Source: a bacterium (GTDB taxonomy: Bacteria > Actinomycetota > Thermoleophilia > Solirubrobacterales > Solirubrobacteraceae). From it: a stretch of DNA of 64,000 nucleotides. Positions 1 to 64,000 of this stretch are shown piece by piece. The notes under the pieces are model-generated. The model did no database searches and was not told the origin of the DNA. It worked only from the letters and a program-made list of their open reading frames with translations. The stretch lies in assembly GCA_021323635.1 (NCBI GenBank), contig JAJPKQ010000027.1, positions 9,563 through 73,562 on the forward strand, given 5' to 3'. Numbering within the stretch: the first letter of the stretch is position 1; each line of letters starts with the position of its first letter. A program made the translations under genes and the position numbers.

Positions 1-1
1 G

Positions 2-271
2 GAGTTTCTCCATTACCTGACCTTCCGCGAGGCCGCGGCGCCGATGCCGACGCTTGCCGCTCCCTACGGGCGCGCTCAGCTTGACTTCTTGGAACGCCAT
101 CCGGGGCGCTTCGTGCCGCAGATCGCAGAGCGCCTGCGCTCGATCGATGCGCCGAAGCCCTTCGCAGCGCTCGGTGAGCTGCTGGAGGCCTTCATCACAG
201 CCGAGCGCACCCATCTGGCCAGCGCCGGGACGGGCACCGCCACAGTTGCCACCGCGTCTTTCGGACGCTGA
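2..271 (+). CDS. TorD/DmsD/EbdD-family molybdoenzyme maturation chaperone, 5'-truncated by window edge
   Basis: Frame open from base 2: EFLHYLTFREAAAPMPTLAAPYGRAQLDFLERHPGRF resembles the E-F-x-H-Y-L...AQxDFLERH C-terminal segment of type II DMSO-reductase chaperones; lies directly upstream of a Mo-enzyme gene. Confidence 0.7.
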   Translation, partial: EFLHYLTFREAAAPMPTLAAPYGRAQLDFLERHPGRFVPQIAERLRSIDAPKPFAALGELLEAFITAERTHLASAGTGTATVATASFGR

Positions 272-278
272 GGTCGAG

Positions 279-3131
279 GTGTCGCAGGAGCGCAGCCAGG
301 CTCCCAGCTTGGGGCCGGATCTCCGCGATGGGCGCGACCACCTTGAGCGCTACCGCGATCGCGTGCGCTTCTCTGACGTCGCCTTTGGCACGCACTGCGC
401 CAACTGCCTGGCGATGTGCCCCTACCGCATCTTCACCCGCGATGGCGAGATCAGCTTCGAGGAGCCCGCCGGCGTGCTGCCCGCGGTCTCGCCCGGGGTC
501 CCGGACATGAATCCGATGAGCTGTCAGAAGGGCGCGGCCTGGAGCGCCAAGCGCCACGCTGCAGATCGCCTGCTCCATCCGCTGATCCGCGAGGGCGAGC
601 GCGGGTCGGGACGCTTCCGGCGCGCAAGCTGGGACGAGGCGCTCTCGATGATCGCCGATGCTCTGATCGACACGCTTGTGGAGGAGGGGCCCGAATCGAT
701 CGTCTTCGAGGAGACGACCGAGGGCGGGCTGGTCTGCTGGGCCTCCTACCTGCGCTTCGCCTCGCTGCTCGATGCGGTCAGCCTCGACGGCAACGGCCTG
801 ATCAACGACTTCTTGATCGGGCAGTACATGACCTTCGGCAAGTACGCGATGGCCTCCTCTGTCGACGACACGTTTCACAGCAAGCTGATCCTGATCTGGC
901 ACTCCAACCCTGCTGCGACGAACATTCCCCATTACCACTTCATCAGCGAGGCTCGCTACGCGGGCGCGGAGGTGGTCAACATCGCGCCCGACTACAACCC
1001 CTCCTCGCTGCACGCCGACCGCTACGTCCCGGTGCGCCCCGGCTCCGACGCAGCGCTTGCGCTCGCGATGTGCCAGGTGATCCTCTCCGAGGGGCTTGCG
1101 GACACCGAGTTCATCAGGGAGCAGACCGATCTGGCGCTGCTGATCGACACGCAGAGCGGCCGCTTCCTGCGCGGCGCCGATCTCGCCCCGGAGGGCTCTG
1201 ATGAGCAGTTCTACTGGTGGGAGGAGCGCGAGGGCCTGATCGAGGCGCCGCGCGGATCGCTTGCGCTCAATGGCGCCACGCCGGCGCTCGAGGGCGAGCA
1301 CGAGCTGCAAGTCGGCGAAGGCGAGCGCACGATCACCGTGCGTCCGGCGCTTGCGCTGCTGCGTGAGCGCCTGGACGCCGCGTACACGCCGGAGCTCAGC
1401 GCGGAGATCTGCGGCGTGCACCCGGACGTGATCAGGGAGCTGGCACGCAAGGCGGCGGCGCAGCCGACGAAGATCCTTGCCGGCTACAACACGCCCAAGT
1501 ACTACCACGGCGATCTGATCGAACGCTCGCTGGTGCTGCTGCTGGCGCTGACCGGCAACTGGGGGCGCCCGGGCAGCGGGATCCAGGGGCTCTGCGTGCT
1601 CGGGCCCGACGGCTACTTCCTCTTCCAGCTGAAGGGCAAGCCGGGGCTGGCCGAGACGGAGCAGATTGTCGCCGGCATCGCCGGGGCGATGAGCGCAGCC
1701 AAGGAGCAGAGCCCGGGCATCACCGATGAGATCGCAGGGCTGCAGTTCCTGCAGAGCGCCGCGGCCCAGGGCACATCCGCGCCGCCCTTCTTCTTCTGGT
1801 ACTACCACTGCGGCTACCGCGAGGTGTGGAACAACCGCGAGTGGAACGACCCGGAGATGCGTCGTCCCTTTGACGACTACTTCCGCGAGGCGAGCGAGAA
1901 GGGCTGGTGGGCGGGCGTCGCGCGGCCAGGGCCCGAGAGCGAGCCGCGAGTGCTCTTCGGCGTGGGCACCAACACGCTGCGGCGCACGCGTGGCGGTCGG
2001 CGCATGCTGCTCGAGCATCTGTGGCCGAAGCTGCGCCTGATCGTCTCGGTGGACTGGCGCATCTCCTCGACGGGCGCGCATGCGGACGTGATCCTGCCCG
2101 CCGCTCCCCAGTTCGAGCGCTCGAACGTGCAGTACGCGCTCACGGGGCCGATGCGCCTGGGCTTCTCCGATCACTGCGCGCCGCGGCTCGGGGAGGCGCG
2201 CTCGGAGTGGGAGATCTTCAGCGCGCTCTCGGAGAAGGTCGCCGAGCGCGCGCGGGCGCGCGGCGTGCGCGAGTACCGCGACAGCCGCCGCCAGCGCCGC
2301 CGCCTGGACGACCTCGGCGAGCGCTTCACCGCCGCGGGCGCCTTCGCGGATGAGGAGGCGGTGATCGACGAGTGGCTGCGCGACTCCGCAGCGACCGGCA
2401 TGCTGCCGGCAGGAGCGAGCATCGACACCCTGCGCGAGGAGGGCTCGATGCGCTTTGCGGGCCTTGGCATCTTCCCGATGGGGCTTGGCGCGGCGGGCGA
2501 CGTCGCGCCGGATAAGCCCTTTGTCGCCTTCAGCTGGCACACGCAGGGCAAGCTGCCCTATCCGACGCTCACCCAACGCGCGCAGTTCTACATCGACCAC
2601 CCCTGGTTCATCGAGGCCGACGAGGCGCTGCCCCGGCACAAGGAGCCGCCGAAGATGGGCGGCGAGCACCCGCTGCTGCTGACCTCCGGCCACAGCCGCT
2701 ACTCGATCCACTCCACCAACATGAGCAACCCGGTGCTGCTTGAAACGCATCGCGGCGAGCCCGTCTGCATGCTCTCCGTGCGCGACGCGCAACAGCGGCA
2801 GATCAGCGACGGCGAGCAGGCATGCGTCTTCAACGACTGCGCCAGGATGCGGATCGCGGTGAAGGTCTCGCCCGCCGTGCGCCCGGGGCAGATCATCATC
2901 TACAACGGCTGGGAGCCCTTCCTGCTCTCGGGCTGGGAGGGCGCAAACGAGCTCGAGCCGGGGATGATCAAGTGGCTGCATCTTGTCGCCCGCTACGGGC
3001 ATCTGCGCTACCTGCCCTTCAACTGGCAGCCGGTTCCAAGCGATCGGGCGGTGTTCGTGGACGTGCGGCCTCTGGATGAGGGCGAGCGGGAGCGCTATGA
3101 GCAAAACAGTCAAGCAAAGGAGATTCGATGA
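279..3131 (+). CDS. Molybdopterin (bis-MGD) oxidoreductase alpha subunit, type II DMSO reductase family (EbdA/S25dA/NarG-like clade)
   Basis: N-terminal FS0 motif THCANCLAMC...NPMSCQKG (His + 3 Cys); candidate Asp Mo ligand in NGLINDF; IWHSNP, IAPDYNPSSLHAD, DVILPAAPQFE; C-terminal molydopterin-binding domain SGHSRYSIHS. GTG 279 chosen just after the chaperone stop; the ORF-track extension to 54 overlaps the chaperone. Confidence 0.9.
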   Translation: MSQERSQAPSLGPDLRDGRDHLERYRDRVRFSDVAFGTHCANCLAMCPYRIFTRDGEISFEEPAGVLPAVSPGVPDMNPMSCQKGAAWSAKRHAADRLLHPLIREGERGSGRFRRASWDEALSMIADALIDTLVEEGPESIVFEETTEGGLVCWASYLRFASLLDAVSLDGNGLINDFLIGQYMTFGKYAMASSVDDTFHSKLILIWHSNPAATNIPHYHFISEARYAGAEVVNIAPDYNPSSLHADRYVPVRPGSDAALALAMCQVILSEGLADTEFIREQTDLALLIDTQSGRFLRGADLAPEGSDEQFYWWEEREGLIEAPRGSLALNGATPALEGEHELQVGEGERTITVRPALALLRERLDAAYTPELSAEICGVHPDVIRELARKAAAQPTKILAGYNTPKYYHGDLIERSLVLLLALTGNWGRPGSGIQGLCVLGPDGYFLFQLKGKPGLAETEQIVAGIAGAMSAAKEQSPGITDEIAGLQFLQSAAAQGTSAPPFFFWYYHCGYREVWNNREWNDPEMRRPFDDYFREASEKGWWAGVARPGPESEPRVLFGVGTNTLRRTRGGRRMLLEHLWPKLRLIVSVDWRISSTGAHADVILPAAPQFERSNVQYALTGPMRLGFSDHCAPRLGEARSEWEIFSALSEKVAERARARGVREYRDSRRQRRRLDDLGERFTAAGAFADEEAVIDEWLRDSAATGMLPAGASIDTLREEGSMRFAGLGIFPMGLGAAGDVAPDKPFVAFSWHTQGKLPYPTLTQRAQFYIDHPWFIEADEALPRHKEPPKMGGEHPLLLTSGHSRYSIHSTNMSNPVLLETHRGEPVCMLSVRDAQQRQISDGEQACVFNDCARMRIAVKVSPAVRPGQIIIYNGWEPFLLSGWEGANELEPGMIKWLHLVARYGHLRYLPFNWQPVPSDRAVFVDVRPLDEGERERYEQNSQAKEIR

Positions 3132-4600
3132 CCGAGCAGACGATCGCGCCGGCAGGCGCCACCCTCACCGAGAGCGAGCGCGCTCAGCTGAGCCACGCCT
3201 TCGAGCGCACGCCCGGCCTCTTTGCGCTGCTCTCGACCCTGCGCACGCGCCGCGTGGGCCTTGGCTACCGCTGCGAGAGCGGCGAGGCCGAGACGCTCTC
3301 ATGGTCGAGCGGCAAGACCGTCCGCCAGGCGCGCGGCCCGCTTGCCTACGTCTCCGACCAGGAGCCCCGGCCGCTGTCGGAGCTCGAGGAGGCGCTCGTC
3401 CTGTGGGCGGCGTGCGGCCCGAACGGGATCACCTTTGCCGACATCCCGGTGCACGGCAACCTCTCGAGCCTGATGAGCTGGGCGGGGCGGACGATCCCCG
3501 CCGCGGACTCCAACGCGGCCCTTGACGTATTTGTGGTCAACGACTCGGGCACCTACATCTACAGGCCCGGCGACGAGCGCAGCGCGCCTGTGGAGATTCG
3601 CTCCGCGGAGGACTACGGAAAGGTTCTGCAGTGGTACCGCCAGGGGATGATCAAGGTCAGCGATCGCAGGCCGGACATCGGCTGGCACGCGGGGCCAGAG
3701 GACACGCGCTCGGTGGACATGATGAGCCCGGGCCAGTACAACGTCAACCGTCCGGGCTCGACCTGGCTGATCCCGGTCTCAGACGTCGGCCTGGACTGGT
3801 TCAACCTGCTCTTCTCCTGCTATGAGTGGTGGGGCACCTTCCTCGCCAAGCCCGAGGACTTCTCCCCCGCGGGGTGCGACATCTGGGTCAAGCCGGGATT
3901 TCTCGAGACCGGCTGGCCGATCCCGGCCTTCGACCAGATGGTCGCCTGCCAGCACGCCGCGCAGGCGGGGGCGCTGATCGGAAACGTGCGCCTGGCCTGC
4001 GAGGCGATCGGGCTGGGCGCCTGGCGTCTTGGCGCCTACTCCACCGACCTTGTGCTGGGCGGCTTTCCGGATGTTGCCAAGGGGCTGGGCTTCCAGTACA
4101 TGGAGCGCGACGCAGCGCGCAATCCGATGGCGGTGATGACCTCGGTGGGACTGCCGGGCTTCAAGGATGCGGTGGTCGTGCCCTCTGAGCGCTTTCCGAG
4201 CGCAGCCGACGCGGTCCATTACGTCAAGGAGCTGCGCTACCGCGACGGCGGTCCGCTCTCGGTGATGCGCAACTACGCGCGCGAGCACGGCGGCCCGTTC
4301 AAGGATGACGTGATGGAAGAGATCCTCGAGCATCCGCGCACGCACATCTCCGCGGAGTGGGTCGAGACGGCGGTGACCGAGACGGTGCAGTACGTGATCG
4401 ACACCTATGGCGTGGCGCCTGCGTTCACCAATCCGGTGCACGCTCACGTCTCAGTCCAGGTCCACCACGTCGATGCGGGCTTCTACAGGCGCTTTCACGT
4501 GCCCGGCGATGATGGCGAGCCCTACGCGCTCACGCCCGCGGTGCGCTCGCACTTCGCAGACTTTCACCCCGGCGAGAGCGACCCCTATGCGCGCTCCTGA
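3128..4600 (+). CDS. Nitroreductase-fold (SagB/ThcOx-like) putative flavoprotein of unknown function
   Basis: LRTRR (FMN-phosphate-binding-like Arg cluster), LSELEEAL, GRTIPAAD..., AGALIGNVRLACEAIGLGAW match the nitroreductase-fold pattern; ATGA overlap with the upstream gene. Confidence 0.6.
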   Translation: MTEQTIAPAGATLTESERAQLSHAFERTPGLFALLSTLRTRRVGLGYRCESGEAETLSWSSGKTVRQARGPLAYVSDQEPRPLSELEEALVLWAACGPNGITFADIPVHGNLSSLMSWAGRTIPAADSNAALDVFVVNDSGTYIYRPGDERSAPVEIRSAEDYGKVLQWYRQGMIKVSDRRPDIGWHAGPEDTRSVDMMSPGQYNVNRPGSTWLIPVSDVGLDWFNLLFSCYEWWGTFLAKPEDFSPAGCDIWVKPGFLETGWPIPAFDQMVACQHAAQAGALIGNVRLACEAIGLGAWRLGAYSTDLVLGGFPDVAKGLGFQYMERDAARNPMAVMTSVGLPGFKDAVVVPSERFPSAADAVHYVKELRYRDGGPLSVMRNYAREHGGPFKDDVMEEILEHPRTHISAEWVETAVTETVQYVIDTYGVAPAFTNPVHAHVSVQVHHVDAGFYRRFHVPGDDGEPYALTPAVRSHFADFHPGESDPYARS

Positions 4601-4639
4601 CCCAAAGAGCCCGCTCCCAGCTCCAGAGGGAGCGTCACG

Positions 4640-5173
4640 GTGAGCCTCGGCGTCCTCTACGGGGTCCTGCACGACCTCGCCTTCTCGGTCTACATCGGCG
4701 GGCTGGTGTATGCGGAGATCGTGCTGCCGCCCGCGGCCAACGCGATCGCGCCCGCGCAGGGGATGGTGGTGCGCCGCAAGGCGGGCGACCTGCAGATGAT
4801 CGCCGCCTGGAGCGCGCTGTTCCTGATCCTGATCACAGGCATCCTGCGCCTGGGCCACATGGGCATGCTCGCCTTTCCGGGCACATTCTTCCTGAAGCGC
4901 GAAGTTGCTGAAACCTCCTTCGGCCAGACGATCTTCACGATGTTCGGCCTTTGGTGCGTACTCGTGGCGATCGGCGTCGTGATGACGTTCGTGCTGCGAC
5001 CGCGCCTGGCGGGGAAGATCGACCCGACGCTCTCCGCGGCTGAGCGCGAGGCCAAGCAGCGCCAGATGATGAGCGCCGCGCGCTGGCTCTCGATCCTGCT
5101 GCGACTCGATCTCGCAGTGGCCGTGACCGCAGCGATCATGGGCGCCTCCCTGGCATACGGAGGGCTCGTGTGA
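4640..5173 (+). CDS. Four-helix membrane protein (CopD/DUF4149-like)
   Basis: Four hydrophobic segments; first helix LHDLAFSVYIGG resembles the H-x-L-A-x-x-x-W-x-GG start of CopD-like proteins. Confidence 0.55.
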   Translation: MSLGVLYGVLHDLAFSVYIGGLVYAEIVLPPAANAIAPAQGMVVRRKAGDLQMIAAWSALFLILITGILRLGHMGMLAFPGTFFLKREVAETSFGQTIFTMFGLWCVLVAIGVVMTFVLRPRLAGKIDPTLSAAEREAKQRQMMSAARWLSILLRLDLAVAVTAAIMGASLAYGGLV

Positions 5174-7212
5174 GCGCTCTGCAGGGCGCGCGCGAGCGGG
5201 TCCCGCCGGCGGGGAGGCTGACGGTCGAGCTCGAGCAGGACGCGGGGCTGCCAGGCGCGCGCGGGGCGCTCGTCGCCTACGACTCAGCTGAGCTTGCTGC
5301 GGGGGCGGCGCAGCTGGCCGCGCTGTGGCGGGAGCTTGGCGTGCGGCCAGGCGCGCGCGTGGTCGTCTACGACTATGGCGCAAGCCCGCTTGCCTTCCTT
5401 GCCGCAGCCGCATTTGCGCCGCATCTGCGGGAGGGCGCCGCGGAGCTGACCGGCGCCTCGGTGGTCTGCGTGGATGGGCTGCCGGACAACCTCACGCGCC
5501 TTGCGCAGGTGCTCGAGCGCTTTGCGCCAAGGCTGCTCTTCGTGCGCCTGGATCGCGTGGCGCTGCTCTTCAGCGGGCCGACCGCGCTCCCGGCGCAGCT
5601 GCGCGGGGCGCGGCTGGTGGTGAGCGCAGACGGGGAGGAGCCCGGTGCGCGTCAGCTTGCCTCCTGGCGGCGCGAGTGGCCGGGCGGGGTCGAGGTGCTC
5701 GTGCGCTGCGACTCGCTCAGGCAGCTGCGCAGGACCGGCAGCGGCGCGCGGATTCCCCGCTCGGGTGAGCAGGCGCTCAGGGTTTCCCCTCAGGAGGCGC
5801 CGGCGCAGCTTGCGCCCGGCGATGATCTCCTCGAGTGGGCTCCGCGCAGCGCCCTTGCAGCGCTGGCGCGCGAGCGGCTCCATCAGGTGCTGCATCGCGC
5901 GGCGCAGCTGCCGCTCTACCGCGAGCGCCTCGCGGGGGTGGCGATCGCGGAGATCGCCAGCTTTGACGACCTTGCAGCGCGCCTGCCGCGACTGCGCAAA
6001 GGCGAGCTGATCGCGGCGGGGGCGCGCAGCGGCGACTACCGCTGCGGGATCGAGGCCTGCGCAGGCGACCCGCCCGCTGTCTTCCTGACCTCCGGGACCA
6101 CGGGCAGGCCGACCTTTGCCGCGCTTGGCCGCCGGGAGCTTGCGGACGGCTCGGCGGCGGAAGTGCTGCGGGAGCTGCGCATGGACGGGATGCAGGAGGG
6201 GATGCGCGTGCTTGCCCAATACCCCGCCTGGCATCACTTGAGCGCGCTCGACAACCAGGCTCTGACCTGGCTTGGCGCAGAGGCGATCGTGCCCTTCGGG
6301 AGCTTCGTGCCACGCTACGCGCCGCGGCTGCTTGCGCTGATCGAGCGCACGCGCCCCGAATACCTGCTGACCGTGACGACGATGCTGCACGCGCTGATCG
6401 AGGAGGCGCGCGAGCGGGGGCGCGATCTGCGCCGGGTGTTCGCCTCGGTGCGCTACGCGATGGTTGCCGGCGAGCCGGTCAGCACGCGCGAGCGCGAGCG
6501 CCTCTGCGAAGAGCTGGGCCTCGAGGACCTCTTCGAGCGCGGAGGCTCAAGCGACGGGCTGTGGGGCGGCGCGGAATGCCCTGCGCACCGCGGCCATCAC
6601 GTCTGGATGGATCACCACCATGTCGAAGTGGTCGACCCATCAAGCGGCGCCCCGCTGCCTGCGGGCCAGCGCGGGAGCGTCGTTGTCACCAACCTCAGCA
6701 GCGACCGGTCGCTGTACATACGCTTCGACACCGAGGATCTGGGCGAGCTGCTGGACGGCGAGTGCCCCTGCGGCCGTGAGCACCCGCGCGTGGAGCTCTA
6801 CGGCCGCCTCGCGGACTGCGTGTCGCTGCAGGAGCGCCTGATCGCGCCCTATGACGTCCGCTCGCTGCTCGACGAGCTGGACGAGCTGATCGGCGTGCCG
6901 CTGCTGCTCGAGCACGCCGCCGCGCGCGAGCGCTCCGTGCTGCGGGTGCTGCTTGACTCCCGCGTACGCGGGGAGCGCACGCGCTCGCGTGCGCAGGCGC
7001 GCCTGGAGGCGGCATTGGGCGTCCACGCGGAGGTCGACTTCTGCGGTCCGCTCCCGCGGCGCTGGAAGGCGCGGGCGACGATCGAGCGCCAGCCGGGCAC
7101 GGTGCAGGCGCGACCTGCGCCGCCGGTGCGCTCCGCGGAGCGCGAGGAGGCGGGCGGTGGATCTCCTGCGCGGACGCGCAGGCGGCTGGCGACGACACAG
7201 AAGGGAGCATGA
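5170..7212 (+). CDS. Phenylacetate-CoA-ligase (PaaK/F390 synthetase)-like adenylate-forming enzyme with an extra degenerate N-terminal adenylation-like segment
   Basis: P-loop FLTSGTTGRPT; AGEP; ERGGSSDG; Zn-site-like ECPAHRGHH...CPCGR; RFDTEDLG. The first ~200 aa resemble a partial second copy (ELGVRPGARVVV...GASVVCVDG). Confidence 0.75.
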   Translation: MSALQGARERVPPAGRLTVELEQDAGLPGARGALVAYDSAELAAGAAQLAALWRELGVRPGARVVVYDYGASPLAFLAAAAFAPHLREGAAELTGASVVCVDGLPDNLTRLAQVLERFAPRLLFVRLDRVALLFSGPTALPAQLRGARLVVSADGEEPGARQLASWRREWPGGVEVLVRCDSLRQLRRTGSGARIPRSGEQALRVSPQEAPAQLAPGDDLLEWAPRSALAALARERLHQVLHRAAQLPLYRERLAGVAIAEIASFDDLAARLPRLRKGELIAAGARSGDYRCGIEACAGDPPAVFLTSGTTGRPTFAALGRRELADGSAAEVLRELRMDGMQEGMRVLAQYPAWHHLSALDNQALTWLGAEAIVPFGSFVPRYAPRLLALIERTRPEYLLTVTTMLHALIEEARERGRDLRRVFASVRYAMVAGEPVSTRERERLCEELGLEDLFERGGSSDGLWGGAECPAHRGHHVWMDHHHVEVVDPSSGAPLPAGQRGSVVVTNLSSDRSLYIRFDTEDLGELLDGECPCGREHPRVELYGRLADCVSLQERLIAPYDVRSLLDELDELIGVPLLLEHAAARERSVLRVLLDSRVRGERTRSRAQARLEAALGVHAEVDFCGPLPRRWKARATIERQPGTVQARPAPPVRSAEREEAGGGSPARTRRRLATTQKGA

Positions 7213-7219
7213 AGGACAA

Positions 7220-8485
7220 GTGGCAAAGACAATTGCGATCAACCCCTCCTGGTACTGGCCGGATGACATACCGCGCCTGCTGGGCGTGCCGCCGATGCGC
7301 GCTGAGCGGCTGCTGATCGAACGCTGGGCGCGGCGGCGGGCGGATGGCCTCGCGCTTGTCGATGTCGGACGCACCGGCGAGGCGCTCACCTACGCGGAGC
7401 TTCAGCAGCGCGTGCGCGGCGTTGCGGGCGCGCTTGCCGGCCGCGTGGCGCCGGGTGCGCGCGTCGCGATCTGCGATGCGCGGGGAAGCGCGGGGGTGAT
7501 CGCCCTGCTGGGCGCGCTAGCCGCCGGCACCAGGCCCGCGCTGCTTGCCTCCGCGACCGCGCTGCAGGAGGCGCTTGCGTTGCAGGACGGCGCTCCGCCC
7601 CAGCTTGCGATCGGCTGCGCAGGAGCGCCCCCCAGCGATCTCTCGCTCCCTGCGATCGCGCTCTCAGAGCTCCTCGGCGCCGCAGCACAGGCGGATGCTG
7701 CGCCGGCAGGCACAAGCTCCGACGTGCACGCCCCGGTGCTCGACCTGCCGAGCGGGCAGGGCCTCTTTGCCGCCCACTCCCACTACTCGCTGGTCGCCGG
7801 CGCGCTGTCGCTGGCCGCCTTTCTTGCCGCTGAGGGCCCGCAGTCGTGGCTCTCGGCGATCGAGCTGAGCCGCTGGGAGGGCATCTACAGCGTCTTTGCC
7901 GCCCTCTACAGCGGCGGCACCGCGGTGGTTTGTGACGCCCGCCAGGTCGGCGATGAGGCGGCGGCGGCGATCGCAGATCACAATGTCGCCTACGCGCTGC
8001 TGCCCTTCGATGCCCTCGGCGACCTCTCCCGGGGGCGGCCGCGGAGGCTCGCGGATGCGATCAAGCGCAACCTCACGGCGCTTTTGGTGAGCGTGCAGGA
8101 GCCCTTCTCCGCGGGCGAGCGCCGCAAGGCGCGCAAGACGCTTGACATCCCGATCCTGACGATCTACGGCCTGCCCGAGTGCGGCCCGATCCTCGCCTCG
8201 CACCCCAGCTGGTACGTCGACGAGTCCGTCGGCATCCCGCTCACCAACGTCGAGGTCCAGCCCGCGAACCCGCGCACGGGCGAGCCGCTTGACACCAACT
8301 GGGAGCTGCTCGACTACGCCACGATGGTCGTGCGCACGCCGCTGGTGATGAGCACATACGAGGGGAGCGCGGCCGGCGATCAGGCGCTCGCAGAGCGCCT
8401 GGAGGACGGCTGGTTTCGGACCTGGACCAATGCCTCCTTCGATGCCAACGGCATGATGTACCTGGTTGAGGGGAGCAGGCGATGA
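7220..8485 (+). CDS. AMP-binding (ANL superfamily) protein lacking the C-terminal subdomain
   Basis: LTYAELQQRV, TIYGLPECGPI, VRTPLVMSTY, DGWFRT...FDANGMMYL, then a stop; P-loop degenerate (LPSGQG). GTG 7220 follows AAGGA. Confidence 0.7.
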   Translation: MAKTIAINPSWYWPDDIPRLLGVPPMRAERLLIERWARRRADGLALVDVGRTGEALTYAELQQRVRGVAGALAGRVAPGARVAICDARGSAGVIALLGALAAGTRPALLASATALQEALALQDGAPPQLAIGCAGAPPSDLSLPAIALSELLGAAAQADAAPAGTSSDVHAPVLDLPSGQGLFAAHSHYSLVAGALSLAAFLAAEGPQSWLSAIELSRWEGIYSVFAALYSGGTAVVCDARQVGDEAAAAIADHNVAYALLPFDALGDLSRGRPRRLADAIKRNLTALLVSVQEPFSAGERRKARKTLDIPILTIYGLPECGPILASHPSWYVDESVGIPLTNVEVQPANPRTGEPLDTNWELLDYATMVVRTPLVMSTYEGSAAGDQALAERLEDGWFRTWTNASFDANGMMYLVEGSRR

Positions 8486-9678
8486 TCAAGATCTGCCTGC
8501 CCTCGCGCTTTGAGCTGGAGCTGCTCGAGGCGCTCGCACCGCTCCAGGAGCGCACCGGGCGCATCTACGAGGTCTATGGCGCGCTCACGCGCTCGCGCCT
8601 GGGGTCGGGACGCCCGGCGCGGCGCGTCTCCCAGGTCGGCGGCGAGCCGAGCTTTGCCGATCTGAAGCGCTTTGCGGAGCGCGCCCACGCGCTTGGCATC
8701 CGCGTCAACTACCTGATGAACGGCGCCCTGATCGATCTGCGCGAGTACGACCGCGCCGGCCAGCAGGCGCTCATCGCCCAGCTCGAGCAGATCGCGGAGG
8801 CTGGCGTCGACATGGTCACGGTCGCGGTGCCCTACCTGATCGAGGCCGTCCGCGCGGCGGCGCCCGAGCTGCCGGTGAGCGTCTCGGTGATCGCGGGGGT
8901 GGAGTCGCCCCAGGCGCTGCGCCACCTGGAGGCGCTGGGCGCAACGCGCGTGCAGGTGGCAGAGGACGCCAACCGCGACTTCGAGCTGCTGGGCGCGCTT
9001 TCCGCCGGTGCGCAGGCCGAGCTGTCGCTGATCGTCAACAACGGCTGCCTGCGCTGCTGCGGCTTTCGCCGCTACCACGATGTCCTCTGCACGCAGGCCT
9101 CCCAGGAGCGCGACGGCACGGAGCGCTACATCGACTACCCGCTGCTGCGCTGCTCGGCGCTGCGCGCGCGCGATCCGGTGCAGCTTCTGCGCTCGCCCTG
9201 GATCCGCCCGGAGGACCTCTCCTTCTACCACGAGCGCTTCGGGATCGAGCTCTTCAAGATCGCCGGCCGCCAGCTTCCCACCGAGCGGATCGTGCGCATC
9301 GCAACAGCCTATGCGGAGCTTCGCCACGAGGGCAACTTCATCGACCTGCTGGCGACGCCGGCGGTCGACTTTCGCCGCCACCCGATGACCGCTGAGATCG
9401 CCCAGCAGCGCGGAGCAGAGCGCTTCGCGCCCCCTGCCCTTTACATCGACAACGCGCGCCTGGGCAGGCTGACGGCAGCGATTCACGCCCGTGGCGGCTG
9501 CGCGCTTGCGCGCGACTGCGAGAGCTGCCGAGTGTGCGACGAGATGGCTCCACGGCTGATCGGGGCAGACCCGCCGGGCGCCGAGCAGGCCGAGGCGCTC
9601 GAGGAGCTGCTCAGCGAGCTGGCCGCCGGGCGCTGGAGCGCGGATGTGCGCCCAGGCGCGCCTGCGAAGGCGCTCTAG
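8482..9678 (+). CDS. Peptidase U32-family Fe-S protein (UbiU/UbiV/TrhP/RlhA superfamily)
   Basis: VNYLMNG, VSVSVIAGV, LIVNNGCLRCC...C...C, SPWIRPEDL, FKIAGR; extra C-terminal C-x4-C-x2-C-x2-C cluster. Confidence 0.8.
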   Translation: MIKICLPSRFELELLEALAPLQERTGRIYEVYGALTRSRLGSGRPARRVSQVGGEPSFADLKRFAERAHALGIRVNYLMNGALIDLREYDRAGQQALIAQLEQIAEAGVDMVTVAVPYLIEAVRAAAPELPVSVSVIAGVESPQALRHLEALGATRVQVAEDANRDFELLGALSAGAQAELSLIVNNGCLRCCGFRRYHDVLCTQASQERDGTERYIDYPLLRCSALRARDPVQLLRSPWIRPEDLSFYHERFGIELFKIAGRQLPTERIVRIATAYAELRHEGNFIDLLATPAVDFRRHPMTAEIAQQRGAERFAPPALYIDNARLGRLTAAIHARGGCALARDCESCRVCDEMAPRLIGADPPGAEQAEALEELLSELAAGRWSADVRPGAPAKAL

Positions 9679-9703
9679 CTTCGGCTCTGGCAGGATCGCT
9701 GCG

Positions 9704-10984
9704 GTGAGCAAGGCGCCGATCCCCCTTGAAGATGCCCGCGCGCAGGTGCTGGCGGCCGCGGGCGAGCTTGCACGCGCTCGCCTTGCCGAGGATGGAGCGA
9801 TCGAGACGGCGGCGATCGAGCAGGCGCTTGGTCGCACGCTGGCGCAGGAACTGCGCGCCCCCCATCCGCTGCCGCCCTTTGACGCCTCGGCGATGGACGG
9901 CTACGCGCTGCGCGCCGCCGATGTCGCGGAGGCGGGCCCGCAGTCGCCGGTTGCACTTTCACTCTGTGGGGAGGCGCGCGCGGGCCACCCCTTCTCGGGG
10001 ACGCTGCAATCCGGGCAGGCGGTGGTGATTTCGACCGGCGCGATGCTGCCGGTGGGCGCCGATGCGGTCGCTCGCCTGGAGGAGGCAAGGCGCGAGGGTC
10101 GGCATGTGCTGATCGATCGCCCGCTTAGGGCGGGCAGCGACGTGCGCGCGGCCGGCGAGGAGGTCGCCCCGGGCGAGGTCGTGCTCGCGGCCGGCCGGCG
10201 GCTATCACCGGTTGAGCTGGCGCTGGCGGCTGCGCTCGGCTATGCCCGCGTGCCGGTGGCGCGCCCCCCGCGCGTGGCGCTGCTGGCGACCGGCGATGAG
10301 CTCCTGACGCCCGCCGCGGAGGCGAGCGGGGCGACGCTCGGCGCCGGCCAGATCTTTGAGTCCAACACCTACGGCCTGGCGGCGCTCGCACAGCTTGCCG
10401 GTGCGTCCGTCGTGGGGCGTTCGCACGCAAGGGACGAGCGCGAGCAGCTGGCGGAGGCGCTGGAGAGGACGCTGGCGGCCGATGTGGCGGTGATCTGCGG
10501 CGGGGTCTCGGTCGGGCCGCATGACCACGTCTCCGAGACGCTTGCGGCGCTGGGTGTGGAGAGGCGCTTCCACGGCGTCGCGCTGCAGCCGGGCAAGCCG
10601 ACCTGGTTTGGCGTGCAGCGCTCGCGGAGGCTCGTCTTCGGCCTGCCCGGCAACCCGGTCTCGGCGCTGGTCGGCTTCGTCCTCTTCGTCGGCCCGGCGC
10701 TGCGCAGCCTGCTGGGCGCCGACCCCGTGCCCGAGCGCCTGCAGGCGCGCCTGGCCGAGGGCTATCGCAAGCAGCCCGGGCGTACGCTCGCGCTGCGCTG
10801 CACGCTGCGCCAGGAGGCGGAGCGGCTGGTGGCGGCTCCGACCGGTGCTCAGGGCTCGCACCTGCTCAGCTCGCTGCGCGACGCCCAGGGCCTCGCGATC
10901 CTGCCCGCCGAGCGCGGGGAGCTTGCCGCCGGGGAGCTCGTTGCGGTCGAGCCGCTTGCGCCCTGGCTAGGGTGGAGATGGTGA
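9704..10984 (+). CDS. moeA: Molybdopterin molybdenumtransferase MoeA
   Basis: PPFDASAMDGYA, ISTGAMLP, ATGDEL, ESN, GGVSVG, QPGKP, GLPGNPVS; GTG 9704 lies 7 nt after a CAGGAT -10-like hexamer. Confidence 0.95.
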   Translation: MSKAPIPLEDARAQVLAAAGELARARLAEDGAIETAAIEQALGRTLAQELRAPHPLPPFDASAMDGYALRAADVAEAGPQSPVALSLCGEARAGHPFSGTLQSGQAVVISTGAMLPVGADAVARLEEARREGRHVLIDRPLRAGSDVRAAGEEVAPGEVVLAAGRRLSPVELALAAALGYARVPVARPPRVALLATGDELLTPAAEASGATLGAGQIFESNTYGLAALAQLAGASVVGRSHARDEREQLAEALERTLAADVAVICGGVSVGPHDHVSETLAALGVERRFHGVALQPGKPTWFGVQRSRRLVFGLPGNPVSALVGFVLFVGPALRSLLGADPVPERLQARLAEGYRKQPGRTLALRCTLRQEAERLVAAPTGAQGSHLLSSLRDAQGLAILPAERGELAAGELVAVEPLAPWLGWRW

Positions 10985-11628
10985 CCGTCACGATCAGGCT
11001 CTTTGCAATCCTGCGCGAGCGCGCAGGCGCCGGCTCGATCGAGCTGGCGCTGCCCGAGGGCGCGACCGTCGCGACGGCGCTTGAGGCGCTGCGCCGCGAG
11101 GGGCCGCTGGCGGGCGTGATCGACCGCCTGCCGGTGCAGATGGCAGTCAACCGCGAGTATGCGGACGGCTCGACGCCGCTGCACGCAAGCGATGAGCTGG
11201 CGCTGATTCCGCCGGTCAGCGGCGGCGCGCGGGCGCAGGGGGAGGAGAGGCGGGAGGGGCGGCTGCGCCGCGCGGTGCTCAGCGCCCAGCCGCTCTCGCT
11301 CGATCGCGCTGTGCGCGCGGTGGAAAGCCCCGCTGCGGGCGCGCTGGTCGTCTTCTGCGGCATGACACGCGATGTCCCGGCGCTCGAGTACGAGGCCTAT
11401 GCGGAGATGGCCGAGGAGCAGCTTGCGCAGATCGGCCGCGGCGTCGCCGAGCGCCACGGCCTGCAGGCGCTGGCGATCGAACATCGTCTGGGCAGGGTGC
11501 CGTTGAGCGAGCCCTCGGTCGTGATCGCCGCCTCCGCGGCGCACCGCGCGGAGGCTTTCGCGGGGGCGCGCGAAGCGATCGACCTGATCAAGGAGCTGGC
11601 GCCGATCTGGAAGCGGGAGGACGGTTGA
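10972..11628 (+). CDS. moaX: Fused molybdopterin synthase MoaD-MoaE (MoaX-type)
   Basis: MoaD part ([12 protein letters not shown]...AVNREY...LIPPVSGG) in frame with MoaE part (LEYEAY...HRLG...HRAEAF...PIWKRE). Confidence 0.9.
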
Positions 11629-12104
11629 GGCTGAGCCATCTCGATGAGGCCGGTCGCGCGCGGATGGTGGATGTGTCGGCGAAGGAGCCCACCGCGCGCC
11701 ACGCTCGCGCGCGTGCGCTGGTGCGCATGTCAAGCGCGACCGCCGCGCTGATCGCCTCCGGCAAGGCGCCCAAGGGTGCGGTGCTTCAGACCGCGCGCAT
11801 CGCGGGCATCCAGGCTGCCAAGCAGACCGGGACGCTGATCCCGCTCGCGCACCCGCTGGCGCTCACGCACGTCGACGTCGAGGCCGACGTTCACCCCGAG
11901 CAGGGCCTGGTCGAGCTCTGCAGCGATGTCCGCACGATCGGCCAGACGGGGGTGGAGATGGAGGCGATGACCGCCTGCGCGGTCGCCGCGCTGACCGTCT
12001 ATGACATGGTCAAGGGGGTCGAGCGGGGCGTCGTCATCGAGCAGATCGCGCTGCTTGAGAAGAGCGGCGGCAAGGAGGATTGGCGGCGTGGGGAGGGGGG
12101 CTGA
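11625..12104 (+). CDS. moaC: Cyclic pyranopterin monophosphate synthase MoaC
   Basis: [42 protein letters not shown]. Confidence 0.95.
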
Positions 12105-12624
12105 GAGCGCGCCTGCGCCAGCCGGCGCGCGTGCGGCGCTGATCACGGTCTCAAGCAGCAGGGCGGCGGGCGCGGTCAGGGCGGGGGAGGGCAGCGATCA
12201 GAGCGGCGCGCAGCTTGCCCTCCTGGCCCGAAGGCTTGGCCTCCTGGTGGCCGGCGCGGAGCTGATCCCCGATCGGCGTGAGCTGATCGAGGCGCGCCTG
12301 CGCCACTGGTGCGATGTCGAGGGATGTGCGCTGATCTTCACCAGCGGCGGGACGGGGCTCGCCGCGGATGACCTGACCCCGGAGGCGACCCGCGCGGTGA
12401 TCGAGCGGGAGGTGCCGGGCATCGCCGAGGCGATGCGCCTGGCCTCACGCGAGCACACCCCCTACTGGATGCTCTCACGCGCGCTTGCGGGGGTGCGGGG
12501 GAGGAGCCTGATCGTCAACCTTCCGGGCAGCCCGGCGAGCATCGCCCAGATCGGCGATGTGCTTGCGCCGGCGCTGGTGCATGCGCTGGCGCTGATCGCC
12601 GGCGTGCGTGCCCGCCATGACTGA
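12088..12624 (+). CDS. mog: Molybdopterin adenylyltransferase MogA/MoaB family
   Basis: [34 protein letters not shown]; start codon uncertain. Confidence 0.88.
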
Positions 12625-13624
12625 GCAGGACGAGCGCCGGCAGGCCACGAGGGCGCGCTTCGCCGACGTGCCGATCGCAGCCGGCCACTACGAGAGCTAC
12701 TACCTGAAGGGCACGGCTCCCGAGGGCGGGCTGGGGGTCTGGATCCGCTACACCGTCCACAAGGCGCCTGGCGCGATGCCGAAGTCTTTTCTCTGGCTCA
12801 CGATCTTTGACGCCAGCGCCGGGGTCAGCGCGACCAAGATGCAGGGCCCTGCGCCGCAGGCAGGAGCAGAGGGCAGCTACATCACGATCGGTCAGGCGCG
12901 CTTTGGTCCCGATCGCATCGTCGGTGCCGCCAGGAGCGCGCAGCTTGACGCCGAGTGGGAGATCGCCTTCGAGGGCGAGCAGGCGCCGGTGCTTCACCTG
13001 CCCTACGGCTGGATGTATCGCGCTGCCTTCCCGCGCACCAAGGTCTGCAGCCCGCACCCGGCGGTCCTGCTCAGTGGCACGGTCAGGGCCGGGGGGCGCA
13101 CGATCGACCTGGCGGGTTGGAGCGGGACGATCGGTCACAACTGGGGCGCGGAGCACGCCCGGCGGGCGATCTGGATTCACGGGGCCGGCTTCAAAAATCA
13201 GGCGGACTCCTGGCTTGACCTGGCGATCGGCCGCGTCGGACTGGGGGTGCTCACCACTCCCTGGATCGCCAATGGAGTGCTCTGCCTGGAGGGCGAGCGC
13301 CATCGGCTTGGCGGGCTGGCGCGTATGCAAAGCACGCACGTGCACGAGCGGCCCGAGCGCTGTGAGCTCTCGTTGCGCGGCGATGGCCTTGCGCTCGCGG
13401 GCGAGGTGGGCGCGCCCCCGCAGCGCTTTGTCAGCTGGCTCTACGCCCAGCCCTCCGGCGGCGAGCGCCAGACCGTCAACTGCTCGATTGCGGACATGCG
13501 TCTGCGGATAAAGCGCGCCTCCGGCCCACCGCTGGAGCTGGAGGCGAAGGGGACCGCGGCATACGAGCTGCAGATGAGCGAGCGCTATGCGGCGATGCCG
13601 ATCCAGCCCTTCGCCGACGGCTGA
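12617..13624 (+). CDS. Tocopherol-cyclase/AttH-like beta-barrel protein of unknown function
   Basis: HYESYYLK...VWIRYT...GHNWG...WIHG pattern typical of tocopherol-cyclase-like folds; start overlaps the mog stop. Confidence 0.5.
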   Translation: MTEQDERRQATRARFADVPIAAGHYESYYLKGTAPEGGLGVWIRYTVHKAPGAMPKSFLWLTIFDASAGVSATKMQGPAPQAGAEGSYITIGQARFGPDRIVGAARSAQLDAEWEIAFEGEQAPVLHLPYGWMYRAAFPRTKVCSPHPAVLLSGTVRAGGRTIDLAGWSGTIGHNWGAEHARRAIWIHGAGFKNQADSWLDLAIGRVGLGVLTTPWIANGVLCLEGERHRLGGLARMQSTHVHERPERCELSLRGDGLALAGEVGAPPQRFVSWLYAQPSGGERQTVNCSIADMRLRIKRASGPPLELEAKGTAAYELQMSERYAAMPIQPFADG

Positions 13625-13653
13625 GCGTCACGACGGCTGGACGACGCGGTCGC

Positions 13654-15096
13654 TCAAACGGAGCCGTCGCCCTCAAGCAGCGAGAGGGCCAGACGCGTGG
13701 CAAGCGCCATGATCGTCAGCTGCGGGTTGACCCCCAGCGAGCTTGGAAGGACCGAGCCGTCGGCGATGTAGAGGCCGCGCAGCCCATGCACAGCGAGGCT
13801 GCCGTCGACCACGCCCTGGTCGGGGCGCGCGTGAGCCCGCGCTGTCCCCAGCGGATGGAAGGCCATCAGCTTCAGGTCGCGCCTGCGGGCCATCTCGGGA
13901 TCGACGCCTGCGGGCAGGGGCAGGTAGATCTCGCGCGCGCCCGCCGCGCTGAAGAGCTCGCGCATGCGCACAAGGCCGTCGCGAAAGCGCTGCAGGTCCG
14001 CGGCATTCATGTCGTAGCGGATCAGCGGGCGCGAGCCGAGCGCTGCGACGGAGCCGCGTGAGCTGTCGGAGACCATCAGCCCGAACACCGCCAGCTGCCT
14101 GAAGGCACGCATCGCCTCCGCATGGCGGGCGCCTGTGAGCGGCAGCGCCAGCGCGGCGTAGGCGGGCGGCCCGGCTGATCCCTCGAGCATGATCCCCTGC
14201 TCCGCAAAGTGGTCGATATAGAGGCTCTGGGGGACGCCGCGGGCCATGTCGACGATCTCATCCATGCGCGCGAAGACCGCTGTGGCCGGATGCAGCGAGA
14301 GGTTGCGCCCAAGCTGGCCGGAGCGCCCGGCGAGGCCGCTGCGCTTGAGCAGGAGCGGCGTGTTGATCGTGCCTGCCGCAACGACCACGGTCGGGGCGCG
14401 CACCTCCAGGGTGGCGCCGCCCTCAAGCCTGGCAAGCACGCCCGCGGCGCGCCCGCGCTCGATCAGCACGCGCTTGGCCTGAGCGCCGGTCAGGATCTGT
14501 GCGCCGGCGCGCTGCGCGCGCGGGATGTAGGTGATGCCGGTGTGCTGCTTGGCGGAGGTCGGGCAGCCGAGCGTGCAGACCCCCGAGCCCACGCAGCCGC
14601 GCGCGTTGCGACGCAGGTAGCCATACGACCAGCGAAGGCGCTCGGCGCCACGGCGGACGACGGCGGCGTTGCCTCCCGCAAGCTCGGGTGTGACGGTGTC
14701 GACCGAGATCGCCTCCTCGACGCGCTCGAAGCAGGGGCGCAGCGAATCCTCGCTGACCTCGATGCCGTATTCGCGCTGCCAGCGCGCCAGCACGTGGGCG
14801 GGGGTGCGAAAGCAGGTGCCGGAGTTGATCAGCGTCGTGCCGCCGATGCCGCGCCCCAGCGGCAGCATGATCGGCGGCCTCCCGAGCGTGAAGGTCTGGC
14901 CGCCCTCGCGGTAGAGGCGAGCAAGCATCTCCGGGCTGCGGGCGGTGAAGTGGTCGGGGTCATGCCAGGCGCCTTCCTCGAGCAGCGCCACGCGCACGCC
15001 GCCCTCGGCAAGCTCGGCGGCGACGGGCGCCCCGCCGGCGCCGGAGCCGATCACGCAGACCTCCGCCTGTAGCCGCTGCGCCAGGCGAGCGCTCAC
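13654..15096 (-). CDS. GMC-family FAD oxidoreductase
   Basis: VIGSGAGG FAD motif, GRGIGGTTLINSG, CVGSGVCTLGC, FHPLGTA, DGSVLPSSLGVNPQLTIMALA. Confidence 0.9.
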   Translation of the reverse strand: MSARLAQRLQAEVCVIGSGAGGAPVAAELAEGGVRVALLEEGAWHDPDHFTARSPEMLARLYREGGQTFTLGRPPIMLPLGRGIGGTTLINSGTCFRTPAHVLARWQREYGIEVSEDSLRPCFERVEEAISVDTVTPELAGGNAAVVRRGAERLRWSYGYLRRNARGCVGSGVCTLGCPTSAKQHTGITYIPRAQRAGAQILTGAQAKRVLIERGRAAGVLARLEGGATLEVRAPTVVVAAGTINTPLLLKRSGLAGRSGQLGRNLSLHPATAVFARMDEIVDMARGVPQSLYIDHFAEQGIMLEGSAGPPAYAALALPLTGARHAEAMRAFRQLAVFGLMVSDSSRGSVAALGSRPLIRYDMNAADLQRFRDGLVRMRELFSAAGAREIYLPLPAGVDPEMARRRDLKLMAFHPLGTARAHARPDQGVVDGSLAVHGLRGLYIADGSVLPSSLGVNPQLTIMALATRLALSLLEGDGSV

Positions 15097-15368
15097 GGCC
15101 GCCCCTCCGCCCGGCGCAGCCTGCGACCGCGGGCGATAACGGCCGCAGCGTCCCACCCCAGCGGGCGGCTGATGTCCGGGTCGTCGTAGCGGGCCATCGC
15201 CAGCAGACCGCTTGGAAGCTGGTCCAGGGGCGAGAGAAGGGAGAGCAGTGCCGCGCCGCGCGGGCGGCGCGCAAGCGCAAGCAGCGCACGCATCGCTGCT
15301 TGCTGCCCCAGCGGGGCGGCGGCAATGAAGCGCTCAAGCGAGGCGGCATCCGGGCCTTTGGCCAGCAT
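15093..15368 (-). CDS. Small protein coupled to the GMC oxidoreductase (possible accessory subunit)
   Basis: 91-aa ORF whose stop overlaps the GMC start; ...MARYDDPDISRPLGWD... resembles the C-termini of GMC partner subunits. Confidence 0.5.
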   Translation of the reverse strand: MLAKGPDAASLERFIAAAPLGQQAAMRALLALARRPRGAALLSLLSPLDQLPSGLLAMARYDDPDISRPLGWDAAAVIARGRRLRRAEGRP

Positions 15369-15475
15369 CGCACCGCCACCGTAACATCGGCGCGGCCGCG
15401 GTGAGGCGAGACCCTCGTTGCCGCGCTCCGTCTCCCAGAGGGGGCATGTGGGAGCGGGCGGACAAATAGCTAAGC

Positions 15476-16750
15476 TCATTCCGACGCCTGCCAAAGCCTC
15501 GCCAGCGGGACGACGTGTATGCCATTCTCGTCCGTATAGGCGCGCGCGCCTGTGTACAGCACGACCGCGCCGAGGAATTGCCGGCCAAGCCTGCGACTCA
15601 GCTTCACGAGCGGGCGCAGCTGACCGGGGCCGATCCGCGAAGTGGCCTTGACCTCGACGGCTGCCACCCGCCCGTCCTCGCGCTCGAGCACAAGATCGAC
15701 CTCGTCCCCGTCGTGAGTCCGCCAGTGTCCGCGCGCAACTGGCTCATCGAGCCAGTCCAGCTGCTTTGAGACCTCGCCGACCACGAACGTCTCCAGCAGG
15801 TGACCGAGCTGGGTGAGCGCCGACGCAGACGCCTCGGAGAGCTTGCTCTCTGTCAAGCGCAACAGGCGCGCTGCGAGGCCACTGTCGACGATGTGAATCT
15901 TTGGCGCTGAGCCGACCCGCGAGCCGAGCGTCGTCCCCCACGCTGGGAGCTGGTTGACGAGGAACACGGCCTCCAGCAGCTTGACGTAGCTCTCAGCAGT
16001 GGATTTCTCCATGCCGATCACCGCCGCGGTCTTTGCGATGTTGAGTATCTGTCCGGTCTGGCTGGCGAGGCCACGCAGCAGCAGTGGCAGCTGGCGCCGC
16101 TGTTGCACGCGCGAGATCTCCAAGACGTCGCGTCCGAGCACGAGGTCGAGGTAGTCGTCAAACCAGCGCGCGCGGTCGGCGCTGCGCACACGGCGCAGGG
16201 CGGGCGGGAACCCGCCGGCCACCACGCGGCTTATGTAGTCCGGGCGCGAGCCTGGCAGCGGGCGCCGACTGACCAGCGACGATGGGTCGCGAACGAGCAG
16301 CTCAGCGAAGTCCTCGTGCTTCTCCGCCGCCTCGCCCTGGGAGAGGGGCAGGACGCTTATGCGGTGCGCACGGCCGGTCAGAGCCTGTGCGGTCGCCGGC
16401 AGCGTCGCGTACCGTGTGGAGCCCGTGAGAACGAATCGGCCTGGCGAGCCGTCCCTGTTGAGCTCGGCCTTGATCGCGTCCAGAAGCTCCGGTGCGTGCT
16501 GAAACTCATCGATCGCGACCGGCGCTTCACCGGTCACGAGCAGGGCAGGGTCCGCACGGGCGGCATCGCGGGTGGCAAGGTCGTCGAGATCGATTATCTC
16601 GCTTCGCCACGGCTCCGCCAAGCAGCGCAGCAGGGTGGACTTGCCGACGGAGCGAGGGCCTTCCAGGACGACGACCGCCTCGACCTCCATGCGCCTCCGC
16701 ACGACCTCCACGAGTCGCCGCTCAACAACCTTGGACAGAACCGCCGCCAT
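15476..16750 (-). CDS. AAA_14 ATPase with C-terminal DUF4143 / PD-(D/E)xK-like domain
   Basis: Walker A GPRSVGKST, IDEFQ, FVLTGS, GGFP, PKIHIVDSGL, LLETFVVGE, EVDLV...EVK. Confidence 0.9.
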   Translation of the reverse strand: MAAVLSKVVERRLVEVVRRRMEVEAVVVLEGPRSVGKSTLLRCLAEPWRSEIIDLDDLATRDAARADPALLVTGEAPVAIDEFQHAPELLDAIKAELNRDGSPGRFVLTGSTRYATLPATAQALTGRAHRISVLPLSQGEAAEKHEDFAELLVRDPSSLVSRRPLPGSRPDYISRVVAGGFPPALRRVRSADRARWFDDYLDLVLGRDVLEISRVQQRRQLPLLLRGLASQTGQILNIAKTAAVIGMEKSTAESYVKLLEAVFLVNQLPAWGTTLGSRVGSAPKIHIVDSGLAARLLRLTESKLSEASASALTQLGHLLETFVVGEVSKQLDWLDEPVARGHWRTHDGDEVDLVLEREDGRVAAVEVKATSRIGPGQLRPLVKLSRRLGRQFLGAVVLYTGARAYTDENGIHVVPLARLWQASE

Positions 16751-16756
16751 CAGCGG

Positions 16757-16762
16757 ATTCTA
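16757..16762 (-). promoter_or_regulatory. -10 element (TAGAAT) of a probable leaderless transcript
   Basis: Minus strand reads TAGAAT-ccgctg-ATG(16750): 6-nt spacing, no SD sequence. Confidence 0.55.
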
Positions 16763-16768
16763 GCCGTG

Positions 16769-16860
16769 CTTCCGCAACTCGAGCCCCTTTTCTTCCGCAA
16801 CTCGAGCCCCTTTTCTTCCGCAACTCGAGCCCCTTTTCTTCCGCAACTCGAGCCCCTTTG
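16769..16860. repeat. Tandem repeat, 4 x 23 bp (CTTCCGCAACTCGAGCCCCTTTT)
   Basis: Units at 16769-16791, 16792-16814, 16815-16837 and 16838-16860 (last base G instead of T); head-to-tail with no spacers. Confidence 0.97.
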
Positions 16861-16953
16861 CCTCGGTGATATAAGCGTCTCCCCGGCCTCGAGCTGCTGC
16901 GCCGGATGGCTGCTCCGTGCATGAGCGCGTCTGCGCGATCGCGCCTGCCGCCC

Positions 16954-17706
16954 TCAGCTCCCGCTGCGGCGCGGCTGGCCGTGGATGTGCTGACGCCGGC
17001 GCTCGTGCGCGGCGCTGACCAGGGAGCAGACCTCGTCCGGGTCGGCTGCGGTCTGGATGCGCTTGAGGTCGTCCTCGTCGATCCTTCCCTGCTGGAGCGC
17101 GTGCTCGCGCAGCCAGCTCAGCATCTGCTCCCACTCCGGCCGCGCGAGCAGGATCGTCGGGAAGTGGCGGATCGTCTGCGTCTGGATCAGCGTCAGCGCC
17201 TCGAAGAGCTCATCGAGGGTGCCGAAGCCACCCGGTGCGACCACAAATGCGGAGGCATAGCGCACGAACATGATCTTCCGCGCGAAGAAGTGGCGGAAGC
17301 GAAGTGATATGTCAAGGTAGCGGTTGGGCATCTGCTCGTGGGGCAGCTCGATGTTGCAGCCGATCGAGAGCGCTCCGGCCTCGCGCGCACCGCGGTTTGC
17401 GGCTTCCATCAGCCCCGGGCCGCCGCCGGTGATGACCGCAAAGCCCGCCGCCCCGAGCGCCGCCGCAACCGCACGCACAAGCGTGTAGTCCTCGTGGCCC
17501 TCGGGCGTGCGCGCTGAGCCGAAGATCGTCACCGCTCGACCCACCTGCGCAAGCGCGTCAAAGCCGTAGGCAAGCTCGGCGGCGATGTCGCGGATGCGCG
17601 CCGCATCGGCCGCCCGAACCTCTGAGGGCTCGTCGCCGAGCCACATGAACAGCTCCTCGTCGAAGGTCTGGGCGTGGCGCCCCAGGCTGCTGCTCTCTTC
17701 CACCAC
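16954..17706 (-). CDS. LOG family (TIGR00730) nucleotide monophosphate nucleosidase
   Basis: VTIFGSAR, TGGGPGLMEAANRGA, HFFARKIMF, PGGFGTLDELFE. Confidence 0.92.
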   Translation of the reverse strand: MVEESSSLGRHAQTFDEELFMWLGDEPSEVRAADAARIRDIAAELAYGFDALAQVGRAVTIFGSARTPEGHEDYTLVRAVAAALGAAGFAVITGGGPGLMEAANRGAREAGALSIGCNIELPHEQMPNRYLDISLRFRHFFARKIMFVRYASAFVVAPGGFGTLDELFEALTLIQTQTIRHFPTILLARPEWEQMLSWLREHALQQGRIDEDDLKRIQTAADPDEVCSLVSAAHERRRQHIHGQPRRSGS

Positions 17707-17712
17707 AGGCGG

Positions 17713-17718
17713 AGCCTA
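17713..17718 (-). promoter_or_regulatory. -10 element (TAGGCT) of a probable leaderless transcript
   Basis: TAGGCT-ccgcct-GTG(17706): 6-nt spacing. Confidence 0.5.
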
Positions 17719-17934
17719 GCTGAGCCTCGGCGAGTAGAAGCCCGCAGCGTCTCTGCGGAGAACGGCGGATGCGTGCGAGCGCCCGCCCGCCATAGGGTCG
17801 CTCCACGGTGCCTGCCATTCGCCTCTGGGAGCCATACCAGCCAGTTATGGGCACCAGCTTCAGGCCGAATGGCCCGCTGAGCCGCGCTCTGCGATCGCCT
17901 CGCCTCGGTGTGCGACCTTGAGGGACGCACAGAC

Positions 17935-19368
17935 ATGAGCACGCTTGAACTTGCACGCACGCAGTTCGCGGTCACCACCCTCTTCCACTTCATCTTCGTG
18001 CCGATGTCGATCGGCTTGGCGCTGTGGGTGGCGATCTGTCAGACGCTGCACTATCGCACGGGCAATGAGGTCTACGCGCGCATGACGCGCTTCTGGGGTC
18101 GCTTCATGCTGATCTCGATCGCGATCGGTGTTGTGACGGGCATCGTCCAGGAGTTTCAGTTCGGCATGAACTGGTCGGAATACTCGCGCTACGTCGGCGA
18201 TGTCTTCGGCGCGCCGCTTGCGATGGAGGGCCTTGCGGCCTTCTTCCTGGAGTCGACCTTCATCGGCCTCTGGATCTTCGGCGCCGGCCGCATGCGCCCC
18301 GCGGTGCACCTGGCGACGATCTGGCTGACCGCGCTCGGGACGGTCTTCTCGGCCTACTTCATCCTTGCTGCGAACGCCTGGATGCAGCACCCGGTCGGCT
18401 ACGTCGTCAATCACCTGACGCATCGCGCCGAACTGACGTCGATCTTTGCTGTGCTCGGCAACTCGACCGTCTGGATGGCCTTTCCGCACACGGTCTTCGG
18501 CGCCTTTCTCACCGGTGGCATGCTGGTATTGGCGATCTCCGCCTGGTTTCTGCTGCGCGGGCGCGACGTCGATGTCTTCGCGCGCTCCGCCAGCCTGATG
18601 CTGCCCCTGGTGCTTGTCTTCTCGATCGCGACGATCGGCTTCGGCGACGGCCAGGCACGGCTTCTTGAGAGCCAGCAGCCGATGAAGATGGCCGCTGCGG
18701 AGGCTGTCTACAAGACAACCAAGGGCGCGGGCCTCTCGCTCTTTGCAATCGCGCCCTTCGAAGCGCACCCCTCGCACCTCTCCACGAACATCGCGATCCC
18801 GCACCTGGAGTCGCTGATCGCGACGCTCTCCTGGAACGGCACCGTCAAGGGCATCGACCAGGCGCAGCGCGAAGAGGAAAAGCGATTTGGGCCGGGGCAG
18901 TACATGCCGATCGTCGGCGTCGTCTACTGGACCTTCCGGCTGATGGTCGGCTCAGGGTTCCTGATGCTCTTCATCGCGATCGCCGGCTGCCTGCTGATCT
19001 GGAAAAGGCGCCTGCAGCGTGCGCGGCTCTTTCACCGCGTCGCGATCGCCGCCGTGCTGCTGCCGATCATCGCGAACTGGTCAGGCTGGATCTTCACCGA
19101 GATGGGGCGCCAGCCGTGGGTCGTCTACGGCCTACTGCGCACGAGCCAAGCGCGCTCGCCGACGGTCACCTCGACCGAGCTTGTGATCTCGCTCTCCGCC
19201 TACATCCTCGTCTACTCGATACTGACCGGCATCGGCGGCCGGCTCTTCCTGCGCGAGATGCGCCACGGGCCCGGCGCGCCAGGGCCGGCGGGCGCGGGCG
19301 CGGGGCGGCCGGGCGGTGCGCCTGCCGGCGGCGCGGCGCTTGGCGAGGACCTCGGGCTGGCCTACTGA
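17935..19368 (+). CDS. cydA: Cytochrome bd ubiquinol/menaquinol oxidase subunit I
   Basis: RTQFAVTTLFHFIFVP (His19 region), QEFQFGMNWS, NAWMQHP, QPMKMAAAEA, TEMGRQPW. Confidence 0.97.
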   Translation: MSTLELARTQFAVTTLFHFIFVPMSIGLALWVAICQTLHYRTGNEVYARMTRFWGRFMLISIAIGVVTGIVQEFQFGMNWSEYSRYVGDVFGAPLAMEGLAAFFLESTFIGLWIFGAGRMRPAVHLATIWLTALGTVFSAYFILAANAWMQHPVGYVVNHLTHRAELTSIFAVLGNSTVWMAFPHTVFGAFLTGGMLVLAISAWFLLRGRDVDVFARSASLMLPLVLVFSIATIGFGDGQARLLESQQPMKMAAAEAVYKTTKGAGLSLFAIAPFEAHPSHLSTNIAIPHLESLIATLSWNGTVKGIDQAQREEEKRFGPGQYMPIVGVVYWTFRLMVGSGFLMLFIAIAGCLLIWKRRLQRARLFHRVAIAAVLLPIIANWSGWIFTEMGRQPWVVYGLLRTSQARSPTVTSTELVISLSAYILVYSILTGIGGRLFLREMRHGPGAPGPAGAGAGRPGGAPAGGAALGEDLGLAY

Positions 19369-19381
19369 TGGAGCGAGCCTG

Positions 19382-20518
19382 ATGGCGCACGAGCCGGACT
19401 TTCTGCAGACGCTCTGGTTTGTGCTGATCGCGATCCTGTGGGTCGGCTACTTCATCCTTGAGGGCTTTGACTTCGGCGTGGGCATGCTCGTGCCGCTGCT
19501 TGGCAGGGACGAGGCGGAGAAGCGTGCTCTGATCCACACGATCGGCCCGCTCTGGGATGGCAACGAGGTATGGCTGATCGTCGCCGGCGGGGCGACGTTC
19601 GCCGCCTTCCCGGGGTGGTATGCGTCGCTCTTCTCCGGCTTCTATCTCGCGCTGCTGCTGATTCTGCTGGCGCTGATCGTGCGCGGGGTGGCGTTCGAGT
19701 TCTGGGGCAAGATCGACTCGTCCCGTTGGCGGGCGCTCTGGGAGGGCGCTCTGGCGGGCGGCTCGGCGCTTGCCTCCTTCCTCTGGGGTGTTGCGTTTGC
19801 GAACATCATCGCTGGGGTGCCGTTGAATGGCGCCCACAACTTCACCGGGACGATCTTCTCGCTGCTTCACCCTTACGCCCTGCTCGCGGGCTTGGCCAGC
19901 CTGCTGCTCTTTCTCGCCCACGGCGCAGCGTTTCTGACGCTGCGCACCCGCGGCAAGCTGCGGGAGCGCGCGGGCAGGGTCGCCACCCCGGTGGGCATTG
20001 CCGTCATCGGTCCCCTTGCCGGCTTTCTGCTCTGGAGCGCGCTCGACCAGCGCGTGGGGGGCGTGAAGGCCTCGGCAACGGCGCTTGCCGCGCTCGCGGT
20101 CGCGCTCGCGGCGGCGGCGCCGGCGCTGCTGGCGCGCGGCAGGCAGGCGGGTGCCTTTGGGGCGACGACCGGGGCGATCGCGGCGCTCTTTGCCGCGCAG
20201 CTGGTATGGCTGTTTCCGCTGGCGCTGCCATCGAGCACTGCACGCGCCCTCTCGCTGACCCTGCGCGCGGCCTCCTCGAGCCACTACACGCTGACCGTGA
20301 TGAGCATCGTCGCGGTGGTGCTGCTGCCGGTCGTGCTGCTCTACCAGGGCTGGACCTACTGGATCTTCCGCTACCGGCTGAGCAGCGAGGACTTTGCGCA
20401 GCCACCGACCCCTGGAGCATTGATCGAGCGCGCCTTCGGCGCCGGCGGCACGGGGCCGGGGTCGCCCACCGCGGGTGAGGCCGGCGCGGGCGGGGGAGGA
20501 ACGGGCGGGGGTCCATAG
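19382..20518 (+). CDS. cydB: Cytochrome bd oxidase subunit II
   Basis: LEGFDFGVG, IGPLWDGNEVWLIVAGGATFAAFPGWYASLFSG, LIVRGVAFE. Confidence 0.97.
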   Translation: MAHEPDFLQTLWFVLIAILWVGYFILEGFDFGVGMLVPLLGRDEAEKRALIHTIGPLWDGNEVWLIVAGGATFAAFPGWYASLFSGFYLALLLILLALIVRGVAFEFWGKIDSSRWRALWEGALAGGSALASFLWGVAFANIIAGVPLNGAHNFTGTIFSLLHPYALLAGLASLLLFLAHGAAFLTLRTRGKLRERAGRVATPVGIAVIGPLAGFLLWSALDQRVGGVKASATALAALAVALAAAAPALLARGRQAGAFGATTGAIAALFAAQLVWLFPLALPSSTARALSLTLRAASSSHYTLTVMSIVAVVLLPVVLLYQGWTYWIFRYRLSSEDFAQPPTPGALIERAFGAGGTGPGSPTAGEAGAGGGGTGGGP

Positions 20519-20520
20519 CG

Positions 20521-22338
20521 ATGGCTGCCGTCAGCGTCGTCGGCGAGCGCGGGCTGCAGCGGCGCCTGCTGCGCGAGAGCTCAGCAGCACGCGCTGCGAT
20601 CCGGCGCGCTGCGCTGCTCGGGCTGGCAAGCGCGGCTGCGATCGTCGCGCAGGCGGCACTGCTTGCGCATCTGATCGCCGCTACAGCCTTCGGCCATGCC
20701 TCGCTTGGCGCGCTCAGCGACGAGCTGATCGCGCTCGCTGCAGTGGTCGCGGCAAGGGCGCTGCTCGCTGGCGCCTTTGAGAGCTCAGGACGGATCGCTG
20801 CCGCGGAGGCGATGTCGCAGCTGCGCGCGCGCCTTGCGCGCACGCTGCTGATCGAGGATCCGGCGCGAGCGCTCGAGGATGCGGCGGAGGGGAGCGCCAG
20901 CGGCGAGCTTGCCGGCGCGGCGGTCGCCGGGGTCGATGCGCTGCTGCCCCTCTTTGCGGGCTATCTGCCCCAGATCGTGCTTGCGGCAGCCGTTCCCGCG
21001 CTCGCGCTTGCATACCTTGCGGCGGTGGACGCGCTCGCCGCGGTGCTGCTGCTGCTGAGCATCCCGCTGCTGATCGCCTTCATGGTGCTGATCGGCAAGC
21101 GGGCAGGGGCGGCCGCGCGCTCGCGGATGCGCGCGCTTGCGATTTTGAGCGGCCACTTCGTCGACGTCGTCAGCGGTCTCAGCACGCTGCGCGTCTTCCG
21201 CCGTGAGCAGGCGCAGGTGCAGACGATCGCGCGCGTCGGCGAGCGCCTGCGCGCGGAGACCATGGGCACGCTGCGGATCGCATTCCTATCTGCGCTTGTG
21301 CTGGAGCTGGGCGCGATGATCGCGATGGCGCTGGTTGCGGCGACGATCGGCGTCCAGCTTGACGGCGGAGCGCTGAAGCTGCAGGCCGGCCTGGTCGTGC
21401 TGCTGCTTGCTCCTGAGATCTACGGCGCGCTGCGCGGGGTCGGCCAGCGCTACCACGCCGGTGCGGACGGCCTGGCGGCGGCAGAGCGCATCTTCAGGGC
21501 GCTTGACAGCGGCGAGGGGCAGGGGCCAGCAGCCACTGGGCGGCCCATCGAGAGCGCCGGCGCAGGTGCCCTTGGCGAATCTGCTCGCGATCGCGCACGC
21601 TGCACGCGGAGGGGCCCAGCGATCAGCCCCCTGCAGGCGCCGCTGTGCCTGGAGGGGGTGCGCTTCAGCTTCCCCGGACGTGCGCAGGAGCTCCTGCGCG
21701 GCGTCGATCTCGCTCTTGAGCCCGGCTCGGCAACCCTCATCACCGGCGCAAGCGGAGCGGGGAAGAGCACGCTAGGGATGCTGCTGCTCGGGCTGCGCTC
21801 GCCCAGCGCCGGGCGTGTGCACTGTGGTGGGCAGGAGCTCTCCGAGCTTGGCCGGGAGCGATGGTGGCCCCAGGTCGCCTGGCTGCCCCAGCGCCCGCGC
21901 ATCTACGCGGGCACGCTCGCGCAGAACATCGCGCTCTATGACCGCAGGATCGATGCTGATCGAATCGAGCAGGCGGCCGCGGCGGCGGGGCTGGGGGAGC
22001 TTTTGGCCAGCCTGCCGGAGGGGCTTCAGACGCGCGTCGGGGAGGGCAACCGCGCGCTCTCTGCGGGGCAGGCAGCGCGCGTGGCGCTGGCGCGGGTGCT
22101 TGCCCCACGCGCAGCGCTGGTGGTGCTCGATGAGCCCTTTGCGCATCTGGATCAGGGCAGCCGGATGGCGATCGCCGAGCAGCTCGGCGCTCTGCAGGGC
22201 AGCTGCACGCTGGTTGTGATCGGCCATGCTCCGGCGCAGGGAGCGACCGGCTGGGCGTCTGTAGAGGAAGGCTTGTGGCCTGCGGGCGCGCGCGTCCTTG
22301 CGCTGGAGGACGGGCGGCTTGAGGCGGTGCGCGCGTGA
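20521..22338 (+). CDS. cydD: Thiol-reductant ABC exporter subunit CydD
   Basis: TM domain with LAPEIYGALRGVGQRYHA; Walker A GASGAGKST; LSAGQ; LDEP. Confidence 0.9.
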   Translation: MAAVSVVGERGLQRRLLRESSAARAAIRRAALLGLASAAAIVAQAALLAHLIAATAFGHASLGALSDELIALAAVVAARALLAGAFESSGRIAAAEAMSQLRARLARTLLIEDPARALEDAAEGSASGELAGAAVAGVDALLPLFAGYLPQIVLAAAVPALALAYLAAVDALAAVLLLLSIPLLIAFMVLIGKRAGAAARSRMRALAILSGHFVDVVSGLSTLRVFRREQAQVQTIARVGERLRAETMGTLRIAFLSALVLELGAMIAMALVAATIGVQLDGGALKLQAGLVVLLLAPEIYGALRGVGQRYHAGADGLAAAERIFRALDSGEGQGPAATGRPIESAGAGALGESARDRARCTRRGPAISPLQAPLCLEGVRFSFPGRAQELLRGVDLALEPGSATLITGASGAGKSTLGMLLLGLRSPSAGRVHCGGQELSELGRERWWPQVAWLPQRPRIYAGTLAQNIALYDRRIDADRIEQAAAAAGLGELLASLPEGLQTRVGEGNRALSAGQAARVALARVLAPRAALVVLDEPFAHLDQGSRMAIAEQLGALQGSCTLVVIGHAPAQGATGWASVEEGLWPAGARVLALEDGRLEAVRA

Positions 22339-24113
22339 GCGCGCAGGCGCAGGGCGCAGCGGCGAGCGACGATCGCGCCGGCCTGCGCGGGGGCGTGCGC
22401 GCGCTGGCTGTGCTCGGGCGCGCGGGCGGGGGCGAGCGGCGGGCGTTTGCGCTTGCGGTGCTGCTCGGATTCGGAGCGGTCGCAAGCTCTGCAGCGCTGC
22501 TTGCCACCTCCGGCTATCTGATCTCGAAAGCCGCCCAGCGACCGCCGATCCTCTCGCTGCTGGTCGTGATCGTCGCTGTGCGGACATTTGCGCTCGCGCG
22601 CGCGCTGATGCGCTACGGCGAACGGCTGGCCGCTCATGATGGCGCGCTGCGGATGATGGCGCGTGTCCGCGTGCGCTTCTTCGAGCGCCTTGCGCCGCTT
22701 GTCCCGGGCGAGCTTCTGCGCGCGAGTGTCGACCCGGACGGGCGCAGACGTGAGGGCACCAGGGCGGGCGAGCTGCTTGGACGCTTCCTGAGCGACGTCG
22801 ATGCGCTGCAGGAGCTCTATGCACGCGGCATCGCGCCGCCGCTGATCGCTGCGCTTGCAACCGCGGGCGCTGCGCTCGGCGCCTACCTGATCCTGCCCGC
22901 CGCCGGCCCGGCCGTCTTTGCGGGGATGGCGCTTGCCAGCCTGCTCGCGCCCGCTGGGGGGATGCTGCTGAGCACGCGCGCAGGCAGGCGCGAGGCGCCG
23001 GCGCGCGGGGCGCTGCTCGCGGAGCTCTTGGAGACGTTGCAGGGCGCTCCCGAGCTTGCGCTCGCAGGGCGCTCGCAGGAGCGCCTGGCGGCGATCTCCG
23101 CCCTCGATCGCGCGCTGGCTGGCCACCTGCGCCGCGATGGGCTCGCGGCGGGGCTTGCCGCCGCGCTGCTGTCGCTGATCGGCGGGGCGACGATCCTCGC
23201 GCTGGTGCTGATCGGGGTGCCGGCGCTGCGCTCAGGCGCGCTTGCCCCCGTGATGCTTGCGGCGCTCATCTTCCTTGCGATCGCGGCATTTGAGGCGGTG
23301 CCGCCGCTCGCTGATGCGGGGAGGCGCCTGGGCGCTGGGAGCGCCTCCGCGCAGCGGCTGCATGAGCTCCTCAGGCGTCGGTCCACGGTGCGCGATCGCG
23401 CGCGCCCGGCGCCCCTTCCCGATCAGGGCGAGCTTGTCATGGAAGATGTCTTCTTTCGCTACAGCCCGGCCGATCGCTGGCTGCTCGAAGGGGTCTCGAT
23501 GCAGATCGAGCCGGGCAGGCTGATCGCGCTCTCCGGCCCCTCTGGCGCTGGCAAGAGCACGATCGCCCAGCTGCTTGTGCGCTTCTTGGACCCGCAGCAC
23601 GGAGCGGTGCGGATCGGCGGCGTGGACCTCCGCGAGGCCAGGCAGGAGCAGGTGCGCAGCATGATCGTGCTGATCGAGCAGCAGGCGCACCTCTTCAACA
23701 CGAGCATCCGCAAGAACCTCCTGATCGCGCGCCCCTCAGCAGGCGAGCGAGAGCTCTGGGAGGCGCTCGAGCAGGTGGGGATCGCCGACTTCATCGCCGC
23801 GCAGCCGCAGGGGCTGGAGCTGATGGTCGGCGAGGGCGGCGAGGCGCTCTCGGGCGGCGAGCGCCGTCGCATCGCGTTGGCCCGGGCCTTTCTATCACCC
23901 GCGCGCTTCCTGATCTTCGATGAGCCGACCGCCCATCTGGACCACGCGAGCGCGCAGAGCGTTCTAGACGCGATCGAGGCGGCCGCGGCGGAGCGCGGGG
24001 TGCTGCTGATCAGCCACGAGCAGCTTGCCGGCGAGCGCGCCCAGGAGGCGCTGGAGCTGCGGTCCGGTCAGATCCTTCGTGCGACGCCTGATCAATACAC
24101 TGCGCTGCGATGA
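22335..24113 (+). CDS. cydC: Thiol-reductant ABC exporter subunit CydC
   Basis: LLATSGYLISKAA, RYGERLAAHD, Walker A GPSGAGKST, LSGGERRR, FDEPT. Confidence 0.92.
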   Translation: MSAQAQGAAASDDRAGLRGGVRALAVLGRAGGGERRAFALAVLLGFGAVASSAALLATSGYLISKAAQRPPILSLLVVIVAVRTFALARALMRYGERLAAHDGALRMMARVRVRFFERLAPLVPGELLRASVDPDGRRREGTRAGELLGRFLSDVDALQELYARGIAPPLIAALATAGAALGAYLILPAAGPAVFAGMALASLLAPAGGMLLSTRAGRREAPARGALLAELLETLQGAPELALAGRSQERLAAISALDRALAGHLRRDGLAAGLAAALLSLIGGATILALVLIGVPALRSGALAPVMLAALIFLAIAAFEAVPPLADAGRRLGAGSASAQRLHELLRRRSTVRDRARPAPLPDQGELVMEDVFFRYSPADRWLLEGVSMQIEPGRLIALSGPSGAGKSTIAQLLVRFLDPQHGAVRIGGVDLREARQEQVRSMIVLIEQQAHLFNTSIRKNLLIARPSAGERELWEALEQVGIADFIAAQPQGLELMVGEGGEALSGGERRRIALARAFLSPARFLIFDEPTAHLDHASAQSVLDAIEAAAAERGVLLISHEQLAGERAQEALELRSGQILRATPDQYTALR

Positions 24114-24766
24114 ACGACGACTGGCGGCTGCGCATCGAGCTTGGCGAGGAGAGCCACGCGCAGATGTTGACCGCGGCGCTGAGCGAGGCGCAGGAGCTGG
24201 CGCATGACCTCCGGGGCGCCTTCCACGATCGCGTGATCGTCTCGCGCGACGGGCCTGTGGTGTTCTGCTACACCGCCACCAGGGAGCAGGCGCAGGCCGC
24301 TCAGAGGCTGATCGACTCGCTGGCCGAGAAGCATGGCTGGACGCTGCGCTCGCAGCTCACGCATTGGCACCCCGTCGCTGAGGCGTGGGAGGACCCCGAC
24401 GAGCCGCTGCCCCAAGCAGACGCCGATGCGGCAGCTGAGCACGCCAGGCTGATCGAGCAGGAGCGAGCAGATACGGATCGCCTTGGCTTCGCCGAGTGGG
24501 AGGTGCGGGTGCAGCGCGCATCGCACCACGATGCCGCCGCGCTCTCGGCGGCGCTGCGCCAGGAGGGGATGCCGCATGTTCACCGCTGGCACTACCTGCT
24601 GGTCGGCGCCGCAGACGAGGACAGCGCGCGTGAGCTGGCGGCGCGGATCGAGCGCGAGGCCCCGCCCGGCACGAGCGCAAGCGTGGAGCCGGCGGCGCGC
24701 GCCGCCTACGCGCTGGGCGGCCGGCAGACCAGCCCCTTTGCGGTCTTCGGCGGGATCGGCATCTAG
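24110..24766 (+). CDS. Hypothetical protein, fifth gene of the cyd operon
   Basis: ATGA overlap with the cydC stop; host-like codon pattern; two similar alpha/beta repeats. Confidence 0.7.
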   Translation: MNDDWRLRIELGEESHAQMLTAALSEAQELAHDLRGAFHDRVIVSRDGPVVFCYTATREQAQAAQRLIDSLAEKHGWTLRSQLTHWHPVAEAWEDPDEPLPQADADAAAEHARLIEQERADTDRLGFAEWEVRVQRASHHDAAALSAALRQEGMPHVHRWHYLLVGAADEDSARELAARIEREAPPGTSASVEPAARAAYALGGRQTSPFAVFGGIGI

Positions 24767-24802
24767 CGCGCTGCTGCCAGGGCCCGGCTGGCGATCGCCG
24801 CC

Positions 24803-25843
24803 TCAGGCGCGTATGCGCGCGATGGCCTGCGTGCGCGAGGAGACGCCGAGCCGAGCGTAGATGTGCTCCAGGTGCTTGCGGATGGTGCCGACGCTGATCG
24901 AAAGCTCGTGCGCGATCTGGTCATTTGTCCTGCCGAGCGTGAGCAGCCGCAGCACCTGCGCTTGGCGCCGCGTGATCCCAAGCTCGCGCAGCGACTCGAC
25001 GCTCGGCGGGCGTGAGCGCTGCTCCTCCAGCAGCAGCGTGGTGCAGGCGTCGCGCCCCGCGGAGGGGAGGATGAGCACGCGCAGGCGCCCGCGCGGGCCC
25101 TCCAGATGCAGCGTCTTGCCGCTCGCTCCTCTGACTGCGGCCATGATCGGTGAGGGCAGCTCAGCGCACTCAGCCCAAGGCCGACCGAGATAGGCCTCGA
25201 GCAGCTCGCGTGCTGTCGCGCTGGCGTGCGCCACGCGCCAGGCGCTGTCGAGCTGGATGAAGGCGGCATCGCGCTGCGCAAGCGCGCTGTCAAGCGCCGC
25301 TACCAGCGCGGCGGCGTGCTGGCGCGCGCGCACCTGCGTGTAGGCGCAGGCAAGGTGGGGGCGCAGTGCCTCGAGCACCGCGCGGTCGCGCTCTGTGAAG
25401 GTGCGCCGATCGCGCCCGAGCACAAGCGCGACGAGCACATCTCCGGGCAGGCCGAAGACGAGCTGATCCTCCAGCCCGATGGGTCGGTAGATGTCCTGGT
25501 AGAGCTCGAGGTGGTGCAGCCGGCGCCGGGAGAGGAAGTCTGAGAGCGCATAGGTGCGCAGATCGCCCGCGCGCTGGAGCGCTACCAGCGGGTGCTGGTG
25601 GGCGAGCGCGAGGAAGCGCTCCCCGATGCCCTCGAAGAGGCAGTCGGGTGGGTCGTGTAGCGTCCACGCGCTGGCGCGTGCCAGGTCGATCTCATTGAGC
25701 GCCAGGGTTTCGCAGGCGACCAGTCTGCGCAGCCCTGGAACGAGCACGCCTCTGAGCTCGGCCATGTCCTTGCTGCGCTGCGCCTCGAGCGAAAGCTCGA
25801 GCACTGCAGCGAGATCGTCTGCGCTCAACGACATCTTCGACAT
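24803..25843 (-). CDS. LuxR-family transcriptional regulator with N-terminal GAF-like sensor domain
   Basis: C-terminal ITRRQAQVLRLL...NDQIAHELSISVGTIRKHLEHIYARLGV; N-terminal GAF-like region (RRTFTERDRAVL). Start trimmed to MSKMSL. Confidence 0.88.
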   Translation of the reverse strand: MSKMSLSADDLAAVLELSLEAQRSKDMAELRGVLVPGLRRLVACETLALNEIDLARASAWTLHDPPDCLFEGIGERFLALAHQHPLVALQRAGDLRTYALSDFLSRRRLHHLELYQDIYRPIGLEDQLVFGLPGDVLVALVLGRDRRTFTERDRAVLEALRPHLACAYTQVRARQHAAALVAALDSALAQRDAAFIQLDSAWRVAHASATARELLEAYLGRPWAECAELPSPIMAAVRGASGKTLHLEGPRGRLRVLILPSAGRDACTTLLLEEQRSRPPSVESLRELGITRRQAQVLRLLTLGRTNDQIAHELSISVGTIRKHLEHIYARLGVSSRTQAIARIRA

Positions 25844-26094
25844 CCTTCCTGGCACCCATCGCCCGCTGCGGCGCCGGACGCCGGCAGCTGTGCTCAGCGC
25901 TTCACCGGCGCCCCGGGGGCGCCCCTTGCGCTCTCGGGCCACTCTCCGACGCCGACGAAATATACGCGCTTTGTCGTATTCAGGCAAGTGCGCAGCGTCG
26001 ATATCGTCGCCCGCCAGATCGATGCTGACCGTCGCTGCGGGCAGCTGCCGACCCACGGCCAACGATGACTCAACGGAAGGTGAAGGAGGCGCCC

Positions 26095-28539
26095 ATGCGG
26101 AGAGGCAACCTGACAGCACGGCTGCTTGCAGCCACGCTTGCGCTGGCTTGCGCGCTTGCGCCGAGCGCGTCCCGGGCGGCGGGCGTCCCTCCCTCAGAAC
26201 CGCCGCCTGTCAAATGCAGCGAAACGCCGACCGGGCAGTGGCCGGAACCGGAAGGGCTCTACCGGTCGGGCGCCTGCCTGATCCAGGGCGTCGGCGGTCT
26301 CTCGATCTCCCCCCAGGTCGTCACCGTCGGCGAAGCGATCACAGCGACCGTGCCGGGCACCAATCCGCGCCCTGAATGGTCGTGGGGCTGGAAGGGCTTT
26401 GTGGCGGAAGTAGGCGGCGGGCAGGTCCTCTCCGGCTGCGGCGAAGACAGCACAAGCTGCACCGTCAAGGCCTCCGCCGAAGCTGCGTCAAGCACGTGGG
26501 AGGTCTTCTCCCACGCCGTCAGCTACCCGGGCATCTTCGGCGGGACCTCCTACTCCAGCGAATACTTCATCATCGAGGGGGGTGGCGGCACAATCACGGG
26601 CAGCGTCAGCAGCCCGAGCCACAAGGGCCTGGCAGGCGTCACCGTCGCGATCACCGGCACCAGCGCGAGCGGGCAGGCCGTGAGCGACACCGCCACGACA
26701 GCGGCTGACGGCGTCTACTCGCAGAGCGTGCCCGAAGGCTCCTATTCAGTCGCGCCGACAGGCACCCCGCCGGGACAGCCCGCCGGCGGCGAATACAAGG
26801 TGCTCGCCTGCCCGGGCAGCGAAGGACGCGGAAGCTGCTCGCTGCGGGTCTCCGCAGGAGCGAGCGAAGCGAGCTTCGAATACTCGCCACCGCACAATCA
26901 GGTGAGCATCGCGCTGGAACCGCTGTCCGTCTCGGCCGATGGCTTCGGCGTGGTCAGCGCCACGATCACGGTGAGCGCGCCCAACGGCGAACCGGTCGCC
27001 GGTCGGGCGATCAGCGTCGAGCCGCCGGTGACCTACGAACAGCCGGCGATCATCTGCGATGAAGGCGGCAGGCTCGCCTACCCGGGACGTCTCTCCGACG
27101 GATCGATCCTCGGCGCGCACTTCGTCCGAACGACCAATGCAGCGGGCCAGATCCATCTGACGATCTTCACCGGAACCGTGGCAGGAAGTTGGCTGCTTGA
27201 AGCCGGTGAAGAAGAAGCGCCGCGCTCACAGTGGGCCCATGCGCAGGTCGGGGTGAGCGAAGCGACGGGCGGTCGCAGCGAACTACCTCCGGAGCTGACT
27301 GCGATTCTGCACTCGGAGAGCCAGAGCAATGAAACGCTCGTCAACTTCCGCCGCAGCGGCCTTGCTGATGTGCTTGAGTTCCTCGGCCAGGAGAAGGCCT
27401 CCGGCGCCCTCGGCGGCGTCGGCTTCATGCCGGTCTTCTCGCGCGACCCTGCCGGCATCTTGAACGTTGGCGTAGCTCTCTTTGCGGAAGCCTTCTCAGT
27501 CCGCGAGGCGCTCTTCAACTACCTCGATGAGAAGACAAGCACGCCGCTGCCTGAAAGCCAGGCGGTCGTGATCGACATCGCCGGGATGCAGGCACTTCAC
27601 TTCACCACCTTTCTGGCCGAACATCCAACCACCGTCATCGGCGACCACCTCTACTCGCTCGCCCAGTGGGAAAACGGCAGTCTTGTCGCAATCGGTGAAA
27701 ACCTGCGCGGCGAACACCCGCACATACCGATCCCCGCGCGCGGCAGGCCTCACGCCGGCTTCCCGCCGCCGCTGGGCAACGAATCCCTGCTCTACGAGTA
27801 CGGGCCCTATCCGCCGTTTGGCGCAGAAGGGGCGGTTCGCAGCGCCTTCGTCGCATGCATCGGCGGGAACGCCGGTGGCCTGAGCGCCTCTGGCGGCACC
27901 GGCGGCGGTGGCCTGGACATCACCGCGCACTCGCCCGTGAGCCTGCTCGCGGTCGGAGCACACGGGCAGCGGGCCGGCATCGGCGCACGCGGCGGGCCAC
28001 TCGACACGATCCCCGGCGCGATCGTCCGCCACCACGGGCGCGAGGTCAGCGAGCTCAAGCTCCCGGCGGGTGCCTACCGACTCATTTTGACTGGCACCGG
28101 GCGTGGGCACGCCACGCTTGTGGTCTCCTCCTCGAGTGTGCACGGGCTGCAGAGCGAGGTGTTCTCGTTCAGGGTCAGAAGGGGCGAGCGTGGGCGTCTG
28201 GCGCTGCGCAGCGGCAAGAGCCCTACGACGATGCGTCTCGGCCGCCGTCGGCTGCGCGGCGCGCGCGGAGTGCCCCTCAGCGTGCATGGCCTGCCGTCCG
28301 CGCTCCCGCACGGCGTCCGCAGCACGTTGACGTTGAGCGTTGCGGATCAGTTCGGCAGGCCGGCCGCGGGCGTGACGGTGAGCGTCAGCGGTGGCTCCGG
28401 CGCACCGCGGCTGCAGACTGTCTCGACGCCGACCGGCAGGGTCGCAATCACGCTCGACCCGCCCGCGCCAGGCAGACTGACCGTCACCCTTGCCGCCCCC
28501 GGCTACCGGCCTAAGACGGTCAACGTGAAGGTGACCTGA
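26095..28539 (+). CDS. Large secreted multi-domain protein with Ig-like (CarboxypepD_reg/Big_1-like) domains
   Basis: AAGGAGG SD; signal peptide ...LALACALAPSASRA; ITGSVS...GVTVAITG...TTAADGVY; SADG...ATITV; HSPVSL motif; Arg-rich C-terminal beta domains. Confidence 0.75.
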   Translation: MRRGNLTARLLAATLALACALAPSASRAAGVPPSEPPPVKCSETPTGQWPEPEGLYRSGACLIQGVGGLSISPQVVTVGEAITATVPGTNPRPEWSWGWKGFVAEVGGGQVLSGCGEDSTSCTVKASAEAASSTWEVFSHAVSYPGIFGGTSYSSEYFIIEGGGGTITGSVSSPSHKGLAGVTVAITGTSASGQAVSDTATTAADGVYSQSVPEGSYSVAPTGTPPGQPAGGEYKVLACPGSEGRGSCSLRVSAGASEASFEYSPPHNQVSIALEPLSVSADGFGVVSATITVSAPNGEPVAGRAISVEPPVTYEQPAIICDEGGRLAYPGRLSDGSILGAHFVRTTNAAGQIHLTIFTGTVAGSWLLEAGEEEAPRSQWAHAQVGVSEATGGRSELPPELTAILHSESQSNETLVNFRRSGLADVLEFLGQEKASGALGGVGFMPVFSRDPAGILNVGVALFAEAFSVREALFNYLDEKTSTPLPESQAVVIDIAGMQALHFTTFLAEHPTTVIGDHLYSLAQWENGSLVAIGENLRGEHPHIPIPARGRPHAGFPPPLGNESLLYEYGPYPPFGAEGAVRSAFVACIGGNAGGLSASGGTGGGGLDITAHSPVSLLAVGAHGQRAGIGARGGPLDTIPGAIVRHHGREVSELKLPAGAYRLILTGTGRGHATLVVSSSSVHGLQSEVFSFRVRRGERGRLALRSGKSPTTMRLGRRRLRGARGVPLSVHGLPSALPHGVRSTLTLSVADQFGRPAAGVTVSVSGGSGAPRLQTVSTPTGRVAITLDPPAPGRLTVTLAAPGYRPKTVNVKVT

Positions 28540-28687
28540 GCGCTGCCGGGGCCGGCAGCGCGATCGATTGGAGCGGCAAGACTGGAGCGGCGGGCAGCCG
28601 GCCTCCGCCGCGCTGCGGATTTCCCGCAGCTGCACGCGTAGATCGCACCGGGCGCGCGGACGCATGCCCCTATATCTTTAGAAAGCG

Positions 28688-29572
28688 ATGAGCACGGCAG
28701 AGCGAAAGCCCACAGCCGCCAGGCGCAGGCCCGCGACTGGCGATCCCCCCGGAGCGCCGCCGCCACTGATCACGGACATCATCTGCGGCATCGACGGGAC
28801 GCGCTCCGCTTATGAGGCCGTGCGCCAGGCAGCTTTTCTGGCCGGGGCGGAGGGGCACCTGAGCCTGCTTGTGGTCACGGGCCACCAGGGCGCCGGCCGC
28901 CAGGAGGCCTCCGCGCTCGCCCCCGCCCGCGCTCGCGCGGTCAGCGAGTACGCGCGCAAGATCGCGCGCGAAGAAGGCGTTGCGGCGCTCGCCGAGGTCG
29001 AGGACCGGGGGCCGGTCGCCGAGGTGCTGCTGGAGCGCGCGCGCGAGCACACGCTGCTTGCGCTCGGTGCGCCGAGCATGTCCCGGCTGGCGCATCTGCT
29101 GATCGGCGGCGTTGCCAGCAAGGCTGCCCACGAGCTTCCCGTCTCCCTGCTGGTCGCACGCCGGCCGCGCCGACGCCAGGGACATGTCGCCTCAACGCTC
29201 GTCGTGGCAAGCGACGCCTCGGAGCGCTCAGGGGCGCTCGTCGAGATCGCTGCAGGGATAGCGTCCGCGCGCGGGCTCTCCCTGGTCCTGATGCACGCGG
29301 TGCACGGTGAGTCCACGCGCCATCCGACGCGCATCGCCGCCCAGGCGGCGCGCGCCAAGGAGCTGATGGGCGCGGAGGTCGAGGTTTGCGTGATGCCTGG
29401 TCACCCGGCGGCGGCGATCGTCGAGTGCGCCCGCCAGAGCGGCGCGACGCTGGCGCTGCTTGGCAGTCGGCGCACGCGCGGCCTGCGCTCGTTGGGCAGC
29501 GTCAGCGAGCGGGTGATCTACGACGCCGACTGCTCCGTGCTTGTGCTGCGACCGGAGGACATGCGCCGATGA
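28688..29572 (+). CDS. Universal stress protein (tandem USP domains)
   Basis: IICGIDGT...GGVASKAAHELPVSLLV; second domain VVASDAS...GSRR...GSVSERVIYDADCSVLV. Confidence 0.9.
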   Translation: MSTAERKPTAARRRPATGDPPGAPPPLITDIICGIDGTRSAYEAVRQAAFLAGAEGHLSLLVVTGHQGAGRQEASALAPARARAVSEYARKIAREEGVAALAEVEDRGPVAEVLLERAREHTLLALGAPSMSRLAHLLIGGVASKAAHELPVSLLVARRPRRRQGHVASTLVVASDASERSGALVEIAAGIASARGLSLVLMHAVHGESTRHPTRIAAQAARAKELMGAEVEVCVMPGHPAAAIVECARQSGATLALLGSRRTRGLRSLGSVSERVIYDADCSVLVLRPEDMRR

Positions 29573-29594
29573 GGGCGAGAGCGAGGAGCGCTGA

Positions 29595-30488
29595 ATGGCC
29601 GAGCATGAGCGGATCTTCGGCTCGGTTCTAGTCGGCGTCGACGGCCTGCAGGGTGGCCGCGACGCGATCGCCCTGGCAAGGCTGCTCTGCGACCCGCAGG
29701 GCGAGCTGCTGCTGGTGCATGTGCGGGCGCTGCCAGATCACGCAGGCGAGCGCTCCGCCGAGGCTGAGCAGGGCGACGATGGGCAGCCGCTCGCCGACGC
29801 TCTGGCGCTGCTTGAGCGCGAGCGCGCCACATCCGGGGTGCAGGCGCAGCTGCGCGCGGTGCCGGCAAGCTCGCCGGGCCGTGGCCTGCACGAGCTGGCG
29901 GGCGCCGAGTCAGCGGACCTGATCGTGGTCGGATCCTCCCACCGTGGCTTCCTGGGCCGCGTGCTGATGGGCAACGCGACGCGCGAGGCGCTCACCGGCT
30001 CGCCCTGTGCGGTTGCCGTCGCTCCCCGCGGCTACGCCGAGAGCAAGCACCGGCCGACGGCGGTCGGGGTCGGCTACGACGGCAGCCCGGAGAGCAGGCA
30101 GGCGCTCACGCTCGGTCGCGCGCTGGCCGAGCGCATGGGGGTCGACTTGAAGGTGCTCCAGGTCGTCCCCGTCGCCGGCCCGGCCTATGCGGGCTTTGGC
30201 GGCGTCGCTTGGGGCGAGGCGCTCGAGGAGATCCGCGCCGATGTGCAGAAGGACCTCGAGCAGGCGGTCGGCCCCGTTGGCGAAGCACGGGCGATGCTCG
30301 GCATCGCCGGCGAGGCGCTTGCGGAGCTTGGCGAAGAAGTAGGCCTGGTGGTCGTCGGCTCCCGCGGCTATGGGCCGCTGCGCACGCTGCTGCTGGGGTC
30401 CACTGCGCGCTATCTCGCCCGCCACGCCCGCTCGCCGCTGCTGGTGCTCCCGCGTGGATCTGAGGAGCACGCGGGCGCTGTGGACTAG
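29595..30488 (+). CDS. Universal stress protein (tandem USP domains)
   Basis: VLVGVDG...VGSSHRG...GSPCAVAV; VGYDGSPES...VGSRGYG...LGSTARYL...PLLV. Confidence 0.92.
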   Translation: MAEHERIFGSVLVGVDGLQGGRDAIALARLLCDPQGELLLVHVRALPDHAGERSAEAEQGDDGQPLADALALLERERATSGVQAQLRAVPASSPGRGLHELAGAESADLIVVGSSHRGFLGRVLMGNATREALTGSPCAVAVAPRGYAESKHRPTAVGVGYDGSPESRQALTLGRALAERMGVDLKVLQVVPVAGPAYAGFGGVAWGEALEEIRADVQKDLEQAVGPVGEARAMLGIAGEALAELGEEVGLVVVGSRGYGPLRTLLLGSTARYLARHARSPLLVLPRGSEEHAGAVD

Positions 30489-30499
30489 CCTTAGGGCTC

Positions 30500-32353
30500 G
30501 TGAGCGCACAGCTTCCGCCCCCTTCCGCTCCTCCGCGGCAGGCTCAGCCGCCGCTGCCCCCACGCCCGCGGCTGCCGCCCGCGCCGCCTCCGCCTGAGCC
30601 ACCGCGCGGCGCCTCGCTTGCCTGGCGCTTCATCGCAGGTGCGCTTGCGGTGATCGTGCTCTCCGGCGCCGGCGCCGCTGTCTTCGCGCTCAACGAGGTG
30701 CACAAGATCGTCGAAGCGCTCGGGCAGCACAAGCCCGTGAAGGTGGCGCCGAAGGTGCTCGCGCCTGTCGCGAAGGGCAAGCCTGAGACGCTGCTGCTGG
30801 TCGGCAACGACGAACGGCGCGAAACGCAGTACTACCACAACGCGGTCCTTCCGCACTCCAACGAGATGCTGCTGGTGCGCGTCGACCCGAGCAAGCCGAC
30901 GATCTCGATGCTCTCGCTGCCGCGCGAGCTGCTCGTGCCCTTCACGACCCCGGACGGGGAAGAAGTGCAGACGCGCCTCAATGCGGCCTACATGTACGGA
31001 TACGTTCAGGGCGGCGGCACCGCGGGCGGCATCAAGCTGATGGTGGAAACGATCAAGCGGGTGTTCGGCATCCCGGAAATCAACCACGTCTTCATCACGA
31101 ACTTCCCCCGCTTCAAGAACGCCGTGAACGAAATGGGCTGCGTCTACATGATGGTGGACAAGCACTACGAACACACCAACATTCCTGGCGTCAATGAACA
31201 GTACATGGAAATCCACCTCCAGCCCGGCTACCAGCGGCTGTGCGGGAGCGAAGCGCTCGAATATGTCGCCAACCGTCACGAAAGCACATCGCTGGTGCGC
31301 GACGCGCGCGATCAGCGCTTCCTGCTCGAAGTGAAGGCGCAGTACGGGCCGACGCTGTTTGAAAACCGTGAAAAGTTCGAGCACATCTTCGGCAAGGCGG
31401 TCGAATCCGATCTCCAGCAGGGTGAACAGGGCGAAGAAGAAGTGCTCGACCTGCTCGAGCTGCTCGTCGGATCGGCGAGCAAGCCTGTCCGCCAGGTGCA
31501 CTTCCAGGTCGAATTCGGCAAGAGCTTCGACACGGCAACACCTGAAGAGATTCACAACGCCGTCTACTCCTTCCTGCACGGCACCGCAGCGCTTCCCCAG
31601 CATCACATCAACCAGGCGGCGCGCTCGGTCCACGTCCGCCAGCACGGCTCCTCGGGCAATCCGCTGAGCCAGCTTGGGCTCTCCCCGACCCCGCAGAGCA
31701 CGCTTGAAGCAGCGCACGCCGACGGGGCGCGGCTGCCGATCGCGATCGAGGCGCCGCTTTACCAGAAGAGCACGGCTGAAGCGGGTGAAGATGAAATCCG
31801 CACCTACAAGATCGACGGTCCCCACGGACAGCGCTACCCGGCCTTCGTGGTCGTGGTGGGCGAGGGCGAACTGGGGCAGTACTACGACATCGAGGGTACG
31901 ACCTGGAGTGACCCGCCGATCCTGAGCGCGACCGCGCAGACGCTCAAGATCGGCCACCGCACCTACAGCCTCGCCTACGACGGCGAAAGCATCAAGACGA
32001 TCGCCTGGCGCGAAGGCGGTGGCACCTATTGGATCGAAAACACGCTCTCCAACACGCTCTCGCCTCAGACGATGGTCGCGCTGGCGCGTGAGACGCGACC
32101 TCTCAGCAGCAACACGATCGCCAAGGCGAGCAGCGGCGGCACGCCGGTGCCCAGGAGCAACGTGACGCCGCCGCCGCGTCCGGTCGCTACCGTCAGCACC
32201 GCGATCAAGCTGGGTGACTATCTGGGCTTCGGGATCCTGCTGGCGGCGGGAGCGCTCGGCGTCTTCGTCCTCTACCGCTTCAGCGTGCTGCGGCAGCTGC
32301 GAGGCGATGTCGCACGTGCGCTTGAGATCGAAGCGCAGCGTCATCGGCGCTGA
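30500..32353 (+). CDS. LCP (LytR-CpsA-Psr) family cell-wall glycopolymer ligase with C-terminal extension
   Basis: Pro-rich N-terminus, TM helix, TLLLVGND...SNEMLLVRVD...LSLPRE...RLNAAY...RDARDQRFL; LytR_C-like domain; C-terminal TM. Confidence 0.85.
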   Translation: MSAQLPPPSAPPRQAQPPLPPRPRLPPAPPPPEPPRGASLAWRFIAGALAVIVLSGAGAAVFALNEVHKIVEALGQHKPVKVAPKVLAPVAKGKPETLLLVGNDERRETQYYHNAVLPHSNEMLLVRVDPSKPTISMLSLPRELLVPFTTPDGEEVQTRLNAAYMYGYVQGGGTAGGIKLMVETIKRVFGIPEINHVFITNFPRFKNAVNEMGCVYMMVDKHYEHTNIPGVNEQYMEIHLQPGYQRLCGSEALEYVANRHESTSLVRDARDQRFLLEVKAQYGPTLFENREKFEHIFGKAVESDLQQGEQGEEEVLDLLELLVGSASKPVRQVHFQVEFGKSFDTATPEEIHNAVYSFLHGTAALPQHHINQAARSVHVRQHGSSGNPLSQLGLSPTPQSTLEAAHADGARLPIAIEAPLYQKSTAEAGEDEIRTYKIDGPHGQRYPAFVVVVGEGELGQYYDIEGTTWSDPPILSATAQTLKIGHRTYSLAYDGESIKTIAWREGGGTYWIENTLSNTLSPQTMVALARETRPLSSNTIAKASSGGTPVPRSNVTPPPRPVATVSTAIKLGDYLGFGILLAAGALGVFVLYRFSVLRQLRGDVARALEIEAQRHRR

Positions 32354-32377
32354 GGGCGCAGCACGCGGCGGGCAGGG

Positions 32378-33595
32378 ATGGCGACCGAGGTGGGCGCAGG
32401 CGGTGAGCGCAAGAGGGGCGTCGATGTCGCGATCATCGGCGGCGGCATCATCGGCCTCTCGCTCGCCTGGCGGCTGGCTGCGCGTGGCTGCTCGGTGTGC
32501 GTGCTCGAGCGGGAAGAGATCGGCTCGGGGACAAGCTCGGTTGCGGCGGGGATGCTCGCGCCTGTGAGCGAGGTGGAGAGCAGCGAGCAGGGGCGTCGCG
32601 CGCTTGCGCTCGCGCTGCGCTCCGCCGCGCTCTGGGAGGGCTTTGCCCAGGAGCTTGAGGCGGCCGCGGAAGCGAGCATCGGCCATTCGCAGGCCGGCAC
32701 GCTGATGGTCGCGCGCGACGAGGACGAAGCGCGGGAGCTTGAGCGCCAGCTGGAGCTGCGCAGCGCGCTCGGGCTTCGCGCAAGCCGGCTGCTGCCCAGC
32801 GAGGCGCGCGCGCTGGAGCCCGCGCTGGCGCCTGTGATCCGCCTTGCGCTCGAGCTTCCCGGGGACCACTCCGTCGATCCGCCCGCGGTGCTTGCAGCGC
32901 TGCGGTCAGCCTGCGAGCGCGCCGGCGTTCAGCTGCGCTGCCGGTCGGAGGCGGTCGGGCTGGAGCAGAGGTCCGATCAGGGGGCGGAGCGCACCCGCGT
33001 TCTCGCGGGCGTGCGTCTGGCCGGCGGCGAGCTGGTGGCGGCTGAGCGCGTCGTGATTGCCGCCGGTGCCTGGAGCGGCGCGCTTGGCTTGCTGCCTGAG
33101 CAGGTGGCTGTGCCGGTGCGTCCGGTACGTGGCGAGCTGCTGTGGCTGCGCGACCCCTCCGGCTCCGCGCCCCTGCGGCGTAGCATCCGCGCCGGCCGGG
33201 TCTATCTGGTGCCGCGCTCTGATGGGCGCGTGATCGTCGGCGCAAGCATGGAGGAGCGCGGCTTTGAGCGATCGCCGCGCGCCGGCACCGTCTACGAGCT
33301 GCTGCGCGCCGCCTATGAGCTGGTGCCCGCGACCTACGAGCTGCGCTTCGAGCGCGTGCTGGTGGGCTTCCGCCCCGGCACGCCAGACAACCTGCCGCTG
33401 CTTGGCGAGAGCGCCCTGCAGCGCCTCTATCTGGCAACGGGCCACTTTCGCAACGGCGTACTGCTTGCCGCGCTCTCAGCGAGGCTGCTCTGCGCCATGA
33501 TCTGCGGTGAAGCGCTGGACGCGGCGGATGCGCAGCTGCTTGCCAGCTGCGACCCCAAGCGCTTCGCCGCCGGCGCCGCCGGGCCGGGAAGCTGA
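32378..33595 (+). CDS. thiO: Glycine oxidase ThiO
   Basis: IIGGGIIG, AAGMLAP, RPVRGE, GFRPGTPDNLP, TGHFRNG; adjacent to thiS and thiG. Confidence 0.92.
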   Translation: MATEVGAGGERKRGVDVAIIGGGIIGLSLAWRLAARGCSVCVLEREEIGSGTSSVAAGMLAPVSEVESSEQGRRALALALRSAALWEGFAQELEAAAEASIGHSQAGTLMVARDEDEARELERQLELRSALGLRASRLLPSEARALEPALAPVIRLALELPGDHSVDPPAVLAALRSACERAGVQLRCRSEAVGLEQRSDQGAERTRVLAGVRLAGGELVAAERVVIAAGAWSGALGLLPEQVAVPVRPVRGELLWLRDPSGSAPLRRSIRAGRVYLVPRSDGRVIVGASMEERGFERSPRAGTVYELLRAAYELVPATYELRFERVLVGFRPGTPDNLPLLGESALQRLYLATGHFRNGVLLAALSARLLCAMICGEALDAADAQLLASCDPKRFAAGAAGPGS

Positions 33596-33599
33596 GGTT

Positions 33600-34603
<1,004 letters not shown>

Positions 34604-34610
34604 GCGGGCG

Positions 34611-34616
34611 TAGACT
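34611..34616 (+). promoter_or_regulatory. -10 element (TAGACT) of a probable leaderless argF transcript
   Basis: TAGACT-gcgcct-GTG(34623): 6-nt spacing. Confidence 0.5.
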
Positions 34617-34622
34617 GCGCCT

Positions 34623-35555
34623 GTGAGCAGGCATTTCCTCTCTGGGGCAGAGCTTGACCGCGCGACGCTCGGGCGGCTGCTGGAGCGCGCGCAGGAGCTC
34701 AAGGCGGCGCCCGCGCGCTCGCATGCGCTCGCGGAGAAGGCGATCGCGCTGATCTTCGAACGCCCCTCGACGCGCACGCGCGTCTCCTTCGAGGTCGGGA
34801 TCGTCGAGCTCGGCGGCCACCCCGTTGTGCTGCGCGCCGATGAGCTGCAGCTCGCGCGCGGGGAGTCGGTGCGCGACACCGCGCTCGTGCTCTCGCGCCA
34901 GGTCGCCGCGATCGGCCTGCGCAGCGGCTCTGATCAGGCGCTCGCGGAGCTTGCCCAGCACGCGAGCGTGCCCGTCTTCAACATGCTCACCCCGCGCGAG
35001 CACCCCTGCCAGGCGCTTGCCGACCTGCTCACGATCAAGGAGGCCTGCGGCCGGCTCGAAGGGCTGCGTCTCGCCTATGTCGGCGACGCTACCAACGTCG
35101 CCCGCTCGCTTGTGCGCCTGGGGGTCCTGGCGGGCATGGAGGTTGCGCTCGCCTCCCCGCCGGGCTTTGCGCTCAGTCCCGATGAGGCCAGGGGGCTTGC
35201 CGAGCAGATGCGCGCGGGGGCGGGTTGCGGGCGGCTTGTGGAGGTCGCCCTCCACAGCGATCCGCGCGCTGCAGCCGCGGGCGCCAACGTCCTCTACACC
35301 GACGTCTGGGTGTCGATGGGCGACGAGGAAAGCGCAGCGGCGCGCCGCCGCGCGCTTGAGCCCTACCGGATCGACGACGCGCTGCTCGATCTGGGCGCCG
35401 ATGGCGCCTTTGCGCTGCACTGCCTGCCCGCTCATCCGGGCGAGGAGATCACCGCGGAGGTCCTCTACGGCGAGCGCCAGCGCATCTGGGAGCAGGCCGA
35501 GAACAGACGCCACGCCCAGAAGGCCCTGCTCGAGTGGCTGCTGGAGGCATGGTGA
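34623..35555 (+). CDS. argF: Ornithine carbamoyltransferase
   Basis: RPSTRTRVSF, HPCQALAD, TDVWVSMG, LHCLPAHPGEE, AENR. Confidence 0.93.
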   Translation: MSRHFLSGAELDRATLGRLLERAQELKAAPARSHALAEKAIALIFERPSTRTRVSFEVGIVELGGHPVVLRADELQLARGESVRDTALVLSRQVAAIGLRSGSDQALAELAQHASVPVFNMLTPREHPCQALADLLTIKEACGRLEGLRLAYVGDATNVARSLVRLGVLAGMEVALASPPGFALSPDEARGLAEQMRAGAGCGRLVEVALHSDPRAAAAGANVLYTDVWVSMGDEESAAARRRALEPYRIDDALLDLGADGAFALHCLPAHPGEEITAEVLYGERQRIWEQAENRRHAQKALLEWLLEAW

Positions 35556-37000
35556 GCGGGCCGCGCACATCCGATCAGGGCGCCCTCGCAGGAGCCCTGG
35601 CGCGACCGGCGCGCGGCGCGGAGGTCGAGCTCTTCATCGAGTCGCTCGCCTACGGCGGCGAGGGCGTGGCGCGCTACGGCGAGGGCGGCTACGTGATCTT
35701 CGTGGCGGGCGCGATCCCCGGCGATCGTGTCCGCGCCCACGTCTACAAGGCCAAGCGCGCCTACGCCCACGCGCGCACGCTGCAGCTGCTTGAGCCCTCG
35801 CCGGAGCGGATTGCGCCGGTAGCGCCCCATCCGGGGGCGCCATGGCAGGTGCTCCCTTACGAGCGCCAGCTCGAGGTCAAGTCTGCGCAGGTGCAGGAGG
35901 CGCTCGTGCGCATCGGCGGGCTCGCAGGCTTCGAGCTTCAGCCGATCCTGCCCGCGGCAGAGCGCTGGCGCTACCGCAACAAGATCGAGCTCTCCTTCGG
36001 CAGCGACGAGCAGGGCGCGCTCGTGCTCGGCTTCCACGCCCCAGCGCGCTGGAACCGGGTGGTGGGGATCGAGGACTGCCTGCTTGCCTCCGAGCGCGTC
36101 AACCGCGCGCTGCGCGCGGTGGCAGCCTGGGCCGCCGGGCAGGGGCTGCGCGCCTGGCAGCGCTCTGTGGGCACGCCCGCGCAGCCTGCGGCGGTGCCAG
36201 CCGACGGCCGGGCACGGCTGCGCAACCTGGTGCTGCGCGAGGGGCGCCGCAGCGGCACGCTGCAGGCGCGCCTGGTCACCACCCCCGGTGAGATCGAGCT
36301 TGCGGGCTTCATCGCCGCGCTGCAGGGCGCGCTTGGCGAGGAGGAGCTCTCAGGCGTGCTCTGGAGCCGCTCTGATCGCCTCGCGGAGACCACCGCGGGC
36401 GGCGCCACGGAGCTCCTTCACGGCTCATCCGAGCTGAGCGAGCGCCTGGGCGGGCTGACCTTCCGGATCGGCCCGGAGGCGTTCTTTCAGACGAACACCG
36501 AGATGGCTGAGGTGCTCTACTCGGTCGCCGGCGAGCTTGCGCAGCTGCAGGGCGGCGAGCTGCTCTTCGACCTCTACTGCGGCCTTGGCAGCATCGGCCT
36601 CTTCCTCGCCGAGCGCGTGCGCGAGGTGGTCGGCATCGAGCTTGAGGAGTCGGCGGTCGCGGGTGCCCGTCGCGCGGCGGCCGAGAACGGAATCGAGCAT
36701 GCGACCTTCTACGCGGGCGAGGCGCGCAGGCTGCTCGGCGCGGTGCTCGAGCGCCACGGCAGGCCCGATGTCGTCGTGGTCGACCCGCCACGCGCCGGGC
36801 TCGGTCGCAGGGCGGTCGAGGCGCTGATCGCGATCGCGCCCGCTCGCGTCGTCTACGTCTCCTGCAACCCGACCACGCTTGCGGCCGATGCGGCACGGAT
36901 GTGCGAGGCCGGCTACGCGCTGCGGCAGGTGCGCCCGGTCGACATGTTCCCGCAGACGCACCACATCGAGTGCGTCGCAGCGCTTGAGCGGAGCAGCTAG
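35549..37000 (+). CDS. rlmD: 23S rRNA (uracil-C5)-methyltransferase RlmD/TrmA family
   Basis: TRAM domain, YRNKIE, AFFQTN, DLYCGLG, DPPRAG, catalytic YVSCNP, DMFPQTHHIE; Fe-S cysteines mostly absent. Confidence 0.88.
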   Translation: MVSGPRTSDQGALAGALARPARGAEVELFIESLAYGGEGVARYGEGGYVIFVAGAIPGDRVRAHVYKAKRAYAHARTLQLLEPSPERIAPVAPHPGAPWQVLPYERQLEVKSAQVQEALVRIGGLAGFELQPILPAAERWRYRNKIELSFGSDEQGALVLGFHAPARWNRVVGIEDCLLASERVNRALRAVAAWAAGQGLRAWQRSVGTPAQPAAVPADGRARLRNLVLREGRRSGTLQARLVTTPGEIELAGFIAALQGALGEEELSGVLWSRSDRLAETTAGGATELLHGSSELSERLGGLTFRIGPEAFFQTNTEMAEVLYSVAGELAQLQGGELLFDLYCGLGSIGLFLAERVREVVGIELEESAVAGARRAAAENGIEHATFYAGEARRLLGAVLERHGRPDVVVVDPPRAGLGRRAVEALIAIAPARVVYVSCNPTTLAADAARMCEAGYALRQVRPVDMFPQTHHIECVAALERSS

Positions 37001-37021
37001 TTAGGGTAGCCTAACCTGTCG

Positions 37022-38332
37022 GTGGCGATGGTTGACCCCGCCGACAGGAGACGCATTGCTCTCTCGCGCCCGCTCGGGCGCCTGCGCCCGAGCTCAGGCG
37101 CGATGACCACGGTTGCGGTCGTGCACCTCTCCGCGGGAGGGCATGTGCGCCCGCTGACGCCGCTGGTGCGCGGTCTGCAGGAACGTGGGGCGCGCACGAT
37201 CCAGTGGGCGCTGCCGCAGTGGGAGGCCGAGTGCACGGCCGCCGGCGGGGAGTTTCGCCCGCTCCCGGACGTCGGGGTCGAGATGGAGAGCCCGCCACGC
37301 AACCTCGTGGGCGTCGCGCAGCGCATGGCGCTCGCTGCCGAGCGGCTGACGCCGTGGATGGCCCGGGAGCTTGAAGAGGTCGGCGCGGAGGTGATCCTTC
37401 GCGACACCCTCGCCCACTACGCCCGCTATGCCGGCTCTGCGCTCGGCATCCCGCAGGTGGCGTTCAGCGCTGCGATGGCCTTTCCGGCGAGCATTCGCAC
37501 GGCGCTTCAGCGCATGCCTGCGGCGACGCTGCGCAGGCTGCCGGCGGCGCTCGTCCAGCTGGGCGGCGGCGCTCCGCAGGCGCTGCGCATGCGCGTTGTC
37601 GCCAGGCGGCTGCAGGCCCGCTACGGGGTACCGCTCGGCGGCTGGATGGAGGTGCTTGGCGGTCGCTGCGGCGCCCCGACGCTGATCGGGACCGCCCGCG
37701 CGCTGCAGATCATGCCCGAGCTGCTCGAGGGCGAGCAGGTGCGCTTCGTGGGGCCGCTACGCGCCGCCGGCGAGCCGAGCGGCGACGATGAGCCGGCGCT
37801 CGCCGGCCTGGCCGCTGATGAGCAGCTCATCTACGTCTCGCTCGGGACGCTCTTCGAGAGTCGTCCTGCCTTCTTCCGTGCCGCCGCGCAGGCGCTTGCG
37901 GCGCCGCGGCGGCGGGTCATCCTCTCCGTCGGGCGGGTTGGGCTGCGGGAGCTGGGCCGTCTGCCTGAGGGCGTTCATGCCTACCCTCACGTCGACCAGC
38001 TTGCGGTGCTGCGCCGTGCCCAGCTCTTTGTCACCCATGGCGGCTTCAACAGCATCCAGGAGGGGCTGGTGGCGGGGGTGCCGCTGCTCGTCTACCCGCA
38101 GATGCAGGAGCAGGCGCTCAACGCTGAGCGCGTGGTCGAGCTTGGCGTGGGCGAGCGTCTGCGCCGCGCGGCTCCTGTGCGCATCGCCGCAGAGGTCGAT
38201 CGGCTGCTGTCAGATGTGCGCTTCAGTGCCGCTGCGCGCCAGCTCGGCGGGCGCCTGCGCGCGGCGGTGGACCTGGAGGGAGCGGTCGACGCCGTGCTCG
38301 GCGCCGCGCGTGCGCCGCAGCAGCGTTGGTAG
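37022..38332 (+). CDS. GT1 / MGT-family (macrolide-type) UDP-glycosyltransferase
   Basis: GHVRP, YVSLGT, PSPG-like FVTHGGFNSIQEG...PQMQEQ; start could be ATG 37103. Confidence 0.88.
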   Translation: MAMVDPADRRRIALSRPLGRLRPSSGAMTTVAVVHLSAGGHVRPLTPLVRGLQERGARTIQWALPQWEAECTAAGGEFRPLPDVGVEMESPPRNLVGVAQRMALAAERLTPWMARELEEVGAEVILRDTLAHYARYAGSALGIPQVAFSAAMAFPASIRTALQRMPAATLRRLPAALVQLGGGAPQALRMRVVARRLQARYGVPLGGWMEVLGGRCGAPTLIGTARALQIMPELLEGEQVRFVGPLRAAGEPSGDDEPALAGLAADEQLIYVSLGTLFESRPAFFRAAAQALAAPRRRVILSVGRVGLRELGRLPEGVHAYPHVDQLAVLRRAQLFVTHGGFNSIQEGLVAGVPLLVYPQMQEQALNAERVVELGVGERLRRAAPVRIAAEVDRLLSDVRFSAAARQLGGRLRAAVDLEGAVDAVLGAARAPQQRW

Positions 38333-38338
38333 GCTCCG

Positions 38339-39283
38339 GTGTCGATGCGCGCGGTGAGCATCCGCCAGGGAGCGATCGAGATCGAGGAGCACCCAGACCC
38401 GCTGCCGGGCTCCGGCGAGGTGCTTGTGCGGGTGCGCGCCGCGGGCCTGAATGGCGCGGACATGATGCAGCGCGCCGGCCGCTACCCGGCGCCGGCGGGA
38501 TCGCCGCAGGACATCCCCGGGCTTGAGCTTGCGGGCGAGGTTGCCGCGCTCGGGCCCGGCGCAAGCCGCTTTGCGGTGGGCGAGCGCGTGATGGCGATCG
38601 TCGGCGGCGGCGGTCAGGCGGAGCTTGCGCTCGTGCATGAGCGCCAGCTCATGCCGGTGCCAGAGGCGCTCTCCTGGACGGAGGCCGGAGGGCTGCCGGA
38701 GGTCTTCCTGACCGCGCACGATGCGCTCTTTGCCCAGGCGCAGCTGCGTCCGGGCGAGCGGCTGCTCGTCCACGGGGGCGCGGGCGGGGTGGGGACGGCC
38801 GCGATTCAGCTGGGTGCGCTCACCGGCGCGCGCGTGCTTGCAACCGTCCGCGATCCGTCGCTGCGTCCGGCGGTCGCGCAGCTTGGCGCGCAGGTGATCG
38901 CCCCGGAGGGCTTTGGCGAGCACGGCCCCTTTGACGTGATCCTCGAGCTTGTCGGGGCGCCCAACATCGCTGAGAACCTGAGCGCGCTTCGCGGCGGCGG
39001 GCGGATCGTCGTGATCGGGGTGGGGGCTGGCGCGAAGGCCGAGGTCAGCCTGCTGGCGCTGATGGCGGCGCGCGGGCGCATCCACGGCTCGACCCTGCGC
39101 GCGCGGCCGCTGGAGGAGAAGGCGCTGGCAAGCCGGCGCTTGGAGCGTGAGGTGCTGCCGGCCTTCGACGAAGGGCGCCTGCGGGTACCGATCGCGCAGA
39201 CCTACCCGCTGCAGCGCGCTGCAGAGGCATACGAGCGCTTTGCGCAAGGGGGCAAGCTCGGCAAGATCGTGCTTGAGCTATGA
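38339..39283 (+). CDS. NAD(P)H:quinone oxidoreductase (zeta-crystallin/PIG3 MDR family)
   Basis: AAGLNGAD, PGLELAG, GLPEVFLTAH, VHGGAGGVG, GKIVL. Confidence 0.92.
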   Translation: MSMRAVSIRQGAIEIEEHPDPLPGSGEVLVRVRAAGLNGADMMQRAGRYPAPAGSPQDIPGLELAGEVAALGPGASRFAVGERVMAIVGGGGQAELALVHERQLMPVPEALSWTEAGGLPEVFLTAHDALFAQAQLRPGERLLVHGGAGGVGTAAIQLGALTGARVLATVRDPSLRPAVAQLGAQVIAPEGFGEHGPFDVILELVGAPNIAENLSALRGGGRIVVIGVGAGAKAEVSLLALMAARGRIHGSTLRARPLEEKALASRRLEREVLPAFDEGRLRVPIAQTYPLQRAAEAYERFAQGGKLGKIVLEL

Positions 39284-39303
39284 GCGGCTGAGCGCGGACG
39301 CTC

Positions 39304-39909
39304 TCAATACGGCGGCTGCGCCGCCTGCCAGTCGCCGAGCACGCGGAAGGCATCCCAGAAGCGCTGCTTGGCCGAGCGCTCGTCCAGGCACTCATCGATG
39401 TTCGGGACAAACAGCGCGTCGATCATCGGCGTCAGCTCCTGAACGTGGCCCGGGGTCGCGGCAAGGGCGTGGCTGAGCGGGATCTGTAGGTCGTTCACGG
39501 TCGCCAGCGCCGGCTCTCCCATCAGCACGACGATCCTTGGCGAGATGATCGCGATCTCCTCGAGCAGGCGGCGCACGCAGGCAGGGTCGGCGAGCGTCGG
39601 GTCCTCCAGCGGGCACTTGACGCAGAGCGTCCCATAGACGGTCAGTGGATCGATCGCGAGGCGCTTGAAGGACTTCATCAGGGCGTTGCCCGAGCGGCCG
39701 TAGAAGGCGACGCCCTCTTCGATCTCCGAGGGCCTGGCGGAATGCTTGATCAGCATGATGTCCGCCTGCGGATGGCCGGAGCCGAGCACCGGCACCAGCG
39801 CCCCGCGCGGGCAGCCTGCGCAGGCGTGGATCTCGTGCGCGAGCGCGTTCAGCTCACGGATCGCGCGATCGAGGTAGCGCTCGCGGATCTCATCGTTGGT
39901 CTGCGGCAT
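39304..39909 (-). CDS. Uracil-DNA-glycosylase-superfamily (family 4-like) Fe-S protein with divergent active site
   Basis: CAGC...GSGHPQADIMLI...AFYGRSG...VKCP...C...IVVLMGEPA give the UDG4 architecture; GEAPG and HPS motifs are replaced. Confidence 0.75.
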   Translation of the reverse strand: MPQTNDEIRERYLDRAIRELNALAHEIHACAGCPRGALVPVLGSGHPQADIMLIKHSARPSEIEEGVAFYGRSGNALMKSFKRLAIDPLTVYGTLCVKCPLEDPTLADPACVRRLLEEIAIISPRIVVLMGEPALATVNDLQIPLSHALAATPGHVQELTPMIDALFVPNIDECLDERSAKQRFWDAFRVLGDWQAAQPPY

Positions 39910-39995
39910 CGGCTAGACCGCTTTTGACAGCAGCTCGCGGTGTCCTTGACGGTGCAGGATCGGTTGCGGCCCGCAACATCGCTCGCACGGCTCCC

Positions 39996-41981
39996 TCAGC
40001 GCGCCTGCCGGCTCGCCTCGCGCAGCCGTCGCAGCTGCGGGCCGCCGGCGCGCGTCTGGATCAGCTTCAGCGCCTGCACGTAGAGGAGGCTCTTGGGGCT
40101 GGCGATGATCTCGGCTTCTGCGAGCGCGGAGAGGAACTGCTGCGGTCCCTCGAAGTCGGGCATGCGCACGCGCACCGACCCCAGCCCCTGGGGAACATGG
40201 GCGTCGGAGCCGGCCCCGGCGAGGATGCGGTACTTGGCGGCAAAGCGCGCCGCCTCCTCGTTGAAGGCGGAGATCGCCACGCGCGCGTTATAGACCTCGA
40301 TCGCGTCGATCTGCGCAAGCAGCGGCAGCAGATTGGCGTAGTCGGGAACGGGGTGCAGGCGATCGAAGGGGTGCGGGATGTAGACGATGCCGCCCTGCGC
40401 CTTGATCTGAGCGATCGTCTCGGCGAGGCTCAGGCCGCGCGGGATCCGCTCGCTCAGAAAGAGCCCGATCACCTCCCCTTCAGAGGCGGTCTTGACCTCC
40501 TCGCCGACGATCACCTTCACGCCGTAGCGCTCGCCGAGCTCGGCTGCGGCGAGCGCGCCCGAGATCTCGTTGTGGTCGGTCACGGCGATGGCGCCCAGGC
40601 CGCGCTCGCGTGCGGTCGAGAGCAGCACCTCGACGGGCGTTGCGCAGTCCGGGGAGTGGTCGGTGTGCATGTGCAGGTCGACGTCGATCGCCTTTGTGCG
40701 CGCCTGCGCGCGCAGGGGCACGGGCGGAGCGTGGCGGCGCGCGATCAGCTCTTCGTAGATCGCCTCGGTCTCCTGCGCTGCGCGCTGCCAGCTGTGCGCG
40801 GCGGCAAACGACTTTCCGGCCCGCGCGAGGCGCTCGCGCAGAGGCCGATCGCCGATCAGCCGCTGCAGCTGCGCAAGCAGCCCCGCGAGGTCGCCTGGCT
40901 CAAAGAGCAGCCCCCGCTCCCCCTCCCCCAGCAGCTCCTCGTGGAGAGGGACGCGGGAGGCGAGCACAGCGGCTCCTGAGCCGAGCGCTCGCAGCAGCCC
41001 GGGATGGTCCGGAGCGGCGCCGCTTGAGGCGAACACGGCGATGTCGGCGCCCTCGCAGAGCTCTTCGCGCTCGGTGGCCGGCACGCTTGTGAGGCGCACG
41101 CGCTCGCGCAGGGCACCGCGCAGCGTCGCGAGCGCACGCTCAGGGCGATCCTCGATGGTCGGCGTCGCGACGAGCGCCTGCCAGCGCAGGCGCTCGGGCA
41201 GGCGGCGCAGCGCGCGCAGATGGAGGCGCAGCGCGGCGCGCTCCTCGGCTGCGGCGTAGAGGATGCGCGTCGGGTCCGTCGCCTGCCCGCGGGCGTCGGC
41301 TGCCTGGCGAGCGGAGCCGGTCGCCAGCGGCCAGAGCGCCGAGGCGCTCTGTGGCACGCCCTGCTTGCCCTCAGAGCCGCGCAGGCTCCATCCGGGTGCG
41401 ACGATTTCGCAGCGCACGGCGAGCAGCTCTGCGGCGGCGGCAGCGGCCGCGGCAGAGGGGGCGCTTGCCGCATCGATGCGCCCGAAGAGGCTGATCGACT
41501 CGCCGATCCGCCGGCTGAGCTCGCGCAGCGGCGTGCCCGCGGCGAGGTGGAAGGTTGCGGTGTTGAGCGAGCGCGAGTGGCGCAGCGCCGCGCTTGCGGC
41601 ACCGGCCGGCAATGGGTCGTGGACGTGGAGGAGGTCGATGGCGACCGCTGCGAAGAGCTCCTCGAGCGCCCGGCCCTGCTCTATCGAAACCGTGGCGCCC
41701 GGGGCGCGCGGGCGCGAGGGCGCGCCGCTGCGCACAGCCTCTGCGATTGCGATGAAGCCCTCGCTGTCGGCCGCCTGGGCAAGCGTGGCGATCTCAGCGT
41801 GAGCACGCAGCGCGGCGCGGGTGGCGCGGACGCGATTGGCCGAGCGCGAAGGAGCGATCGCGACCGCCGTGTGTCCGCGCGCGCGCAGCGCCTCGGTCAG
41901 ACGCGCGATGTGCGCGTTGACCGGGTGCTCGCTCTCGATCGGGTACGGGCTGACGTGGGCGATGGCAAGGCGGCTCTCCAT
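39996..41981 (-). CDS. Fusion: PimA-like GT4 domain (degenerate) + PHP-family metallophosphoesterase
   Basis: N-terminal IAHVSPYP...L...GH...IAPS and LLHVHDP (GT-B fold); C-terminal PHP motifs DLHMHT, VTDHNE, GEEV, IPHPFD, AGSDAH. Start trimmed to MESRL (GATAAT upstream). Confidence 0.85.
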   Translation of the reverse strand: MESRLAIAHVSPYPIESEHPVNAHIARLTEALRARGHTAVAIAPSRSANRVRATRAALRAHAEIATLAQAADSEGFIAIAEAVRSGAPSRPRAPGATVSIEQGRALEELFAAVAIDLLHVHDPLPAGAASAALRHSRSLNTATFHLAAGTPLRELSRRIGESISLFGRIDAASAPSAAAAAAAAELLAVRCEIVAPGWSLRGSEGKQGVPQSASALWPLATGSARQAADARGQATDPTRILYAAAEERAALRLHLRALRRLPERLRWQALVATPTIEDRPERALATLRGALRERVRLTSVPATEREELCEGADIAVFASSGAAPDHPGLLRALGSGAAVLASRVPLHEELLGEGERGLLFEPGDLAGLLAQLQRLIGDRPLRERLARAGKSFAAAHSWQRAAQETEAIYEELIARRHAPPVPLRAQARTKAIDVDLHMHTDHSPDCATPVEVLLSTARERGLGAIAVTDHNEISGALAAAELGERYGVKVIVGEEVKTASEGEVIGLFLSERIPRGLSLAETIAQIKAQGGIVYIPHPFDRLHPVPDYANLLPLLAQIDAIEVYNARVAISAFNEEAARFAAKYRILAGAGSDAHVPQGLGSVRVRMPDFEGPQQFLSALAEAEIIASPKSLLYVQALKLIQTRAGGPQLRRLREASRQAR

Positions 41982-42235
41982 GGCATCTCGATTATCGCGC
42001 GGATCGCACGCTGGCTGTGGCGACCGTCGCTTGCCGCCCCACATCATGCTGCGTGGAGTCCAACCGCTGTCCAAAGCGAGCGCACGAGATTCCGGCCATC
42101 CGGCCCTACGACTTCTGAGTGCTCGCTGCGATCTTGCTTGGTGCGCTACGCGGAAGCAGCGGGCAGACGGCGCCCCGCCCGGCGGCCGCGCAGCGCCCAA
42201 GCTAAAACCACCCACGAGCAGGAAGGGCATTGCAG

Positions 42236-42421
42236 ATGTCGATACACGATCAGCTTGTCGAGCAGGCCTTCAGACGCTACGAGCTGCAGCAGCGCAGCGC
42301 GCGGATGGCGGATCCGGCAGCCTCCGAGCCGCGCGAGGGCGCCCGCAGCAGCCCTCGCATCGCCCATGGGCCCGCGGGCGGCTGCAGGCGCGTCTTTGTG
42401 TTGGTCGGCGCCTCCTCCTAG
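42236..42421 (+). CDS. Possible small protein (61 aa)
   Basis: GGAAGGG 8 nt upstream of ATG in an otherwise intergenic region; no recognisable motif. Confidence 0.3.
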   Translation: MSIHDQLVEQAFRRYELQQRSARMADPAASEPREGARSSPRIAHGPAGGCRRVFVLVGASS

Positions 42422-42524
42422 TCGGCCCCACGTATTCGGCGGCATCGCTAGGCGGCGCGATCAGGGTGTACCCGGGTCGCGCCGCCGTCGGCTTTGTGCC
42501 CGCGTCGGGTCTTGCCCGGCGAGG

Positions 42525-42923
42525 CTAGCTGAGCCTCAGCGCCCGCACGGAGGCGTGCTGCTCGGCCGCAGCGGCAAGCGCCGCGTCCTTCGTCGCCAGC
42601 GACTCTTGGAGGCTCTCGGCCAGCGCGAGGAAGAGCGCATCTGCGATCGTGAGGTTGTGGCGCAGCTGCCATGCGCGCTCGCGCAGCGAAAGCGAGGGGA
42701 AGAGCTCGATTGGGACATCTCCAAGGTCGGCTATCGCCCCGGCGAGACGCTGCTCCGGGAGCGTGCCGCGAAGCGCCTCGCGACGGAAGACCGCAAGGGT
42801 CTCGAAGACGATGAGGTCGGGAGCTGCAAGCTCGCCCTCGTCGTCGAACAGCCTCTGCACCTGGTCGGCGGCGCCGCCGCCAAGCAGGTAGTCGATCAGG
42901 GCTGAGGTATCAAGTACGGTCAC
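42525..42923 (-). CDS. vapC: VapC-family PIN-domain toxin
   Basis: TVLDTSA, APDLIVFE, NLTIADALFLALAE, LATKD acidic PIN tetrad. Confidence 0.92.
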   Translation of the reverse strand: MTVLDTSALIDYLLGGGAADQVQRLFDDEGELAAPDLIVFETLAVFRREALRGTLPEQRLAGAIADLGDVPIELFPSLSLRERAWQLRHNLTIADALFLALAESLQESLATKDAALAAAAEQHASVRALRLS

Positions 42924-43153
42924 TCGCCCCGCTCTCGCAGCAGGCGGACGACTTGCTCGCTTGGCTCTGGGGGCTGGAGGGCTCCTCGTGCCTGGATGCG
43001 CGCCTGCAGCTCCGATGGGGTCGGACGAGCTGCCGAGCGGGCAAGGAGGCCTCTGAGGTACTCGGAGAGCGAGAGCCCCGCCGCGGCCGCGCGCGCCTTG
43101 AGGGTGCGGTGCACCTCATCGGGCACGTCACGAACCTGGACCAAGACGCCCAT
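42920..43153 (-). CDS. FitA/VapB-like ribbon-helix-helix antitoxin
   Basis: VQVRDVPDEVHRTLKARAAAAGLSLSEYLR; 4-nt overlap with the vapC start. Confidence 0.88.
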   Translation of the reverse strand: MGVLVQVRDVPDEVHRTLKARAAAAGLSLSEYLRGLLARSAARPTPSELQARIQARGALQPPEPSEQVVRLLRERGE

Positions 43154-43237
43154 ACACCACAGCATCTTATCATGCGCTGTACATGCATTCTGGCGCGCGC
43201 GCCGCCGTTGGCGCGGGCCTGTGGCTGGCGATGGGGC

Positions 43238-44485
43238 TCAGGCCCGAGTCGCGCCGCGCGCTCGGCGCGGCGCCTTGGAGGGGCGTGCGGGCGCCTTCGC
43301 ACCGCGCGCGTAGCGGGCGATGAAGCGCTCGGTCTCCGCGCGCGCCTCGTTGTCGGGGCGCTGGTGCTTGGGCGACTTCATCAGGTAGGAGGAGGGACCG
43401 TCGAGCTGGCCGCCGACGCCGTGGTTCAAGGCGAGCTTGCAGCAGCGCACCGCATCGATCACGATCCCCGCGGAGTTGGGCGAGTCCCATACCTCGAGCT
43501 TGAGCTCGACGTTCAGGGGCACGTCGCCGAAGGCCTGGCCCTCGACGCGGATGTGCGCCCACTTGCGGTCGGTCAGCCAGGGCACGTAGTCGGAGGGGCC
43601 GATGTAGATGTCCTCCGCGGGCAGCTGCTCGTCCATGATCGAGGTGACCGCGTTGGTCTTCGAGATCTTCTTGGACTCAAGGCGCTCGCGCTCGAGCATG
43701 TTGTAGAAGTCCATGTTGCCGCCGACGTTCAGCTGCGAGGTGCGCACCATCTTCACGCCGCGGTCGGCGAAGAGCCGCGCGAGCGTCCTGTGCACGATCG
43801 TCGCCCCGACCTGCGACTTGATGTCATCGCCCACGATCGGCAGCCCTGCGCGGGCAAAGCGCCGCTCCCAGTACTCCTCGCGGGCGATGAACACGGGGAT
43901 GCAGTTGACAAAGCCGCAGCCGGCCTCGAGGATCTGCTCGACGTACCACTTGGTGGCCTGCTCGGAGCCGACTGGGAGGTAGGAGACGACCACATCGGTG
44001 CGCGTCTCCTTCAGGATCGAGACGATGTCGGCGGTCTCGCCCGGCGCCTTCGTGATCTTCTCCTTCAGGTACTTGCCGAGCCCGTCGTGGGTCATGCCGC
44101 GGTGCACCGGCACGCCGAGCTTCCTTGGCACCTTGGCAAAGCGGATAGTGTTGTTCTGCCCGGCCCAGATCGCCTGCCCGAGATCCTTGCCCACCTTCGC
44201 CCGGTCGATGTCGAAGGCGGCGGTGAAGACGATGTCGCGGACGTGGTAGCCGCCGAGGTCCACGTGCATCAGCCCGGGGACGCGCTCGGAGGGGTCGGCG
44301 CCAGCGTAGTAGTGGACGCCCTGGACGAACGCGGAGGCGCAGTTGCCGACGCCGATGATCGCCACCCGCACCTGCTCGCTCTGGTGGCGCGAGCGCCCGT
44401 TCTGCACCGCGGGCAGGTGCTGCAGCGGCTGCTGCACAGCGTGTGTGCCGTTGGCGGTCGCGTTGTCGAGGCTGCGCTCTGCCAT
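43238..44485 (-). CDS. ino1: myo-Inositol-1-phosphate synthase (actinobacterial type)
   Basis: [64 protein letters not shown]. Confidence 0.97.
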
Positions 44486-44517
44486 GGGCGCTCAGACTAC
44501 TCCAAAGGCGCTCATCG

Positions 44518-45294
44518 TCACGCGCCGGGGGAGGCTGCTTCGCGCAGCAGCTGGCGACGGACGTGGGCGATCCGCTGGCCGACGGTCAGCACGGCAAGCC
44601 CCGCCAGGACGTAGATCGCCGGTTCGAGCGCGCTGAAGTGCGCAAGCGAGGCGCCGCGCGCAAAGAGCAGGCCGATCGCGATGATCACGACGCGCAGCGG
44701 CCTGCTTGCCAGGCCGACCTTGCACTCCACGCCCAGCGCCTCCGCGCGGGCGCGGGTGTAGGAGACCATCAGCGAGGCAAGCACCGCGATCACGACGGCT
44801 GCGACAGCGCCCGATCGGCCTTCGGCGGCAAAGCGCGCGGCGACCGCTGCCAGCACGACCCCCTCCTCGATGCGGTCGAGCGTCGAGTCGAGGAAGGCGC
44901 CGAACGGCGTTCCCTTGCCGGACATGCGCGAGTAGGTGCCATCGAGCGTGTCCATGATCGAGCCGATGATGAAGGTGATCCCGGCAAGGAAGAAGAGCTG
45001 CTCGAGCACGAGCGCCGCCGCGGCCAGGTTGAGCGCCAGGCCGCTCAGCGAGATCGCGTTGGGGGTCAGTCGCGATTCGATCAGGCGCTCGCGCACGAGC
45101 GCCCGCGCAGGGGGGCGCTCCGCGGCGCTGCGGCCCCGCGCACGCAGCGAGCCTGCGGTGGCCCGTCCGCCTGCGCGCAGCCTGGCACCTGCACGCTCAT
45201 GCGAGCGCGCGCGACGCCGCTGTGTTCGGCGCGCCCTGGCGGTCGCCGTCCGGGAGGGAGTCGCGCCGCGGTCGGATGAGGGGGGACGATCCAT
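44518..45294 (-). CDS. pgsA: CDP-alcohol phosphatidyltransferase, probable phosphatidylinositol-phosphate synthase
   Basis: LTPNAIS, signature DTLDGTYSR...GAFLDSTLDRIEE, VSYTRARAEALG; adjacent to ino1. True start may lie downstream of 45294. Confidence 0.88.
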   Translation of the reverse strand: MDRPPSSDRGATPSRTATARARRTQRRRARSHERAGARLRAGGRATAGSLRARGRSAAERPPARALVRERLIESRLTPNAISLSGLALNLAAAALVLEQLFFLAGITFIIGSIMDTLDGTYSRMSGKGTPFGAFLDSTLDRIEEGVVLAAVAARFAAEGRSGAVAAVVIAVLASLMVSYTRARAEALGVECKVGLASRPLRVVIIAIGLLFARGASLAHFSALEPAIYVLAGLAVLTVGQRIAHVRRQLLREAASPGA

Positions 45295-45315
45295 GTGCGA
45301 ATGCCCAGTGCGACC

Positions 45316-46125
45316 TTAGCCGGTTGTGCTCGTCGCCGGGGTCAGTGGCTTGTAGAGCGTCTGCCAGGCGCGCTCCGCCCAGCCGGCGAGCAGACGCGCT
45401 AGCGCTGCGGTGATCACGCCAAGGATCGTATCGAGGATGAAGTGGTTGCCGGTCGCAATGATGACGAAGGCGATCAGCAGCGGGTAGAGGACCCAGAGCG
45501 CGCGCACGAGCAGCAGCTTCGTCTCTCGTGCCAGCGGCCAGCCGATGATCAGCGCAAAGGCGATATGCATCGAGGGGATCGCGGCATAGGGGTTGAAGAA
45601 GTCGGAGAAGAGGGCGCTGGACTGGGACATCTTCAGGCCCGTCACATCGGAGACCGAGTCGACGAAGCCCCACTCGGGAAGGAAGCGCGGCGGTGCCGTC
45701 GGATAGAGGTAGTAGCCGATCAGCGCCAGCCCCAGCGCTATCAGCAGGGTGTTGCGCACCGTGACGAAGACGGGGTTGCGGTAGAAGTAGATGAACAGAA
45801 GCGCAGCGACGGTGACGGTGAACTGCGCGTTTACGTACAACCAGCCGGCGATCGCCATCAGCGTGTGGGAGCCCGAGGCCCAGGTCTGGACGGCGGGCTC
45901 GACGAAGATGTGCACCGAGCGCTCGAGCGAGATCACTTCGCGCGCATGCTGGAATGCCGCGGTGCCGTCGTTCTCGACCACGCCGCGCACGACACGGTAG
46001 GCGACGTAGGCAAGGGCGAAGTAGCCGACCTGTCGCAGGAGATCGACGGGGCTGGCGGGAAAGCCCGGCCAGCGTATGCGCTTGAGCGGGGTGCGCACCC
46101 GCGGGAGCCTAGCGCAGGCCGCCAC
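45316..46125 (-). CDS. PAP2_3 / AUR1 (inositol-phosphoceramide-synthase-like) membrane phosphotransferase or phosphatase
   Basis: YPTAPPR, YAAIPSMH, ATGNHFILD catalytic His/His/Asp arrangement; about 6 TM helices. Confidence 0.82.
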   Translation of the reverse strand: MAACARLPRVRTPLKRIRWPGFPASPVDLLRQVGYFALAYVAYRVVRGVVENDGTAAFQHAREVISLERSVHIFVEPAVQTWASGSHTLMAIAGWLYVNAQFTVTVAALLFIYFYRNPVFVTVRNTLLIALGLALIGYYLYPTAPPRFLPEWGFVDSVSDVTGLKMSQSSALFSDFFNPYAAIPSMHIAFALIIGWPLARETKLLLVRALWVLYPLLIAFVIIATGNHFILDTILGVITAALARLLAGWAERAWQTLYKPLTPATSTTG

Positions 46126-47938
46126 CTGCGCCGCGCGCCCCCGGCGAGCGTGCAGTCGGCCCCCGGCAGCTGCGATGGCTGTCGCCCAGCAGCGCGCCGA
46201 GTGAGAAGCTGACCGTGATCCGCAGGGTGCCCGCGGCCGCCGCTTCGAGGATCGTCCAGTTGCCCGCCGCGCGAACGAGACATCCCGAGCCCTGCGCGAG
46301 CGTCCAGTAGCGCGAGAAGTGGAAGGCCAAGCGGTAGCGACCCGGATGCGGAGCGCTCACAAGCAGCGACTGCGGGCCGAGCTCAAGCAGCCGCGCCGGC
46401 GCCTGCACCAGCGGCGCCGCGTGCTCGACCGCGTAGAGGCGCCAGTCCCGGTTGCGCCAGAGCCGGTGCAGATAGGGCAGGCCGGCGCGGATCAGCCTGC
46501 CCTCGGGGCGCCCGGCGGAGTCCAGGCGCGCCTGCGGGAGGGCGACGTAGGAGACGGCGTTTTCTAAGAGCCAGCGCCGGTAGGCGGAGGCGCTCAGCTG
46601 CGGTCGGTAGAAGAGGGCGTTGTAGCGGGTGTCAAGCTGGCGCTCCCAGCCGCGCGCGAGCATCAGGCCGCCGCCGGGCAGGTAGGCAGCCTCCCAGTGC
46701 GCTCCGGTCATCGGGATCTCCACGCGCGTCGGCCTGCCGCGGCTGAGGCGCTGTAGCTCTGCGATCAGCGGCGCATAGAAGGTGCGCTTCACGGTGCGAT
46801 CGCCGGCCAGGGCAAGCTGGTCGTCGATCGCGGTTGCAAGCTGCCAGTAGAGCAGGAGCGGGGCGATCGCCGCGGCGATCGCAATCCAGGCCCGCGGCCT
46901 CAAGCTGCGCGCGATCGCAGCATTCCAGAGGCAGCCGAGCAGGAGCGGGGCACCGAAGAGCGCGCCCACGCGCACCGCGTTGCCGCCGAAGGGGCTCTCG
47001 ATCAGAAACGATCCGACCAGCAGGATCGCGTAGAGGAGCGCGCCGATGCGGATTGTGCGGTGCAGCCAGTGCGGCAGGTGCCCGTGGGGCAGCAGCATCG
47101 CGACCGCGAGGCCTGCTGCGAGCTCAGGCCAGAAGGCGCCCGCCACAAAGGGCTCATAGCCGCCTTCGGGGAAGGCGAGCACGAGCGCGGCGATCGGCGC
47201 CAGCGAGGCTGAGATCAGCAGCAGGGCGACCGCGAGCGCGTGGCGCGGGCACTCATCTGATCGCCTTGCGAGCCGGCGCGGTGATCGCGTGAAGGAGGTC
47301 AGGCGCCCCGCGAGCACACTGAGCGCCAGCGCGCCGCCGGCAAGCGCCAAGAAAACGCCCGCGACCGGGCTTGCGGTCGCAGAGAGCACGCAGAGCGCGC
47401 CGGCGGCCATGAGGGAGAGCAGCCGCGCTGGGCCTGCGGGCGGCGCATGGGCGAGCGCAACCAGCGCGAGCAGCCCGATCGCGCTGCCGACATCAAAGGG
47501 GACGCGACCGGAGGGCAGCTCGGCGCAGAAGCCGAAGGCAAAGCTGAGCGCGGCGGCGCGTGCGGCGCCGGCTGTTGAGAAGGCGCGCAGCGCAAGCAGC
47601 GCAAAGCCGCCCGCCGCGACCACGGCGGAGAGCGCAAGCAGCATGCGCAGGCCGATCGCCGCGCCCAGTGCCGGCACGATGATCGAGTAGGCAAGCAGGT
47701 AGTGGCCGGCATACCAGCCCGTGTCATAAAGCAGGAGGCCGTAGCGGGAGAAGAGGTCGGCGCGGTAGGTGGCGGCGGCGAGGTCGCCCGATGGCGGCGA
47801 GACCGCCAGATAGATGGCGGCGAGCAGGATCGCAAGCGCGAGCGCGGCTGCAACCGTCAGCCGCGGGGAGCCGATTGCGCGCGGGCTTGGGGGCGGCAGG
47901 GTTGCGGAGGCTGGCTCGGCTGTCTGCAGATGTGACAT
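46109..47938 (-). CDS. Polytopic membrane protein, possible GT-C-type glycosyltransferase
   Basis: 10 or more hydrophobic segments, acidic first loop SGDLAAATYRADLF followed by WYAGH, and a soluble C-terminal domain (RVEIP, ARGWERQLD). Fold assignment is an inference. Confidence 0.5.
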   Translation of the reverse strand: MSHLQTAEPASATLPPPSPRAIGSPRLTVAAALALAILLAAIYLAVSPPSGDLAAATYRADLFSRYGLLLYDTGWYAGHYLLAYSIIVPALGAAIGLRMLLALSAVVAAGGFALLALRAFSTAGAARAAALSFAFGFCAELPSGRVPFDVGSAIGLLALVALAHAPPAGPARLLSLMAAGALCVLSATASPVAGVFLALAGGALALSVLAGRLTSFTRSPRRLARRSDECPRHALAVALLLISASLAPIAALVLAFPEGGYEPFVAGAFWPELAAGLAVAMLLPHGHLPHWLHRTIRIGALLYAILLVGSFLIESPFGGNAVRVGALFGAPLLLGCLWNAAIARSLRPRAWIAIAAAIAPLLLYWQLATAIDDQLALAGDRTVKRTFYAPLIAELQRLSRGRPTRVEIPMTGAHWEAAYLPGGGLMLARGWERQLDTRYNALFYRPQLSASAYRRWLLENAVSYVALPQARLDSAGRPEGRLIRAGLPYLHRLWRNRDWRLYAVEHAAPLVQAPARLLELGPQSLLVSAPHPGRYRLAFHFSRYWTLAQGSGCLVRAAGNWTILEAAAAGTLRITVSFSLGALLGDSHRSCRGPTARSPGARGAGGGLR

Positions 47939-48124
47939 CGGGCGCCCGATTATCGTGCAGCAAGGGGATGTGCTCGCTGGTGGGATTGCGCGGCTCGGGC
48001 AGGGGGCGATCACGCGTCGGCGTAGCGCCGCGCGAGCCTTGTGGCGGTTTGCAGCTCAGCAGTATGGCCCGCCACGAACCTCCGGGTGGCGTGGCGACAC
48101 AGTCAATGTGAAAGGATCGCAACG

Positions 48125-49864
48125 ATGGGATTGAGGCTGCCGGCAGGTGCCCGGGAGGTCTTCTTCGGCGCTGCGCTCGGCCTGGGTGTTGGTGCGGCCT
48201 ATCTGGCACCGGACGCAGTTGCGAGCGGACATTAGCCGAGGCAAGTTGGAGCGCAGATGCTGACCGTCCGTGCAGGCGCCGTGGCGGCGCCGCTCCCCGA
48301 TGGGAAGATACGCATCGTGGGTGGTGAGACGAAAACCAAGAAAAGTCAAACGTCTACAAAGAGCGCCGAAGTCTACAACCGTTCCACCAAGAGCTTTGAA
48401 GCGCACAGCGCACAGGCGACAGCATCGCGCGATTACGCAGCCGGCGCCGTGCTGCCGAGCGGCGAGGCGCTGATCGTGGCCGGCTACGACACTGAATCCA
48501 AGCAGCAGCTGAAGAGCGCCGAAGCGTAAAACCGGTCAGCGCGCGCTTTGAAACGCTAGCGAGCGAAGCGCTGGCAGCAAGGGCGTATGCGACTGCAGCG
48601 GCGCCGGGGCGGCAAGGCTCTGAATGCCGACGGGCATGGCAGCAACGGCAAGGAGGAAGCGAATCTGGGGACGGCAGAGTTCTACAACCCGAGCACCGAT
48701 GCGTTTGAACACATCGCCGGCGAACCGCAGGTAGTAGGCGGCGAGAATCCCGCAGCGGCCTTGATCCGCGAAGAAAAGTGCTGATCGCAGGCGGCTGCGG
48801 TCAAAGCTATCGCAGTAGCGCTGATCGTTACAACGCCAAGACCGGCAGCTTGAGACGCCCGCCGGCATCGGCAAACTGACCGGGCGTCGGTATGGCGCCT
48901 GGTCGCTTGCCTCCGAAGCCGGCGAAGCGTTCATCGGCTCCGGCTACAGCTCTTCTTATCTGCGCAGCGTCGATTCAACTGACGGCAAGACGCTCACGCT
49001 CTCGAGGGCTGCACGGCGGCCGCTTGAAGAGCGCTGGGACGCGGTGGTGGCGCCGCTGTCAAAGAGCCCGTGGCTGATCGCAGGTGGTATCGCGCAGTAA
49101 ACGGAATTGTCGGCATTGCCGAGGAAATCGCGGCGGTCGTTCCAATGGCCTCGATGATCGGCGGCGGCTTCGGAGCGGTGGGCGTCGGCGAAAGCGCTGG
49201 TGCGCGCACGATCACCGTCGGCAACAGAGGGCAAGGTCAACTGAGGATCAGAGGCGTGCTGCTCAGTGGGGCCGATGCCGCTGACTTCAAGCTCGACGGA
49301 GGTCTCTGCGTCGGGCTCTCGGTTGCCGCGGGCGACAGCTGCGTGCTCACGGTCAGCTCCGCGCCTGCCACCACAGGAGCTGAGACCGCCACGCTGAGGC
49401 TTGAAGACAACGAGCGGTCGCGTGCCTCGATCACGCTGACCGGCAGCGGCTGTGCGCCGGGCTCTGCTGCGGGAGCGCTGCGCCTGCGGGGAGCAGCGGG
49501 GCCGACCGGCGCCGCGGGCCCAACGGGCGCCACCGGGCCTGCCGGGAAGGTCGGGCTCCTCACCTGCTCGGTTGGCGTCAAGAAGGTCGGGCGGCATGGG
49601 CACGTAGGCAAGCTGCGCGGGCGCCACTGCACGACAAAGACGGTGAGCGGCACCGCGAAGCTCACCCTCACCGGGCCGCGGGTCGCTCTGCGTCATGGCG
49701 GTCATCTCTACACGCACGGCGAGGAGATCGCGCTCGGGCACGGTCGCAGCGAGCTGGTGCTTGCGCGCGGCGTAGCTCTGCAGCCCGGTCGCTTCACCCT
49801 GGTCTCGCGCATCCGCCGCCACGGCCGGCTCGTGCGCAGACGCATGCAGATAGAGATCCGGTGG
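48125..49864 (+). pseudogene. Decayed secreted kelch-repeat + Ig-like (choice-of-anchor D) + collagen-like protein
   Basis: Signal-peptide-like start with in-frame TAG 48233; kelch units (LPDGKIRIVGG...SAEVYN, LPSGEALIVAG...SAEA*, KVLIAGG) broken by stops and frameshifts; ITVGNRGQGQL...CVLTV...LTGSG; GxT collagen triplets; original stop apparently lost. Confidence 0.8.
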
Positions 49865-50101
49865 GCGCCTCACCTCGGCCCAAGCGCCGGGGCCCTGAGC
49901 GGGCCCCGGCGCGCCCGCGGCAGCGCGCCTCCCAGCCCTTGCCCTCAGGGTCGACGCTGCTCTCCTGAGCGAAGCCTGCAGAAAAGATCAGGGCACGCTC
50001 CCCGATGCGAGCACGGATGCCATCGGCGAGGATCGGCCAAGTTGCAAGTAACCGATCCAAGGAGGGCTTCGTTGCACCCGATCTCCGGTCTTCTCCGTCA
50101 G

Positions 50102-50773
50102 ATGCGCCGACGCTTCACATTCGCCAACGTCGTGGCCGTGATCGCGCTGCTGTTCTCGATGAGTGGCGCTGCGATCGCCGCACGCCATTACCTGATCACC
50201 TCAACCAGGCAGATCAGCCCGAAGGTGCTGCGCGAGCTGCGCGGTCGCAACGGCCAGCGCGGAGCTACTGGTCAAAGCGGAGCAGCGGGCCCGCAGGGCG
50301 CCACAGGCTCTCAGGGAGCGGCCGGCCCGCAGGGCGTGACCGGGCCGCAGGGGCCTGCAGGGCCGGGGCTGATGGCTTACGCCTCCAATAAGGGAGGCTG
50401 TGCGCTCGAAAACGAACTAGGCAATTTCTGCTACCCGTCATCCCCTTCCTCGGGCTCGTTTACGGCAAGCGCCAACGGCACCTGTCTCGTGAGCGCGAGT
50501 GCCCAGATCGAAGAAGTCTCGGGTGTCACGTCCAACGGACCGTTCTTCCGGATCGCGATCAAGGAAGGCGCCACGGAGAAGAACGACGGGCTCTATGGCC
50601 ACTACTTCGAGGGCTCCGCCGGCGTGGAATCCATCGACCTTTCGCGCACGATGCAGGTCGCGGTCAGCGCGGGAAACACCTATGAGTTCGGTGCCTACTT
50701 CGGTGCTCCCACAGGACCCTGGCATGGCAAGTTCGCCGACTACCTGGTCACCTACACCTGCTTTGCGACATAG
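50102..50773 (+). CDS. Secreted collagen-like (Gly-X-Y) protein
   Basis: MRRRFTFANVVAVIALLFSMSGAAIAA leader, about 13 Gly-X-Y triplets, beta-rich C-terminal domain. Confidence 0.78.
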   Translation: MRRRFTFANVVAVIALLFSMSGAAIAARHYLITSTRQISPKVLRELRGRNGQRGATGQSGAAGPQGATGSQGAAGPQGVTGPQGPAGPGLMAYASNKGGCALENELGNFCYPSSPSSGSFTASANGTCLVSASAQIEEVSGVTSNGPFFRIAIKEGATEKNDGLYGHYFEGSAGVESIDLSRTMQVAVSAGNTYEFGAYFGAPTGPWHGKFADYLVTYTCFAT

Positions 50774-50839
50774 CGCCGCCGGACGCGCATAGGGCGCCAC
50801 CGGACGACGCCTTTTCGGGCGTGGTGGCACGCTTAGGCG

Positions 50840-53815
50840 GTGCACACCACCGTCGGCGAGGAGCGACTATACGACCGCGAGGGCGAGCTCACAAGCATCG
50901 GCGAGGTCTTTGATCAGGCGCGCGGCGGGAGCGGCGGCGCGCTGCTCATAGAAGGCGCTCCCGGTCTGGGCAAGAGCGCCCTGCTGCGCGCCGCCCGGCG
51001 AGGTGCGGGCGGGCTGCAGGTCCTGCACGGTGCCGGCGAGGAGCTTGAGCGCGGCTTCGCGTTCGGGGTCGCGCGCGACCTTTTCGCGCGGGCACTGCAG
51101 GCGCTCGATCAGAGAGCGCGCAGGCGCGCGCTGACCGGACCGGCTGGGCACGCCTGCGCTGCACTCGGGATTGGGACGGGGACGCGCTCAGTTGAAGGCA
51201 GGGTTGCTGGCCGGGCAGCTCGCGGCGCGCCGGCGTCCGCCTGGCCCGGCGCCGCAAGCGGCGCCGAGGGCGGCGGCCGCATCCTGCACGGCCTCTACTG
51301 CCTGCTCGTGAACCTCGCCGTGCGGGCGCCGCTCGCGCTTGTCCTCGACGATCTGCACTGGGTCGATCACTCCAGCCTGCACCTGCTTGCCTACGTGATC
51401 CGGCGGCTGGAGGGCCTGCCGGTGGCGATCGTGATGGCAACCCGTCCGCCGCGGTCCGGGCGTTTCGATGGCCTGGTGCAGCGGCTTGCCGCCGAGCGAT
51501 CCGTGCTCGTGCACACGCTCACGCCGCTTGGCGCCGAGGCGGTCGGGAGCTATCTGGAAGACCGCCTGGGAGGCCCAGTCGATGTGACCTTTGCCGAGAC
51601 GGCCCGCAGCCTCAGCGGCGGCGTCCCCTACCTGCTCGAGCATCTGGCGCCGGAGATCGAGCGTCGCGGTCTCCAAACAACCGAAGCCGAGATCGAGAAG
51701 CTGCTCATGCTCTCGCCGCAATCGCTCAGCCGCGTGATCAACGCGCGCCTTGCGGAGCTGCCGACAACTGCAAGATCGCTGGCATCTGCCGCGGCGATTC
51801 TGGGCTCGCGAGCGCGCCTGGACAGCTGCATCGCGCTCGCTCACCTGAGCGCGCCGGATGCGTTGCAGGCAATCGACGAGCTTGCGGCGCTTGCGGTCGC
51901 GCACATCGAGGGCGAGAAGATCGCGATCTCGCACCCGCTGCTGCGGCGTGCGCTGCTCGCCGACCTTGCGCCAGGGACGGCTGTGCGCATGCATCTTGAA
52001 GCGGCTGAGATGCTCGATCGGGAAAACGCCGAGCCGGCGGTGGTCGCAGCGCATCTGCTTGCCGCGCCGGTCCCGCAGGGCTCCCCGGCGGCGCGCAGCT
52101 GGGCGCTCGATCTGCTGCAGCGAGAGGCCGAGCGAGCGCTGGCGCAGGGCGCTCCGGCAGATGCCGCGCGGCTGCTGCGGCGCGCGCTGATCGAGGCGCA
52201 GGAGGCAAGCCAGAGAGCGACGCTGCTCTTCAAGCTCGGGGCCGCCGAGATCAGGGCTGGCGAGGCGGATGCCATCCGCCATCTGCGCGTTGCGGCGCGC
52301 TCGCTCCTCGATCCGGGCAAGCGCGCCGGCGCCCACCTCGAGCTCGGGCTCGCGCTGATCGCGCGCGGCGATCCAAATGGGGCGGTCGCGGTGCTGGACC
52401 AGGCGCTCGTCCGACTGGGCGAGGGGCCCGCCGCTGATCGGCGGCTGCGCGTTCGCCTGGAGGCGGAGCTGCTTGCGGCGGCGCGCATAGGGGGCGCCAA
52501 ACACGCCGACATCCTGCAGCGACTGCAGCGACTGGGCATGCCGGAGGGTGAAGGTCGCGAGCAGCGGCTGCTGCTCGGTGTGGTCGCGTTCGAGGCGCTG
52601 ATCGCCGGAGGGATGCAGGTCGGCGCCCTGCCACTGCAATCGGCGGACGCGGTCATTGCGCTTGCGCGACGGGCGCTCAGCGGCGATGCGTCGATCGAGC
52701 ACTCCGCCCACTCGCCGCCCTTGAACCTCGCCGCCTACGCGGCGGCAGCAAGCGACGATCTTGCATCCGCGCTCTGCTTTGCCCGCCAGACGCTGCAGCG
52801 CGCAGAGAAGAGCGGCAGCGTGCTCGGCTTCGCGATCGCCTCCTGCTGGCGCTCGCACTTTGCGCTGCGCGCCGGTGACCTGCGCCTGGCCGAGGAGGAT
52901 GCGCGCGCCTGCCTGGCAAGCGAAGATGCTCATCATTGGCGTCTCGGCCGTCCGGCTGCGGCCGCAAACCTGATCGAAGCGCTGCTGGGCGAGGGCAGGG
53001 TGGCCGAGGCTGAGCAGCTGAGCCTGAAGTTTGTGCCCGGCGAGCTCGCCGGCGCCGGGCTGATCGGCCTTGCACTGCGCGTCGCGATCGGCCGTGTGCA
53101 CCTACTCTGCGGACGCTATCGCGAGGCGGTCGCCGTGCTGGAGGCCTGCGGCGCGGAGTTCGATGGTATCGGGGCCAGAAACCCCGCGCTCAGCCGCTGG
53201 CGATCGCTGTGCGCGCTTGCCCTGGCGGGGGAGGAGAAGCACGAGCAGGCACGCGCGCTGGCTGCAGAGGAGATGGGGCTCGCACGCGCGTTTGGCTCCG
53301 AGAGCGCTTTTGGCTGCGCGCTGGTCACCTCGGCGCTGCTATCGGACTCGCGCCGCGAGCGCCGGGCGCTGCTTGAGGAGGCGGAGGCGGTGCTTGGCGG
53401 TTGCGGTGCGCGCCTGGACTGGGCGCACGCGCTGCTTGAGCTGGGCGCGCTGCATCGCCGCGAGGGCAGGCGCAGCACAGGGGTAGAGCTGCTGCAGAAG
53501 GCGCTCGACCTCGCCGAGCGGCTGGGGGCGGGCATGCTCAGAGAGCGTGCGCGGGCGGAGCTTGCAAGTGCTGGGCTCAGACCCAGACGGGCGCTGCTGA
53601 GCGGGCCGGAGTCGCTGACGGGCGCAGAGCTTCGCGTGGCTGAGGCGGCGGCCGCCGGGATGACAAATCGGGAGATCGCGCAGCGCCTGTATCTGTCGGT
53701 GAAGACCGTTGAAACCCACCTGCGCCATGCCTACCAGAAGCTTGACATCAGCTCGCGCAAGCAGCTGCCCAGCGTGCTCACGGTCGAGCCGGCAGGGCAG
53801 CGCGCGCCGCGCTGA
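50840..53815 (+). CDS. LAL / MalT-like AAA-ATPase LuxR regulator
   Basis: Walker A GAPGLGKS, Walker B VLDDLHW, TPR-like middle, C-terminal LTGAELRVA...TNREIAQRLYLSVKTVETHL. Confidence 0.92.
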   Translation: MHTTVGEERLYDREGELTSIGEVFDQARGGSGGALLIEGAPGLGKSALLRAARRGAGGLQVLHGAGEELERGFAFGVARDLFARALQALDQRARRRALTGPAGHACAALGIGTGTRSVEGRVAGRAARGAPASAWPGAASGAEGGGRILHGLYCLLVNLAVRAPLALVLDDLHWVDHSSLHLLAYVIRRLEGLPVAIVMATRPPRSGRFDGLVQRLAAERSVLVHTLTPLGAEAVGSYLEDRLGGPVDVTFAETARSLSGGVPYLLEHLAPEIERRGLQTTEAEIEKLLMLSPQSLSRVINARLAELPTTARSLASAAAILGSRARLDSCIALAHLSAPDALQAIDELAALAVAHIEGEKIAISHPLLRRALLADLAPGTAVRMHLEAAEMLDRENAEPAVVAAHLLAAPVPQGSPAARSWALDLLQREAERALAQGAPADAARLLRRALIEAQEASQRATLLFKLGAAEIRAGEADAIRHLRVAARSLLDPGKRAGAHLELGLALIARGDPNGAVAVLDQALVRLGEGPAADRRLRVRLEAELLAAARIGGAKHADILQRLQRLGMPEGEGREQRLLLGVVAFEALIAGGMQVGALPLQSADAVIALARRALSGDASIEHSAHSPPLNLAAYAAAASDDLASALCFARQTLQRAEKSGSVLGFAIASCWRSHFALRAGDLRLAEEDARACLASEDAHHWRLGRPAAAANLIEALLGEGRVAEAEQLSLKFVPGELAGAGLIGLALRVAIGRVHLLCGRYREAVAVLEACGAEFDGIGARNPALSRWRSLCALALAGEEKHEQARALAAEEMGLARAFGSESAFGCALVTSALLSDSRRERRALLEEAEAVLGGCGARLDWAHALLELGALHRREGRRSTGVELLQKALDLAERLGAGMLRERARAELASAGLRPRRALLSGPESLTGAELRVAEAAAAGMTNREIAQRLYLSVKTVETHLRHAYQKLDISSRKQLPSVLTVEPAGQRAPR

Positions 53816-53971
53816 GGGGCGCTGGCGCAAGAGCGGTTGGACCTCTCTGCGCAGGCAGCCGCCGCCCGGCGTGCAAGCATCTGCAGGGACCATGCGACGC
53901 TTGCCTCAGGAGCGGGAAGAGGCTTCAGGGGCGTGCAGATCGCGAGTCCGTTGGCAGAGCGAGGAACTGGA

Positions 53972-54394
53972 GTGCAACAGGAGACAGCCGAGGAGAGCAG
54001 CGGCATCGGTCAGGCTGCGACCGCCCAGCTTGCCCCAACCACGCGCATAGACCGCATCCTTGCGCTCGTGCCGCGAGCGCTCTCAAGCCACCTCCACATC
54101 ATCTTCCTCGCCGGCCTGGGAGTGTTCCTGGTGCTGCTGCCGTTGGTCGGCGTGGGAGTCAGCGCAAAGGCGGAGCTGATCGGCGGCAACTACACCAACG
54201 TCACCTCAGATCTGGGCGCGTGCATAGCCGCTGGGCTCACCGTCCATCTGGTGCGCCGCGAGCACCGTCGCAGCGAGGAGCTCCATCGCATGCTCGAGCG
54301 CATGCACGCCCACCATCAGGAGGTCGCTCGGTCACTCGCCGCTACGCAGGCGCTGCTGGAGCGCGCCGAGCGGGCGGTGCGCAAGGACGCCTGA
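53972..54394 (+). CDS. Small membrane protein with coiled-coil tail, unknown function
   Basis: Two hydrophobic segments; GAGGA upstream of GTG 53972. Confidence 0.55.
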   Translation: MQQETAEESSGIGQAATAQLAPTTRIDRILALVPRALSSHLHIIFLAGLGVFLVLLPLVGVGVSAKAELIGGNYTNVTSDLGACIAAGLTVHLVRREHRRSEELHRMLERMHAHHQEVARSLAATQALLERAERAVRKDA

Positions 54395-54407
54395 GCGCAC
54401 GCACGCG

Positions 54408-55142
54408 ATGGCTGCTCGCGCGCGCCTGCTCCAAGCTGAAGGAGGACCAGTGCGGGCGCAGCAACGCGCGGCGCCCCCGTCGCGCGCGCGGGTGAAGCGC
54501 ATCCGCGCTGCCCTGCGCAGTGTCTATGGGACGCCGACGATGGCCCCGCACGGGGACCCGCTGGCCGAGCTGGTCCTGACCGTGCTCTCCCAGTCCACGA
54601 ATGACCGCAACCGTGACATCGCCTTTCTGCGTTTGCGCGAGCGCTTTGCGAGCTGGGAGCAGGTGCGCGATGCGCCGCTGCACTGCGTCGAGGAGGCGAT
54701 CCGCCCGGGCGGGATCTCAAAGGTCAAGTCCGCGCGCATCAAGGCGATCCTCGCTGCGATCAGCGAGCGTGCGCGCGATGCGAGCGAGCCGCTCTCGCTC
54801 GAGTGGATGCGGTCGGCGAGCGTGCCTGAGGGCCGCGCCTTCCTGACCTCCCTGCCGGGCATCGGGCGCAAGACCGCAGCATGTGTGCTGCTCTTCTCCT
54901 TCGGCCTGCGCGATGTCCCGGTCGACACTCACGTCGGGCGCGTCGGTCGCAGGCTGGGCCTGCTGCCTGACACAAACGTGTTCGATCGCCTGCATGAAGC
55001 GATGCTCGCGCTCACGCCGACCGGCGCCGAGCTCGAGCTGCATGTCAACCTGCTGCGACACGGGCGGCGCACCTGTCATGCGCGCGCACCTGACTGCGGC
55101 GGCTGCGTGCTGCGGCGGATGTGCCCCTCGCGATTGCCCTGA
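54408..55142 (+). CDS. nth: Endonuclease III-family (HhH-GPD) DNA glycosylase
   Basis: VLSQSTND, LPGIGRKTA, VDTHV, Fe-S motif CHARAPDCGGCVLRRMC. Confidence 0.88.
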   Translation: MAARARLLQAEGGPVRAQQRAAPPSRARVKRIRAALRSVYGTPTMAPHGDPLAELVLTVLSQSTNDRNRDIAFLRLRERFASWEQVRDAPLHCVEEAIRPGGISKVKSARIKAILAAISERARDASEPLSLEWMRSASVPEGRAFLTSLPGIGRKTAACVLLFSFGLRDVPVDTHVGRVGRRLGLLPDTNVFDRLHEAMLALTPTGAELELHVNLLRHGRRTCHARAPDCGGCVLRRMCPSRLP

Positions 55143-55183
55143 GCTGCAGTGTCGGCGCTCGCGTGACCCGCTGGCACAGGCTC

Positions 55184-55891
55184 TCAGGCGGCGCGTGCCA
55201 GCGCCTGGGCGCGCGCGGCGCTGATCTGCTCGAGCGCCCCGTCGATCACCCGGCCGAGGAAGGTCTCGCGGTCGTTGACATGCGGCAGCGGCTGCTGCGG
55301 CACGGGGACCTCCAGAAAAGCGCAGAGCGGCTCCCAGCCTTCCTTCACCTCCCACACCAGCAGACGCTCAGGCGGCACCGTCGCCTTGACCGCCTCATTG
55401 TGCGCATTAAAGGCCCTGATCAGCTGCTCGGGTGTCTCGTGGCCACCCGCAAAGCTCCCCTGCTCGCCCCAGAACATGCGCTCGACAAGCGCGACGTAAC
55501 GCTTCCAGCGCGGATCGACCAAGGCGCGCGCGGATGAAAGCAGATGGATCAGCGACTCGCCATGGCCCATGCTCCAGATCGTCTCGCGGAAGCTTCGCTC
55601 CCAGGCTGCCGGGTCCCGAACCGAGAGCAGGACCTTGGCGTCGGGGTAGGCTGCCAGCAGGCGCTCCCAGAAGTACCCGCCGGGCCAGTCGACGGTCGCC
55701 TGGAAGCCCGCGAAGACCTCCGCCCAGACCTCCTCTCCGTCCAGCGCCCGCTCCCAGACCGCCACCTGGTCGAGGTCTGCAAGCACGTTGACCCAGTGGT
55801 AGCAGGGCTCCAGGCCGAGCATCTCAAGCGCCACCTTCTGCGTCAGGGTTCCAGTGCGCGGCATGCCCGCGCCGATCAGCTTGATTGACAA
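55184..55891 (-). CDS. Stand-alone sulfotransferase-family protein (Sulfotransfer_4-like)
   Basis: IGAGMPRTGT PAPS-loop-like motif, PCYHW, ATVDWP, KVLLSVRD, EGWEPLCAFL...PLPHVN; AAGGAGG SD before TTG 55891. Confidence 0.85.
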   Translation of the reverse strand: MSIKLIGAGMPRTGTLTQKVALEMLGLEPCYHWVNVLADLDQVAVWERALDGEEVWAEVFAGFQATVDWPGGYFWERLLAAYPDAKVLLSVRDPAAWERSFRETIWSMGHGESLIHLLSSARALVDPRWKRYVALVERMFWGEQGSFAGGHETPEQLIRAFNAHNEAVKATVPPERLLVWEVKEGWEPLCAFLEVPVPQQPLPHVNDRETFLGRVIDGALEQISAARAQALARAA

Positions 55892-56069
55892 CTGCGCCTC
55901 CTTCTTTGCACGGTCGGGGCTGCGATTGTGCCAGGGCAGCGCGAGCGCTGCGCTGTGATCGCCTGCTGCCCGCGGCATCGGCCTCAGGCTCGGGTATCGT
56001 CTCTGTCGGCAGACGCGGGCGATTGCAGCCCGCCGGCGCCGGCGCGGCGCCCGATCAGGAGAAAGGCAG

Positions 56070-57965
56070 ATGCAGGCGAGCAATCCACAAGAGCAGCTGC
56101 AGGTGCTTGGCGCCGGCTTCGGGCGGACGGGCACGCTGTCGCTGAAGGTCGCTCTCGAGGAGCTGGGTGTCGCTCCCTGCCTGCACTCGCTGCAGTCCCG
56201 CGCGCCGCTCAGCGCCAGCAAGCACTGGCAGCGCCTTGCCGCGGGCGAGCAGATCGACTGGCGCGAGGCGCTTGCGGGCTTTCGCTCCAGCGTCGACTGG
56301 CTCTGCGCCCGCTACTACGAGCAGATCCTTGAGGCCTTCCCGCAGGTCAAGGTCGTGCTCTCGGTGCGTGAGCCGCAGGCTTGGTATGAGAGCGCGAGCG
56401 CGAGCCTGCACGCGGCACGCTCGCTGCGGCGCTCCTCGCCCGATGGCAGGTCGCAGGGCGCGCTCCTCGAGGCGGTCGATCGTGCGATCTGGCAGGAGCT
56501 CTTCGACGGGCGCTTCTGCGAGCGCGAGCATGCCCTTGCCGTCTTTGACCGCCACAGCAGGGAGGTGATCGCGCGCGTGCCCGCCTCCCAGCTGCTCGTA
56601 TACGACGTGCGCGAAGGCTGGGCGCCGCTGTGCGCCTTCCTGGGCGTGCCCGAGCCGAGCACGCCCTTTCCGCACCTCAACGGCCGTGAGGTCTTCTGGA
56701 CACGGATCGGGCGGCAGGCGGCAGGCGGCGAGGCTGAGGGTCAAGCGCAGCTTGGAGCGCTGATCACGCGGCGCCCCCAGCAGCTGCCCGACGTCGCCGG
56801 CGCCCCGCCGCGCCCGCGCTACGCCCGGCGGATACGCGGCGAAGCTGAGCGCGCGCGCGCCCGCGTCGCCTCAGGCGGCGAGCCGGCCGCCGGTGCCGGC
56901 ATGCAGCGGCGACCCTCCGTTCGGATTGGCGCGCTGGCGTGCGTCGATGGGCCGCGGGAGCTGAGCCAGCAGGAGGTGCTCGACCTGCTGGGGCTGCGCG
57001 GCGAGGCCTTTGCGGAGGGGGTCTTCGCGCGCTGCGGCGTGCAGCGCAGATGCCTTGACCTCGACGCGGCGATGCTCGGGCGCAGCCTGCAGGGGCGCAG
57101 CGCGCGCGTGGAGGAGCTGCTGCTCGAGCGCTCCTGCGCGGCATTCGAGCTGCTTGGCGCAGACCCCTCCGAGGTCTCGACCGTGATCAGCGCCTCGCTT
57201 GTCTCGCTGGGCTGCCCTTCGCTTGCCCACCGTCTGATCGAGCGGCTGGGCATGGACCCGAGCACCGACAAGTACCACCTGACGGGCGTTGGCTGCGCGA
57301 GCGCTGTGCCGCTGGTGCGCCTCGGTGCCCAGGCGCTGGCAGGGGACCCGACGCGCAAGGTGCTTGTGGTGGCGGCGGAGTCGATGAGCGCCCTGCTCTG
57401 CCAAGCCTCCGGCGATGACCCGCGAGCCAAGACGATCGGCTCGGCGATCTTCGGCGATGGCTGCGCGGCGCTGCTGCTTGAGGCAGAGCGGCCCGGCGCG
57501 GGCGCGCTTCCCGAAAGCGGGCCCCGCCCGCTGCCTGAGGTGATCGCCAGCGCGGTGCACCAGGTTCCAAGCTCGCTCGATGCGGTTGCCATGGCCTGCG
57601 ACTCGCAGGACTCCTATCTGGGCCTGATCCGCGAGCTGCCGGACATCGCGGGCGCGCAGCTGCGCCCGCTGGTGGACTCCTTCCTGGCCCGCCATGCGCT
57701 GACCGCGCACATGGTCGACCATTGGCTGCTTCACCCGGGCGGGCGGCGCATCATCGAATGCGCGCAGTCCGCGCTCGGGCTCGATCGCGACGCGGTTGCG
57801 ATCAGCTACGAGGTGCTTGCAGATCGCGGCAACGTTGGCACCCCCTCGATCTTCTACGTCCTGGAGCGGACGCTGCGCAAGCGCGCCCCGCAGACCGGCC
57901 AGCACGGGCTGCTGGTCACGATCGGCCCGGGCGTGACGGTCGGGCTGATGCTCGTGCGCTTCTGA
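56070..57965 (+). CDS. Sulfotransferase-type III polyketide synthase fusion
   Basis: N-terminal GAGFGRTGT...SVDW...EGWAPLCAFL...PFPHLN; ~65-aa linker; chalcone-synthase fold with catalytic triad GVGCAS (Cys), LHPGG (His), GNVGT (Asn), plus FGDG and GPG. Good SD (AGGAGAAAGG). Confidence 0.85.
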   Translation: MQASNPQEQLQVLGAGFGRTGTLSLKVALEELGVAPCLHSLQSRAPLSASKHWQRLAAGEQIDWREALAGFRSSVDWLCARYYEQILEAFPQVKVVLSVREPQAWYESASASLHAARSLRRSSPDGRSQGALLEAVDRAIWQELFDGRFCEREHALAVFDRHSREVIARVPASQLLVYDVREGWAPLCAFLGVPEPSTPFPHLNGREVFWTRIGRQAAGGEAEGQAQLGALITRRPQQLPDVAGAPPRPRYARRIRGEAERARARVASGGEPAAGAGMQRRPSVRIGALACVDGPRELSQQEVLDLLGLRGEAFAEGVFARCGVQRRCLDLDAAMLGRSLQGRSARVEELLLERSCAAFELLGADPSEVSTVISASLVSLGCPSLAHRLIERLGMDPSTDKYHLTGVGCASAVPLVRLGAQALAGDPTRKVLVVAAESMSALLCQASGDDPRAKTIGSAIFGDGCAALLLEAERPGAGALPESGPRPLPEVIASAVHQVPSSLDAVAMACDSQDSYLGLIRELPDIAGAQLRPLVDSFLARHALTAHMVDHWLLHPGGRRIIECAQSALGLDRDAVAISYEVLADRGNVGTPSIFYVLERTLRKRAPQTGQHGLLVTIGPGVTVGLMLVRF

Positions 57966-57980
57966 GCGGGACGCGGCTGC

Positions 57981-59597
57981 TCAGAGCAGCGCCGCATGGG
58001 CGCCTGCGCCTGCCCGCCCGCGCCTGATCAACAGCCCCGCCGCCACCCCGAGGAAGCTGACGATCGCGGCCACCAGGAGCGCGGTGTGCAGGCCGCTCAT
58101 GAAGGCGGCATGGCTGCCGGTCGCAACCGCGTGGGCAAGCGCGGGGCTTGCGCCTTTGAGCGCTGGCGTCGCGCCCTGGCCGACAAGCTCCTTGGCGGCT
58201 GCCAGCTGCCTTGCGATCGAGCTTGGCACGCCGGCCGCGTGCAGGGAGCGCGCGAGCACCGCGCCCACCTGCGTCGCCAGCACAGAGCCGAGGATCGCGG
58301 TGCCGACGACGCCGCCCAGCTGGACCGCGGTGGTCTGGATGCCGCCCGCGACCCCCGCCTCGTCGACGGGCGCGTTGGCGACGATCGCATCGGTCGAGGC
58401 GACCACGACCAGCCCGATGCCGATCCCCAGCAGCACGAATGAGGGCCAGAGGGCGCTGTATGGCGAGGAGGGCTCAAGTCCGAGCAGCAGCAGCAGCGCG
58501 ACGCCGGTCAGCCCCAGCCCGAGCGCGATCGGTGCCCGCGGCCCGAGGCGCCCGGTAAGGAGCGCTCCAAGCGGGCTTGAGATCGCGAAGACGAGCGTCA
58601 GCGGCAGCGTCCGCACGCCCGCAGCCACCGGGTCAAGGCCATGCACGTTCTGCAGATAGAGCGAGACGAAGAACAGCACCCCATACATCGCAAAGAAGGT
58701 CATCATTACCGTTAGCGTTCCCAGCGCGACCGAGCGTTGGCGGATCACACGCAGCGGGATCAGCGGCGCGCGCACGCGCGACTCGACCAGGCCGAAGGCG
58801 ATCAGCAGCGCGATCCCGCCGCCGAGCAGGGCGTCGATCCTGGCAGCTCCCCAGCCCCAGCTCTGTCCCTCGACGAAAGCAAAGACCAGACAGAAGAGGC
58901 CACCCGCAAGCAGCGTGAGCCCGAGCCCGTCGAGGGCCTGGCGCAGACGCTCGCGGTTCTCCGCCAATGCGAAGAGGCCGAGCGCCAGCGTGATCGCCGC
59001 GATCGGGGCGTTGATGAAGAAGACCGACTGCCAGGAGACATGCTCCACGAGCAGCCCGCCGACGATCGGCCCGGAGGCGGTGGCAAGCGCGGAGGTGCCG
59101 CCCCAGATGCCGACCGCCTGGTTGAGGCGCTCAACGGGGAAGGTGGCGCGCAGGAGGGCGAGCGTGTTTGGCATCAGCAGCGCGCCGAAGAGCCCCTGCA
59201 GCGTGCGCATGGCGATCACCCCGTCGATCGTGCCGATCACGCCGACGCCCACGGAGCTTGCGGCAAAGCCGACGACGCCGATCAGGAAGATGCGCTTGCG
59301 GCCGTAGCGGTCACCGATCTTGCCGCCTGCGATCAGCAGCACCGCGAGCGCAAGCAGGTAGGCGTTGGTGACCCATTGCAGGTCGGCGAGGGAGGCGTGC
59401 AGCGAGCGGGCGATGTAAGGGTTGGCGATCGAGACGACAGTGCCGTCGATGCCGACCATCAGCACGCCGAGCGAGACCGTCGCAAGCGTCAGCCAGGGGT
59501 TGCCGCGCAGCGGCCTGCGGGAGCGGGCGGCGGCGTGTGACAGCGGCCTGCCCACCGTCACGGCGGCAGGGCTTCTGAGGGTTGCGTTCGGCCTCAC
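57981..59597 (-). CDS. MFS DHA2 (EmrB/QacA-type) efflux transporter
   Basis: MVGIDGTVVSIANP, WVTNAYLL, GKIGDRYGRKR, GPIVGG, WQSVFFINAP; 14-TM pattern. Confidence 0.92.
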   Translation of the reverse strand: MRPNATLRSPAAVTVGRPLSHAAARSRRPLRGNPWLTLATVSLGVLMVGIDGTVVSIANPYIARSLHASLADLQWVTNAYLLALAVLLIAGGKIGDRYGRKRIFLIGVVGFAASSVGVGVIGTIDGVIAMRTLQGLFGALLMPNTLALLRATFPVERLNQAVGIWGGTSALATASGPIVGGLLVEHVSWQSVFFINAPIAAITLALGLFALAENRERLRQALDGLGLTLLAGGLFCLVFAFVEGQSWGWGAARIDALLGGGIALLIAFGLVESRVRAPLIPLRVIRQRSVALGTLTVMMTFFAMYGVLFFVSLYLQNVHGLDPVAAGVRTLPLTLVFAISSPLGALLTGRLGPRAPIALGLGLTGVALLLLLGLEPSSPYSALWPSFVLLGIGIGLVVVASTDAIVANAPVDEAGVAGGIQTTAVQLGGVVGTAILGSVLATQVGAVLARSLHAAGVPSSIARQLAAAKELVGQGATPALKGASPALAHAVATGSHAAFMSGLHTALLVAAIVSFLGVAAGLLIRRGRAGAGAHAALL

Positions 59598-59603
59598 GGG
59601 CGG

Positions 59604-59633
59604 AGCATAGCATAAATGGCAGGAACTGCCATT
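59604..59633 (-). promoter_or_regulatory. MFS promoter overlapped by an inverted-repeat operator
   Basis: Perfect IR AATGGCAG-gaa-CTGCCATT (59615-59633); minus strand TGGCAG-16 nt-TATGCT-6 nt-GTG(59597); a further CTGCCA half-site at ~59643. Confidence 0.65.
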
Positions 59634-59842
59634 CGGCGTATACTGCCACAACTTGTGTGATCTGTTCCATGCCTGGGGTTGCTCCGCGCCATCCGCGCTC
59701 ACCCTCACCAGGAGTCCGGCGCTCGTGCGGCTGCCGGTGGGACTGAGATACTCCGCGCGGAAGTGCGGCGCGGCGGCACGTCATTTAGAGGCCGCACGCG
59801 CGCTGCAGCTAGGCATGCGAACGACGATCGAGAGGCCACAGC

Positions 59843-60799
59843 GTGACGGGCGCCGCTGAGCAGCCCGCCCTCTCGGTGCGCTCGCTCAGCAAGCGCTTCG
59901 GCGAACGCATGGCCTACGAGCAGATCTCCTTCGAGGTCGGCCGCGGGGAGGTCTTCGGTTTCCTGGGGCCAAATGGCGCCGGCAAGACCACGATGGTTCG
60001 CACCCTCGGCACCCTGATTGCGCCAAGCGCGGGTAGCGCGAGCGTCGCGGGAGTTCCGCTGAGCGAGGCAAACGGGGTCGAGATCCGCCGGCGGATCGCG
60101 ATCATGCCCGAGTCGCCCGGCCTCTACCAGCGGCTGAGCGTGCGCGACAACCTGGCCTGCTTTGCCGACCTCTACGAGGTCCCGGCACCGGCGCGGCGGA
60201 TCGCTGAGGTGCTCAGCATGGTCGGCCTTGCGGAGCGCGCGGCGGAGCTCTGCGGGGCGCTCTCCAAGGGCCTGCGCCAGCGTGTGGCGCTGGCGCGCGC
60301 GCTGCTCAGCGAGCCGCAGGTGCTCTTTCTCGACGAGCCCACCTCGGGGCTTGACCCGGCCGCCGCGCGCGATGTCCACGAGCTGATCGAGGGCATGCGC
60401 GAGCGCGGTGTGACCGTCTTCCTGACCACCCACCGCCTCGAGGAGGCTGAGCGACTTTGCGATCGGGTTGCGATCCTGAACACGACGCTGCGCTCGATCG
60501 GCCGCCCGGCGGAGCTGCGCGATCAGCTCTTCACGCGCGCGCTCCTAGTGCGCACCGCAAGCGCGCTTGCGGACCCCGCAGCGGTCTTTGCGTCACTGCC
60601 TGCGCTCGAGGGCTGGCATGCGCAGGGCGATAGCGCATATCTGCTTGAAGCTGCTGACATCAGCGCGCTGGCGCCGCACGCGGTGCGCGCGCTGGTTGCA
60701 GCCGGCGCTGACGTGCTCGCGGTCGAGGAGCGCCGCCACTCGCTCGAGGACGTCTACCTCGAGCTGGTCGGCGAGCGCCGGGAGGAGGCCGCGAGATGA
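59843..60799 (+). CDS. ABC-2-type exporter ATP-binding subunit
   Basis: GPNGAGKTT, LSKGLRQR, LDEPTSGLD, TTH. Confidence 0.93.
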   Translation: MTGAAEQPALSVRSLSKRFGERMAYEQISFEVGRGEVFGFLGPNGAGKTTMVRTLGTLIAPSAGSASVAGVPLSEANGVEIRRRIAIMPESPGLYQRLSVRDNLACFADLYEVPAPARRIAEVLSMVGLAERAAELCGALSKGLRQRVALARALLSEPQVLFLDEPTSGLDPAAARDVHELIEGMRERGVTVFLTTHRLEEAERLCDRVAILNTTLRSIGRPAELRDQLFTRALLVRTASALADPAAVFASLPALEGWHAQGDSAYLLEAADISALAPHAVRALVAAGADVLAVEERRHSLEDVYLELVGERREEAAR

Positions 60800-61518
60800 G
60801 GCTGAGCAGACGGCGCGTGCGGGGCGTCGTCGACAAGGAGCTGCGCGATCTGCGCCGCAACAGCAATGTCGTCTACACGATGCTCGTGCTGCCGCTGATC
60901 TTCCTGGTTCAGCCCGTTGTCGAGGTGCTGACGCTCTCGGCCCACTCCGCGGCGGTGCTGCGCCGCGAGCATACGCTGACCTACCTGCTTGCGATTCCGA
61001 CGCTTGTGCCGGCTGCGCTCGCTGCCTACGCGATCGTCGGGGAGCGCCTGCAGGGGACGCTCGAGCCGTTGCTCTCCACCCCTGTGCAGCGTCGCGAGCT
61101 GATCCTGGGCAAGGCACTCGCGGTCTTCCTGCCCTCGCTTGCGGTCGCCTATGTGGTGTTCGCGCTCTTTGTCATCATCGTGGAGCTCTTCTCGGCGGCG
61201 GGCGTGGCGGGAGCGCTGCTGCGCACCCCATATGTGCTCGCTCAGGTGATCTTCACGCCGCTGTTGGCAACGTGGTCGATCTGGCTGGGGATGGTGATCT
61301 CGGCGCGCTTTGCCGACCCGCGCGCGGCGACGCAGGTTGCGATCCTCGTCAGCCTGCCGACAGTGGCGATCACCTCGCTGATCGCCTTCAACGTGATCCC
61401 CGCCAACCTCCGCGTCGCGCTTGGATTCGGCGTCGGCCTGCTTGTGCTAAACCGCATCGGCTGGCGCGTGGCCACTGCGGTATTCGACCGCGAGCGCCTG
61501 ATCACGGGCAGCAGATGA
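60796..61518 (+). CDS. ABC-2-type exporter permease
   Basis: KELRDL, IVGERLQGTLEPLLSTP, LILGK; 6 TM helices; ATGA overlap. Confidence 0.9.
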   Translation: MRLSRRRVRGVVDKELRDLRRNSNVVYTMLVLPLIFLVQPVVEVLTLSAHSAAVLRREHTLTYLLAIPTLVPAALAAYAIVGERLQGTLEPLLSTPVQRRELILGKALAVFLPSLAVAYVVFALFVIIVELFSAAGVAGALLRTPYVLAQVIFTPLLATWSIWLGMVISARFADPRAATQVAILVSLPTVAITSLIAFNVIPANLRVALGFGVGLLVLNRIGWRVATAVFDRERLITGSR

Positions 61519-61588
61519 GCGGTCACCCCTGCGTGCTCGGCCTGCGAGCAGAGCGTGAGCGGCGCACTCGCTGCTGGCATAATCTGTC

Positions 61589-62290
61589 GTGATGGACGTA
61601 GCTTCGGGTGCAGGGAGGGATGCCCGCAGCAGCCGCGCCAGGCGCCCGCAGCGCCTGCGCGGGCCGGCTGCGGAGCTCGCTGAGGCGACGCTCACGGAGC
61701 GGCGCATGGCACGGACTCGGCGGGAGCTTGCGAAGGCGGCCAGTCGCCTGTTTGCGAGCAAGGGCTACGAGGAGACGACGATCGAGGAGATCGCAGCCGC
61801 CGCGGAGGTCTCGCCACGAACCTTCTACCGCTACTTCGCGCACAAGGAGGGCGTTGTGGTGGCGCTTGCGCAGTTTGGCTTCGACGATGTGATCGGAGAG
61901 CTGCGGATGCGACCGGCGCAGGAGCCGCTGCAGCACGCCCTGGCGGCGGCGTTGATCGCGCCGATCTATGCGCAGGCAAGCAGTGAGGAGGAGGTGCGCG
62001 CTTTCTTTCTGATGCTCGCGCGCACGCCCGCGCTGCGCGCGCGCTGGCGCGAGGAGGTCTACACGCGCCAGGTTGCCTTCGCGCAGGTGCTGGCGGAGCG
62101 CGTGCCGGCGCTGGCAGCGGAGCCCCTCAGAGCAAGGGTTGCCGCCGGCGCCCTGCTGGCTGCGATCTCGGCGGCCTTCGAGTCCTGGGCCGAAGGCGCG
62201 GTGCGCGGCAGCCTGCGGGCGACGCTGGAGCGGGCGATCGCGCTGCTCACCGGGCCGCTGCTGCCTGCGTACGCTGAGGCTGCGCGCTGA
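61589..62290 (+). CDS. TetR/AcrR-family regulator
   Basis: LFASKGYEETTIEEIAAAAEVSPRTFYRYFAHKE; CATAAT 5 nt upstream of GTG. Confidence 0.93.
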   Translation: MMDVASGAGRDARSSRARRPQRLRGPAAELAEATLTERRMARTRRELAKAASRLFASKGYEETTIEEIAAAAEVSPRTFYRYFAHKEGVVVALAQFGFDDVIGELRMRPAQEPLQHALAAALIAPIYAQASSEEEVRAFFLMLARTPALRARWREEVYTRQVAFAQVLAERVPALAAEPLRARVAAGALLAAISAAFESWAEGAVRGSLRATLERAIALLTGPLLPAYAEAAR

Positions 62291-62309
62291 AGGGCGCCCG
62301 GCAGCTCGT

Positions 62310-63006
62310 CTGGATTCGGGAGCTAGTCGGTATGGATGCCGAGTGGGGCTGGCCCTCGGCGTTCGCATTTCTCGCGGGTCAGCCTCGGCGGTGTAAGGGC
62401 GACATCGGCCAGAGCCGCATACGAAGGAGAACCAGCCCCGTGCCTGACGTCAGCTCCAACCGGCCCACCGACGTTCGTCTGTGGGTCGCCCTCGACGTGC
62501 ACAAGCTCTCGATCCTCGCCGCAACGCTGCCGCCGGTGGGCGGTGAGCCGGAGGTCTGCCAGATCGAGACCACCCGCGTGGCGATCCGCCGCTTCATCGA
62601 CCGCCTGGGCGGTCCGGAGGGCCTCGCCGTCTGCTGCGAGGCGGGCCCCGGCGGCTTTGACCTCCTCCGCGTCCGTGCCGAGCTGCAGGTGGCCTGCGAC
62701 GTGATCGCGCCCTCGCCGATCGCGGTCCGCGCCGGCGACCGCATCAGGTCCGACCGGCGTGAAGCCAAGAAGCTCGTGCGCCTCTACCACGGCGGCCAGC
62801 CCTCGTTCGTCGCGCCCCCGACCCCGGAGACCGAGGGCCTCTGGGACCCGGTGCGCTGCCGCGATGACCTGCGCTGCGCAAGGACGGCGGCCAGGCACCG
62901 AGTCGCCAAGCGGCTCTTGCGCCACGGACGTGTCTACCGGGAGGGCAAGAGCCAGTGGACCAATATGCACTGAGCATGGGTGGCCCGCCAGCGACTCGCC
63001 GACCCC
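62310..63006 (+). mobile_element. IS110-family element remnant: 5' non-coding end plus truncated DEDD recombinase (GTG 62440, in-frame TGA 62971)
   Basis: WVALDVHK...CCEAGPGGF...IAPS...GDRIRSDRREA...RHRVAK.LLRHG...W* AWVARQ; the C-terminal Tnp domain is missing. Left boundary approximate. Confidence 0.8.
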
Positions 63007-63038
63007 GGCCACCCGGCGCACGCGGAGACCCGCGCGTC

Positions 63039-63230
63039 CGGGGGCGCCTGCAGGCGCTGTTCGTGCGCGAGCTCGAAGCTCTGGGGCACCCCGCTCCCGA
63101 GCACGCCGCCGACCAGCTCCTGCTGCTGATCGACGGAGTGCTGCTGGAGGCGCTCACGCGTCCGGACACCCACCCGGCGCGAGGCGCCAAGGAGCTCGCC
63201 GAACACGTGCTGGGCGCGGCCAAGGGCCGG
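63039..63230 (+). pseudogene. Remnant of a TetR-family ligand-binding (C-terminal) domain
   Basis: RLQALFVRELEALGHPAPEHAADQLLLLIDGVLLEA...AKELAEHVL; no HTH and no credible start; fused to the IS110 breakpoint. Confidence 0.55.
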
Positions 63231-63441
63231 GGGCGTGTGCGGTCGCGGCGGACAGCGCAGCTTGCATCGGCGCACCCGGCCCCACAGAGCGAGGCGCACG
63301 CCGTTCGCGCGTTTGCGGATGCGCAGCCCCCGCGCGTCGCCCTCGGCTGACTCCGGGTTGTTGTAGCCGGCGGCGCTCACGACCGTGGAAGGAAACGGGC
63401 TGCCCTCGTTGGCCCGCCCGAAGTCGCCCGCAATGCTCGCC

Positions 63442-63710
63442 CTACGCTCTACCGCTGAGCTTGTTACCGCGCTGCGGTGCAACCGCGACCGCGGCGAGCT
63501 CTCGCTCGAGCGGGCGCCGCTCGGCGTCATCGTGGACCAGCTCGAGCGCGCGTTGGTAGGCATTGCGGGCCTCTCGCGAGCGACCGAGGCTTATCAGCAG
63601 CTCGCCCCGGCTCGCGTGGAAGTAGTGGAAGTCCTGGAGCTGCAGCCCGCCGAGGATCTGCAGGGGGCATCAGGACCCTCGGCCTCGGCGATCGCGATGG
63701 CCCGGTTGAG
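63442..63710 (-). pseudogene. 3' remnant of an ECF sigma-70 factor with TPR-like C-terminus (YciI/DGPF-associated type)
   Basis: Manual minus-strand translation: LNRAIAIAEAEGPDA / frameshift / QILGGLQLQDFHYFHASRGELLISLGRSREARNAYQRALELVHDDAERRPLEREL; TAG at 63442-63444. Not in the ORF track. Confidence 0.72.
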
Positions 63711-63748
63711 GAGGAGGAGAGTCTGATTTATCTGATACGATCACGCCC

Positions 63749-64000
63749 ATGATCCGGATGAGCGCCACCGATGTCGCGCGCAACTTCTCGTCGGTGATCA
63801 ACCGGGTGGGGGCTGGCGAGGAGGTCGAGATCGTGCGCAACGGTGCCCCGGTGGCCGAGCTTCGAGCTCCTTCGGCGCCGTGTGGACTAAGCAGCACCGA
63901 ATGGCGGGCGCTGATTGCGAGCCTGCCGGCGGTGGACGATGAGTTCGCCCGTGACGTCGAAGCAGCTCGCTCGGCTGTCGGCCCGCCGACGGGCAAGTGG
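63749..64000 (+). CDS. Phd/YefM-family antitoxin (runs off the window end)
   Basis: MIRMSATDVARNFSSVINRVGAGEEVEIVRNGAPVAEL is the Phd pattern; frame open to base 64000. Confidence 0.82.
   Translation, partial: MIRMSATDVARNFSSVINRVGAGEEVEIVRNGAPVAELRAPSAPCGLSSTEWRALIASLPAVDDEFARDVEAARSAVGPPTGKW

Follow-up and report, generated by a model that had tools for sequence, protein, structure and literature searches.

A PHP phosphoesterase fused to a degenerate PimA-like glycosyltransferase: a strong candidate for the conversion of phosphatidylinositol phosphate to phosphatidylinositol, from gene-neighbourhood evidence in two phyla

Gene content of the locus

The window, a stretch of 64,000 nucleotides from a soil actinobacterium of the class Thermoleophilia, carries on its reverse strand a fusion gene (P0002) that joins a PimA-like family 4 glycosyltransferase (GT4) to a PHP phosphoesterase and lies downstream of a putative GT-C-like gene, an AUR1-like PAP2 gene (PAP2_3), a phosphatidylinositol phosphate (PIP) synthase gene and ino1 (Table 1). 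The polytopic membrane protein that we call GT-C-like matches no Pfam family; its gene shares an overlap of 17 nt with the PAP2_3 gene and is syntenic in 50 of 80 related loci. The best PDB matches of the CDP-alcohol transferase are the PIP synthases 6wm5, 6h53 and 5d91, with E-values of 1e-19 to 1e-20. The first-pass annotation had described an ino1-PIP synthase cluster around the fusion, and both genes do lie on its strand, but in this genome a VapB/VapC pair (42525-43165) separates ino1 from the fusion. No such insertion was found among the related loci examined, a comparable gap is absent in most relatives, and there the distance from the end of ino1 to the fusion is usually about 100-250 bp. 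A gene of the UDG superfamily follows the fusion here, and a UDG-like gene does so in every family of the class; the genome also has an IMPase-family gene.

Table 1. Features of the locus on the coordinates of the window
Feature	Position	Strand	Basis or remarks
Polytopic membrane protein, possibly GT-C-like	46109..48013	-	about 10 hydrophobic segments and a C-terminal soluble part
PAP2_3 (AUR1/IPC-synthase-like) membrane protein	45316..46125	-	Pfam PAP2_3, 6.5e-39
PIP-synthase-type CDP-alcohol phosphatidyltransferase	44518..45294	-	Pfam
ino1, myo-inositol-1-phosphate synthase	43238..44485	-	Pfam Inos-1-P_synth
VapB-like antitoxin	42920-43165	-	ORF list
VapC (PIN)	42525-42923	-	Pfam PIN
GT4(PimA-like)-PHP fusion gene P0002, 661 aa	39996..41981	-	ORF and translation, Pfam, homologues
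GT-B N-terminal (acceptor-side) Rossmann domain, aa 1-200	41382..41981	-	Pfam Glyco_transf_4, PimA match
GT-B C-terminal (donor-side) domain, aa 236-415	40737..41276	-	Pfam Glyco_trans_1_4, PimA alignment
Former E-x7-E loop, aa 319-331, SSGAAPDHPGLLR	40989..41027	-	PimA alignment, homologue conservation
PHP + PHP_C phosphoesterase domain, aa 431-640	40062..40691	-	Pfam, NCBIfam CehA/McbA-type, invariant ligands, pLDDT
C-terminal helix and strongly basic tail, aa 629-661	39999..40097	-	homologue comparison
UDG-superfamily gene	39304..39909	-	Pfam UDG, synteny

The protein starts at MESRLAIAHV; a longer reading frame from an ATG at 42230 was rejected, as no homologue has its 83 extra N-terminal residues. 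Full-length homologues number more than 120, at about 50% identity, and the occurrence of the fusion in all 121 genomes sampled from the class shows that the joining of the two halves is not a matter of chance. Pfam places Glyco_transf_4 at residues 21-189, Glyco_trans_1_4 at 241-378, PHP at 435-503 and PHP_C at 574-623, each above its curated cut-off, and the mean pairwise identity across homologues is 82% in the PHP domain as against 54-59% in the glycosyltransferase halves. The description of the gene as a degenerate PimA-like glycosyltransferase fused to an intact PHP domain is thus confirmed by the Pfam domains, the alignment to PimA and the conservation among homologues.

A GT-B fold with a predicted loss of the donor site

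By sequence, the N-terminal 420 residues match PimA best among PDB entries, and PimA also heads the Foldseek matches of the fusion (4n9w/2gej, E 2e-16, TM 0.78-0.82); the GT-B fold is confidently predicted in an AF2 model with a pTM of 0.84, and the Glyco_transf_4, Glyco_trans_1_4 and Glycos_transf_1 signatures all score above the Pfam cut-offs. The residues that PimA uses for the sugar nucleotide are replaced. In the HMMER alignment, the segment "hlGGEsfgivlvEa" of Mycobacterium smegmatis PimA pairs with "ssGAApdhpgllRa" of the fusion, so that E274 has become alanine and E282 arginine (A-x7-R), which is exactly the loss of the E-x7-E motif that had been read from the sequence at first; the motif is lost in 57 of 57 aligned homologues. 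At the donor phosphate site R196 and K202 are both alanine, and the Gly-rich loop (G15-G16 of PimA) reads HP instead of GG, replacements that were read against PimA and against the PimA-like protein of the genome itself. With the GG loop, R196, K202 and both glutamates gone, a sugar-nucleotide site is not expected, and the sequence shows it to be lost from the glycosyltransferase domain of the window. The loop that took the place of E-x7-E is itself conserved in the order, with S319 and G321 invariant and P324, P326 and R331 present in at least 90%, which argues that the domain is retained and not drifting. Six arginines of its N-terminal domain (R55, R104, R134, R137, R157 and R168) are invariant in the family.

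Mannosyl transfer has another candidate in the same genome. On C13 lies a gene of the canonical PimA-like type, joined to an LPG_synthase_TM domain, and full-length relatives of it at 47-63% identity occur across the order. A tblastn search with the C-terminal half of PimA at E 1e-3 detects five other GT4 genes of the genome and leaves the domain of the fusion undetected.

An intact PHP phosphoesterase with a basic tail

All PHP motifs of the second half are intact (DLHMHTDHS, TDHN, GEEVKT, PHPFDRLH and GSDAH). The metal ligands (HxH, DH, E, H, H, DxH), which had been called intact before, are indeed present and align with the motif region of 3e0f: H437, H439, D441, H442, H470, E494, E495, H537, H543, D593 and H595 are invariant in 57 homologues, and D469 is conserved in at least 90% of them. 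PF02811 scores 50.5 bits (cut-off 26.4) and PF13263 (PHP_C) 44.4 bits (cut-off 21.3), and the pLDDT of the domain is mostly above 90. The CehA/McbA domain model NF038032, which covers residues 434-636, is narrowly missed at 72.1 bits against a cut-off of 80. Some database records name homologues of the fusion CehA/McbA.

The best PDB and NCBIfam matches among PHP proteins are 3',5'-nucleoside bisphosphate phosphatases and a 5'-3' exoribonuclease, that is, enzymes of nucleotides and RNA and not of lipids, and the scores of the corresponding equivalogs stay far under their cut-offs (NF041577, 47.2 against 400 bits; NF047791, 34.5 against 375 bits). The last 25 residues have a mean net charge of +8.5 across homologues, and a similar tail is found in the stand-alone PHP relatives and in the PHP proteins of the Chloroflexota operons described below. 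A search with the PHP domain alone in a set of 5.8 billion proteins returned only shortened copies of the same fusion and no new context.

Lineages of the class

Besides the fusion, which no genome of the class sample lacks, ino1 is present in 114 of the 121 genomes, and the PIP synthase-(ino1)-fusion block recurs in every family. The linkage of the fusion to ino1 and pgsA in other genomes, by which the first-pass annotation proposed to judge its own reading, therefore holds across the whole class. The same synteny also covers unrelated genes (UDG-like, TrmA, OTCase), so that linkage within the class is by itself weak evidence. Outside Thermoleophilia the fusion was not found in a 401-genome sample of the phylum, and the mycobacterial case is therefore not solved by the fusion itself.

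The two halves have fared differently among families. In family f5 the glycosyltransferase half keeps R196, an arginine or lysine at the position of K202 and E-x7-E beside an intact PHP domain, and E-x7-E is retained in part in f4, f6 and f8. Judged by these residues, the decay of the glycosyltransferase is a lineage-specific trait of the order of the window and not of the fusion as such, and from the state of f5 it follows that the ancestral fusion was probably bifunctional, PimA and phosphatase in one. Besides the fusion, no PimA-like gene was found in some f8 genomes. The opposite state is seen in f4, where the PHP domain is dead in 19 of 19 sampled fusions, while the fetched regions still have PIP synthase beside the fusion in 18 of 19 cases and ino1 in nine. 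PAP2_3 is present in 102 of the 121 genomes; those without it include three of f4 and 16 of f5 (most of that family), the 16 all having both the fusion and ino1. In each of the seven f5 loci that were fetched, PIP synthase was confirmed as its neighbour on the side of the fusion. The f4 genomes, which keep PIP synthase and ino1 with a dead PHP domain and in three cases are without PAP2_3, imply that another PIP phosphatase must exist in the class. A complementary PgpA in f4 was considered and rejected: PgpA (PF04608) is absent from all 121 genomes, that of the window included, whereas control genomes such as that of Bacteroides thetaiotaomicron do match. One f1 genome (G311) has the fusion and PIP synthase without ino1.

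Operons of a second phylum and stand-alone relatives

A link between PHP and PIP synthase in Chloroflexota emerged only when the positions of the two genes were compared genome by genome. Of 151 Chloroflexota genomes, at least 27 carry an unfused PHP gene of this subfamily no more than 5 kb from PIP synthase. In 13 of 20 fetched regions the PHP gene immediately precedes a PimA-like gene, both on the strand of PIP synthase, and 11 of those 13 have ino1 as well. In the sole annotated operon of this kind (L182) ino1 and the PHP gene are separated by two acyltransferase genes of the PatA type, which makes the operon a match to the mycobacterial pgsA1-patA-pimA set with ino1 and PHP added. The PHP proteins of these operons form a clade separate from those of the fusion, so that orthology by itself does not allow a transfer of function. 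A strong PIP synthase match without this PHP is seen in several Chloroflexota.

The closest stand-alone PHP proteins, at 42-50% identity, live in other surroundings. Neither PIP synthase nor ino1 was found in any of their eight Chloroflexota contexts, in four of which the PHP gene follows xseA-xseB, and those of Dehalococcoidia overlap the end of xseB, the gene of the small subunit of exonuclease VII. The closest stand-alone actinobacterial PHP genes outside the class (L112-L125) are likewise without PIP synthase or ino1 in their vicinity, and lie near TldD/PmbA or B12-radical-SAM genes. In four of five loci of families f37 and f77, PAP2_3 lies 3-7 kb from PHP; since unrelated genes (a TPP enzyme, TldD/PmbA) intervene, we read this as family synteny.

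Proposed function and alternatives

Bacterial phosphatidylinositol (PI) is made via PIP (PMC9246714; PMC6506517), and the actinobacterial enzyme that would dephosphorylate PIP is still called "yet-unidentified" or "long-sought" (PMC6506517; bioRxiv 10.64898/2026.07.15.738315), in agreement with the first-pass statement that this phosphatase has long been without an assigned gene in mycobacteria. Knockout evidence for a phosphatase that completes the step from PIP to PI comes only from Bacteroides, where the enzyme is of the PgpA type (BT_1525; PMC9246714). Our literature search returned neither a paper describing this fusion nor a PHP-family lipid phosphatase. To our knowledge there is none in the PHP family.

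We propose that the PHP domain is a PIP 3-phosphatase docked by a pseudo-PimA domain, to which we give a probability of about 0.6; the fusion is a strong candidate for the conversion of PIP to PI. In its favour, the PIP phosphatase is the one unassigned step of the pathway, and the PgpA type is absent from the class. It is encoded with PIP synthase and ino1 across lineages, fused in the class-wide block and unfused in the Chloroflexota operons. The candidate is further supported by a Rosetta-stone argument, because in f5 an intact glycosyltransferase half is joined to an intact PHP domain and in some f8 genomes no other PimA-like gene was found. The earlier suggestion of a PIP phosphatase gains from this linkage and from the operons, and loses from the dead PHP domain of f4, from nearest families that act on nucleotides or RNA and from the rival PAP2_3, which it had left out of account.

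In mechanistic terms, the fusion would be a peripheral-membrane enzyme of the pathway to PI and PI-mannosides. Its PHP domain, probably an active metallo-phosphoesterase by its ligands, would form PI by taking the inositol 3-phosphate off the PIP that the neighbouring PIP synthase makes, with the GT-B domain and the basic C-terminal tail serving as a scaffold that docks to the membrane and to the inositol lipid. As the first-pass annotation suggested, the GT-B domain might also present PIP to the PHP site. The ancestral fusion probably catalysed both the step from PIP to PI and the following one to PIM1, and in the order of the window mannosyl transfer may have passed to the separate PimA-like gene. 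A wider reading, which we hold tentatively and at a little short of even odds, is that Thermoleophilia and many Chloroflexota have as their PIP 3-phosphatase a distinct PHP subfamily, marked by PHP_C and an amphipathic basic tail and non-orthologous to PgpA, and that it arose in Thermoleophilia as a bifunctional PIP phosphatase and PI mannosyltransferase that could hand PI straight on to PimA before the lineages diverged. Such a divergence would have left both halves apparently intact in f5, an active PHP domain with a pseudo-PimA in the order of the window and a dead PHP domain in f4.

The fusion might also belong to the inositol-lipid pathway with a substrate other than PIP, such as inositol-1-phosphate (to give free inositol) or a glycosylated PIP or inositol phosphate, while PAP2_3 or another enzyme converts PIP to PI. 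We consider this unlikely, though it would account for the retention of PI-pathway genes in f4 despite a dead PHP domain. PAP2-superfamily enzymes include lipid-phosphate phosphatases, and PAP2_3 abuts PIP synthase here and in 56 of 80 related loci, which keeps it a rival candidate for this genome; as a general PIP phosphatase it is weakened by its absence from most of f5 and some of f4, and the family to which it belongs is one of AUR1/IPC-synthase-like transferases (PMC9246714). Pairs of glycosyltransferase and phosphatase usually glycosylate a phosphorylated acceptor and then dephosphorylate it, and sucrose-phosphate synthase and MshA are among the fold matches, but with the predicted loss of the donor site in the order the fusion itself would make no glycosylated intermediate. 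For inositol-1-phosphate the genome already has its IMPase-family gene, and against any soluble substrate the PimA-like partner points to a lipid. An MshA-type reading, as a GlcNAc-Ins-P synthase with its phosphatase, was considered since MshA is a fold neighbour, and was set aside given the closer match of PimA in both sequence and fold and the loss of the donor site.

Less probable again is a TrpH-like role on nucleotides or RNA, as a pAp phosphatase or nanoRNase, or in clearing the GDP and CMP released by PimA and PIP synthase, in which case the location would reflect by-product clearance or inherited synteny. The nearest PDB and NCBIfam matches, the overlap with xseB in Dehalococcoidia and a basic tail that could bind nucleic acid agree with it, as does the Nudix hydrolase of the mycobacterial PIM operon where by-products are concerned. 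The low family scores, 47 bits where the cut-off is 400 and 34.5 where it is 375, and the maintenance of the fusion to a PimA-derived domain in 121 of 121 genomes argue otherwise, and inherited synteny can hardly explain independent Chloroflexota operons of PHP, PimA-like, PIP synthase and ino1 genes in several gene orders. Very improbable, finally, is that the glycosyltransferase domain of the window still works through unconventional donor binding, which would make the protein bifunctional like the f5 version: the confident fold prediction, the 54-59% identity and the conserved replacement loop would suit it, whereas five sugar-nucleotide positions of PimA have been replaced together (the GG loop, R196, K202, E274 and E282), this genome, like others across the order, has a separate canonical PimA-like gene, and a PimA probe that finds five other GT4 genes misses this one.

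If the proposed PIP phosphatase is right, a PHP candidate from two phyla would make the step from PIP to PI directly testable in a simple assay, and would add the dephosphorylation of lipid head groups to the chemistry of the PHP superfamily. The fusion protein of the window would then clearly show how nature can convert a glycosyltransferase into a non-catalytic docking module for lipid and membrane, and the three states found in one class (both halves intact, glycosyltransferase dead, PHP dead) would serve as natural controls.

Relation to known systems

The closest characterised relative is PimA of M. smegmatis (2gej/4n9w), the GT4 enzyme that acts as GDP-mannose:phosphatidylinositol alpha-1,2-mannosyltransferase, of which the fusion keeps matching HEP, FH and PG motifs. 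It differs in the predicted absence of a sugar-nucleotide site, the GG loop, R196, K202 and the glutamates of E-x7-E being gone, and in the addition of a 230-aa PHP phosphoesterase and a basic tail at the C-terminus. Both proteins are genetically partnered with PIP synthase, PimA in the mycobacterial pgsA1-patA-pimA operon; the cluster of the window includes ino1, whereas mycobacterial ino1 lies away from that operon.

Glycosyltransferases of the GT4 family are joined to or partnered with a phosphatase in sucrose-phosphate synthase/phosphatase and in MshA with the MshA2 phosphatase, as in the fusion. In both of these systems an active glycosyltransferase takes the first step, on a phosphorylated acceptor, while in the fusion the donor site is lost; the sucrose-phosphate phosphatase is a HAD enzyme, unlike the PHP fold seen here, and in mycothiol synthesis the MshA2 phosphatase is without an identified gene. 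MshA shares inositol phosphate chemistry with the fusion, but PimA and not MshA is the closest relative.

The cluster BT_1522-1526 of B. thetaiotaomicron contains, like the window, a myo-inositol-phosphate synthase, a PIP synthase, an AUR1-like PAP2 protein and one phosphatase gene (PMC9246714). The proposed reaction of the fusion, PIP to PI, is that of BT_1525, a PgpA-family protein with no homology to our candidate, which is a PHP-fold metalloenzyme with a pseudo-glycosyltransferase; the knockout of BT_1525 accumulates PIP-DAG (PMC9246714). The PHP proteins of the TrpH/YciV type (2yb1, 3e0f; RNase AM, 7ug9) share the metal-ligand motifs and are the best PDB matches of the C-terminal domain, from which the fusion is set apart by its PHP_C extension, its amphipathic basic tail and the lipid enzymes encoded beside it.

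Domains and conservation of the fusion protein

P0002, the window's fusion of a PimA-like glycosyltransferase (GT) half to a PHP half, was modelled with AlphaFold2 using 57 homologues as input (pLDDT 83, pTM 0.84), and a Foldseek search of the PDB returned PimA (4n9w, 2gej) as the best fold match (E 2e-16, TM 0.78-0.82), ahead of MshA, BshA and sucrose-phosphate synthase. PimA is also the top sequence match of the GT half (HMMER, PDB), and the TrpH-like phosphoesterase 3e0f that of the PHP half. No NCBIfam model reached its threshold on P0002; the sub-threshold scores were 72 bits for CehA/McbA metallohydrolase (cut-off 80), 47 bits for nucleoside bisphosphate phosphatase (cut-off 400) and 34.5 bits for RNase RNM (cut-off 375). 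The sequence of P0002 contains no predicted transmembrane segment. A longer reading frame from an upstream ATG at 42230 was rejected, as its 83 added residues occur in no homologue.

The first-pass annotation had described a GT half that lost the E-x7-E donor motif beside a PHP half with all its metal ligands, and both descriptions hold. In the HMMER alignment, PimA 'hlGGEsfgivlvEa' pairs with 'ssGAApdhpgllRa', in which both glutamates are gone; alanine replaces the equivalents of PimA R196 and K202, and HP stands at the GG loop. P0002 thus has a GT-B domain derived from PimA that lacks the residues for donor binding. The PHP motifs (DLHMHTDHS, TDHN, GEEVKT, PHPFDRLH, GSDAH) have ligand residues that are invariant or nearly so among the 57 homologues, and mean pairwise identity is 82% in the PHP domain versus 59% and 54% in the GT halves; the metal site is thus intact and strongly constrained. 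The loop that formerly carried E-x7-E is conserved as well (S319 and G321 invariant; P324, P326 and R331 at least 90%), so the GT-like domain is retained under selection rather than decaying. In the same alignment the net charge of the last 25 residues averages +8.5, giving a cationic C-terminal tail.

Features of the window, listed for the cluster from upstream to downstream (all on the strand of the fusion), and loci elsewhere
Feature	Location	Strand	Basis
Polytopic membrane protein, no Pfam family	46109-48013	-	
PAP2_3 (AUR1-like) protein	45316-46125	-	Pfam
CDP-alcohol phosphatidyltransferase (PIPS)	44518-45294	-	Top PDB matches are PIP synthases (E 1e-19 to 1e-20)
ino1	43238-44485	-	Pfam
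VapB-like antitoxin, 81 aa	42920-43165	-	ORF list
VapC PIN toxin, 132 aa	42525-42923	-	Pfam PIN
GT-PHP fusion (P0002), 661 aa	39996-41981	-	ORF and translation
P0002 GT4 N-domain	aa 21-189		Pfam, above cut-off
P0002 GT1-type C-domain	aa 241-378		Pfam, above cut-off
P0002 PHP domain	aa 435-503		Pfam, above cut-off
P0002 PHP_C	aa 574-623		Pfam, above cut-off
UDG-superfamily gene	39304-39909	-	Pfam UDG
Collagen-match ORF, 567 aa	49070-50773	+	Pfam Collagen triple-helix repeat, 3e-8
ORF overlapping it	48956-49873	-	
PimA-like GT4 fused to LPG_synthase_TM (MprF flippase-like), 799-aa ORF	Own genome, C13:9269-11665		
Second PAP2_3 gene, within 487-aa open frame	Own genome, C5:16802-17347		Pfam
Fusion of G388 (family f4)	L130 8600-10405		
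Cluster of G311 (family f1)	L169 5459-11661		
Chloroflexota operon	L182 4988-10754		
Stand-alone PHP gene, Dehalococcoidia-type contigs	L172, L173, L175, L176: 7001-7680		

Gene neighbourhood and distribution

The fusion does lie, as first proposed, in a cluster with ino1 (myo-inositol-1-phosphate synthase) and PIPS (phosphatidylinositol phosphate synthase), both upstream on the same strand. In the window a VapB/VapC pair, whose reading frames share 4 nt (42525-43165), interrupts this otherwise conserved operon between ino1 and the fusion and is followed by ~540 bp of non-coding DNA; relatives usually have 100-250 bp from the end of ino1 to the fusion, and no such pair occurs at any related locus examined. 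The UDG-superfamily gene trails the fusion by roughly 70-230 bp in every Thermoleophilia family, including those at only 45-53% identity.

A one-genome-per-species collection encodes the fusion at more than 550 loci, and the 80 of these that were listed belong to Solirubrobacterales, Conexibacter, Patulibacter, Thermoleophilaceae or less precisely named actinobacterial or uncultured MAGs. Among 121 Thermoleophilia genomes from 65 genera, all have the fusion and 114 have ino1. Across 401 sampled genomes of the phylum, reading frames long enough for the fusion are confined to Thermoleophilia; outside the class, the PHP proteins found are all stand-alone and 220-270 aa long. The linkage to ino1 and PIPS, on which the first-pass annotation had staked its reading, extends beyond this genome: a PIPS-(ino1)-fusion-UDG-like block is present in every Thermoleophilia family. 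The housekeeping genes around it are also syntenic, so linkage within the class alone is weak evidence. In G311, of the window's own family, two tandem polytopic membrane protein genes accompany PIPS and an intact fusion, and ino1 was found nowhere in its 97%-complete single-contig assembly.

Lineage-specific loss of GT and PHP motifs

Forty-four fusions of the class were aligned with the canonical PimA-like protein of the window's genome. In the window's family, f1 (two copies), all four GT donor-site residues are lost, and the loss of E-x7-E is order-wide in the 57-homologue alignment; family f5 keeps R, R/K and E/D-x7-E ('LGGEW......E'), and f8 and f6 keep the donor site in part, all with intact PHP ligands. 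In family f4 the PHP domain is dead in all 19 sampled copies (L130, L132-L149), with HxH changed to RxR or similar and DH to SP/AP, and R and D/E-x7-E are kept in 16. GSDAH reads GSGAC in the G388 copy, where the dead site is directly visible. The f4 state, a dead PHP with R196 and D/E-x7-E in most GT halves, is the reverse of the window's.

PimA is the sole significant PDB match of an f5 GT half (3e-16); f8 GT halves share 35-42% identity over their full length with the PimA-like protein of the window's genome, and three f8 genomes yielded no PimA-like gene other than the fusion. That separate canonical PimA-like protein is encoded on contig C13 (PYSWSYPGGV, ARKG, GESFGMVLTE); it has full-length relatives order-wide (47-63% identity, frames mostly 770-880 aa) and may combine a glycolipid synthase with a flippase. 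The simplest history would be a bifunctional PimA-plus-PHP ancestor whose GT chemistry was lost in the window's order after the separate PimA-like gene took over.

The same partnership in Chloroflexota

No PHP-PIPS adjacency was seen in the eight contexts examined first, those of the closest stand-alone Chloroflexota PHPs. When 151 Chloroflexota genomes were searched with a PHP profile and the PIPS sequence of the window and the places compared, a PHP match lay within 5 kb of a PIPS match in at least 27, with a chance expectation that we estimate at about one. Among 20 fetched regions, the same-strand order is ino1...PHP-PimA-like-PIPS in seven, PIPS-ino1-(about 2 kb)-PHP-PimA-like in four (and, on the opposite strand, in a fifth with matching genes and spacing), PHP-PimA-like-PIPS in two and PHP-PIPS in two; in four more, PHP is convergent to PIPS-PimA-like, directly adjoining in three and about 3.7 kb off in the fourth. 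The 2-kb interval in L182 consists of two Lip_A_acyltrans (PatA-type) genes, giving the order PIPS, ino1, two PatA-type acyltransferases, PHP and PimA-like GT4. The operon therefore matches the mycobacterial pgsA1-patA-pimA set, with ino1 and PHP in addition, and forms a complete early phosphatidylinositol (PI)-mannoside gene set outside Actinomycetota.

The partnership fused in Thermoleophilia thus recurs as adjacent genes in a different phylum, in the order PHP-GT rather than GT-PHP, and the operon PHPs keep all ligand motifs and an amphipathic, basic tail similar to the fusion's. They form their own clade (support 98/89), parted by a long, fully supported branch from the clade with the fusion PHPs and other stand-alone PHPs; the fusion PHPs cluster together, dead f4 copies included, with moderate support (82/65). 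PI-pathway association consequently occurs in at least two PHP clades and is either ancestral to the subfamily or was gained more than once, and function is not transferable between operon and fusion PHPs by simple orthology.

In the four Dehalococcoidia-type contigs the stand-alone PHP gene adjoins xseB, which encodes the small subunit of exonuclease VII: it shares about 10 nt with the end of xseB in three and lies within 8 nt downstream in the fourth; formyltransferase, HAD and PfkB genes then trail it in three. This xseAB-coupled context is conserved and not lipid-related.

A candidate PIP phosphatase and its alternatives

Bacteria make PI in three steps, in which Ino1 yields inositol phosphate, PIPS makes phosphatidylinositol phosphate (PIP) and a phosphatase releases PI. 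To our knowledge there is no PHP lipid phosphatase, and a literature search found none; the closest PHPs of characterised function (NCBIfam and PDB matches) have nucleotides or RNA as substrates. The last enzyme is, as the first-pass annotation stated, 'yet-unidentified' in mycobacteria (PMC6506517), and a 2026 preprint still describes it as 'long-sought', putting EphE forward without biochemical data (bioRxiv 10.64898/2026.07.15.738315). In B. thetaiotaomicron it is the PgpA-family BT_1525, whose deletion makes PIP-DAG accumulate and which clusters with MIPS, PIPS and an AUR1-like PAP2 protein (PMC9246714). All of these components except PgpA are present in the Thermoleophilia cluster; PgpA is absent from the window's own genome (97.5% complete) and from all 121 class genomes. 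PAP2_3, the other local candidate, is missing in 16 f5 genomes with intact fusion and ino1; the seven f5 loci that were retrieved all have PIPS beside the fusion.

We put at roughly 0.6 the probability that P0002 is a membrane-bound PHP-family PIP phosphatase docked by its PimA-like domain and tail. These would bind the cytoplasmic face of the membrane, the PHP site would remove the 3-phosphate from the PIP that the neighbouring integral-membrane PIPS produces, and PI would pass to separate PimA-like and AUR1-like enzymes. The same neighbourhood could house a PHP acting on another phosphorylated intermediate of this pathway, which we consider rather unlikely; the genome has an IMPase-family gene elsewhere, so it is not evident that the role of a soluble inositol monophosphatase is unfilled. 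A nucleotide-directed role would fit the characterised PHPs, and the xseAB coupling of the Dehalococcoidia relatives counts against a PIP phosphatase; set beside PIPS-linked PHPs in two phyla, such a role seems improbable. That the GT of P0002 is still active, which would make the protein bifunctional like the f5 version, is very improbable given the substituted donor site.

Other findings weigh against PIP as the substrate. The G311 cluster has no ino1, and PHPs of this subfamily are missing in several of the 151 Chloroflexota genomes that have a strong PIPS match. Family f4 keeps PIPS and ino1 despite its dead PHP, and three f4 genomes also miss PAP2_3, so another PIP phosphatase must exist in the class.

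Both superfamilies are known, as is the conversion of PIP to PI, carried out in Bacteroides by an unrelated enzyme; our literature search found no paper describing a GT-PHP fusion as a PIP phosphatase. New here are the fusion architecture with its pseudo-PimA half, a PHP subfamily as candidate for the PIP-to-PI conversion, and the predicted lineage-specific split of GT and PHP activities.

Other features

The second PAP2_3 gene, on contig C5, scores higher in Pfam than the cluster copy (173 versus 135 bits). The collagen-match ORF failed the GC3 coding filter; it may encode a genuine Gly-X-Y repeat protein or be a spurious frame arising from the GC-rich sequence.

Follow-up and report, generated by a model that had tools for sequence, protein, structure and literature searches.

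A putative phosphatidylinositol operon of Solirubrobacterales with a candidate outer-face inositol-phosphate transferase and a GT-C-like partner

Within the window, the whole 64,000-nucleotide stretch of actinobacterial DNA analyzed here, a minus-strand run of four genes encodes a myo-inositol-3-phosphate synthase (Ino1/MIPS), a PIP-synthase-type enzyme (PIPS), an Aur1-like PAP2_3 protein and a GT-C-like membrane protein (Table 1). The original prediction had read four adjacent genes here as an inositol-phospholipid cluster; the arrangement is as described, and the reading is supported. Packing is operon-like, with the PAP2_3 start overlapping the stop of the upstream GT-C-like gene by 17 nt, subsequent spacers of 21 nt and 32 nt, and a GC3 of 0.86-0.95 in the four frames. 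Of 81 related loci, 80 have the genes in this same arrangement (GT-C-like, PAP2_3, PIPS, MIPS), far above chance expectation, and the remaining one is cut off by a contig edge. These genes are only the upstream part of a block that continues with a GT4::PHP fusion gene and a UDG-fold gene: ino1 is followed by GT4::PHP in 74 of the 81 Solirubrobacterales loci, and 74-80 of them preserve the order of all five genes. PAP2_3-PIPS-MIPS-GT4::PHP is also retained in a second order of Thermoleophilia, and the invariant core across the class, including genomes without a detected PAP2_3, is PIPS-MIPS-GT4::PHP. Here ino1 and GT4::PHP are separated by a VapBC pair, an insertion outside the pathway; relatives that were inspected have the GT4::PHP match directly after ino1, with no space for the pair. 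The dnaK operon is close by and the surroundings belong to the conserved core, so that synteny may partly represent inherited order rather than functional coupling.

Table 1. Features of the block and the matches on which their assignments are based
Feature	Position	Strand	Evidence
UDG-superfamily protein	39304..39909	-	PF03167 46 bits
Degenerate PimA-like GT4 + intact COG0613-type PHP phosphoesterase	39996..41981	-	Pfam GT4 + PHP + PHP_C
VapC PIN toxin (toxin-antitoxin pair)	42525..42923	-	PIN domain 53 bits
VapB (toxin-antitoxin pair)	42920..43165	-	
Myo-inositol-3-phosphate synthase (Ino1/MIPS)	43238..44485	-	PF01658 126 bits; TIGR03450 530 bits (below the model cut-off of 638)
PIP-synthase-type CDP-alcohol phosphatidyltransferase	44518..45294	-	PF01066 57 bits
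PAP2_3 (Aur1/Ipt1-family) six-TM protein	45316..46125	-	PF14378 134 bits (cut-off 27)
609-aa polytopic membrane protein, GT-C-like fold	46109..47938	-	AF2 model + Foldseek

Homology to characterized enzymes gives good support to the first two steps, in which Ino1 would make inositol-3-phosphate and PIP synthase would combine it with CDP-diacylglycerol to form PIP. Ino1 is 80-91% identical in relatives, and neither MshA nor MshC was found in the genome, which argues that ino1 does not feed mycothiol. The best NCBIfam matches of the PIPS, NF040950 (archaetidylinositol-phosphate synthase, 136 bits) and NF045883 (PIP synthase, 128 bits), both fall below cut-off; PIP synthases of mycobacteria or Renibacterium, among them 6wm5, 6h53 and 5d91, make up its best five PDB matches. 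These alignments begin at residues 61-69, the first ~60 residues of the ORF are Arg-rich and without counterpart in homologs, and the true start may lie near 45110. The protein carries the motif DTLDGTYSR-x8-GAFLDSTLD and is the only PIPS-type enzyme among the three CDP-OH transferases of the genome. The mycobacterial PI/PIM pathway uses Ino1, PgsA1 (PIP synthase), a PIP phosphatase and PimA, followed by PimE and other GT-C mannosyltransferases. Shared with it here are the PI chemistry (inositol-3-phosphate plus CDP-diacylglycerol to PIP to PI), the nearest solved transferase structures, a PimA-like GT4 domain and the expectation that GT-C enzymes carry out later, outer-face steps. In contrast to mycobacteria, ino1 lies inside the operon, the PimA-like domain is dead and fused to PHP while an intact PimA is encoded elsewhere in the genome, fused to an MprF-type flippase-like domain, no PatA-like acyltransferase domain occurs among the genes of this block, and the operon additionally holds PAP2_3 and an unclassified GT-C-like gene; we know of no counterpart of these two in the mycobacterial pgsA1 operon.

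Conversion of PIP to PI would fall to the GT4::PHP fusion. Its family profile matches PimA (2gej) at 118 bits, compared to 52 bits for the next GT4 and 43 bits for MshA, and by sequence the GT4 half is PimA-derived, specifically PimA-like. Every sugar-donor residue is lost (HP at the GG loop, a deletion of R196 and Ala for K202) and the Glu residues of EX7E are replaced by Ala and Arg; this half is predicted to be catalytically dead. The PHP half keeps invariant metal-site His, Asp and Glu residues, has 3e0f, 7ug9 and 2yb1 as its best PDB matches, and shares PHP + PHP_C and all metal ligands with COG0613 phosphoesterases (Cv1693-type 3',5'-bisphosphonucleotide phosphatase; TrpH/RNase AM). The substrates of such enzymes bear two phosphates, one of them a ring-bound phosphomonoester that is cleaved off, and by analogy would formally resemble the PIP head group. 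Unlike them, the PHP domain here shares its polypeptide with a dead PimA domain and is encoded in a PI operon; to our knowledge, no lipid substrate has been shown for the COG0613 family. A PgpA-type PIP phosphatase is found nowhere in the genome, and in mycobacteria the PIP phosphatase is still unidentified (PMC6506517). Four genomes (G045, G060, G075 and G180) retain PIPS-MIPS-GT4::PHP, while PAP2_3 was detected neither near the operon nor among the best eight first-look candidates scored per genome, the basis of some PAP2_3 absences; because the core is kept in such genomes, the PHP domain appears a better candidate for the PIP (3-)phosphatase than the PAP2 protein. The dead PimA domain would anchor the PHP domain at the cytoplasmic leaflet, where it would remove the 3-phosphate from PIP to yield PI. 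Against this step, stand-alone PHP orthologs in other families are not adjacent to PIPS, and in genome G130 the dead GT4 stands without PHP, no PHP ortholog exists and PAP2_3 is fused to an intact PimA, a pattern that could mean that PAP2_3 is able to replace PHP.

The PAP2 protein had been described as AUR1-like with a preserved His/His/Asp set, and family, triad and fold agree on this. H187, H228 and D232 are invariant in 32 homologs, as are the motifs PTAPPRF-PEWGF, NPYAA-PSMH and T-NHF--D; its top two Foldseek matches are IPC synthases (9vj4 and Aur1, 9ivc), followed by LpxE and PgpB, with the TM-scores in this analysis being modest (0.3-0.5). Its PF01569 score (24.6 bits) lies below the cut-off of 27.2, and it lacks the KX6RP Lys (C1) and the Arg before the C3 His of PAP2 phosphatases. 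Like fungal Aur1 (IPC synthase) and Ipt1 (mannosyl-IPC inositolphosphotransferase), its closest solved folds, it belongs to PF14378 and combines a six-helix catalytic core and a predicted non-cytoplasmic active site with a triad spaced similarly to H255/H294/D298 of Aur1 (PMC12122681). It differs from Aur1 in that the N-terminal helix pair is missing, which leaves six helices, and in the lack of a Kei1 partner; structure-based identity to the fungal proteins is only ~14-16%, and the enzyme is paired with a GT-C-like protein, not with a Golgi GT32 mannosyltransferase. Positive-inside counting on the model helices puts the triad outside, and in G130 the fusion to GT4 means that the C-terminus of PAP2_3 must be cytoplasmic. 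The active site is thus modeled as outward-facing, and we predict that PAP2_3 is an outer-face phospho-head-group (inositol-phosphate) transferase.

The 609-aa partner has no sequence match in Pfam, NCBIfam or the PDB and no profile relation to GT87, and represents an undescribed family. It comprises ~12 transmembrane helices and a C-terminal beta-rich domain, with Asp52, in the first loop after TM1, invariant in 48 homologs. As originally predicted, its AF2 model (pLDDT 80, pTM 0.82) matches only GT-C glycosyltransferases when searched with Foldseek: the best 12 PDB hits (probability >=0.99, TM 0.3-0.45) are all GT-C enzymes (AftA, AglB, STT3, DPY19, ArnT), and PMT and EmbB rank just below. 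Gene overlap and co-occurrence tie it functionally to PAP2_3, as had been supposed. In the Thermoleophilia sample, 16 genomes have both genes, one has PAP2_3 only and seven have neither (Fisher p = 2e-5); across the sampled actinobacterial phylum, 28/28 genomes that carry the GT-C-like family also possess PAP2_3, compared with a 47/301 base rate. PAP2_3 and the GT-C-like protein are an accessory pair, kept or lost together. Another actinobacterial family has a GT87::PAP2_3 fusion in a large (9.2 Mb) genome, and the genome analyzed here carries a second GT87 + PAP2_3 cluster on its contig C5.

The best explanation, which taken as a whole we hold to be evenly poised, is that the four genes make up the upstream portion of a Solirubrobacterales phosphatidylinositol operon that includes a PHP step and carries an outer-face pair of inositol-phosphate transferase and glycosyltransferase. 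The accessory pair would act at the outer face of the membrane: PAP2_3 would take inositol-phosphate from PI (or mannosyl-PI), releasing diacylglycerol, and pass the head group to a hydroxyl acceptor; the GT-C-like enzyme would then add a sugar from a polyprenyl-phosphate donor. Within this explanation, the acceptor is tentatively (i) a PI-mannoside, glycolipid or lipoglycan, or, with a smaller share, (ii) a ceramide from an Spt-like/GNAT pair. A lipid or glycopolymer that bears inositol-phosphate and is further glycosylated, as first suggested, survives as the best reading and remains an unproven proposal. PI and PIM have been reported from Solirubrobacter (PMC10722151); the literature searched holds no report of an inositol-phosphate-capped lipid or inositol sphingolipid from Thermoleophilia. 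The three uncharacterized operon partners of the PI genes offer testable candidates for a missing pathway phosphatase in a soil actinobacterium, and the accessory pair for a new step of inositol-phosphate transfer and glycosylation outside the membrane.

If the acceptor were ceramide, PAP2_3 would be a true inositol-phosphorylceramide synthase, in keeping with its top Foldseek matches, and the GT-C-like enzyme would glycosylate IPC to MIPC-/GIPC-like sphingolipids in a Gram-positive bacterium, a sub-case that we consider unlikely. The window lacks a serine palmitoyltransferase, as had been noted, but the recommended search of the genome found an Spt-like oxoamine synthase gene elsewhere (C36:6367-7704), which keeps this acceptor in play. 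Serine palmitoyltransferase models score this protein at 383 and 371 bits, ahead of Kbl (335) and BioF (327), although all under their cut-offs of 640 and 500 bits; its gene and that of a GNAT acyltransferase, a possible bCerS homolog, are a conserved divergent pair beside MlaE/MlaF/MmpL-like lipid-transport genes. An ortholog (62-72% identity) occurs in 11/11 other sampled Solirubrobacterales with PAP2_3 and is absent only from G045, which also lacks the GT-C-like gene and a detected PAP2_3. Families f7 and f4 of Thermoleophilia, however, have PAP2_3 and the GT-C-like gene without the Spt-like ortholog, PAP2_3 lies in the PIPS operon in f7, and large f26 genomes hold 2-4 PAP2_3 copies with the GT-C-like family in a comparison that covers these two only. 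The suggested resemblance to Bacteroides bears on the same point. MIPS, PIP synthase and an Aur1-homologous PAP2_3 are indeed clustered as in BT_1522-BT_1526 of Bacteroides thetaiotaomicron (Heaver et al. 2022, PMC9246714), but the likeness is loose: the PgpA-type phosphatase (BT_1525) has no equivalent here, Bacteroides-specific models score far below cut-off (34 against 480 bits for PI-dihydroceramide synthase with PAP2_3, and 90 against 350), a GT-C-like partner and GT4::PHP fusion are present, and the Spt-like/GNAT pair does no more than suggest a sphingolipid supply.

The alternative, also raised originally, that PAP2_3 itself converts PIP to PI, much as PgpB acts on phosphatidylglycerol phosphate, with PHP doing something else, is disfavored and in our view improbable. 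The PAP2 superfamily does include phosphatidylglycerol phosphate phosphatases, PAP2_3 directly precedes PIPS in a second order as well as in three families of this one, and in G130, where PHP is missing, its fusion partner PimA is the next enzyme after the phosphatase step. Yet the operon core persists in the four genomes without a detected PAP2_3; PIP synthesis and PI mannosylation take place on the inner face, opposite to the predicted outer-face active site; PAP2_3 lacks the C1 Lys and C3 Arg with which PAP2 phosphatases act on phosphomonoesters, the PF01569 score is subthreshold and the closest folds are transferases; and the operon also encodes a PHP phosphoesterase, cytoplasmic and joined to a dead PimA.

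Least probable, and quite doubtful, is that PAP2_3 is a carrier-lipid or general lipid-phosphate phosphatase (acting, e.g., on polyprenyl diphosphate) that serves the GT-C-like enzyme and adjoins PIPS incidentally: PAP2 enzymes such as PgpB and BcrC do recycle undecaprenyl diphosphate on the outer face, the coupling to GT-C proteins is strong (co-occurrence, gene overlap, GT87::PAP2_3 fusions) and in family f37 a PAP2_3 homolog is divergent from an operon ending in BacA, but the cationic C1 and C3 residues are again lacking, and GT87 enzymes use polyprenyl monophosphate sugars, which would leave no diphosphate to recycle. Moreover, in f2 PAP2_3 adjoins PIPS, whereas in most sampled genomes the GT-C-like gene is ~13 kb distant or on a different contig (adjacent in G269), which indicates that the tightest link of PAP2_3 is to PI synthesis.

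At the downstream end of the block, the UDG-superfamily gene always follows the GT4::PHP gene (74/81 Solirubrobacterales loci); it occurs in other orders of Thermoleophilia at 45-70% identity and is kept in G130 even though PHP is lost.

Gene calls and domain matches bear out the four-gene minus-strand cluster of the original prediction, and its order (a GT-C-like protein, a PAP2_3 protein, a PIP-synthase-type CDP-alcohol transferase called PIPS here, and MIPS) recurs far beyond chance, in 80 of 81 related loci, the 80 loci taken from public genomes all being from Solirubrobacterales or Solirubrobacteraceae MAGs. The GT-C-like and PAP2_3 genes overlap by 17 nt, the spacers on either side of PIPS measure 21 and 32 nt, and third-position G+C in the four genes (0.86-0.95) is that usual for true genes in the host genome (2.6 Mb, 70% G+C, 97.5% complete; the window is C26:9563-73562). 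The block is longer than predicted: a PimA-like GT4 domain fused to a PHP phosphoesterase (GT4::PHP) and then a UDG-superfamily gene follow 3' of ino1 on the same strand in 74 of the 81 loci, and the whole is situated close to the dnaK operon, within conserved core sequence, a caveat on the conservation of its gene order. The pathway itself is known, being the synthesis of phosphatidylinositol (PI) via phosphatidylinositol phosphate (PIP), but here takes a new arrangement with three uncharacterised, strongly conserved partners, for which no description was found in the literature searched.

Features of the extended inositol phospholipid block (positions in the window)
Feature	Position	Strand	Remark
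UDG-superfamily gene	39304-39909	-	
GT4::PHP fusion	39996-41981	-	
VapB/VapC (PIN) toxin-antitoxin pair	42525-43165	-	between ino1 and GT4::PHP
MIPS (Ino1)	43238-44485	-	
CDP-alcohol phosphatidyltransferase (PIPS)	44518-45294	-	
PAP2_3 protein	45316-46125	-	
609-aa polytopic GT-C-like protein	46109-47938	-	

The toxin-antitoxin pair interrupts an otherwise contiguous operon, ino1 and GT4::PHP adjoining directly in the relatives inspected. The UDG-superfamily gene, which may belong to the operon, also stands 3' of GT4::PHP in other orders of the class and is retained in one genome (G130) despite loss of the PHP domain. Upstream of the operon lies a 2.8-kb stretch (48013-50840) of lower G+C (0.67) in which every frame departs from normal codon bias; the longest open reading frame there (49070-50773, plus strand) matches a collagen-like repeat. 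A scan for promoters and terminators between 39 and 51 kb gave none above shuffle expectation.

In PIPS, the CDP-alcohol motif D-x2-DG-x2-AR-x8-G-x3-D-x3-D is present as DTLDGTYSR-MSGKGTPF-GAFLDSTLD, with Ser replacing Ala before Arg; each of the top five PDB matches is an actinobacterial PIP synthase (71-78 bits), and the best NCBIfam models are those for archaetidylinositol-phosphate synthase and PIP synthase, both below cut-off (128 bits against 170 for the latter, NF045883). The gene adjoins ino1, and the two further CDP-alcohol transferases of the genome are of the PgsA and ClsA types, so that the PIPS product is probably the organism's only PIP synthase. The first ~60 residues of its open reading frame (45110-45294, minus strand) are Arg-rich, of low complexity and without a match in homologues or PDB structures; translation probably begins further downstream than annotated, or else the segment is a lineage-specific disordered tail. 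PI and PIM have been reported in Solirubrobacter (PMC10722151). Neither MshA nor MshC scores above cut-off anywhere in the genome, which argues that the inositol phosphate does not feed mycothiol; we read the two MshC-like matches as the two parts of one CysRS-type gene broken at contig ends.

By family and fold, the PAP2_3 protein would belong with the inositol phosphate transferases. It scores 134 bits on PF14378 (PAP2_3, Aur1/Ipt1 type; cut-off 27) and only 24.6 bits on PF01569 (PgpB/LPP type; cut-off 27.2), and its closest Foldseek matches are an IPC synthase (9vj4) and Aur1 (9ivc), both at probability 1.0 and a modest TM-score of 0.45-0.50 on a model with pLDDT of only 73, followed by the LpxE and PgpB folds. 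The His/His/Asp set noted in the original prediction is real: H187, H228 and D232 do not vary among 32 homologues and correspond to H255, H294 and D298, the catalytic triad defined for Aur1 (PMC12122681). The protein departs from all three PAP2 phosphatase motifs (KX6RP, PSGH and SRX5HX3D): its C1 reads Y-x6-RF, without the Lys, its C2 PSMH, and its C3 I/V-x5-H-x3-D, without the Arg. Counted on the model helices, 13 Lys/Arg residues fall in the N-terminus, even-numbered loops and C-terminus versus four in the long odd-numbered loops, which predicts that the triad lies on the outer face, its position, to our knowledge, in all PAP2 enzymes. A cytoplasmic C-terminus is independently required by a PAP2_3::GT4 fusion in G130. 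No published role of Aur1-family enzymes in Actinobacteria was found in the literature searched. The predicted likeness to the Bacteroides route holds only loosely: MIPS, PIPS and an Aur1-like protein are clustered here too, whereas, relative to the Bacteroides BT_1522-1526 cluster, the PgpA-family PIP phosphatase is absent from the host genome, and the PAP2_3 protein, whose 34 bits on the model of the Bacteroides PI-dihydroceramide synthase (NF052609, BT_1522 type) fall far short of the 480 required, is not an orthologue of that enzyme.

The gene overlapping that for PAP2_3 encodes a 609-aa protein that has no match in Pfam or NCBIfam, including the described GT-C sequence families (GT87, PMT_2 and others), and none in a profile search of PDB sequences. 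Its AF2 model (pLDDT 80) supports the predicted GT-C fold: the 12 best Foldseek matches in the PDB are all GT-C enzymes (probability >=0.99, E-values 1e-3 to 6e-2, modest TM-scores of 0.3-0.45), with AftA, AglB, STT3, DPY19 and ArnT at the top and PMT and EmbB just below. All 48 sequences compared keep D52, which lies within PPSGDLAAATYR directly behind TM1, and the first loop, which carries it, would face outside. A distant GT87 relationship was rejected (hhalign against the GT87 protein of the genome, probability 0.1). The protein founds a GT-C-like family for which there is no Pfam model.

Together, PAP2_3 and the GT-C-like protein make up a module. Within the class sample, 16 genomes have both, one has PAP2_3 only and seven have neither (Fisher p = 2e-5), PAP2_3 absences resting on the best 8 first-look candidates scored per genome; of 301 Actinomycetota genomes, the 28 that have the GT-C-like family carry PAP2_3 without exception, against a base rate of 47/301, with GT-C-like absences in this survey called from the best 4 candidates. 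(In the searches by genome for the GT-C-like gene, the Spt-like orthologue discussed below and the operon neighbourhood, all candidates were scored.) These 28 genomes span eight families, among them f26, whose large genomes (7-10 Mb) have many copies of the module and encode GT87::PAP2_3 fusion proteins. In another family, f2, PAP2_3 keeps its place next to PIPS, and in most sampled genomes the GT-C-like gene is ~13 kb off or on another contig, which makes PI the closest association of PAP2_3. Gene order links the Aur1-like enzyme to PI synthesis, and overlap, co-occurrence and fusions link it to GT-C proteins, so that a new extracytoplasmic head-group transfer step probably exists in Actinomycetota.

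Several loci show related associations. One GT87::PAP2_3 fusion of 704 aa is encoded in a 9.2-Mb actinobacterial genome (L102, G054:C1:2767000-2786700), and open frames of ~700 aa at other PAP2_3 matches in the same genus suggest more such fusions. In an f26 genome (G253:C12:211353-213630), a gene for a GT-C-like homologue converges, at a distance of 68 bp, on a PAP2_3 gene with an open frame of 693 aa that is probably a GT87 fusion. The host itself has a second PAP2_3 paralogue, its best PF14378 match, outside the window on contig C5 (11370-17400), where the cluster also encodes a GT87 GT-C protein, an MGDG-synthase-type glycosyltransferase, a membrane protein and a polysaccharide deacetylase.

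We posit that, at the outer leaflet, the Aur1-like enzyme would take the phospho-inositol head group from PI or flipped mannosyl-PI, release diacylglycerol and hand the head group to an acceptor hydroxyl, and that the GT-C-like enzyme would then glycosylate the product using a polyprenyl-phosphate sugar as donor. The acceptor could be (i) a non-ceramide glycolipid or lipoglycan, a possible but tentative assignment, or (ii) a ceramide, which we regard as unlikely. The genome search for spt called for by the original prediction returned one Spt-like gene, outside the window on contig C36, whose oxoamine synthase product has its highest scores on models of serine palmitoyltransferase, though short of the cut-offs (383 bits against 640). 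An orthologue is present in every sampled Solirubrobacterales genome save G045 (a congener of G143), and neither the GT-C-like gene nor PAP2_3 was found in G045, a distribution that keeps ceramide among the candidates. Against ceramide stand two further families of the class, which carry the module but no orthologue of the Spt-like gene, and the many module copies of the f26 genomes. The C36 locus (228-8952), where the Spt-like gene (6367-7704, minus strand) is divergent from one for a 388-aa GNAT acyltransferase, is a candidate ceramide-type lipid locus, and its arrangement is conserved in five of six relatives; the GNAT, which may be a bCerS homologue, has no NCBIfam or PDB match. Beside the pair, two MlaE-like permeases, an MlaF-like ATPase and an MmpL-like transporter can be read from the sequences without Pfam confirmation. 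That the Solirubrobacterales module places PI-derived inositol phosphate on an Spt-like/GNAT ceramide and then glycosylates it, as one version of a two-enzyme outer-face module across Actinomycetota, is a speculative and rather improbable proposal; if true, it would bring GIPC- or MIPC-like inositol sphingolipids, so far known to us from eukaryotes, Bacteroidota and myxobacteria, to Gram-positive bacteria.

The GT4 half of the third partner, GT4::PHP, is PimA-derived: the profile of the fusion family matches PimA 2gej at 118 bits, the next GT4 at 52 and MshA at 43. The donor-binding residues are not kept (the GG loop is HP, R196 is deleted, K202 and E274 are Ala, and E282 of the EX7E motif is Arg), whereas two intact PimA-like proteins aligned with it retain the GG loop, the Lys and EX7E, one of them, from contig C13, having Gln at the R196 position. 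An active-PimA reading was rejected on the mapped catalytic residues, and a mycothiol role, as MshA plus the missing MshA2 phosphatase, fails on the dead GT4, the lower MshA score and the lack of MshA and MshC above cut-off. Conservation within the fusion is highest in the PHP half, where all metal ligands are invariant. To judge from its residues, the C13 protein (9266-11647, minus strand; 793 aa, outside the window), in which a largely intact PimA-like GT4 is joined to an LPG_synthase_TM (MprF-type flippase-like) domain, is the working PimA of the genome and a candidate for a combined PI mannosyltransferase and PIM flippase.

PI anchors the mycobacterial PIM, LM and LAM glycolipids. The enzyme that converts PIP to PI is still unidentified in mycobacteria (PMC6506517); that of Bacteroides is a PgpA homologue (PMC9246714), a family (PF04608) without a match in the 97.5%-complete host genome. 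Our preferred candidate is the PHP domain, which we consider reasonably likely to be the PIP phosphatase, since a soluble phosphoesterase at the inner leaflet, anchored by the PimA-derived domain, suits the step better. PIPS, MIPS and GT4::PHP make up an invariant core across the class Thermoleophilia, one that is kept where PAP2_3 was not detected among the best 8 candidates scored per genome or near the operon, in G045 (same family), G060, G075 and G180. The persistence of this core argues against the alternative offered by the original prediction, that the PAP2 protein is itself the PIP phosphatase, as do the missing C1 Lys and C3 Arg and the predicted outer-face triad, and we consider it distinctly unlikely. 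The main evidence against the PHP assignment comes from G130, a Thermoleophilia genome with a dead GT4 lacking PHP and no PHP orthologue, where PAP2_3 is fused to an intact PimA-like GT4 (649 aa; L099, G130:C1:467500-487200). The dead-PimA::PHP fusion is accordingly a concrete candidate for the enzyme that makes PI from PIP, with PAP2_3 the clear alternative.

Stand-alone PHP orthologues beside PIPS were sought in other actinobacterial families and none was found; those of family f37 belong to a TldD-PmbA-PHP-BacA operon. At two loci from two genera of an actinobacterial family other than that of the host (L125:7966-12452 and L126:7401-12382), a PHP orthologue of 45-46% identity ends a TldD-PmbA-PHP operon that is divergent from a PAP2_3 homologue, and in L126 BacA lies directly 3'.

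Follow-up and report, generated by a model that had tools for sequence, protein, structure and literature searches.

A divergent sulfotransferase and sulfotransferase-polyketide synthase gene pair as a candidate source of aryl-sulfate donors in Solirubrobacterales

Sulfation that passes through a type III polyketide synthase (PKS) product has been described in Streptomyces sp. MK730-62F2. According to the accounts given in PMC6731281 and PMC4924298 of the original report (Tang et al., 2013, Nat Chem Biol), caprazamycin is sulfated there in two steps, with type III PKS pyrones as intermediates of the Cpz8/Cpz4 relay. In the same accounts, Cpz8 is the PAPS-dependent sulfotransferase (ST) that acts on these pyrones, and the LipE-containing liposidomycin system is the counterpart of the caprazamycin Cpz system (PMC6731281; PMC4924298). 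Another example is the adp cluster of Streptomyces davaonensis (AdpPKS, AdpST and AdpP1-3), which is responsible for sulfated adipostatins. Its type III PKS, AdpST and PAPS cassette give mono- and di-sulfated alkylresorcinols as final products, and AdpST does both sulfations by itself (PMC12135136).

The locus described here is found in a window (the whole stretch of 64,000 nucleotides that was analysed, on contig C26) of a member of the Solirubrobacteraceae. The sequencing runs that hold this stretch are DNA metagenomes only, and the source habitats of these organisms are soil and mine sites. Six genes at positions 55184-62290 were checked for coordinates and families by ORF calls and Pfam/TIGR profiles, and all six were placed and assigned as a preliminary description had them (Table 1). 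That description had also regarded the six as one cluster for a sulfated polyketide, with dedicated export and feedback regulation. For comparison, 72 distinct related PKS loci, with neighbours within 10 kb, and 40 related genomes, 24 of them of the same genus, were used. It was found by comparative genomics that the region consists of two independent units. The first, Unit 1 (55184-57965), is a conserved cassette in which the stand-alone sulfotransferase ST2 diverges from the ST-type III PKS fusion. Unit 2 (57981-62290) is best explained as a strain-specific, TetR-controlled efflux module, a DHA2 pump divergent from an ABC-2 exporter and TetR, that lies in a variable stretch of the genome and stands downstream of the cassette by chance. 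Our main reading, to which we give a probability of about 0.58, is that the cassette makes a sulfated polyketide acting as aryl-sulfate donor for arylsulfotransferases (ASSTs), and that Unit 2 is unrelated to it.

Table 1. Positions of the features of the two units in the window.
Feature	Position	Strand	Evidence
ST2, stand-alone Cpz8-family (PF17784) sulfotransferase, 235 aa	55184..55891	-	Pfam PF17784 Sulfotransfer_4, E 1.4e-63
Divergent intergenic region, 178 bp, with both ribosome-binding sites	55892..56069	.	Sequence
ST-type III PKS fusion, 631 aa	56070-57965	+	PF17784, residues 11-207; type III PKS domains, residues ~345-630
N-terminal ST domain of fusion, residues 1-~215	56070..56714	+	Pfam PF17784, E 7e-52
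Linker of fusion, Ala/Gly/Arg-rich, low-complexity, residues ~216-279	56715..56906	+	Translation
Type III PKS domain of fusion, residues ~280-631	56907..57965	+	Pfam Chal_sti_synt_C, FAE1_CUT1_RppA, Chal_sti_synt_N
DHA2-family TcmA-like MFS efflux pump, maximal ORF	57981..59708	-	MFS_1, E 8.6e-58
ABC transporter ATPase, DrrA-like, divergent from MFS gene	59843..60799	+	ABC_tran, E 3.1e-30; DrrA1-3_C
ABC-2 type permease, six hydrophobic segments	60796..61518	+	ABC2_membrane_2, E 4.3e-14; hydropathy
TetR-family regulator, MftR-type C-terminal domain	61589..62290	+	TetR_N, E 2.2e-15; TetR_C_14, E 2e-7

Both sulfotransferases of the cassette are relatives of Cpz8. ST2 and the fused ST domain score 215 and 177 bits, respectively, on PF17784 (curated cut-off 22.8), a family that the synthetic-gene fragments of Cpz8 and LipE also match. 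The best solved relative of each is PDB 9KF1, whose sequence agrees with the Cpz8 synthetic gene printed in supplement 4 of PMC6731281; identity is 44.6% for ST2 (E 6.6e-50) and 43.9% for the fused domain (E 6.6e-55). All 42 family-wide near-invariant residues, that is, positions at least 93% conserved among 101 PF17784 family members, are intact in both proteins, including R-T-G-T of the 5'-phosphosulfate-binding loop G-x-G-x-x-R-T-G-T and the Arg/Ser that bind the 3'-phosphate (R92/R100 and S100/S108). The two are 42% identical to each other and therefore belong to the same family; the tree, however, shows two anciently separated lineages and no recent duplication. The orthologous clade of ST2 has support of 100/100 and a long stem. 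Derived replacements in this clade affect positions conserved throughout the rest of the family, Cpz8 included: G to P in the P-loop, where Pro stands immediately ahead of Arg, Y to E next to the 3'-phosphate-binding motif, R to G, and R/K to P. The fused ST domains form a separate clade of 11 rows (support 100/93), whose sister group consists of the STs that other families have next to the PKS. The domain of this locus shares the Cpz8 state at 8 of the 12 clade-diagnostic columns and represents the canonical Cpz8-like lineage.

The starts of ST2 and the fusion are separated by exactly 178 bp, as had been claimed, and both promoters presumably lie in this gap. The TTG start codon of ST2 (at 55891) follows, at a distance of 5 nt, an AAGGAGG Shine-Dalgarno sequence that is kept in two related loci (L089 and L091), and the ATG of the fusion is preceded by AGGAG. 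The gap has the block GGGTATCGTCTCTG in common with L089, the closest relative. It also contains an 11-nt palindrome (55932-55955) that is absent from relatives. In the fusion, the linker varies in length among homologues (555-636 aa), but the reading frame is kept through it in over 100 protein clusters having both domains. The matches of the PKS domain to Chal_sti_synt_C, Chal_sti_synt_N and FAE1_CUT1_RppA all exceed the cut-offs, its score on the DpgA model falls far below the cut-off, and its catalytic triad (Cys409, His555 and Asn588) is invariant across 30 homologues. The closest solved structures, at E of only 1e-29, are Pks11 and Pks18 of M. tuberculosis; these are alkylpyrone synthases, which is the one hint at the product class, and chalcone synthases are also among its PDB relatives. 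The fusion provides the sole type III PKS of this genome (a single match).

The preliminary description had expected the second sulfotransferase to be co-conserved with the fusion, and this was borne out. Divergent ST2 orthologues precede the PKS at 53 of the 72 loci, and the 11 loci that carry the same fusion all have one beside it. The flanks otherwise differ at every locus and consist of housekeeping or variable genes. Across the 24 genus genomes (PKS intact in 16, partial or decayed in two others), presence and absence of PKS and ST2 are associated (Fisher p = 0.018), and in one genome (G011) the two have decayed together. ST2 is thus genuinely co-conserved with the PKS as its partner. The link of ST and PKS arose independently in several layouts: the divergent pair, N-terminal fusion of the lineage-B type, N-terminal fusion of the ST2 type (L020, L030 and L112), and an ST downstream of the PKS.

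No PAPS-synthesis or ASST gene was found in the window, in agreement with the preliminary description, and PAPS has to come from outside. In the whole genome, the sole APS kinase is on contig C33, and CysD/CysH-type genes are on C3. The six ASST genes of this genome are distributed over C10, C15, C33 and C46. On C33 the order is a PiT-type transporter, the APS kinase, ASST-A and an MFS-ASST-B fusion. ASST-A matches only 9KF4 and 9KF6 (ASST) in PDB (E 1e-75) and carries an N-terminal signal anchor, and ASST-B comes after an extra transmembrane helix, so that both are predicted to face outward. In 21 of the 72 loci an ASST lies no more than 10 kb from the PKS, and 17 of these carry an ASST-A orthologue together with a C33-type pump; the DHA2 pump and ASST-B share one continuous frame in 15/15 loci, and the PKS of four loci is followed, about 1.1 kb further downstream, by an APS kinase gene. 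The ASST partners form one cluster with the pair in related genomes, and they stand next to the APS kinase here. Neither here nor in the 11 other fusion-bearing loci was an ASST or APS kinase found linked to the pair. Since the pair lies beside secreted ASSTs in related soil bacteria, it may be the source of their natural sulfate donor. Genomes of the genus have 4-11 ASST paralogues each, and six of them, two being more than 90% complete, possess ASST-A without the PKS; the ASSTs are thus not strictly dependent on it.

From these relations we infer what the product is chemically, which way sulfate flows, that the product is exported and what its acceptor is. The type III PKS domain would build a small aromatic polyketide with hydroxyl groups, either a pyrone or a resorcinol, and the fused Cpz8-like domain, ST2 or both would O-sulfate it with PAPS supplied via the APS kinase on C33. 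By analogy with the Cpz6/Cpz8/Cpz4 two-step sulfation of caprazamycin, the sulfated polyketide would most likely become an aryl-sulfate donor. After export it would serve the signal-anchored ASSTs, namely ASST-A and the DHA2 pump-ASST fusion. The sulfate-shuttle relay offered as one option by the preliminary description is favoured by the homology to Cpz8, the ASST linkage in 21/72 loci and the partners on C33, and the six-gene boundaries drawn around it are refuted.

More tentatively, the cassette could be the cytoplasmic half of a trans-membrane sulfuryl relay, widespread in Solirubrobacterales and having no tie to an antibiotic. PAPS cannot leave the cell, and for this reason the sulfate would be loaded onto a phenol or pyrone made by the type III PKS. 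The carrier would be exported by the DHA2 pump that is fused through a 15th helix to an outward-facing ASST, and this ASST and 4-11 secreted paralogues would pass the sulfate to acceptors on the cell surface or in the environment. If true, such a relay would name the natural donor of "donor-less" bacterial ASSTs. The ST-PKS fusion would be a channelled donor factory. The derived ST2 would be a dedicated second loading enzyme, acting for instance on another hydroxyl, so that the carrier holds two sulfates that can be passed on.

Actinomycete polyketide clusters have TetR-regulated DHA2/DrrAB-type efflux modules (e.g., TcmA and DrrAB), and TcmA-type pumps export aromatic polyketides. The DHA2 pump scores 247.6 bits on TIGR00711 (cut-off 230.2) and best matches the TcmA model, at 421 bits, under that model's cut-off. 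It has 12 clear hydrophobic segments, compatible with 14 helices. The Pfam match does not begin until residue 79, which makes the start of the gene uncertain; the true one is probably near 59530. The ABC ATPase best matches DrrA (TIGR01188, 244.6 bits, under the cut-off of 312), and its gene is overlapped by 4 bp by the translationally coupled permease gene. The TetR protein stays under the cut-off of the MftR model, and its target is most likely the adjacent efflux genes. Further downstream of Unit 2 are a TetR fragment and a PIN toxin gene.

A rival reading takes the whole cluster of the preliminary description together: a sulfated polyketide, perhaps doubly sulfated with one hydroxyl for each ST, would itself be the end product, exported by the DHA2 pump, the ABC-2 exporter or both under TetR control. 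We consider this unlikely as a whole, although several facts agree with it. The adp cluster makes such end products (PMC12135136), and three genomes of another family of the order (G026, G031 and G039) have PKS and ST but no ASST at all, so that a sulfated polyketide could only be an end product there. The fusion-bearing loci are all without a linked ASST. The DHA2 gene does converge on the fusion, as had been stated, since its stop codon is 15 nt from that of the fusion; this junction is retained in a strain about 95% identical, from another metagenome, and at locus L090 an MFS gene likewise converges near the fusion. The TcmA-like pump is a plausible exporter of an aromatic polyketide and might have been functionally recruited recently. 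However, the L090 gene gave no match to the window pump at the score threshold used, and the arrangement, convergent and then divergent, provides no operon that would join Unit 2 to the cassette. The DHA2 pump, the ABC-2 exporter and the TetR gene were found at 0/72 loci when genes up to 10 kb from the PKS were considered; the pump query gave matches of only 32-35% at these loci, all on a different pump. In the closest relative, L089 (71% identity in the fusion and 90% in ST2), genes for HlyIII and a fatty-acid desaturase occupy the position of Unit 2. No homologue of the ABC-2 permease at E <= 1e-10 was detected in the 40 relatives, 24 of the same genus, yet 16 of those 24 have an intact PKS. 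A conserved six-gene cluster is refuted by the absence of co-occurrence, the replacement genes of L089 and the missing permease. The two exporters and the TetR gene thus fail the co-conservation test that the preliminary description had itself proposed; dedicated export and feedback regulation are not supported, and the conserved cluster comprises two genes, not six. Di-sulfation does not require two STs either, because AdpST does both sulfations alone.

It is quite improbable that the two STs work in series in an all-cytoplasmic relay, the fused domain charging the polyketide from PAPS and ST2 then serving another acceptor or donor, for instance by passing the sulfate on from the sulfated polyketide inside the cytoplasm. 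The long, fully supported stem of the ST2 clade and its replacement of Cpz8-conserved residues, together with the Cpz8 states retained by the fused domain, fit such a division of labour. Nevertheless, ST2 is the only ST at all ST2-PKS loci (53/72 in total) except the 11 fusion-bearing ones, and complete clusters have ST2 as their only ST with the APS kinase next door, so that ST2 alone must be capable of the PAPS-dependent step; the full set of near-invariant residues in ST2 points the same way. We know of no precedent for sulfate flowing backwards from an ASST through a carrier to PAPS. That the ASSTs load environmental aryl sulfate onto a secreted polyketide, which after reuptake feeds sulfur metabolism through the STs running in reverse (aryl sulfate + PAP to PAPS), is very improbable: ASSTs are freely reversible phenol-to-phenol sulfate transferases whose natural substrates are unknown (PMC13426309), their paralogues are many and the habitats are soil and mine sites, but the clusters contain or adjoin a dedicated APS kinase and a PiT-type putative sulfate permease, which speaks for synthesis rather than harvest of PAPS, and the ASST-fused pump is a DHA2-type exporter.

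Compared with the TcmA/DrrAB modules, Unit 2 is alike in having a pump over the DHA2 cut-off that matches TcmA best, an ATPase that matches DrrA best and a TetR gene after them. It differs in that the TcmA, DrrA and MftR models all remain under their curated cut-offs, and in that no relative keeps the module next to the PKS. Unit 1 resembles the adp cluster by the clustering of a type III PKS with a PAPS-dependent sulfotransferase, with an APS kinase too in some related loci, and by the predicted sulfated aromatic polyketide. In contrast, the five genes of adp form one operon, which includes a full PAPS cassette and a single ST for both sulfations, whereas the window has two STs of different lineages, one of them fused, and no PAPS genes alongside, and the pair is linked to ASSTs in relatives. 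With the Cpz system, Unit 1 shares the pairing of a type III PKS with a PF17784 sulfotransferase, both STs being about 44% identical to Cpz8, and an ASST-type third component, which is linked to the pair in 21/72 of the relatives' loci. The window PKS has Pks11/Pks18 as its nearest solved relatives; no liponucleoside or other antibiotic cluster surrounds the pair, and the ASSTs of this genome are on another contig. Moreover, the PKS here carries a fused ST and is accompanied by a second ST of a derived lineage; the ASSTs, with 4-11 paralogues per genome, either have a signal anchor or form a fusion with a DHA2 pump. The system is thus a variant of the Cpz6/Cpz8/Cpz4 set-up, and the variant itself is new.

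Gene calls and family matches confirmed all six genes that the preliminary description had grouped into one sulfated-polyketide cluster, at the positions listed in the table below. The gap of exactly 178 bp that it had given between the stand-alone sulfotransferase (ST2) and the divergent sulfotransferase-type III PKS protein (the fusion) also holds, because the TTG start of ST2 at 55891 and the ribosome-binding site before it (AAGGAGG) are kept in the two closest relatives. The stop codon of the pump lies 15 nt past that of the fusion, and ST2 and the fused sulfotransferase (ST) domain are 42% identical to each other. The genome assembly comprises 2.64 Mb in 46 contigs and is 97.5% complete, with the window on contig C26. 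The closest homologues of the fusion come from Solirubrobacteraceae and Solirubrobacterales MAGs.

Coordinates of the window genes and of their candidate partners on contig C33
Feature	Location	Strand	Remarks
ST2	window 55184-55891	-	235 aa; PF17784 Sulfotransfer_4, E 1.4e-63
Fusion	window 56070-57965	+	631 aa; PF17784 at residues 11-207, type III PKS domains at ~345-630
Pump	window 57981-59708	-	MFS_1
ABC ATPase	window 59843-60799	+	
ABC-2 permease	window 60796-61518	+	
TetR	window 61589-62290	+	
TetR fragment	window 62955-63350 (L116:1018-1413)		
PIN toxin gene	window about 63997-64392 (L116:2060-2455)		
PiT/PHO4-type transporter	just upstream of APS kinase	-	possibly CysP-like sulfate permease
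APS kinase	C33:79091-79546		the only one in the genome
ASST-A orthologue	C33:79797-81674		directly behind APS kinase; 58% identical to pair-linked ASST-A
Pump-ASST-B	C33:82089-85628 (L088:10090-13629)	+	directly behind ASST-A; outside the window

For comparison, 72 distinct loci with a PKS orthologue were collected from species-representative genomes, metagenome contigs and 40 relatives of this genome, and each was searched with the proteins of the window. In 53 of the 72 loci, including all 11 in which the PKS carries the same N-terminal ST fusion, the gene immediately upstream of the PKS, and divergent from it, encodes an ST2 orthologue (56-90% identical); the second ST is indeed a co-conserved partner of the PKS, as had been proposed. 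The flanks differ in all 11 fusion loci (Clp/trigger factor, cobalamin genes, pyrimidine genes, FtsH and others). Among 24 genomes of the genus, the PKS is intact in 16 and partial or decayed in another two; PKS and ST2 occur together in 16, PKS only in two, ST2 only in two and neither in four (Fisher p = 0.018). In G011, a genome that is 57% complete, the PKS and the adjacent ST2 orthologue (C12:412262-414397) both contain stop codons or are split, and the pair appears to decay together. In about 20 loci (including L002, L003 and L006), the pair is flanked by cofD on one side and cofC/cofE on the other, all F420 genes, and an fbiC-like radical SAM gene is close by. The F420 genes were rejected as hidden cluster members, since cofD, cofC and cofE are contiguous on contig C33 of this genome with the pair absent there; the arrangement reflects subclade synteny and not function. 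Upstream of ST2 (window 50840-55142) are genes for a 991-aa LAL-type LuxR regulator (AAA_16 and GerE), a 185-aa ORF without a family match and an HhH-GPD/EndoIII-like protein. The same genes lie upstream, in the same order, in L089, the closest related locus (fusion 71%, ST2 90% identical), and they too were rejected as cluster members because this synteny is with L089 only. A 567-aa ORF at window 49070-50773 (+) contains a collagen triple-helix repeat and weakly matches the ASH domain.

Gene order clearly points to ST2 and the divergent ST-PKS as the conserved unit. The preliminary description had itself taken co-conservation with the fusion in other genomes as the measure of its cluster, and by this measure the six-gene arrangement is unsupported: only ST2 is co-conserved with the PKS, and the DHA2 pump, ABC ATPase, ABC-2 permease and TetR are beside the PKS in 0 of the 72 loci. 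In L089, the fusion is followed by HlyIII and fatty-acid desaturase genes. No homologue of the ABC-2 permease at E <= 1e-10 was detected in the 40 relatives, 24 of which belong to the same genus. The pump is convergent with the fusion, the ABC genes are divergent from the pump, and TetR comes after them; this layout is that of a self-contained efflux module. The pump passes the cut-off for DHA2, and its best specific model, TcmA, is matched under that model's cut-off, as is DrrA, the best model for the ABC ATPase. Just downstream of TetR are a TetR C-terminal-domain fragment without the N-terminal HTH and a gene for a PIN-domain (VapC-like) toxin, which mark a variable, accessory stretch; the ORFs at 62323-63021 gave no match in the family search. 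No inverted repeat was found in the intergenic region between the MFS and ABC genes. The single palindrome of the ST2-fusion gap (55932-55955) is in a segment missing from L089 and L091, and therefore there is no conserved operator. A scan for promoters and terminators was uninformative, with a single weak promoter-like site that falls within the 5' extension of the MFS ORF. Sequencing runs with the stretch were DNA metagenomes only (soil, mine, mine drainage and sediment), and no RNA run containing it was found. The fusion/pump junction is retained in a ~95% identical strain from a mine-drainage metagenome, and the neighbouring TcmA-like pump may have been recruited to the pair recently.

The catalytic parts of the pair are well preserved. 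Aligning 30 fusion homologues showed no variation in the PKS triad Cys409/His555/Asn588, and the 42 positions that are at least 93% conserved across 101 ST domains are all kept by both STs of the window, with two conservative changes among them in the fused domain. PDB entry 9KF1 is the best solved relative of both (fused domain, E 6.6e-55 and 43.9% identity; ST2, E 6.6e-50 and 44.6% identity). In the stretches read in frame, 9KF1 matches the printed synthetic gene of Cpz8 at 96-100% (PMC6731281, supplement 4), and on this sequence match 9KF1 is Cpz8. A literature search on SgdX2/9KF1 found nothing relevant. Fragments read from the synthetic genes of Cpz8 and LipE matched PF17784. Cpz8 is known for PAPS-dependent sulfation of triketide pyrones made by a type III PKS, and Cpz4, an enzyme of the arylsulfotransferase (ASST) type, then moves the pyrone sulfate onto caprazamycin (PMC6731281; PMC4924298). 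For the PKS part, solved enzymes are only distant, the best being the alkylpyrone synthases Pks11 and Pks18 of M. tuberculosis (E 1e-29).

The two STs belong to different lineages. In a tree of the 101 ST domains, ST2 orthologues form a single clade (58 rows, support 100/100) with a long stem, and the fused domains of the window type form a separate clade (11 rows, 100/93), sister to stand-alone STs of Solirubrobacterales and to STs whose genes directly follow the PKS gene in Thermoleophilaceae and Conexibacter. Recent duplication of ST2 as the origin of the fused ST is rejected by this fully supported separation. In L020, L030 and L112 (the last from G030), an ST2-type domain occupies the N-terminus of the PKS and a separate ST2 gene is absent; this is a second, independent ST-PKS fusion. 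Because the ST-PKS partnership has been fixed in at least four layouts, there is strong evidence for a common pathway. At the 12 columns that separate the ST2 and fused clades, Cpz8 is like the fused clade at eight and like ST2 at two, and the remaining PF17784 family sides with Cpz8, so that ST2 is the derived lineage. Its changes are G to P in the phosphosulfate loop before RTGT, Y to E beside the Arg/Ser 3'-phosphate motif, R to G, and R/K to P. Cpz8 and almost every other PF17784 member keep the residues that were replaced, which hints at changed handling of substrate or donor in ST2. The two STs may serve regiospecific double sulfation, the fused domain may provide channelling with ST2 as back-up, or the derived ST2 may have a distinct substrate. 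A third PF17784 sulfotransferase (C33:170381-171058; 44% identical to ST2) adjoins no PKS or ASST in this genome; its relatives lie by a stand-alone APS kinase (G003, G023) or about 2 kb from an ASST (G008, G014).

Candidate genes for further steps are found elsewhere. As the preliminary description had noted, the window lacks PAPS-synthesis and ASST genes: the single APS kinase is on C33, CysD/CysH-type genes are on contig C3, and all six ASST genes of the genome lie outside the window. A Sat-type sulfurylase was not found in the genome. C33:77633-81674 (L088:5634-9675), where the PiT/PHO4-type transporter, the APS kinase and ASST-A are immediate neighbours, looks like a small island for sulfate uptake, activation and transfer, apart from the ST/PKS cassette. 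ASST genes (PF14269/PF05935) are within 10 kb of the PKS in 21 of the 72 loci, in two recurrent layouts. The first is PKS(+) ST2(-) ASST-A(-) pump-ASST-B(-) ASST-C(-), and in four loci of this layout an APS kinase follows ~1.1 kb beyond the PKS; the second is PKS(+) ASST-A(+) pump-ASST-B(+) ASST-C(+), with ST absent nearby. Pump-ASST-B is one frame of ~1025-1179 aa in which an MFS pump of the DHA2 type is joined through one extra transmembrane helix to an ASST domain, and it is uninterrupted in all 15 related loci with both parts. Since ASST-A has a hydrophobic N-terminal anchor (residues 6-24) and pump-ASST-B has its extra helix after the DHA2 core, preceded by Arg residues, an outward orientation is expected for both ASST domains. 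Among PDB entries, ASST-A is related only to 9KF4 and 9KF6 (E 1e-75), whose codes are consecutive with the Cpz8 entry. In the genus, the closest orthologues of the stand-alone APS kinase adjoin the PKS (G017), an ST paralogue (G003, G023) or ASST-A (this genome). Around the four other ASST paralogues (C10, C15 and C46), a search for hints of an acceptor gave housekeeping genes only (shikimate pathway, CtaG, CLC channel, Lhr helicase and exonuclease VII).

From PAPS, ST2 and the ST-PKS should make an O-sulfated small aromatic polyketide. The most likely reading, at roughly 55-60%, is a sulfate relay, in which this polyketide would leave the cell and donate its sulfate to the outward-facing ASSTs, as in the Cpz6/Cpz8/Cpz4 system. 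This reading is favoured by the homology to Cpz8, by the way in which ASSTs, a pump-ASST fusion and an APS kinase repeatedly cluster with the pair, and by the fact that this genome has every one of these partners. That the sulfated polyketide is itself the end product is considerably less probable. This alternative keeps its share because an ASST is linked to none of the fusion-bearing loci, three genomes from a different family (G026, G031, G039) have PKS and ST without any ASST, six genomes of the genus have ASSTs without the PKS, and in the adp cluster the end products are sulfated alkylresorcinols (PMC12135136).

According to a recent review (PMC13426309), it is poorly understood which donors and acceptors the PAPS-independent ASSTs of bacteria use in nature and what physiological roles they have. 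A small, defined gene set is now at hand for asking whence exported ASSTs obtain their sulfate, and its boundaries are corrected: the pair and its C33 partners are the relevant genes, and the adjacent pumps and TetR are not. In the searchable literature, we found no natural ST-PKS fusion accompanied by another conserved ST lineage, no such sulfation system detached from antibiotic clusters, and no recurrent link, genus-wide, between an ST-PKS system and ASSTs that are secreted or fused to a pump. Two-step sulfation that depends on a type III PKS is already known, and so are clusters of a type III PKS with an ST. To our knowledge, the caprazamycin/liposidomycin relay is the sole established natural case for an ASST, and it lies within antibiotic clusters. 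Here, a Cpz8-type ST with a type III PKS, the half of such a relay that makes the donor, is shown to be a conserved, mobile two-gene cassette across an entire genus of uncultured Actinomycetota from soil and mines. Its two parts are sometimes joined in one protein, and secreted ASSTs, a pump-ASST fusion and an APS kinase repeatedly cluster with the cassette.
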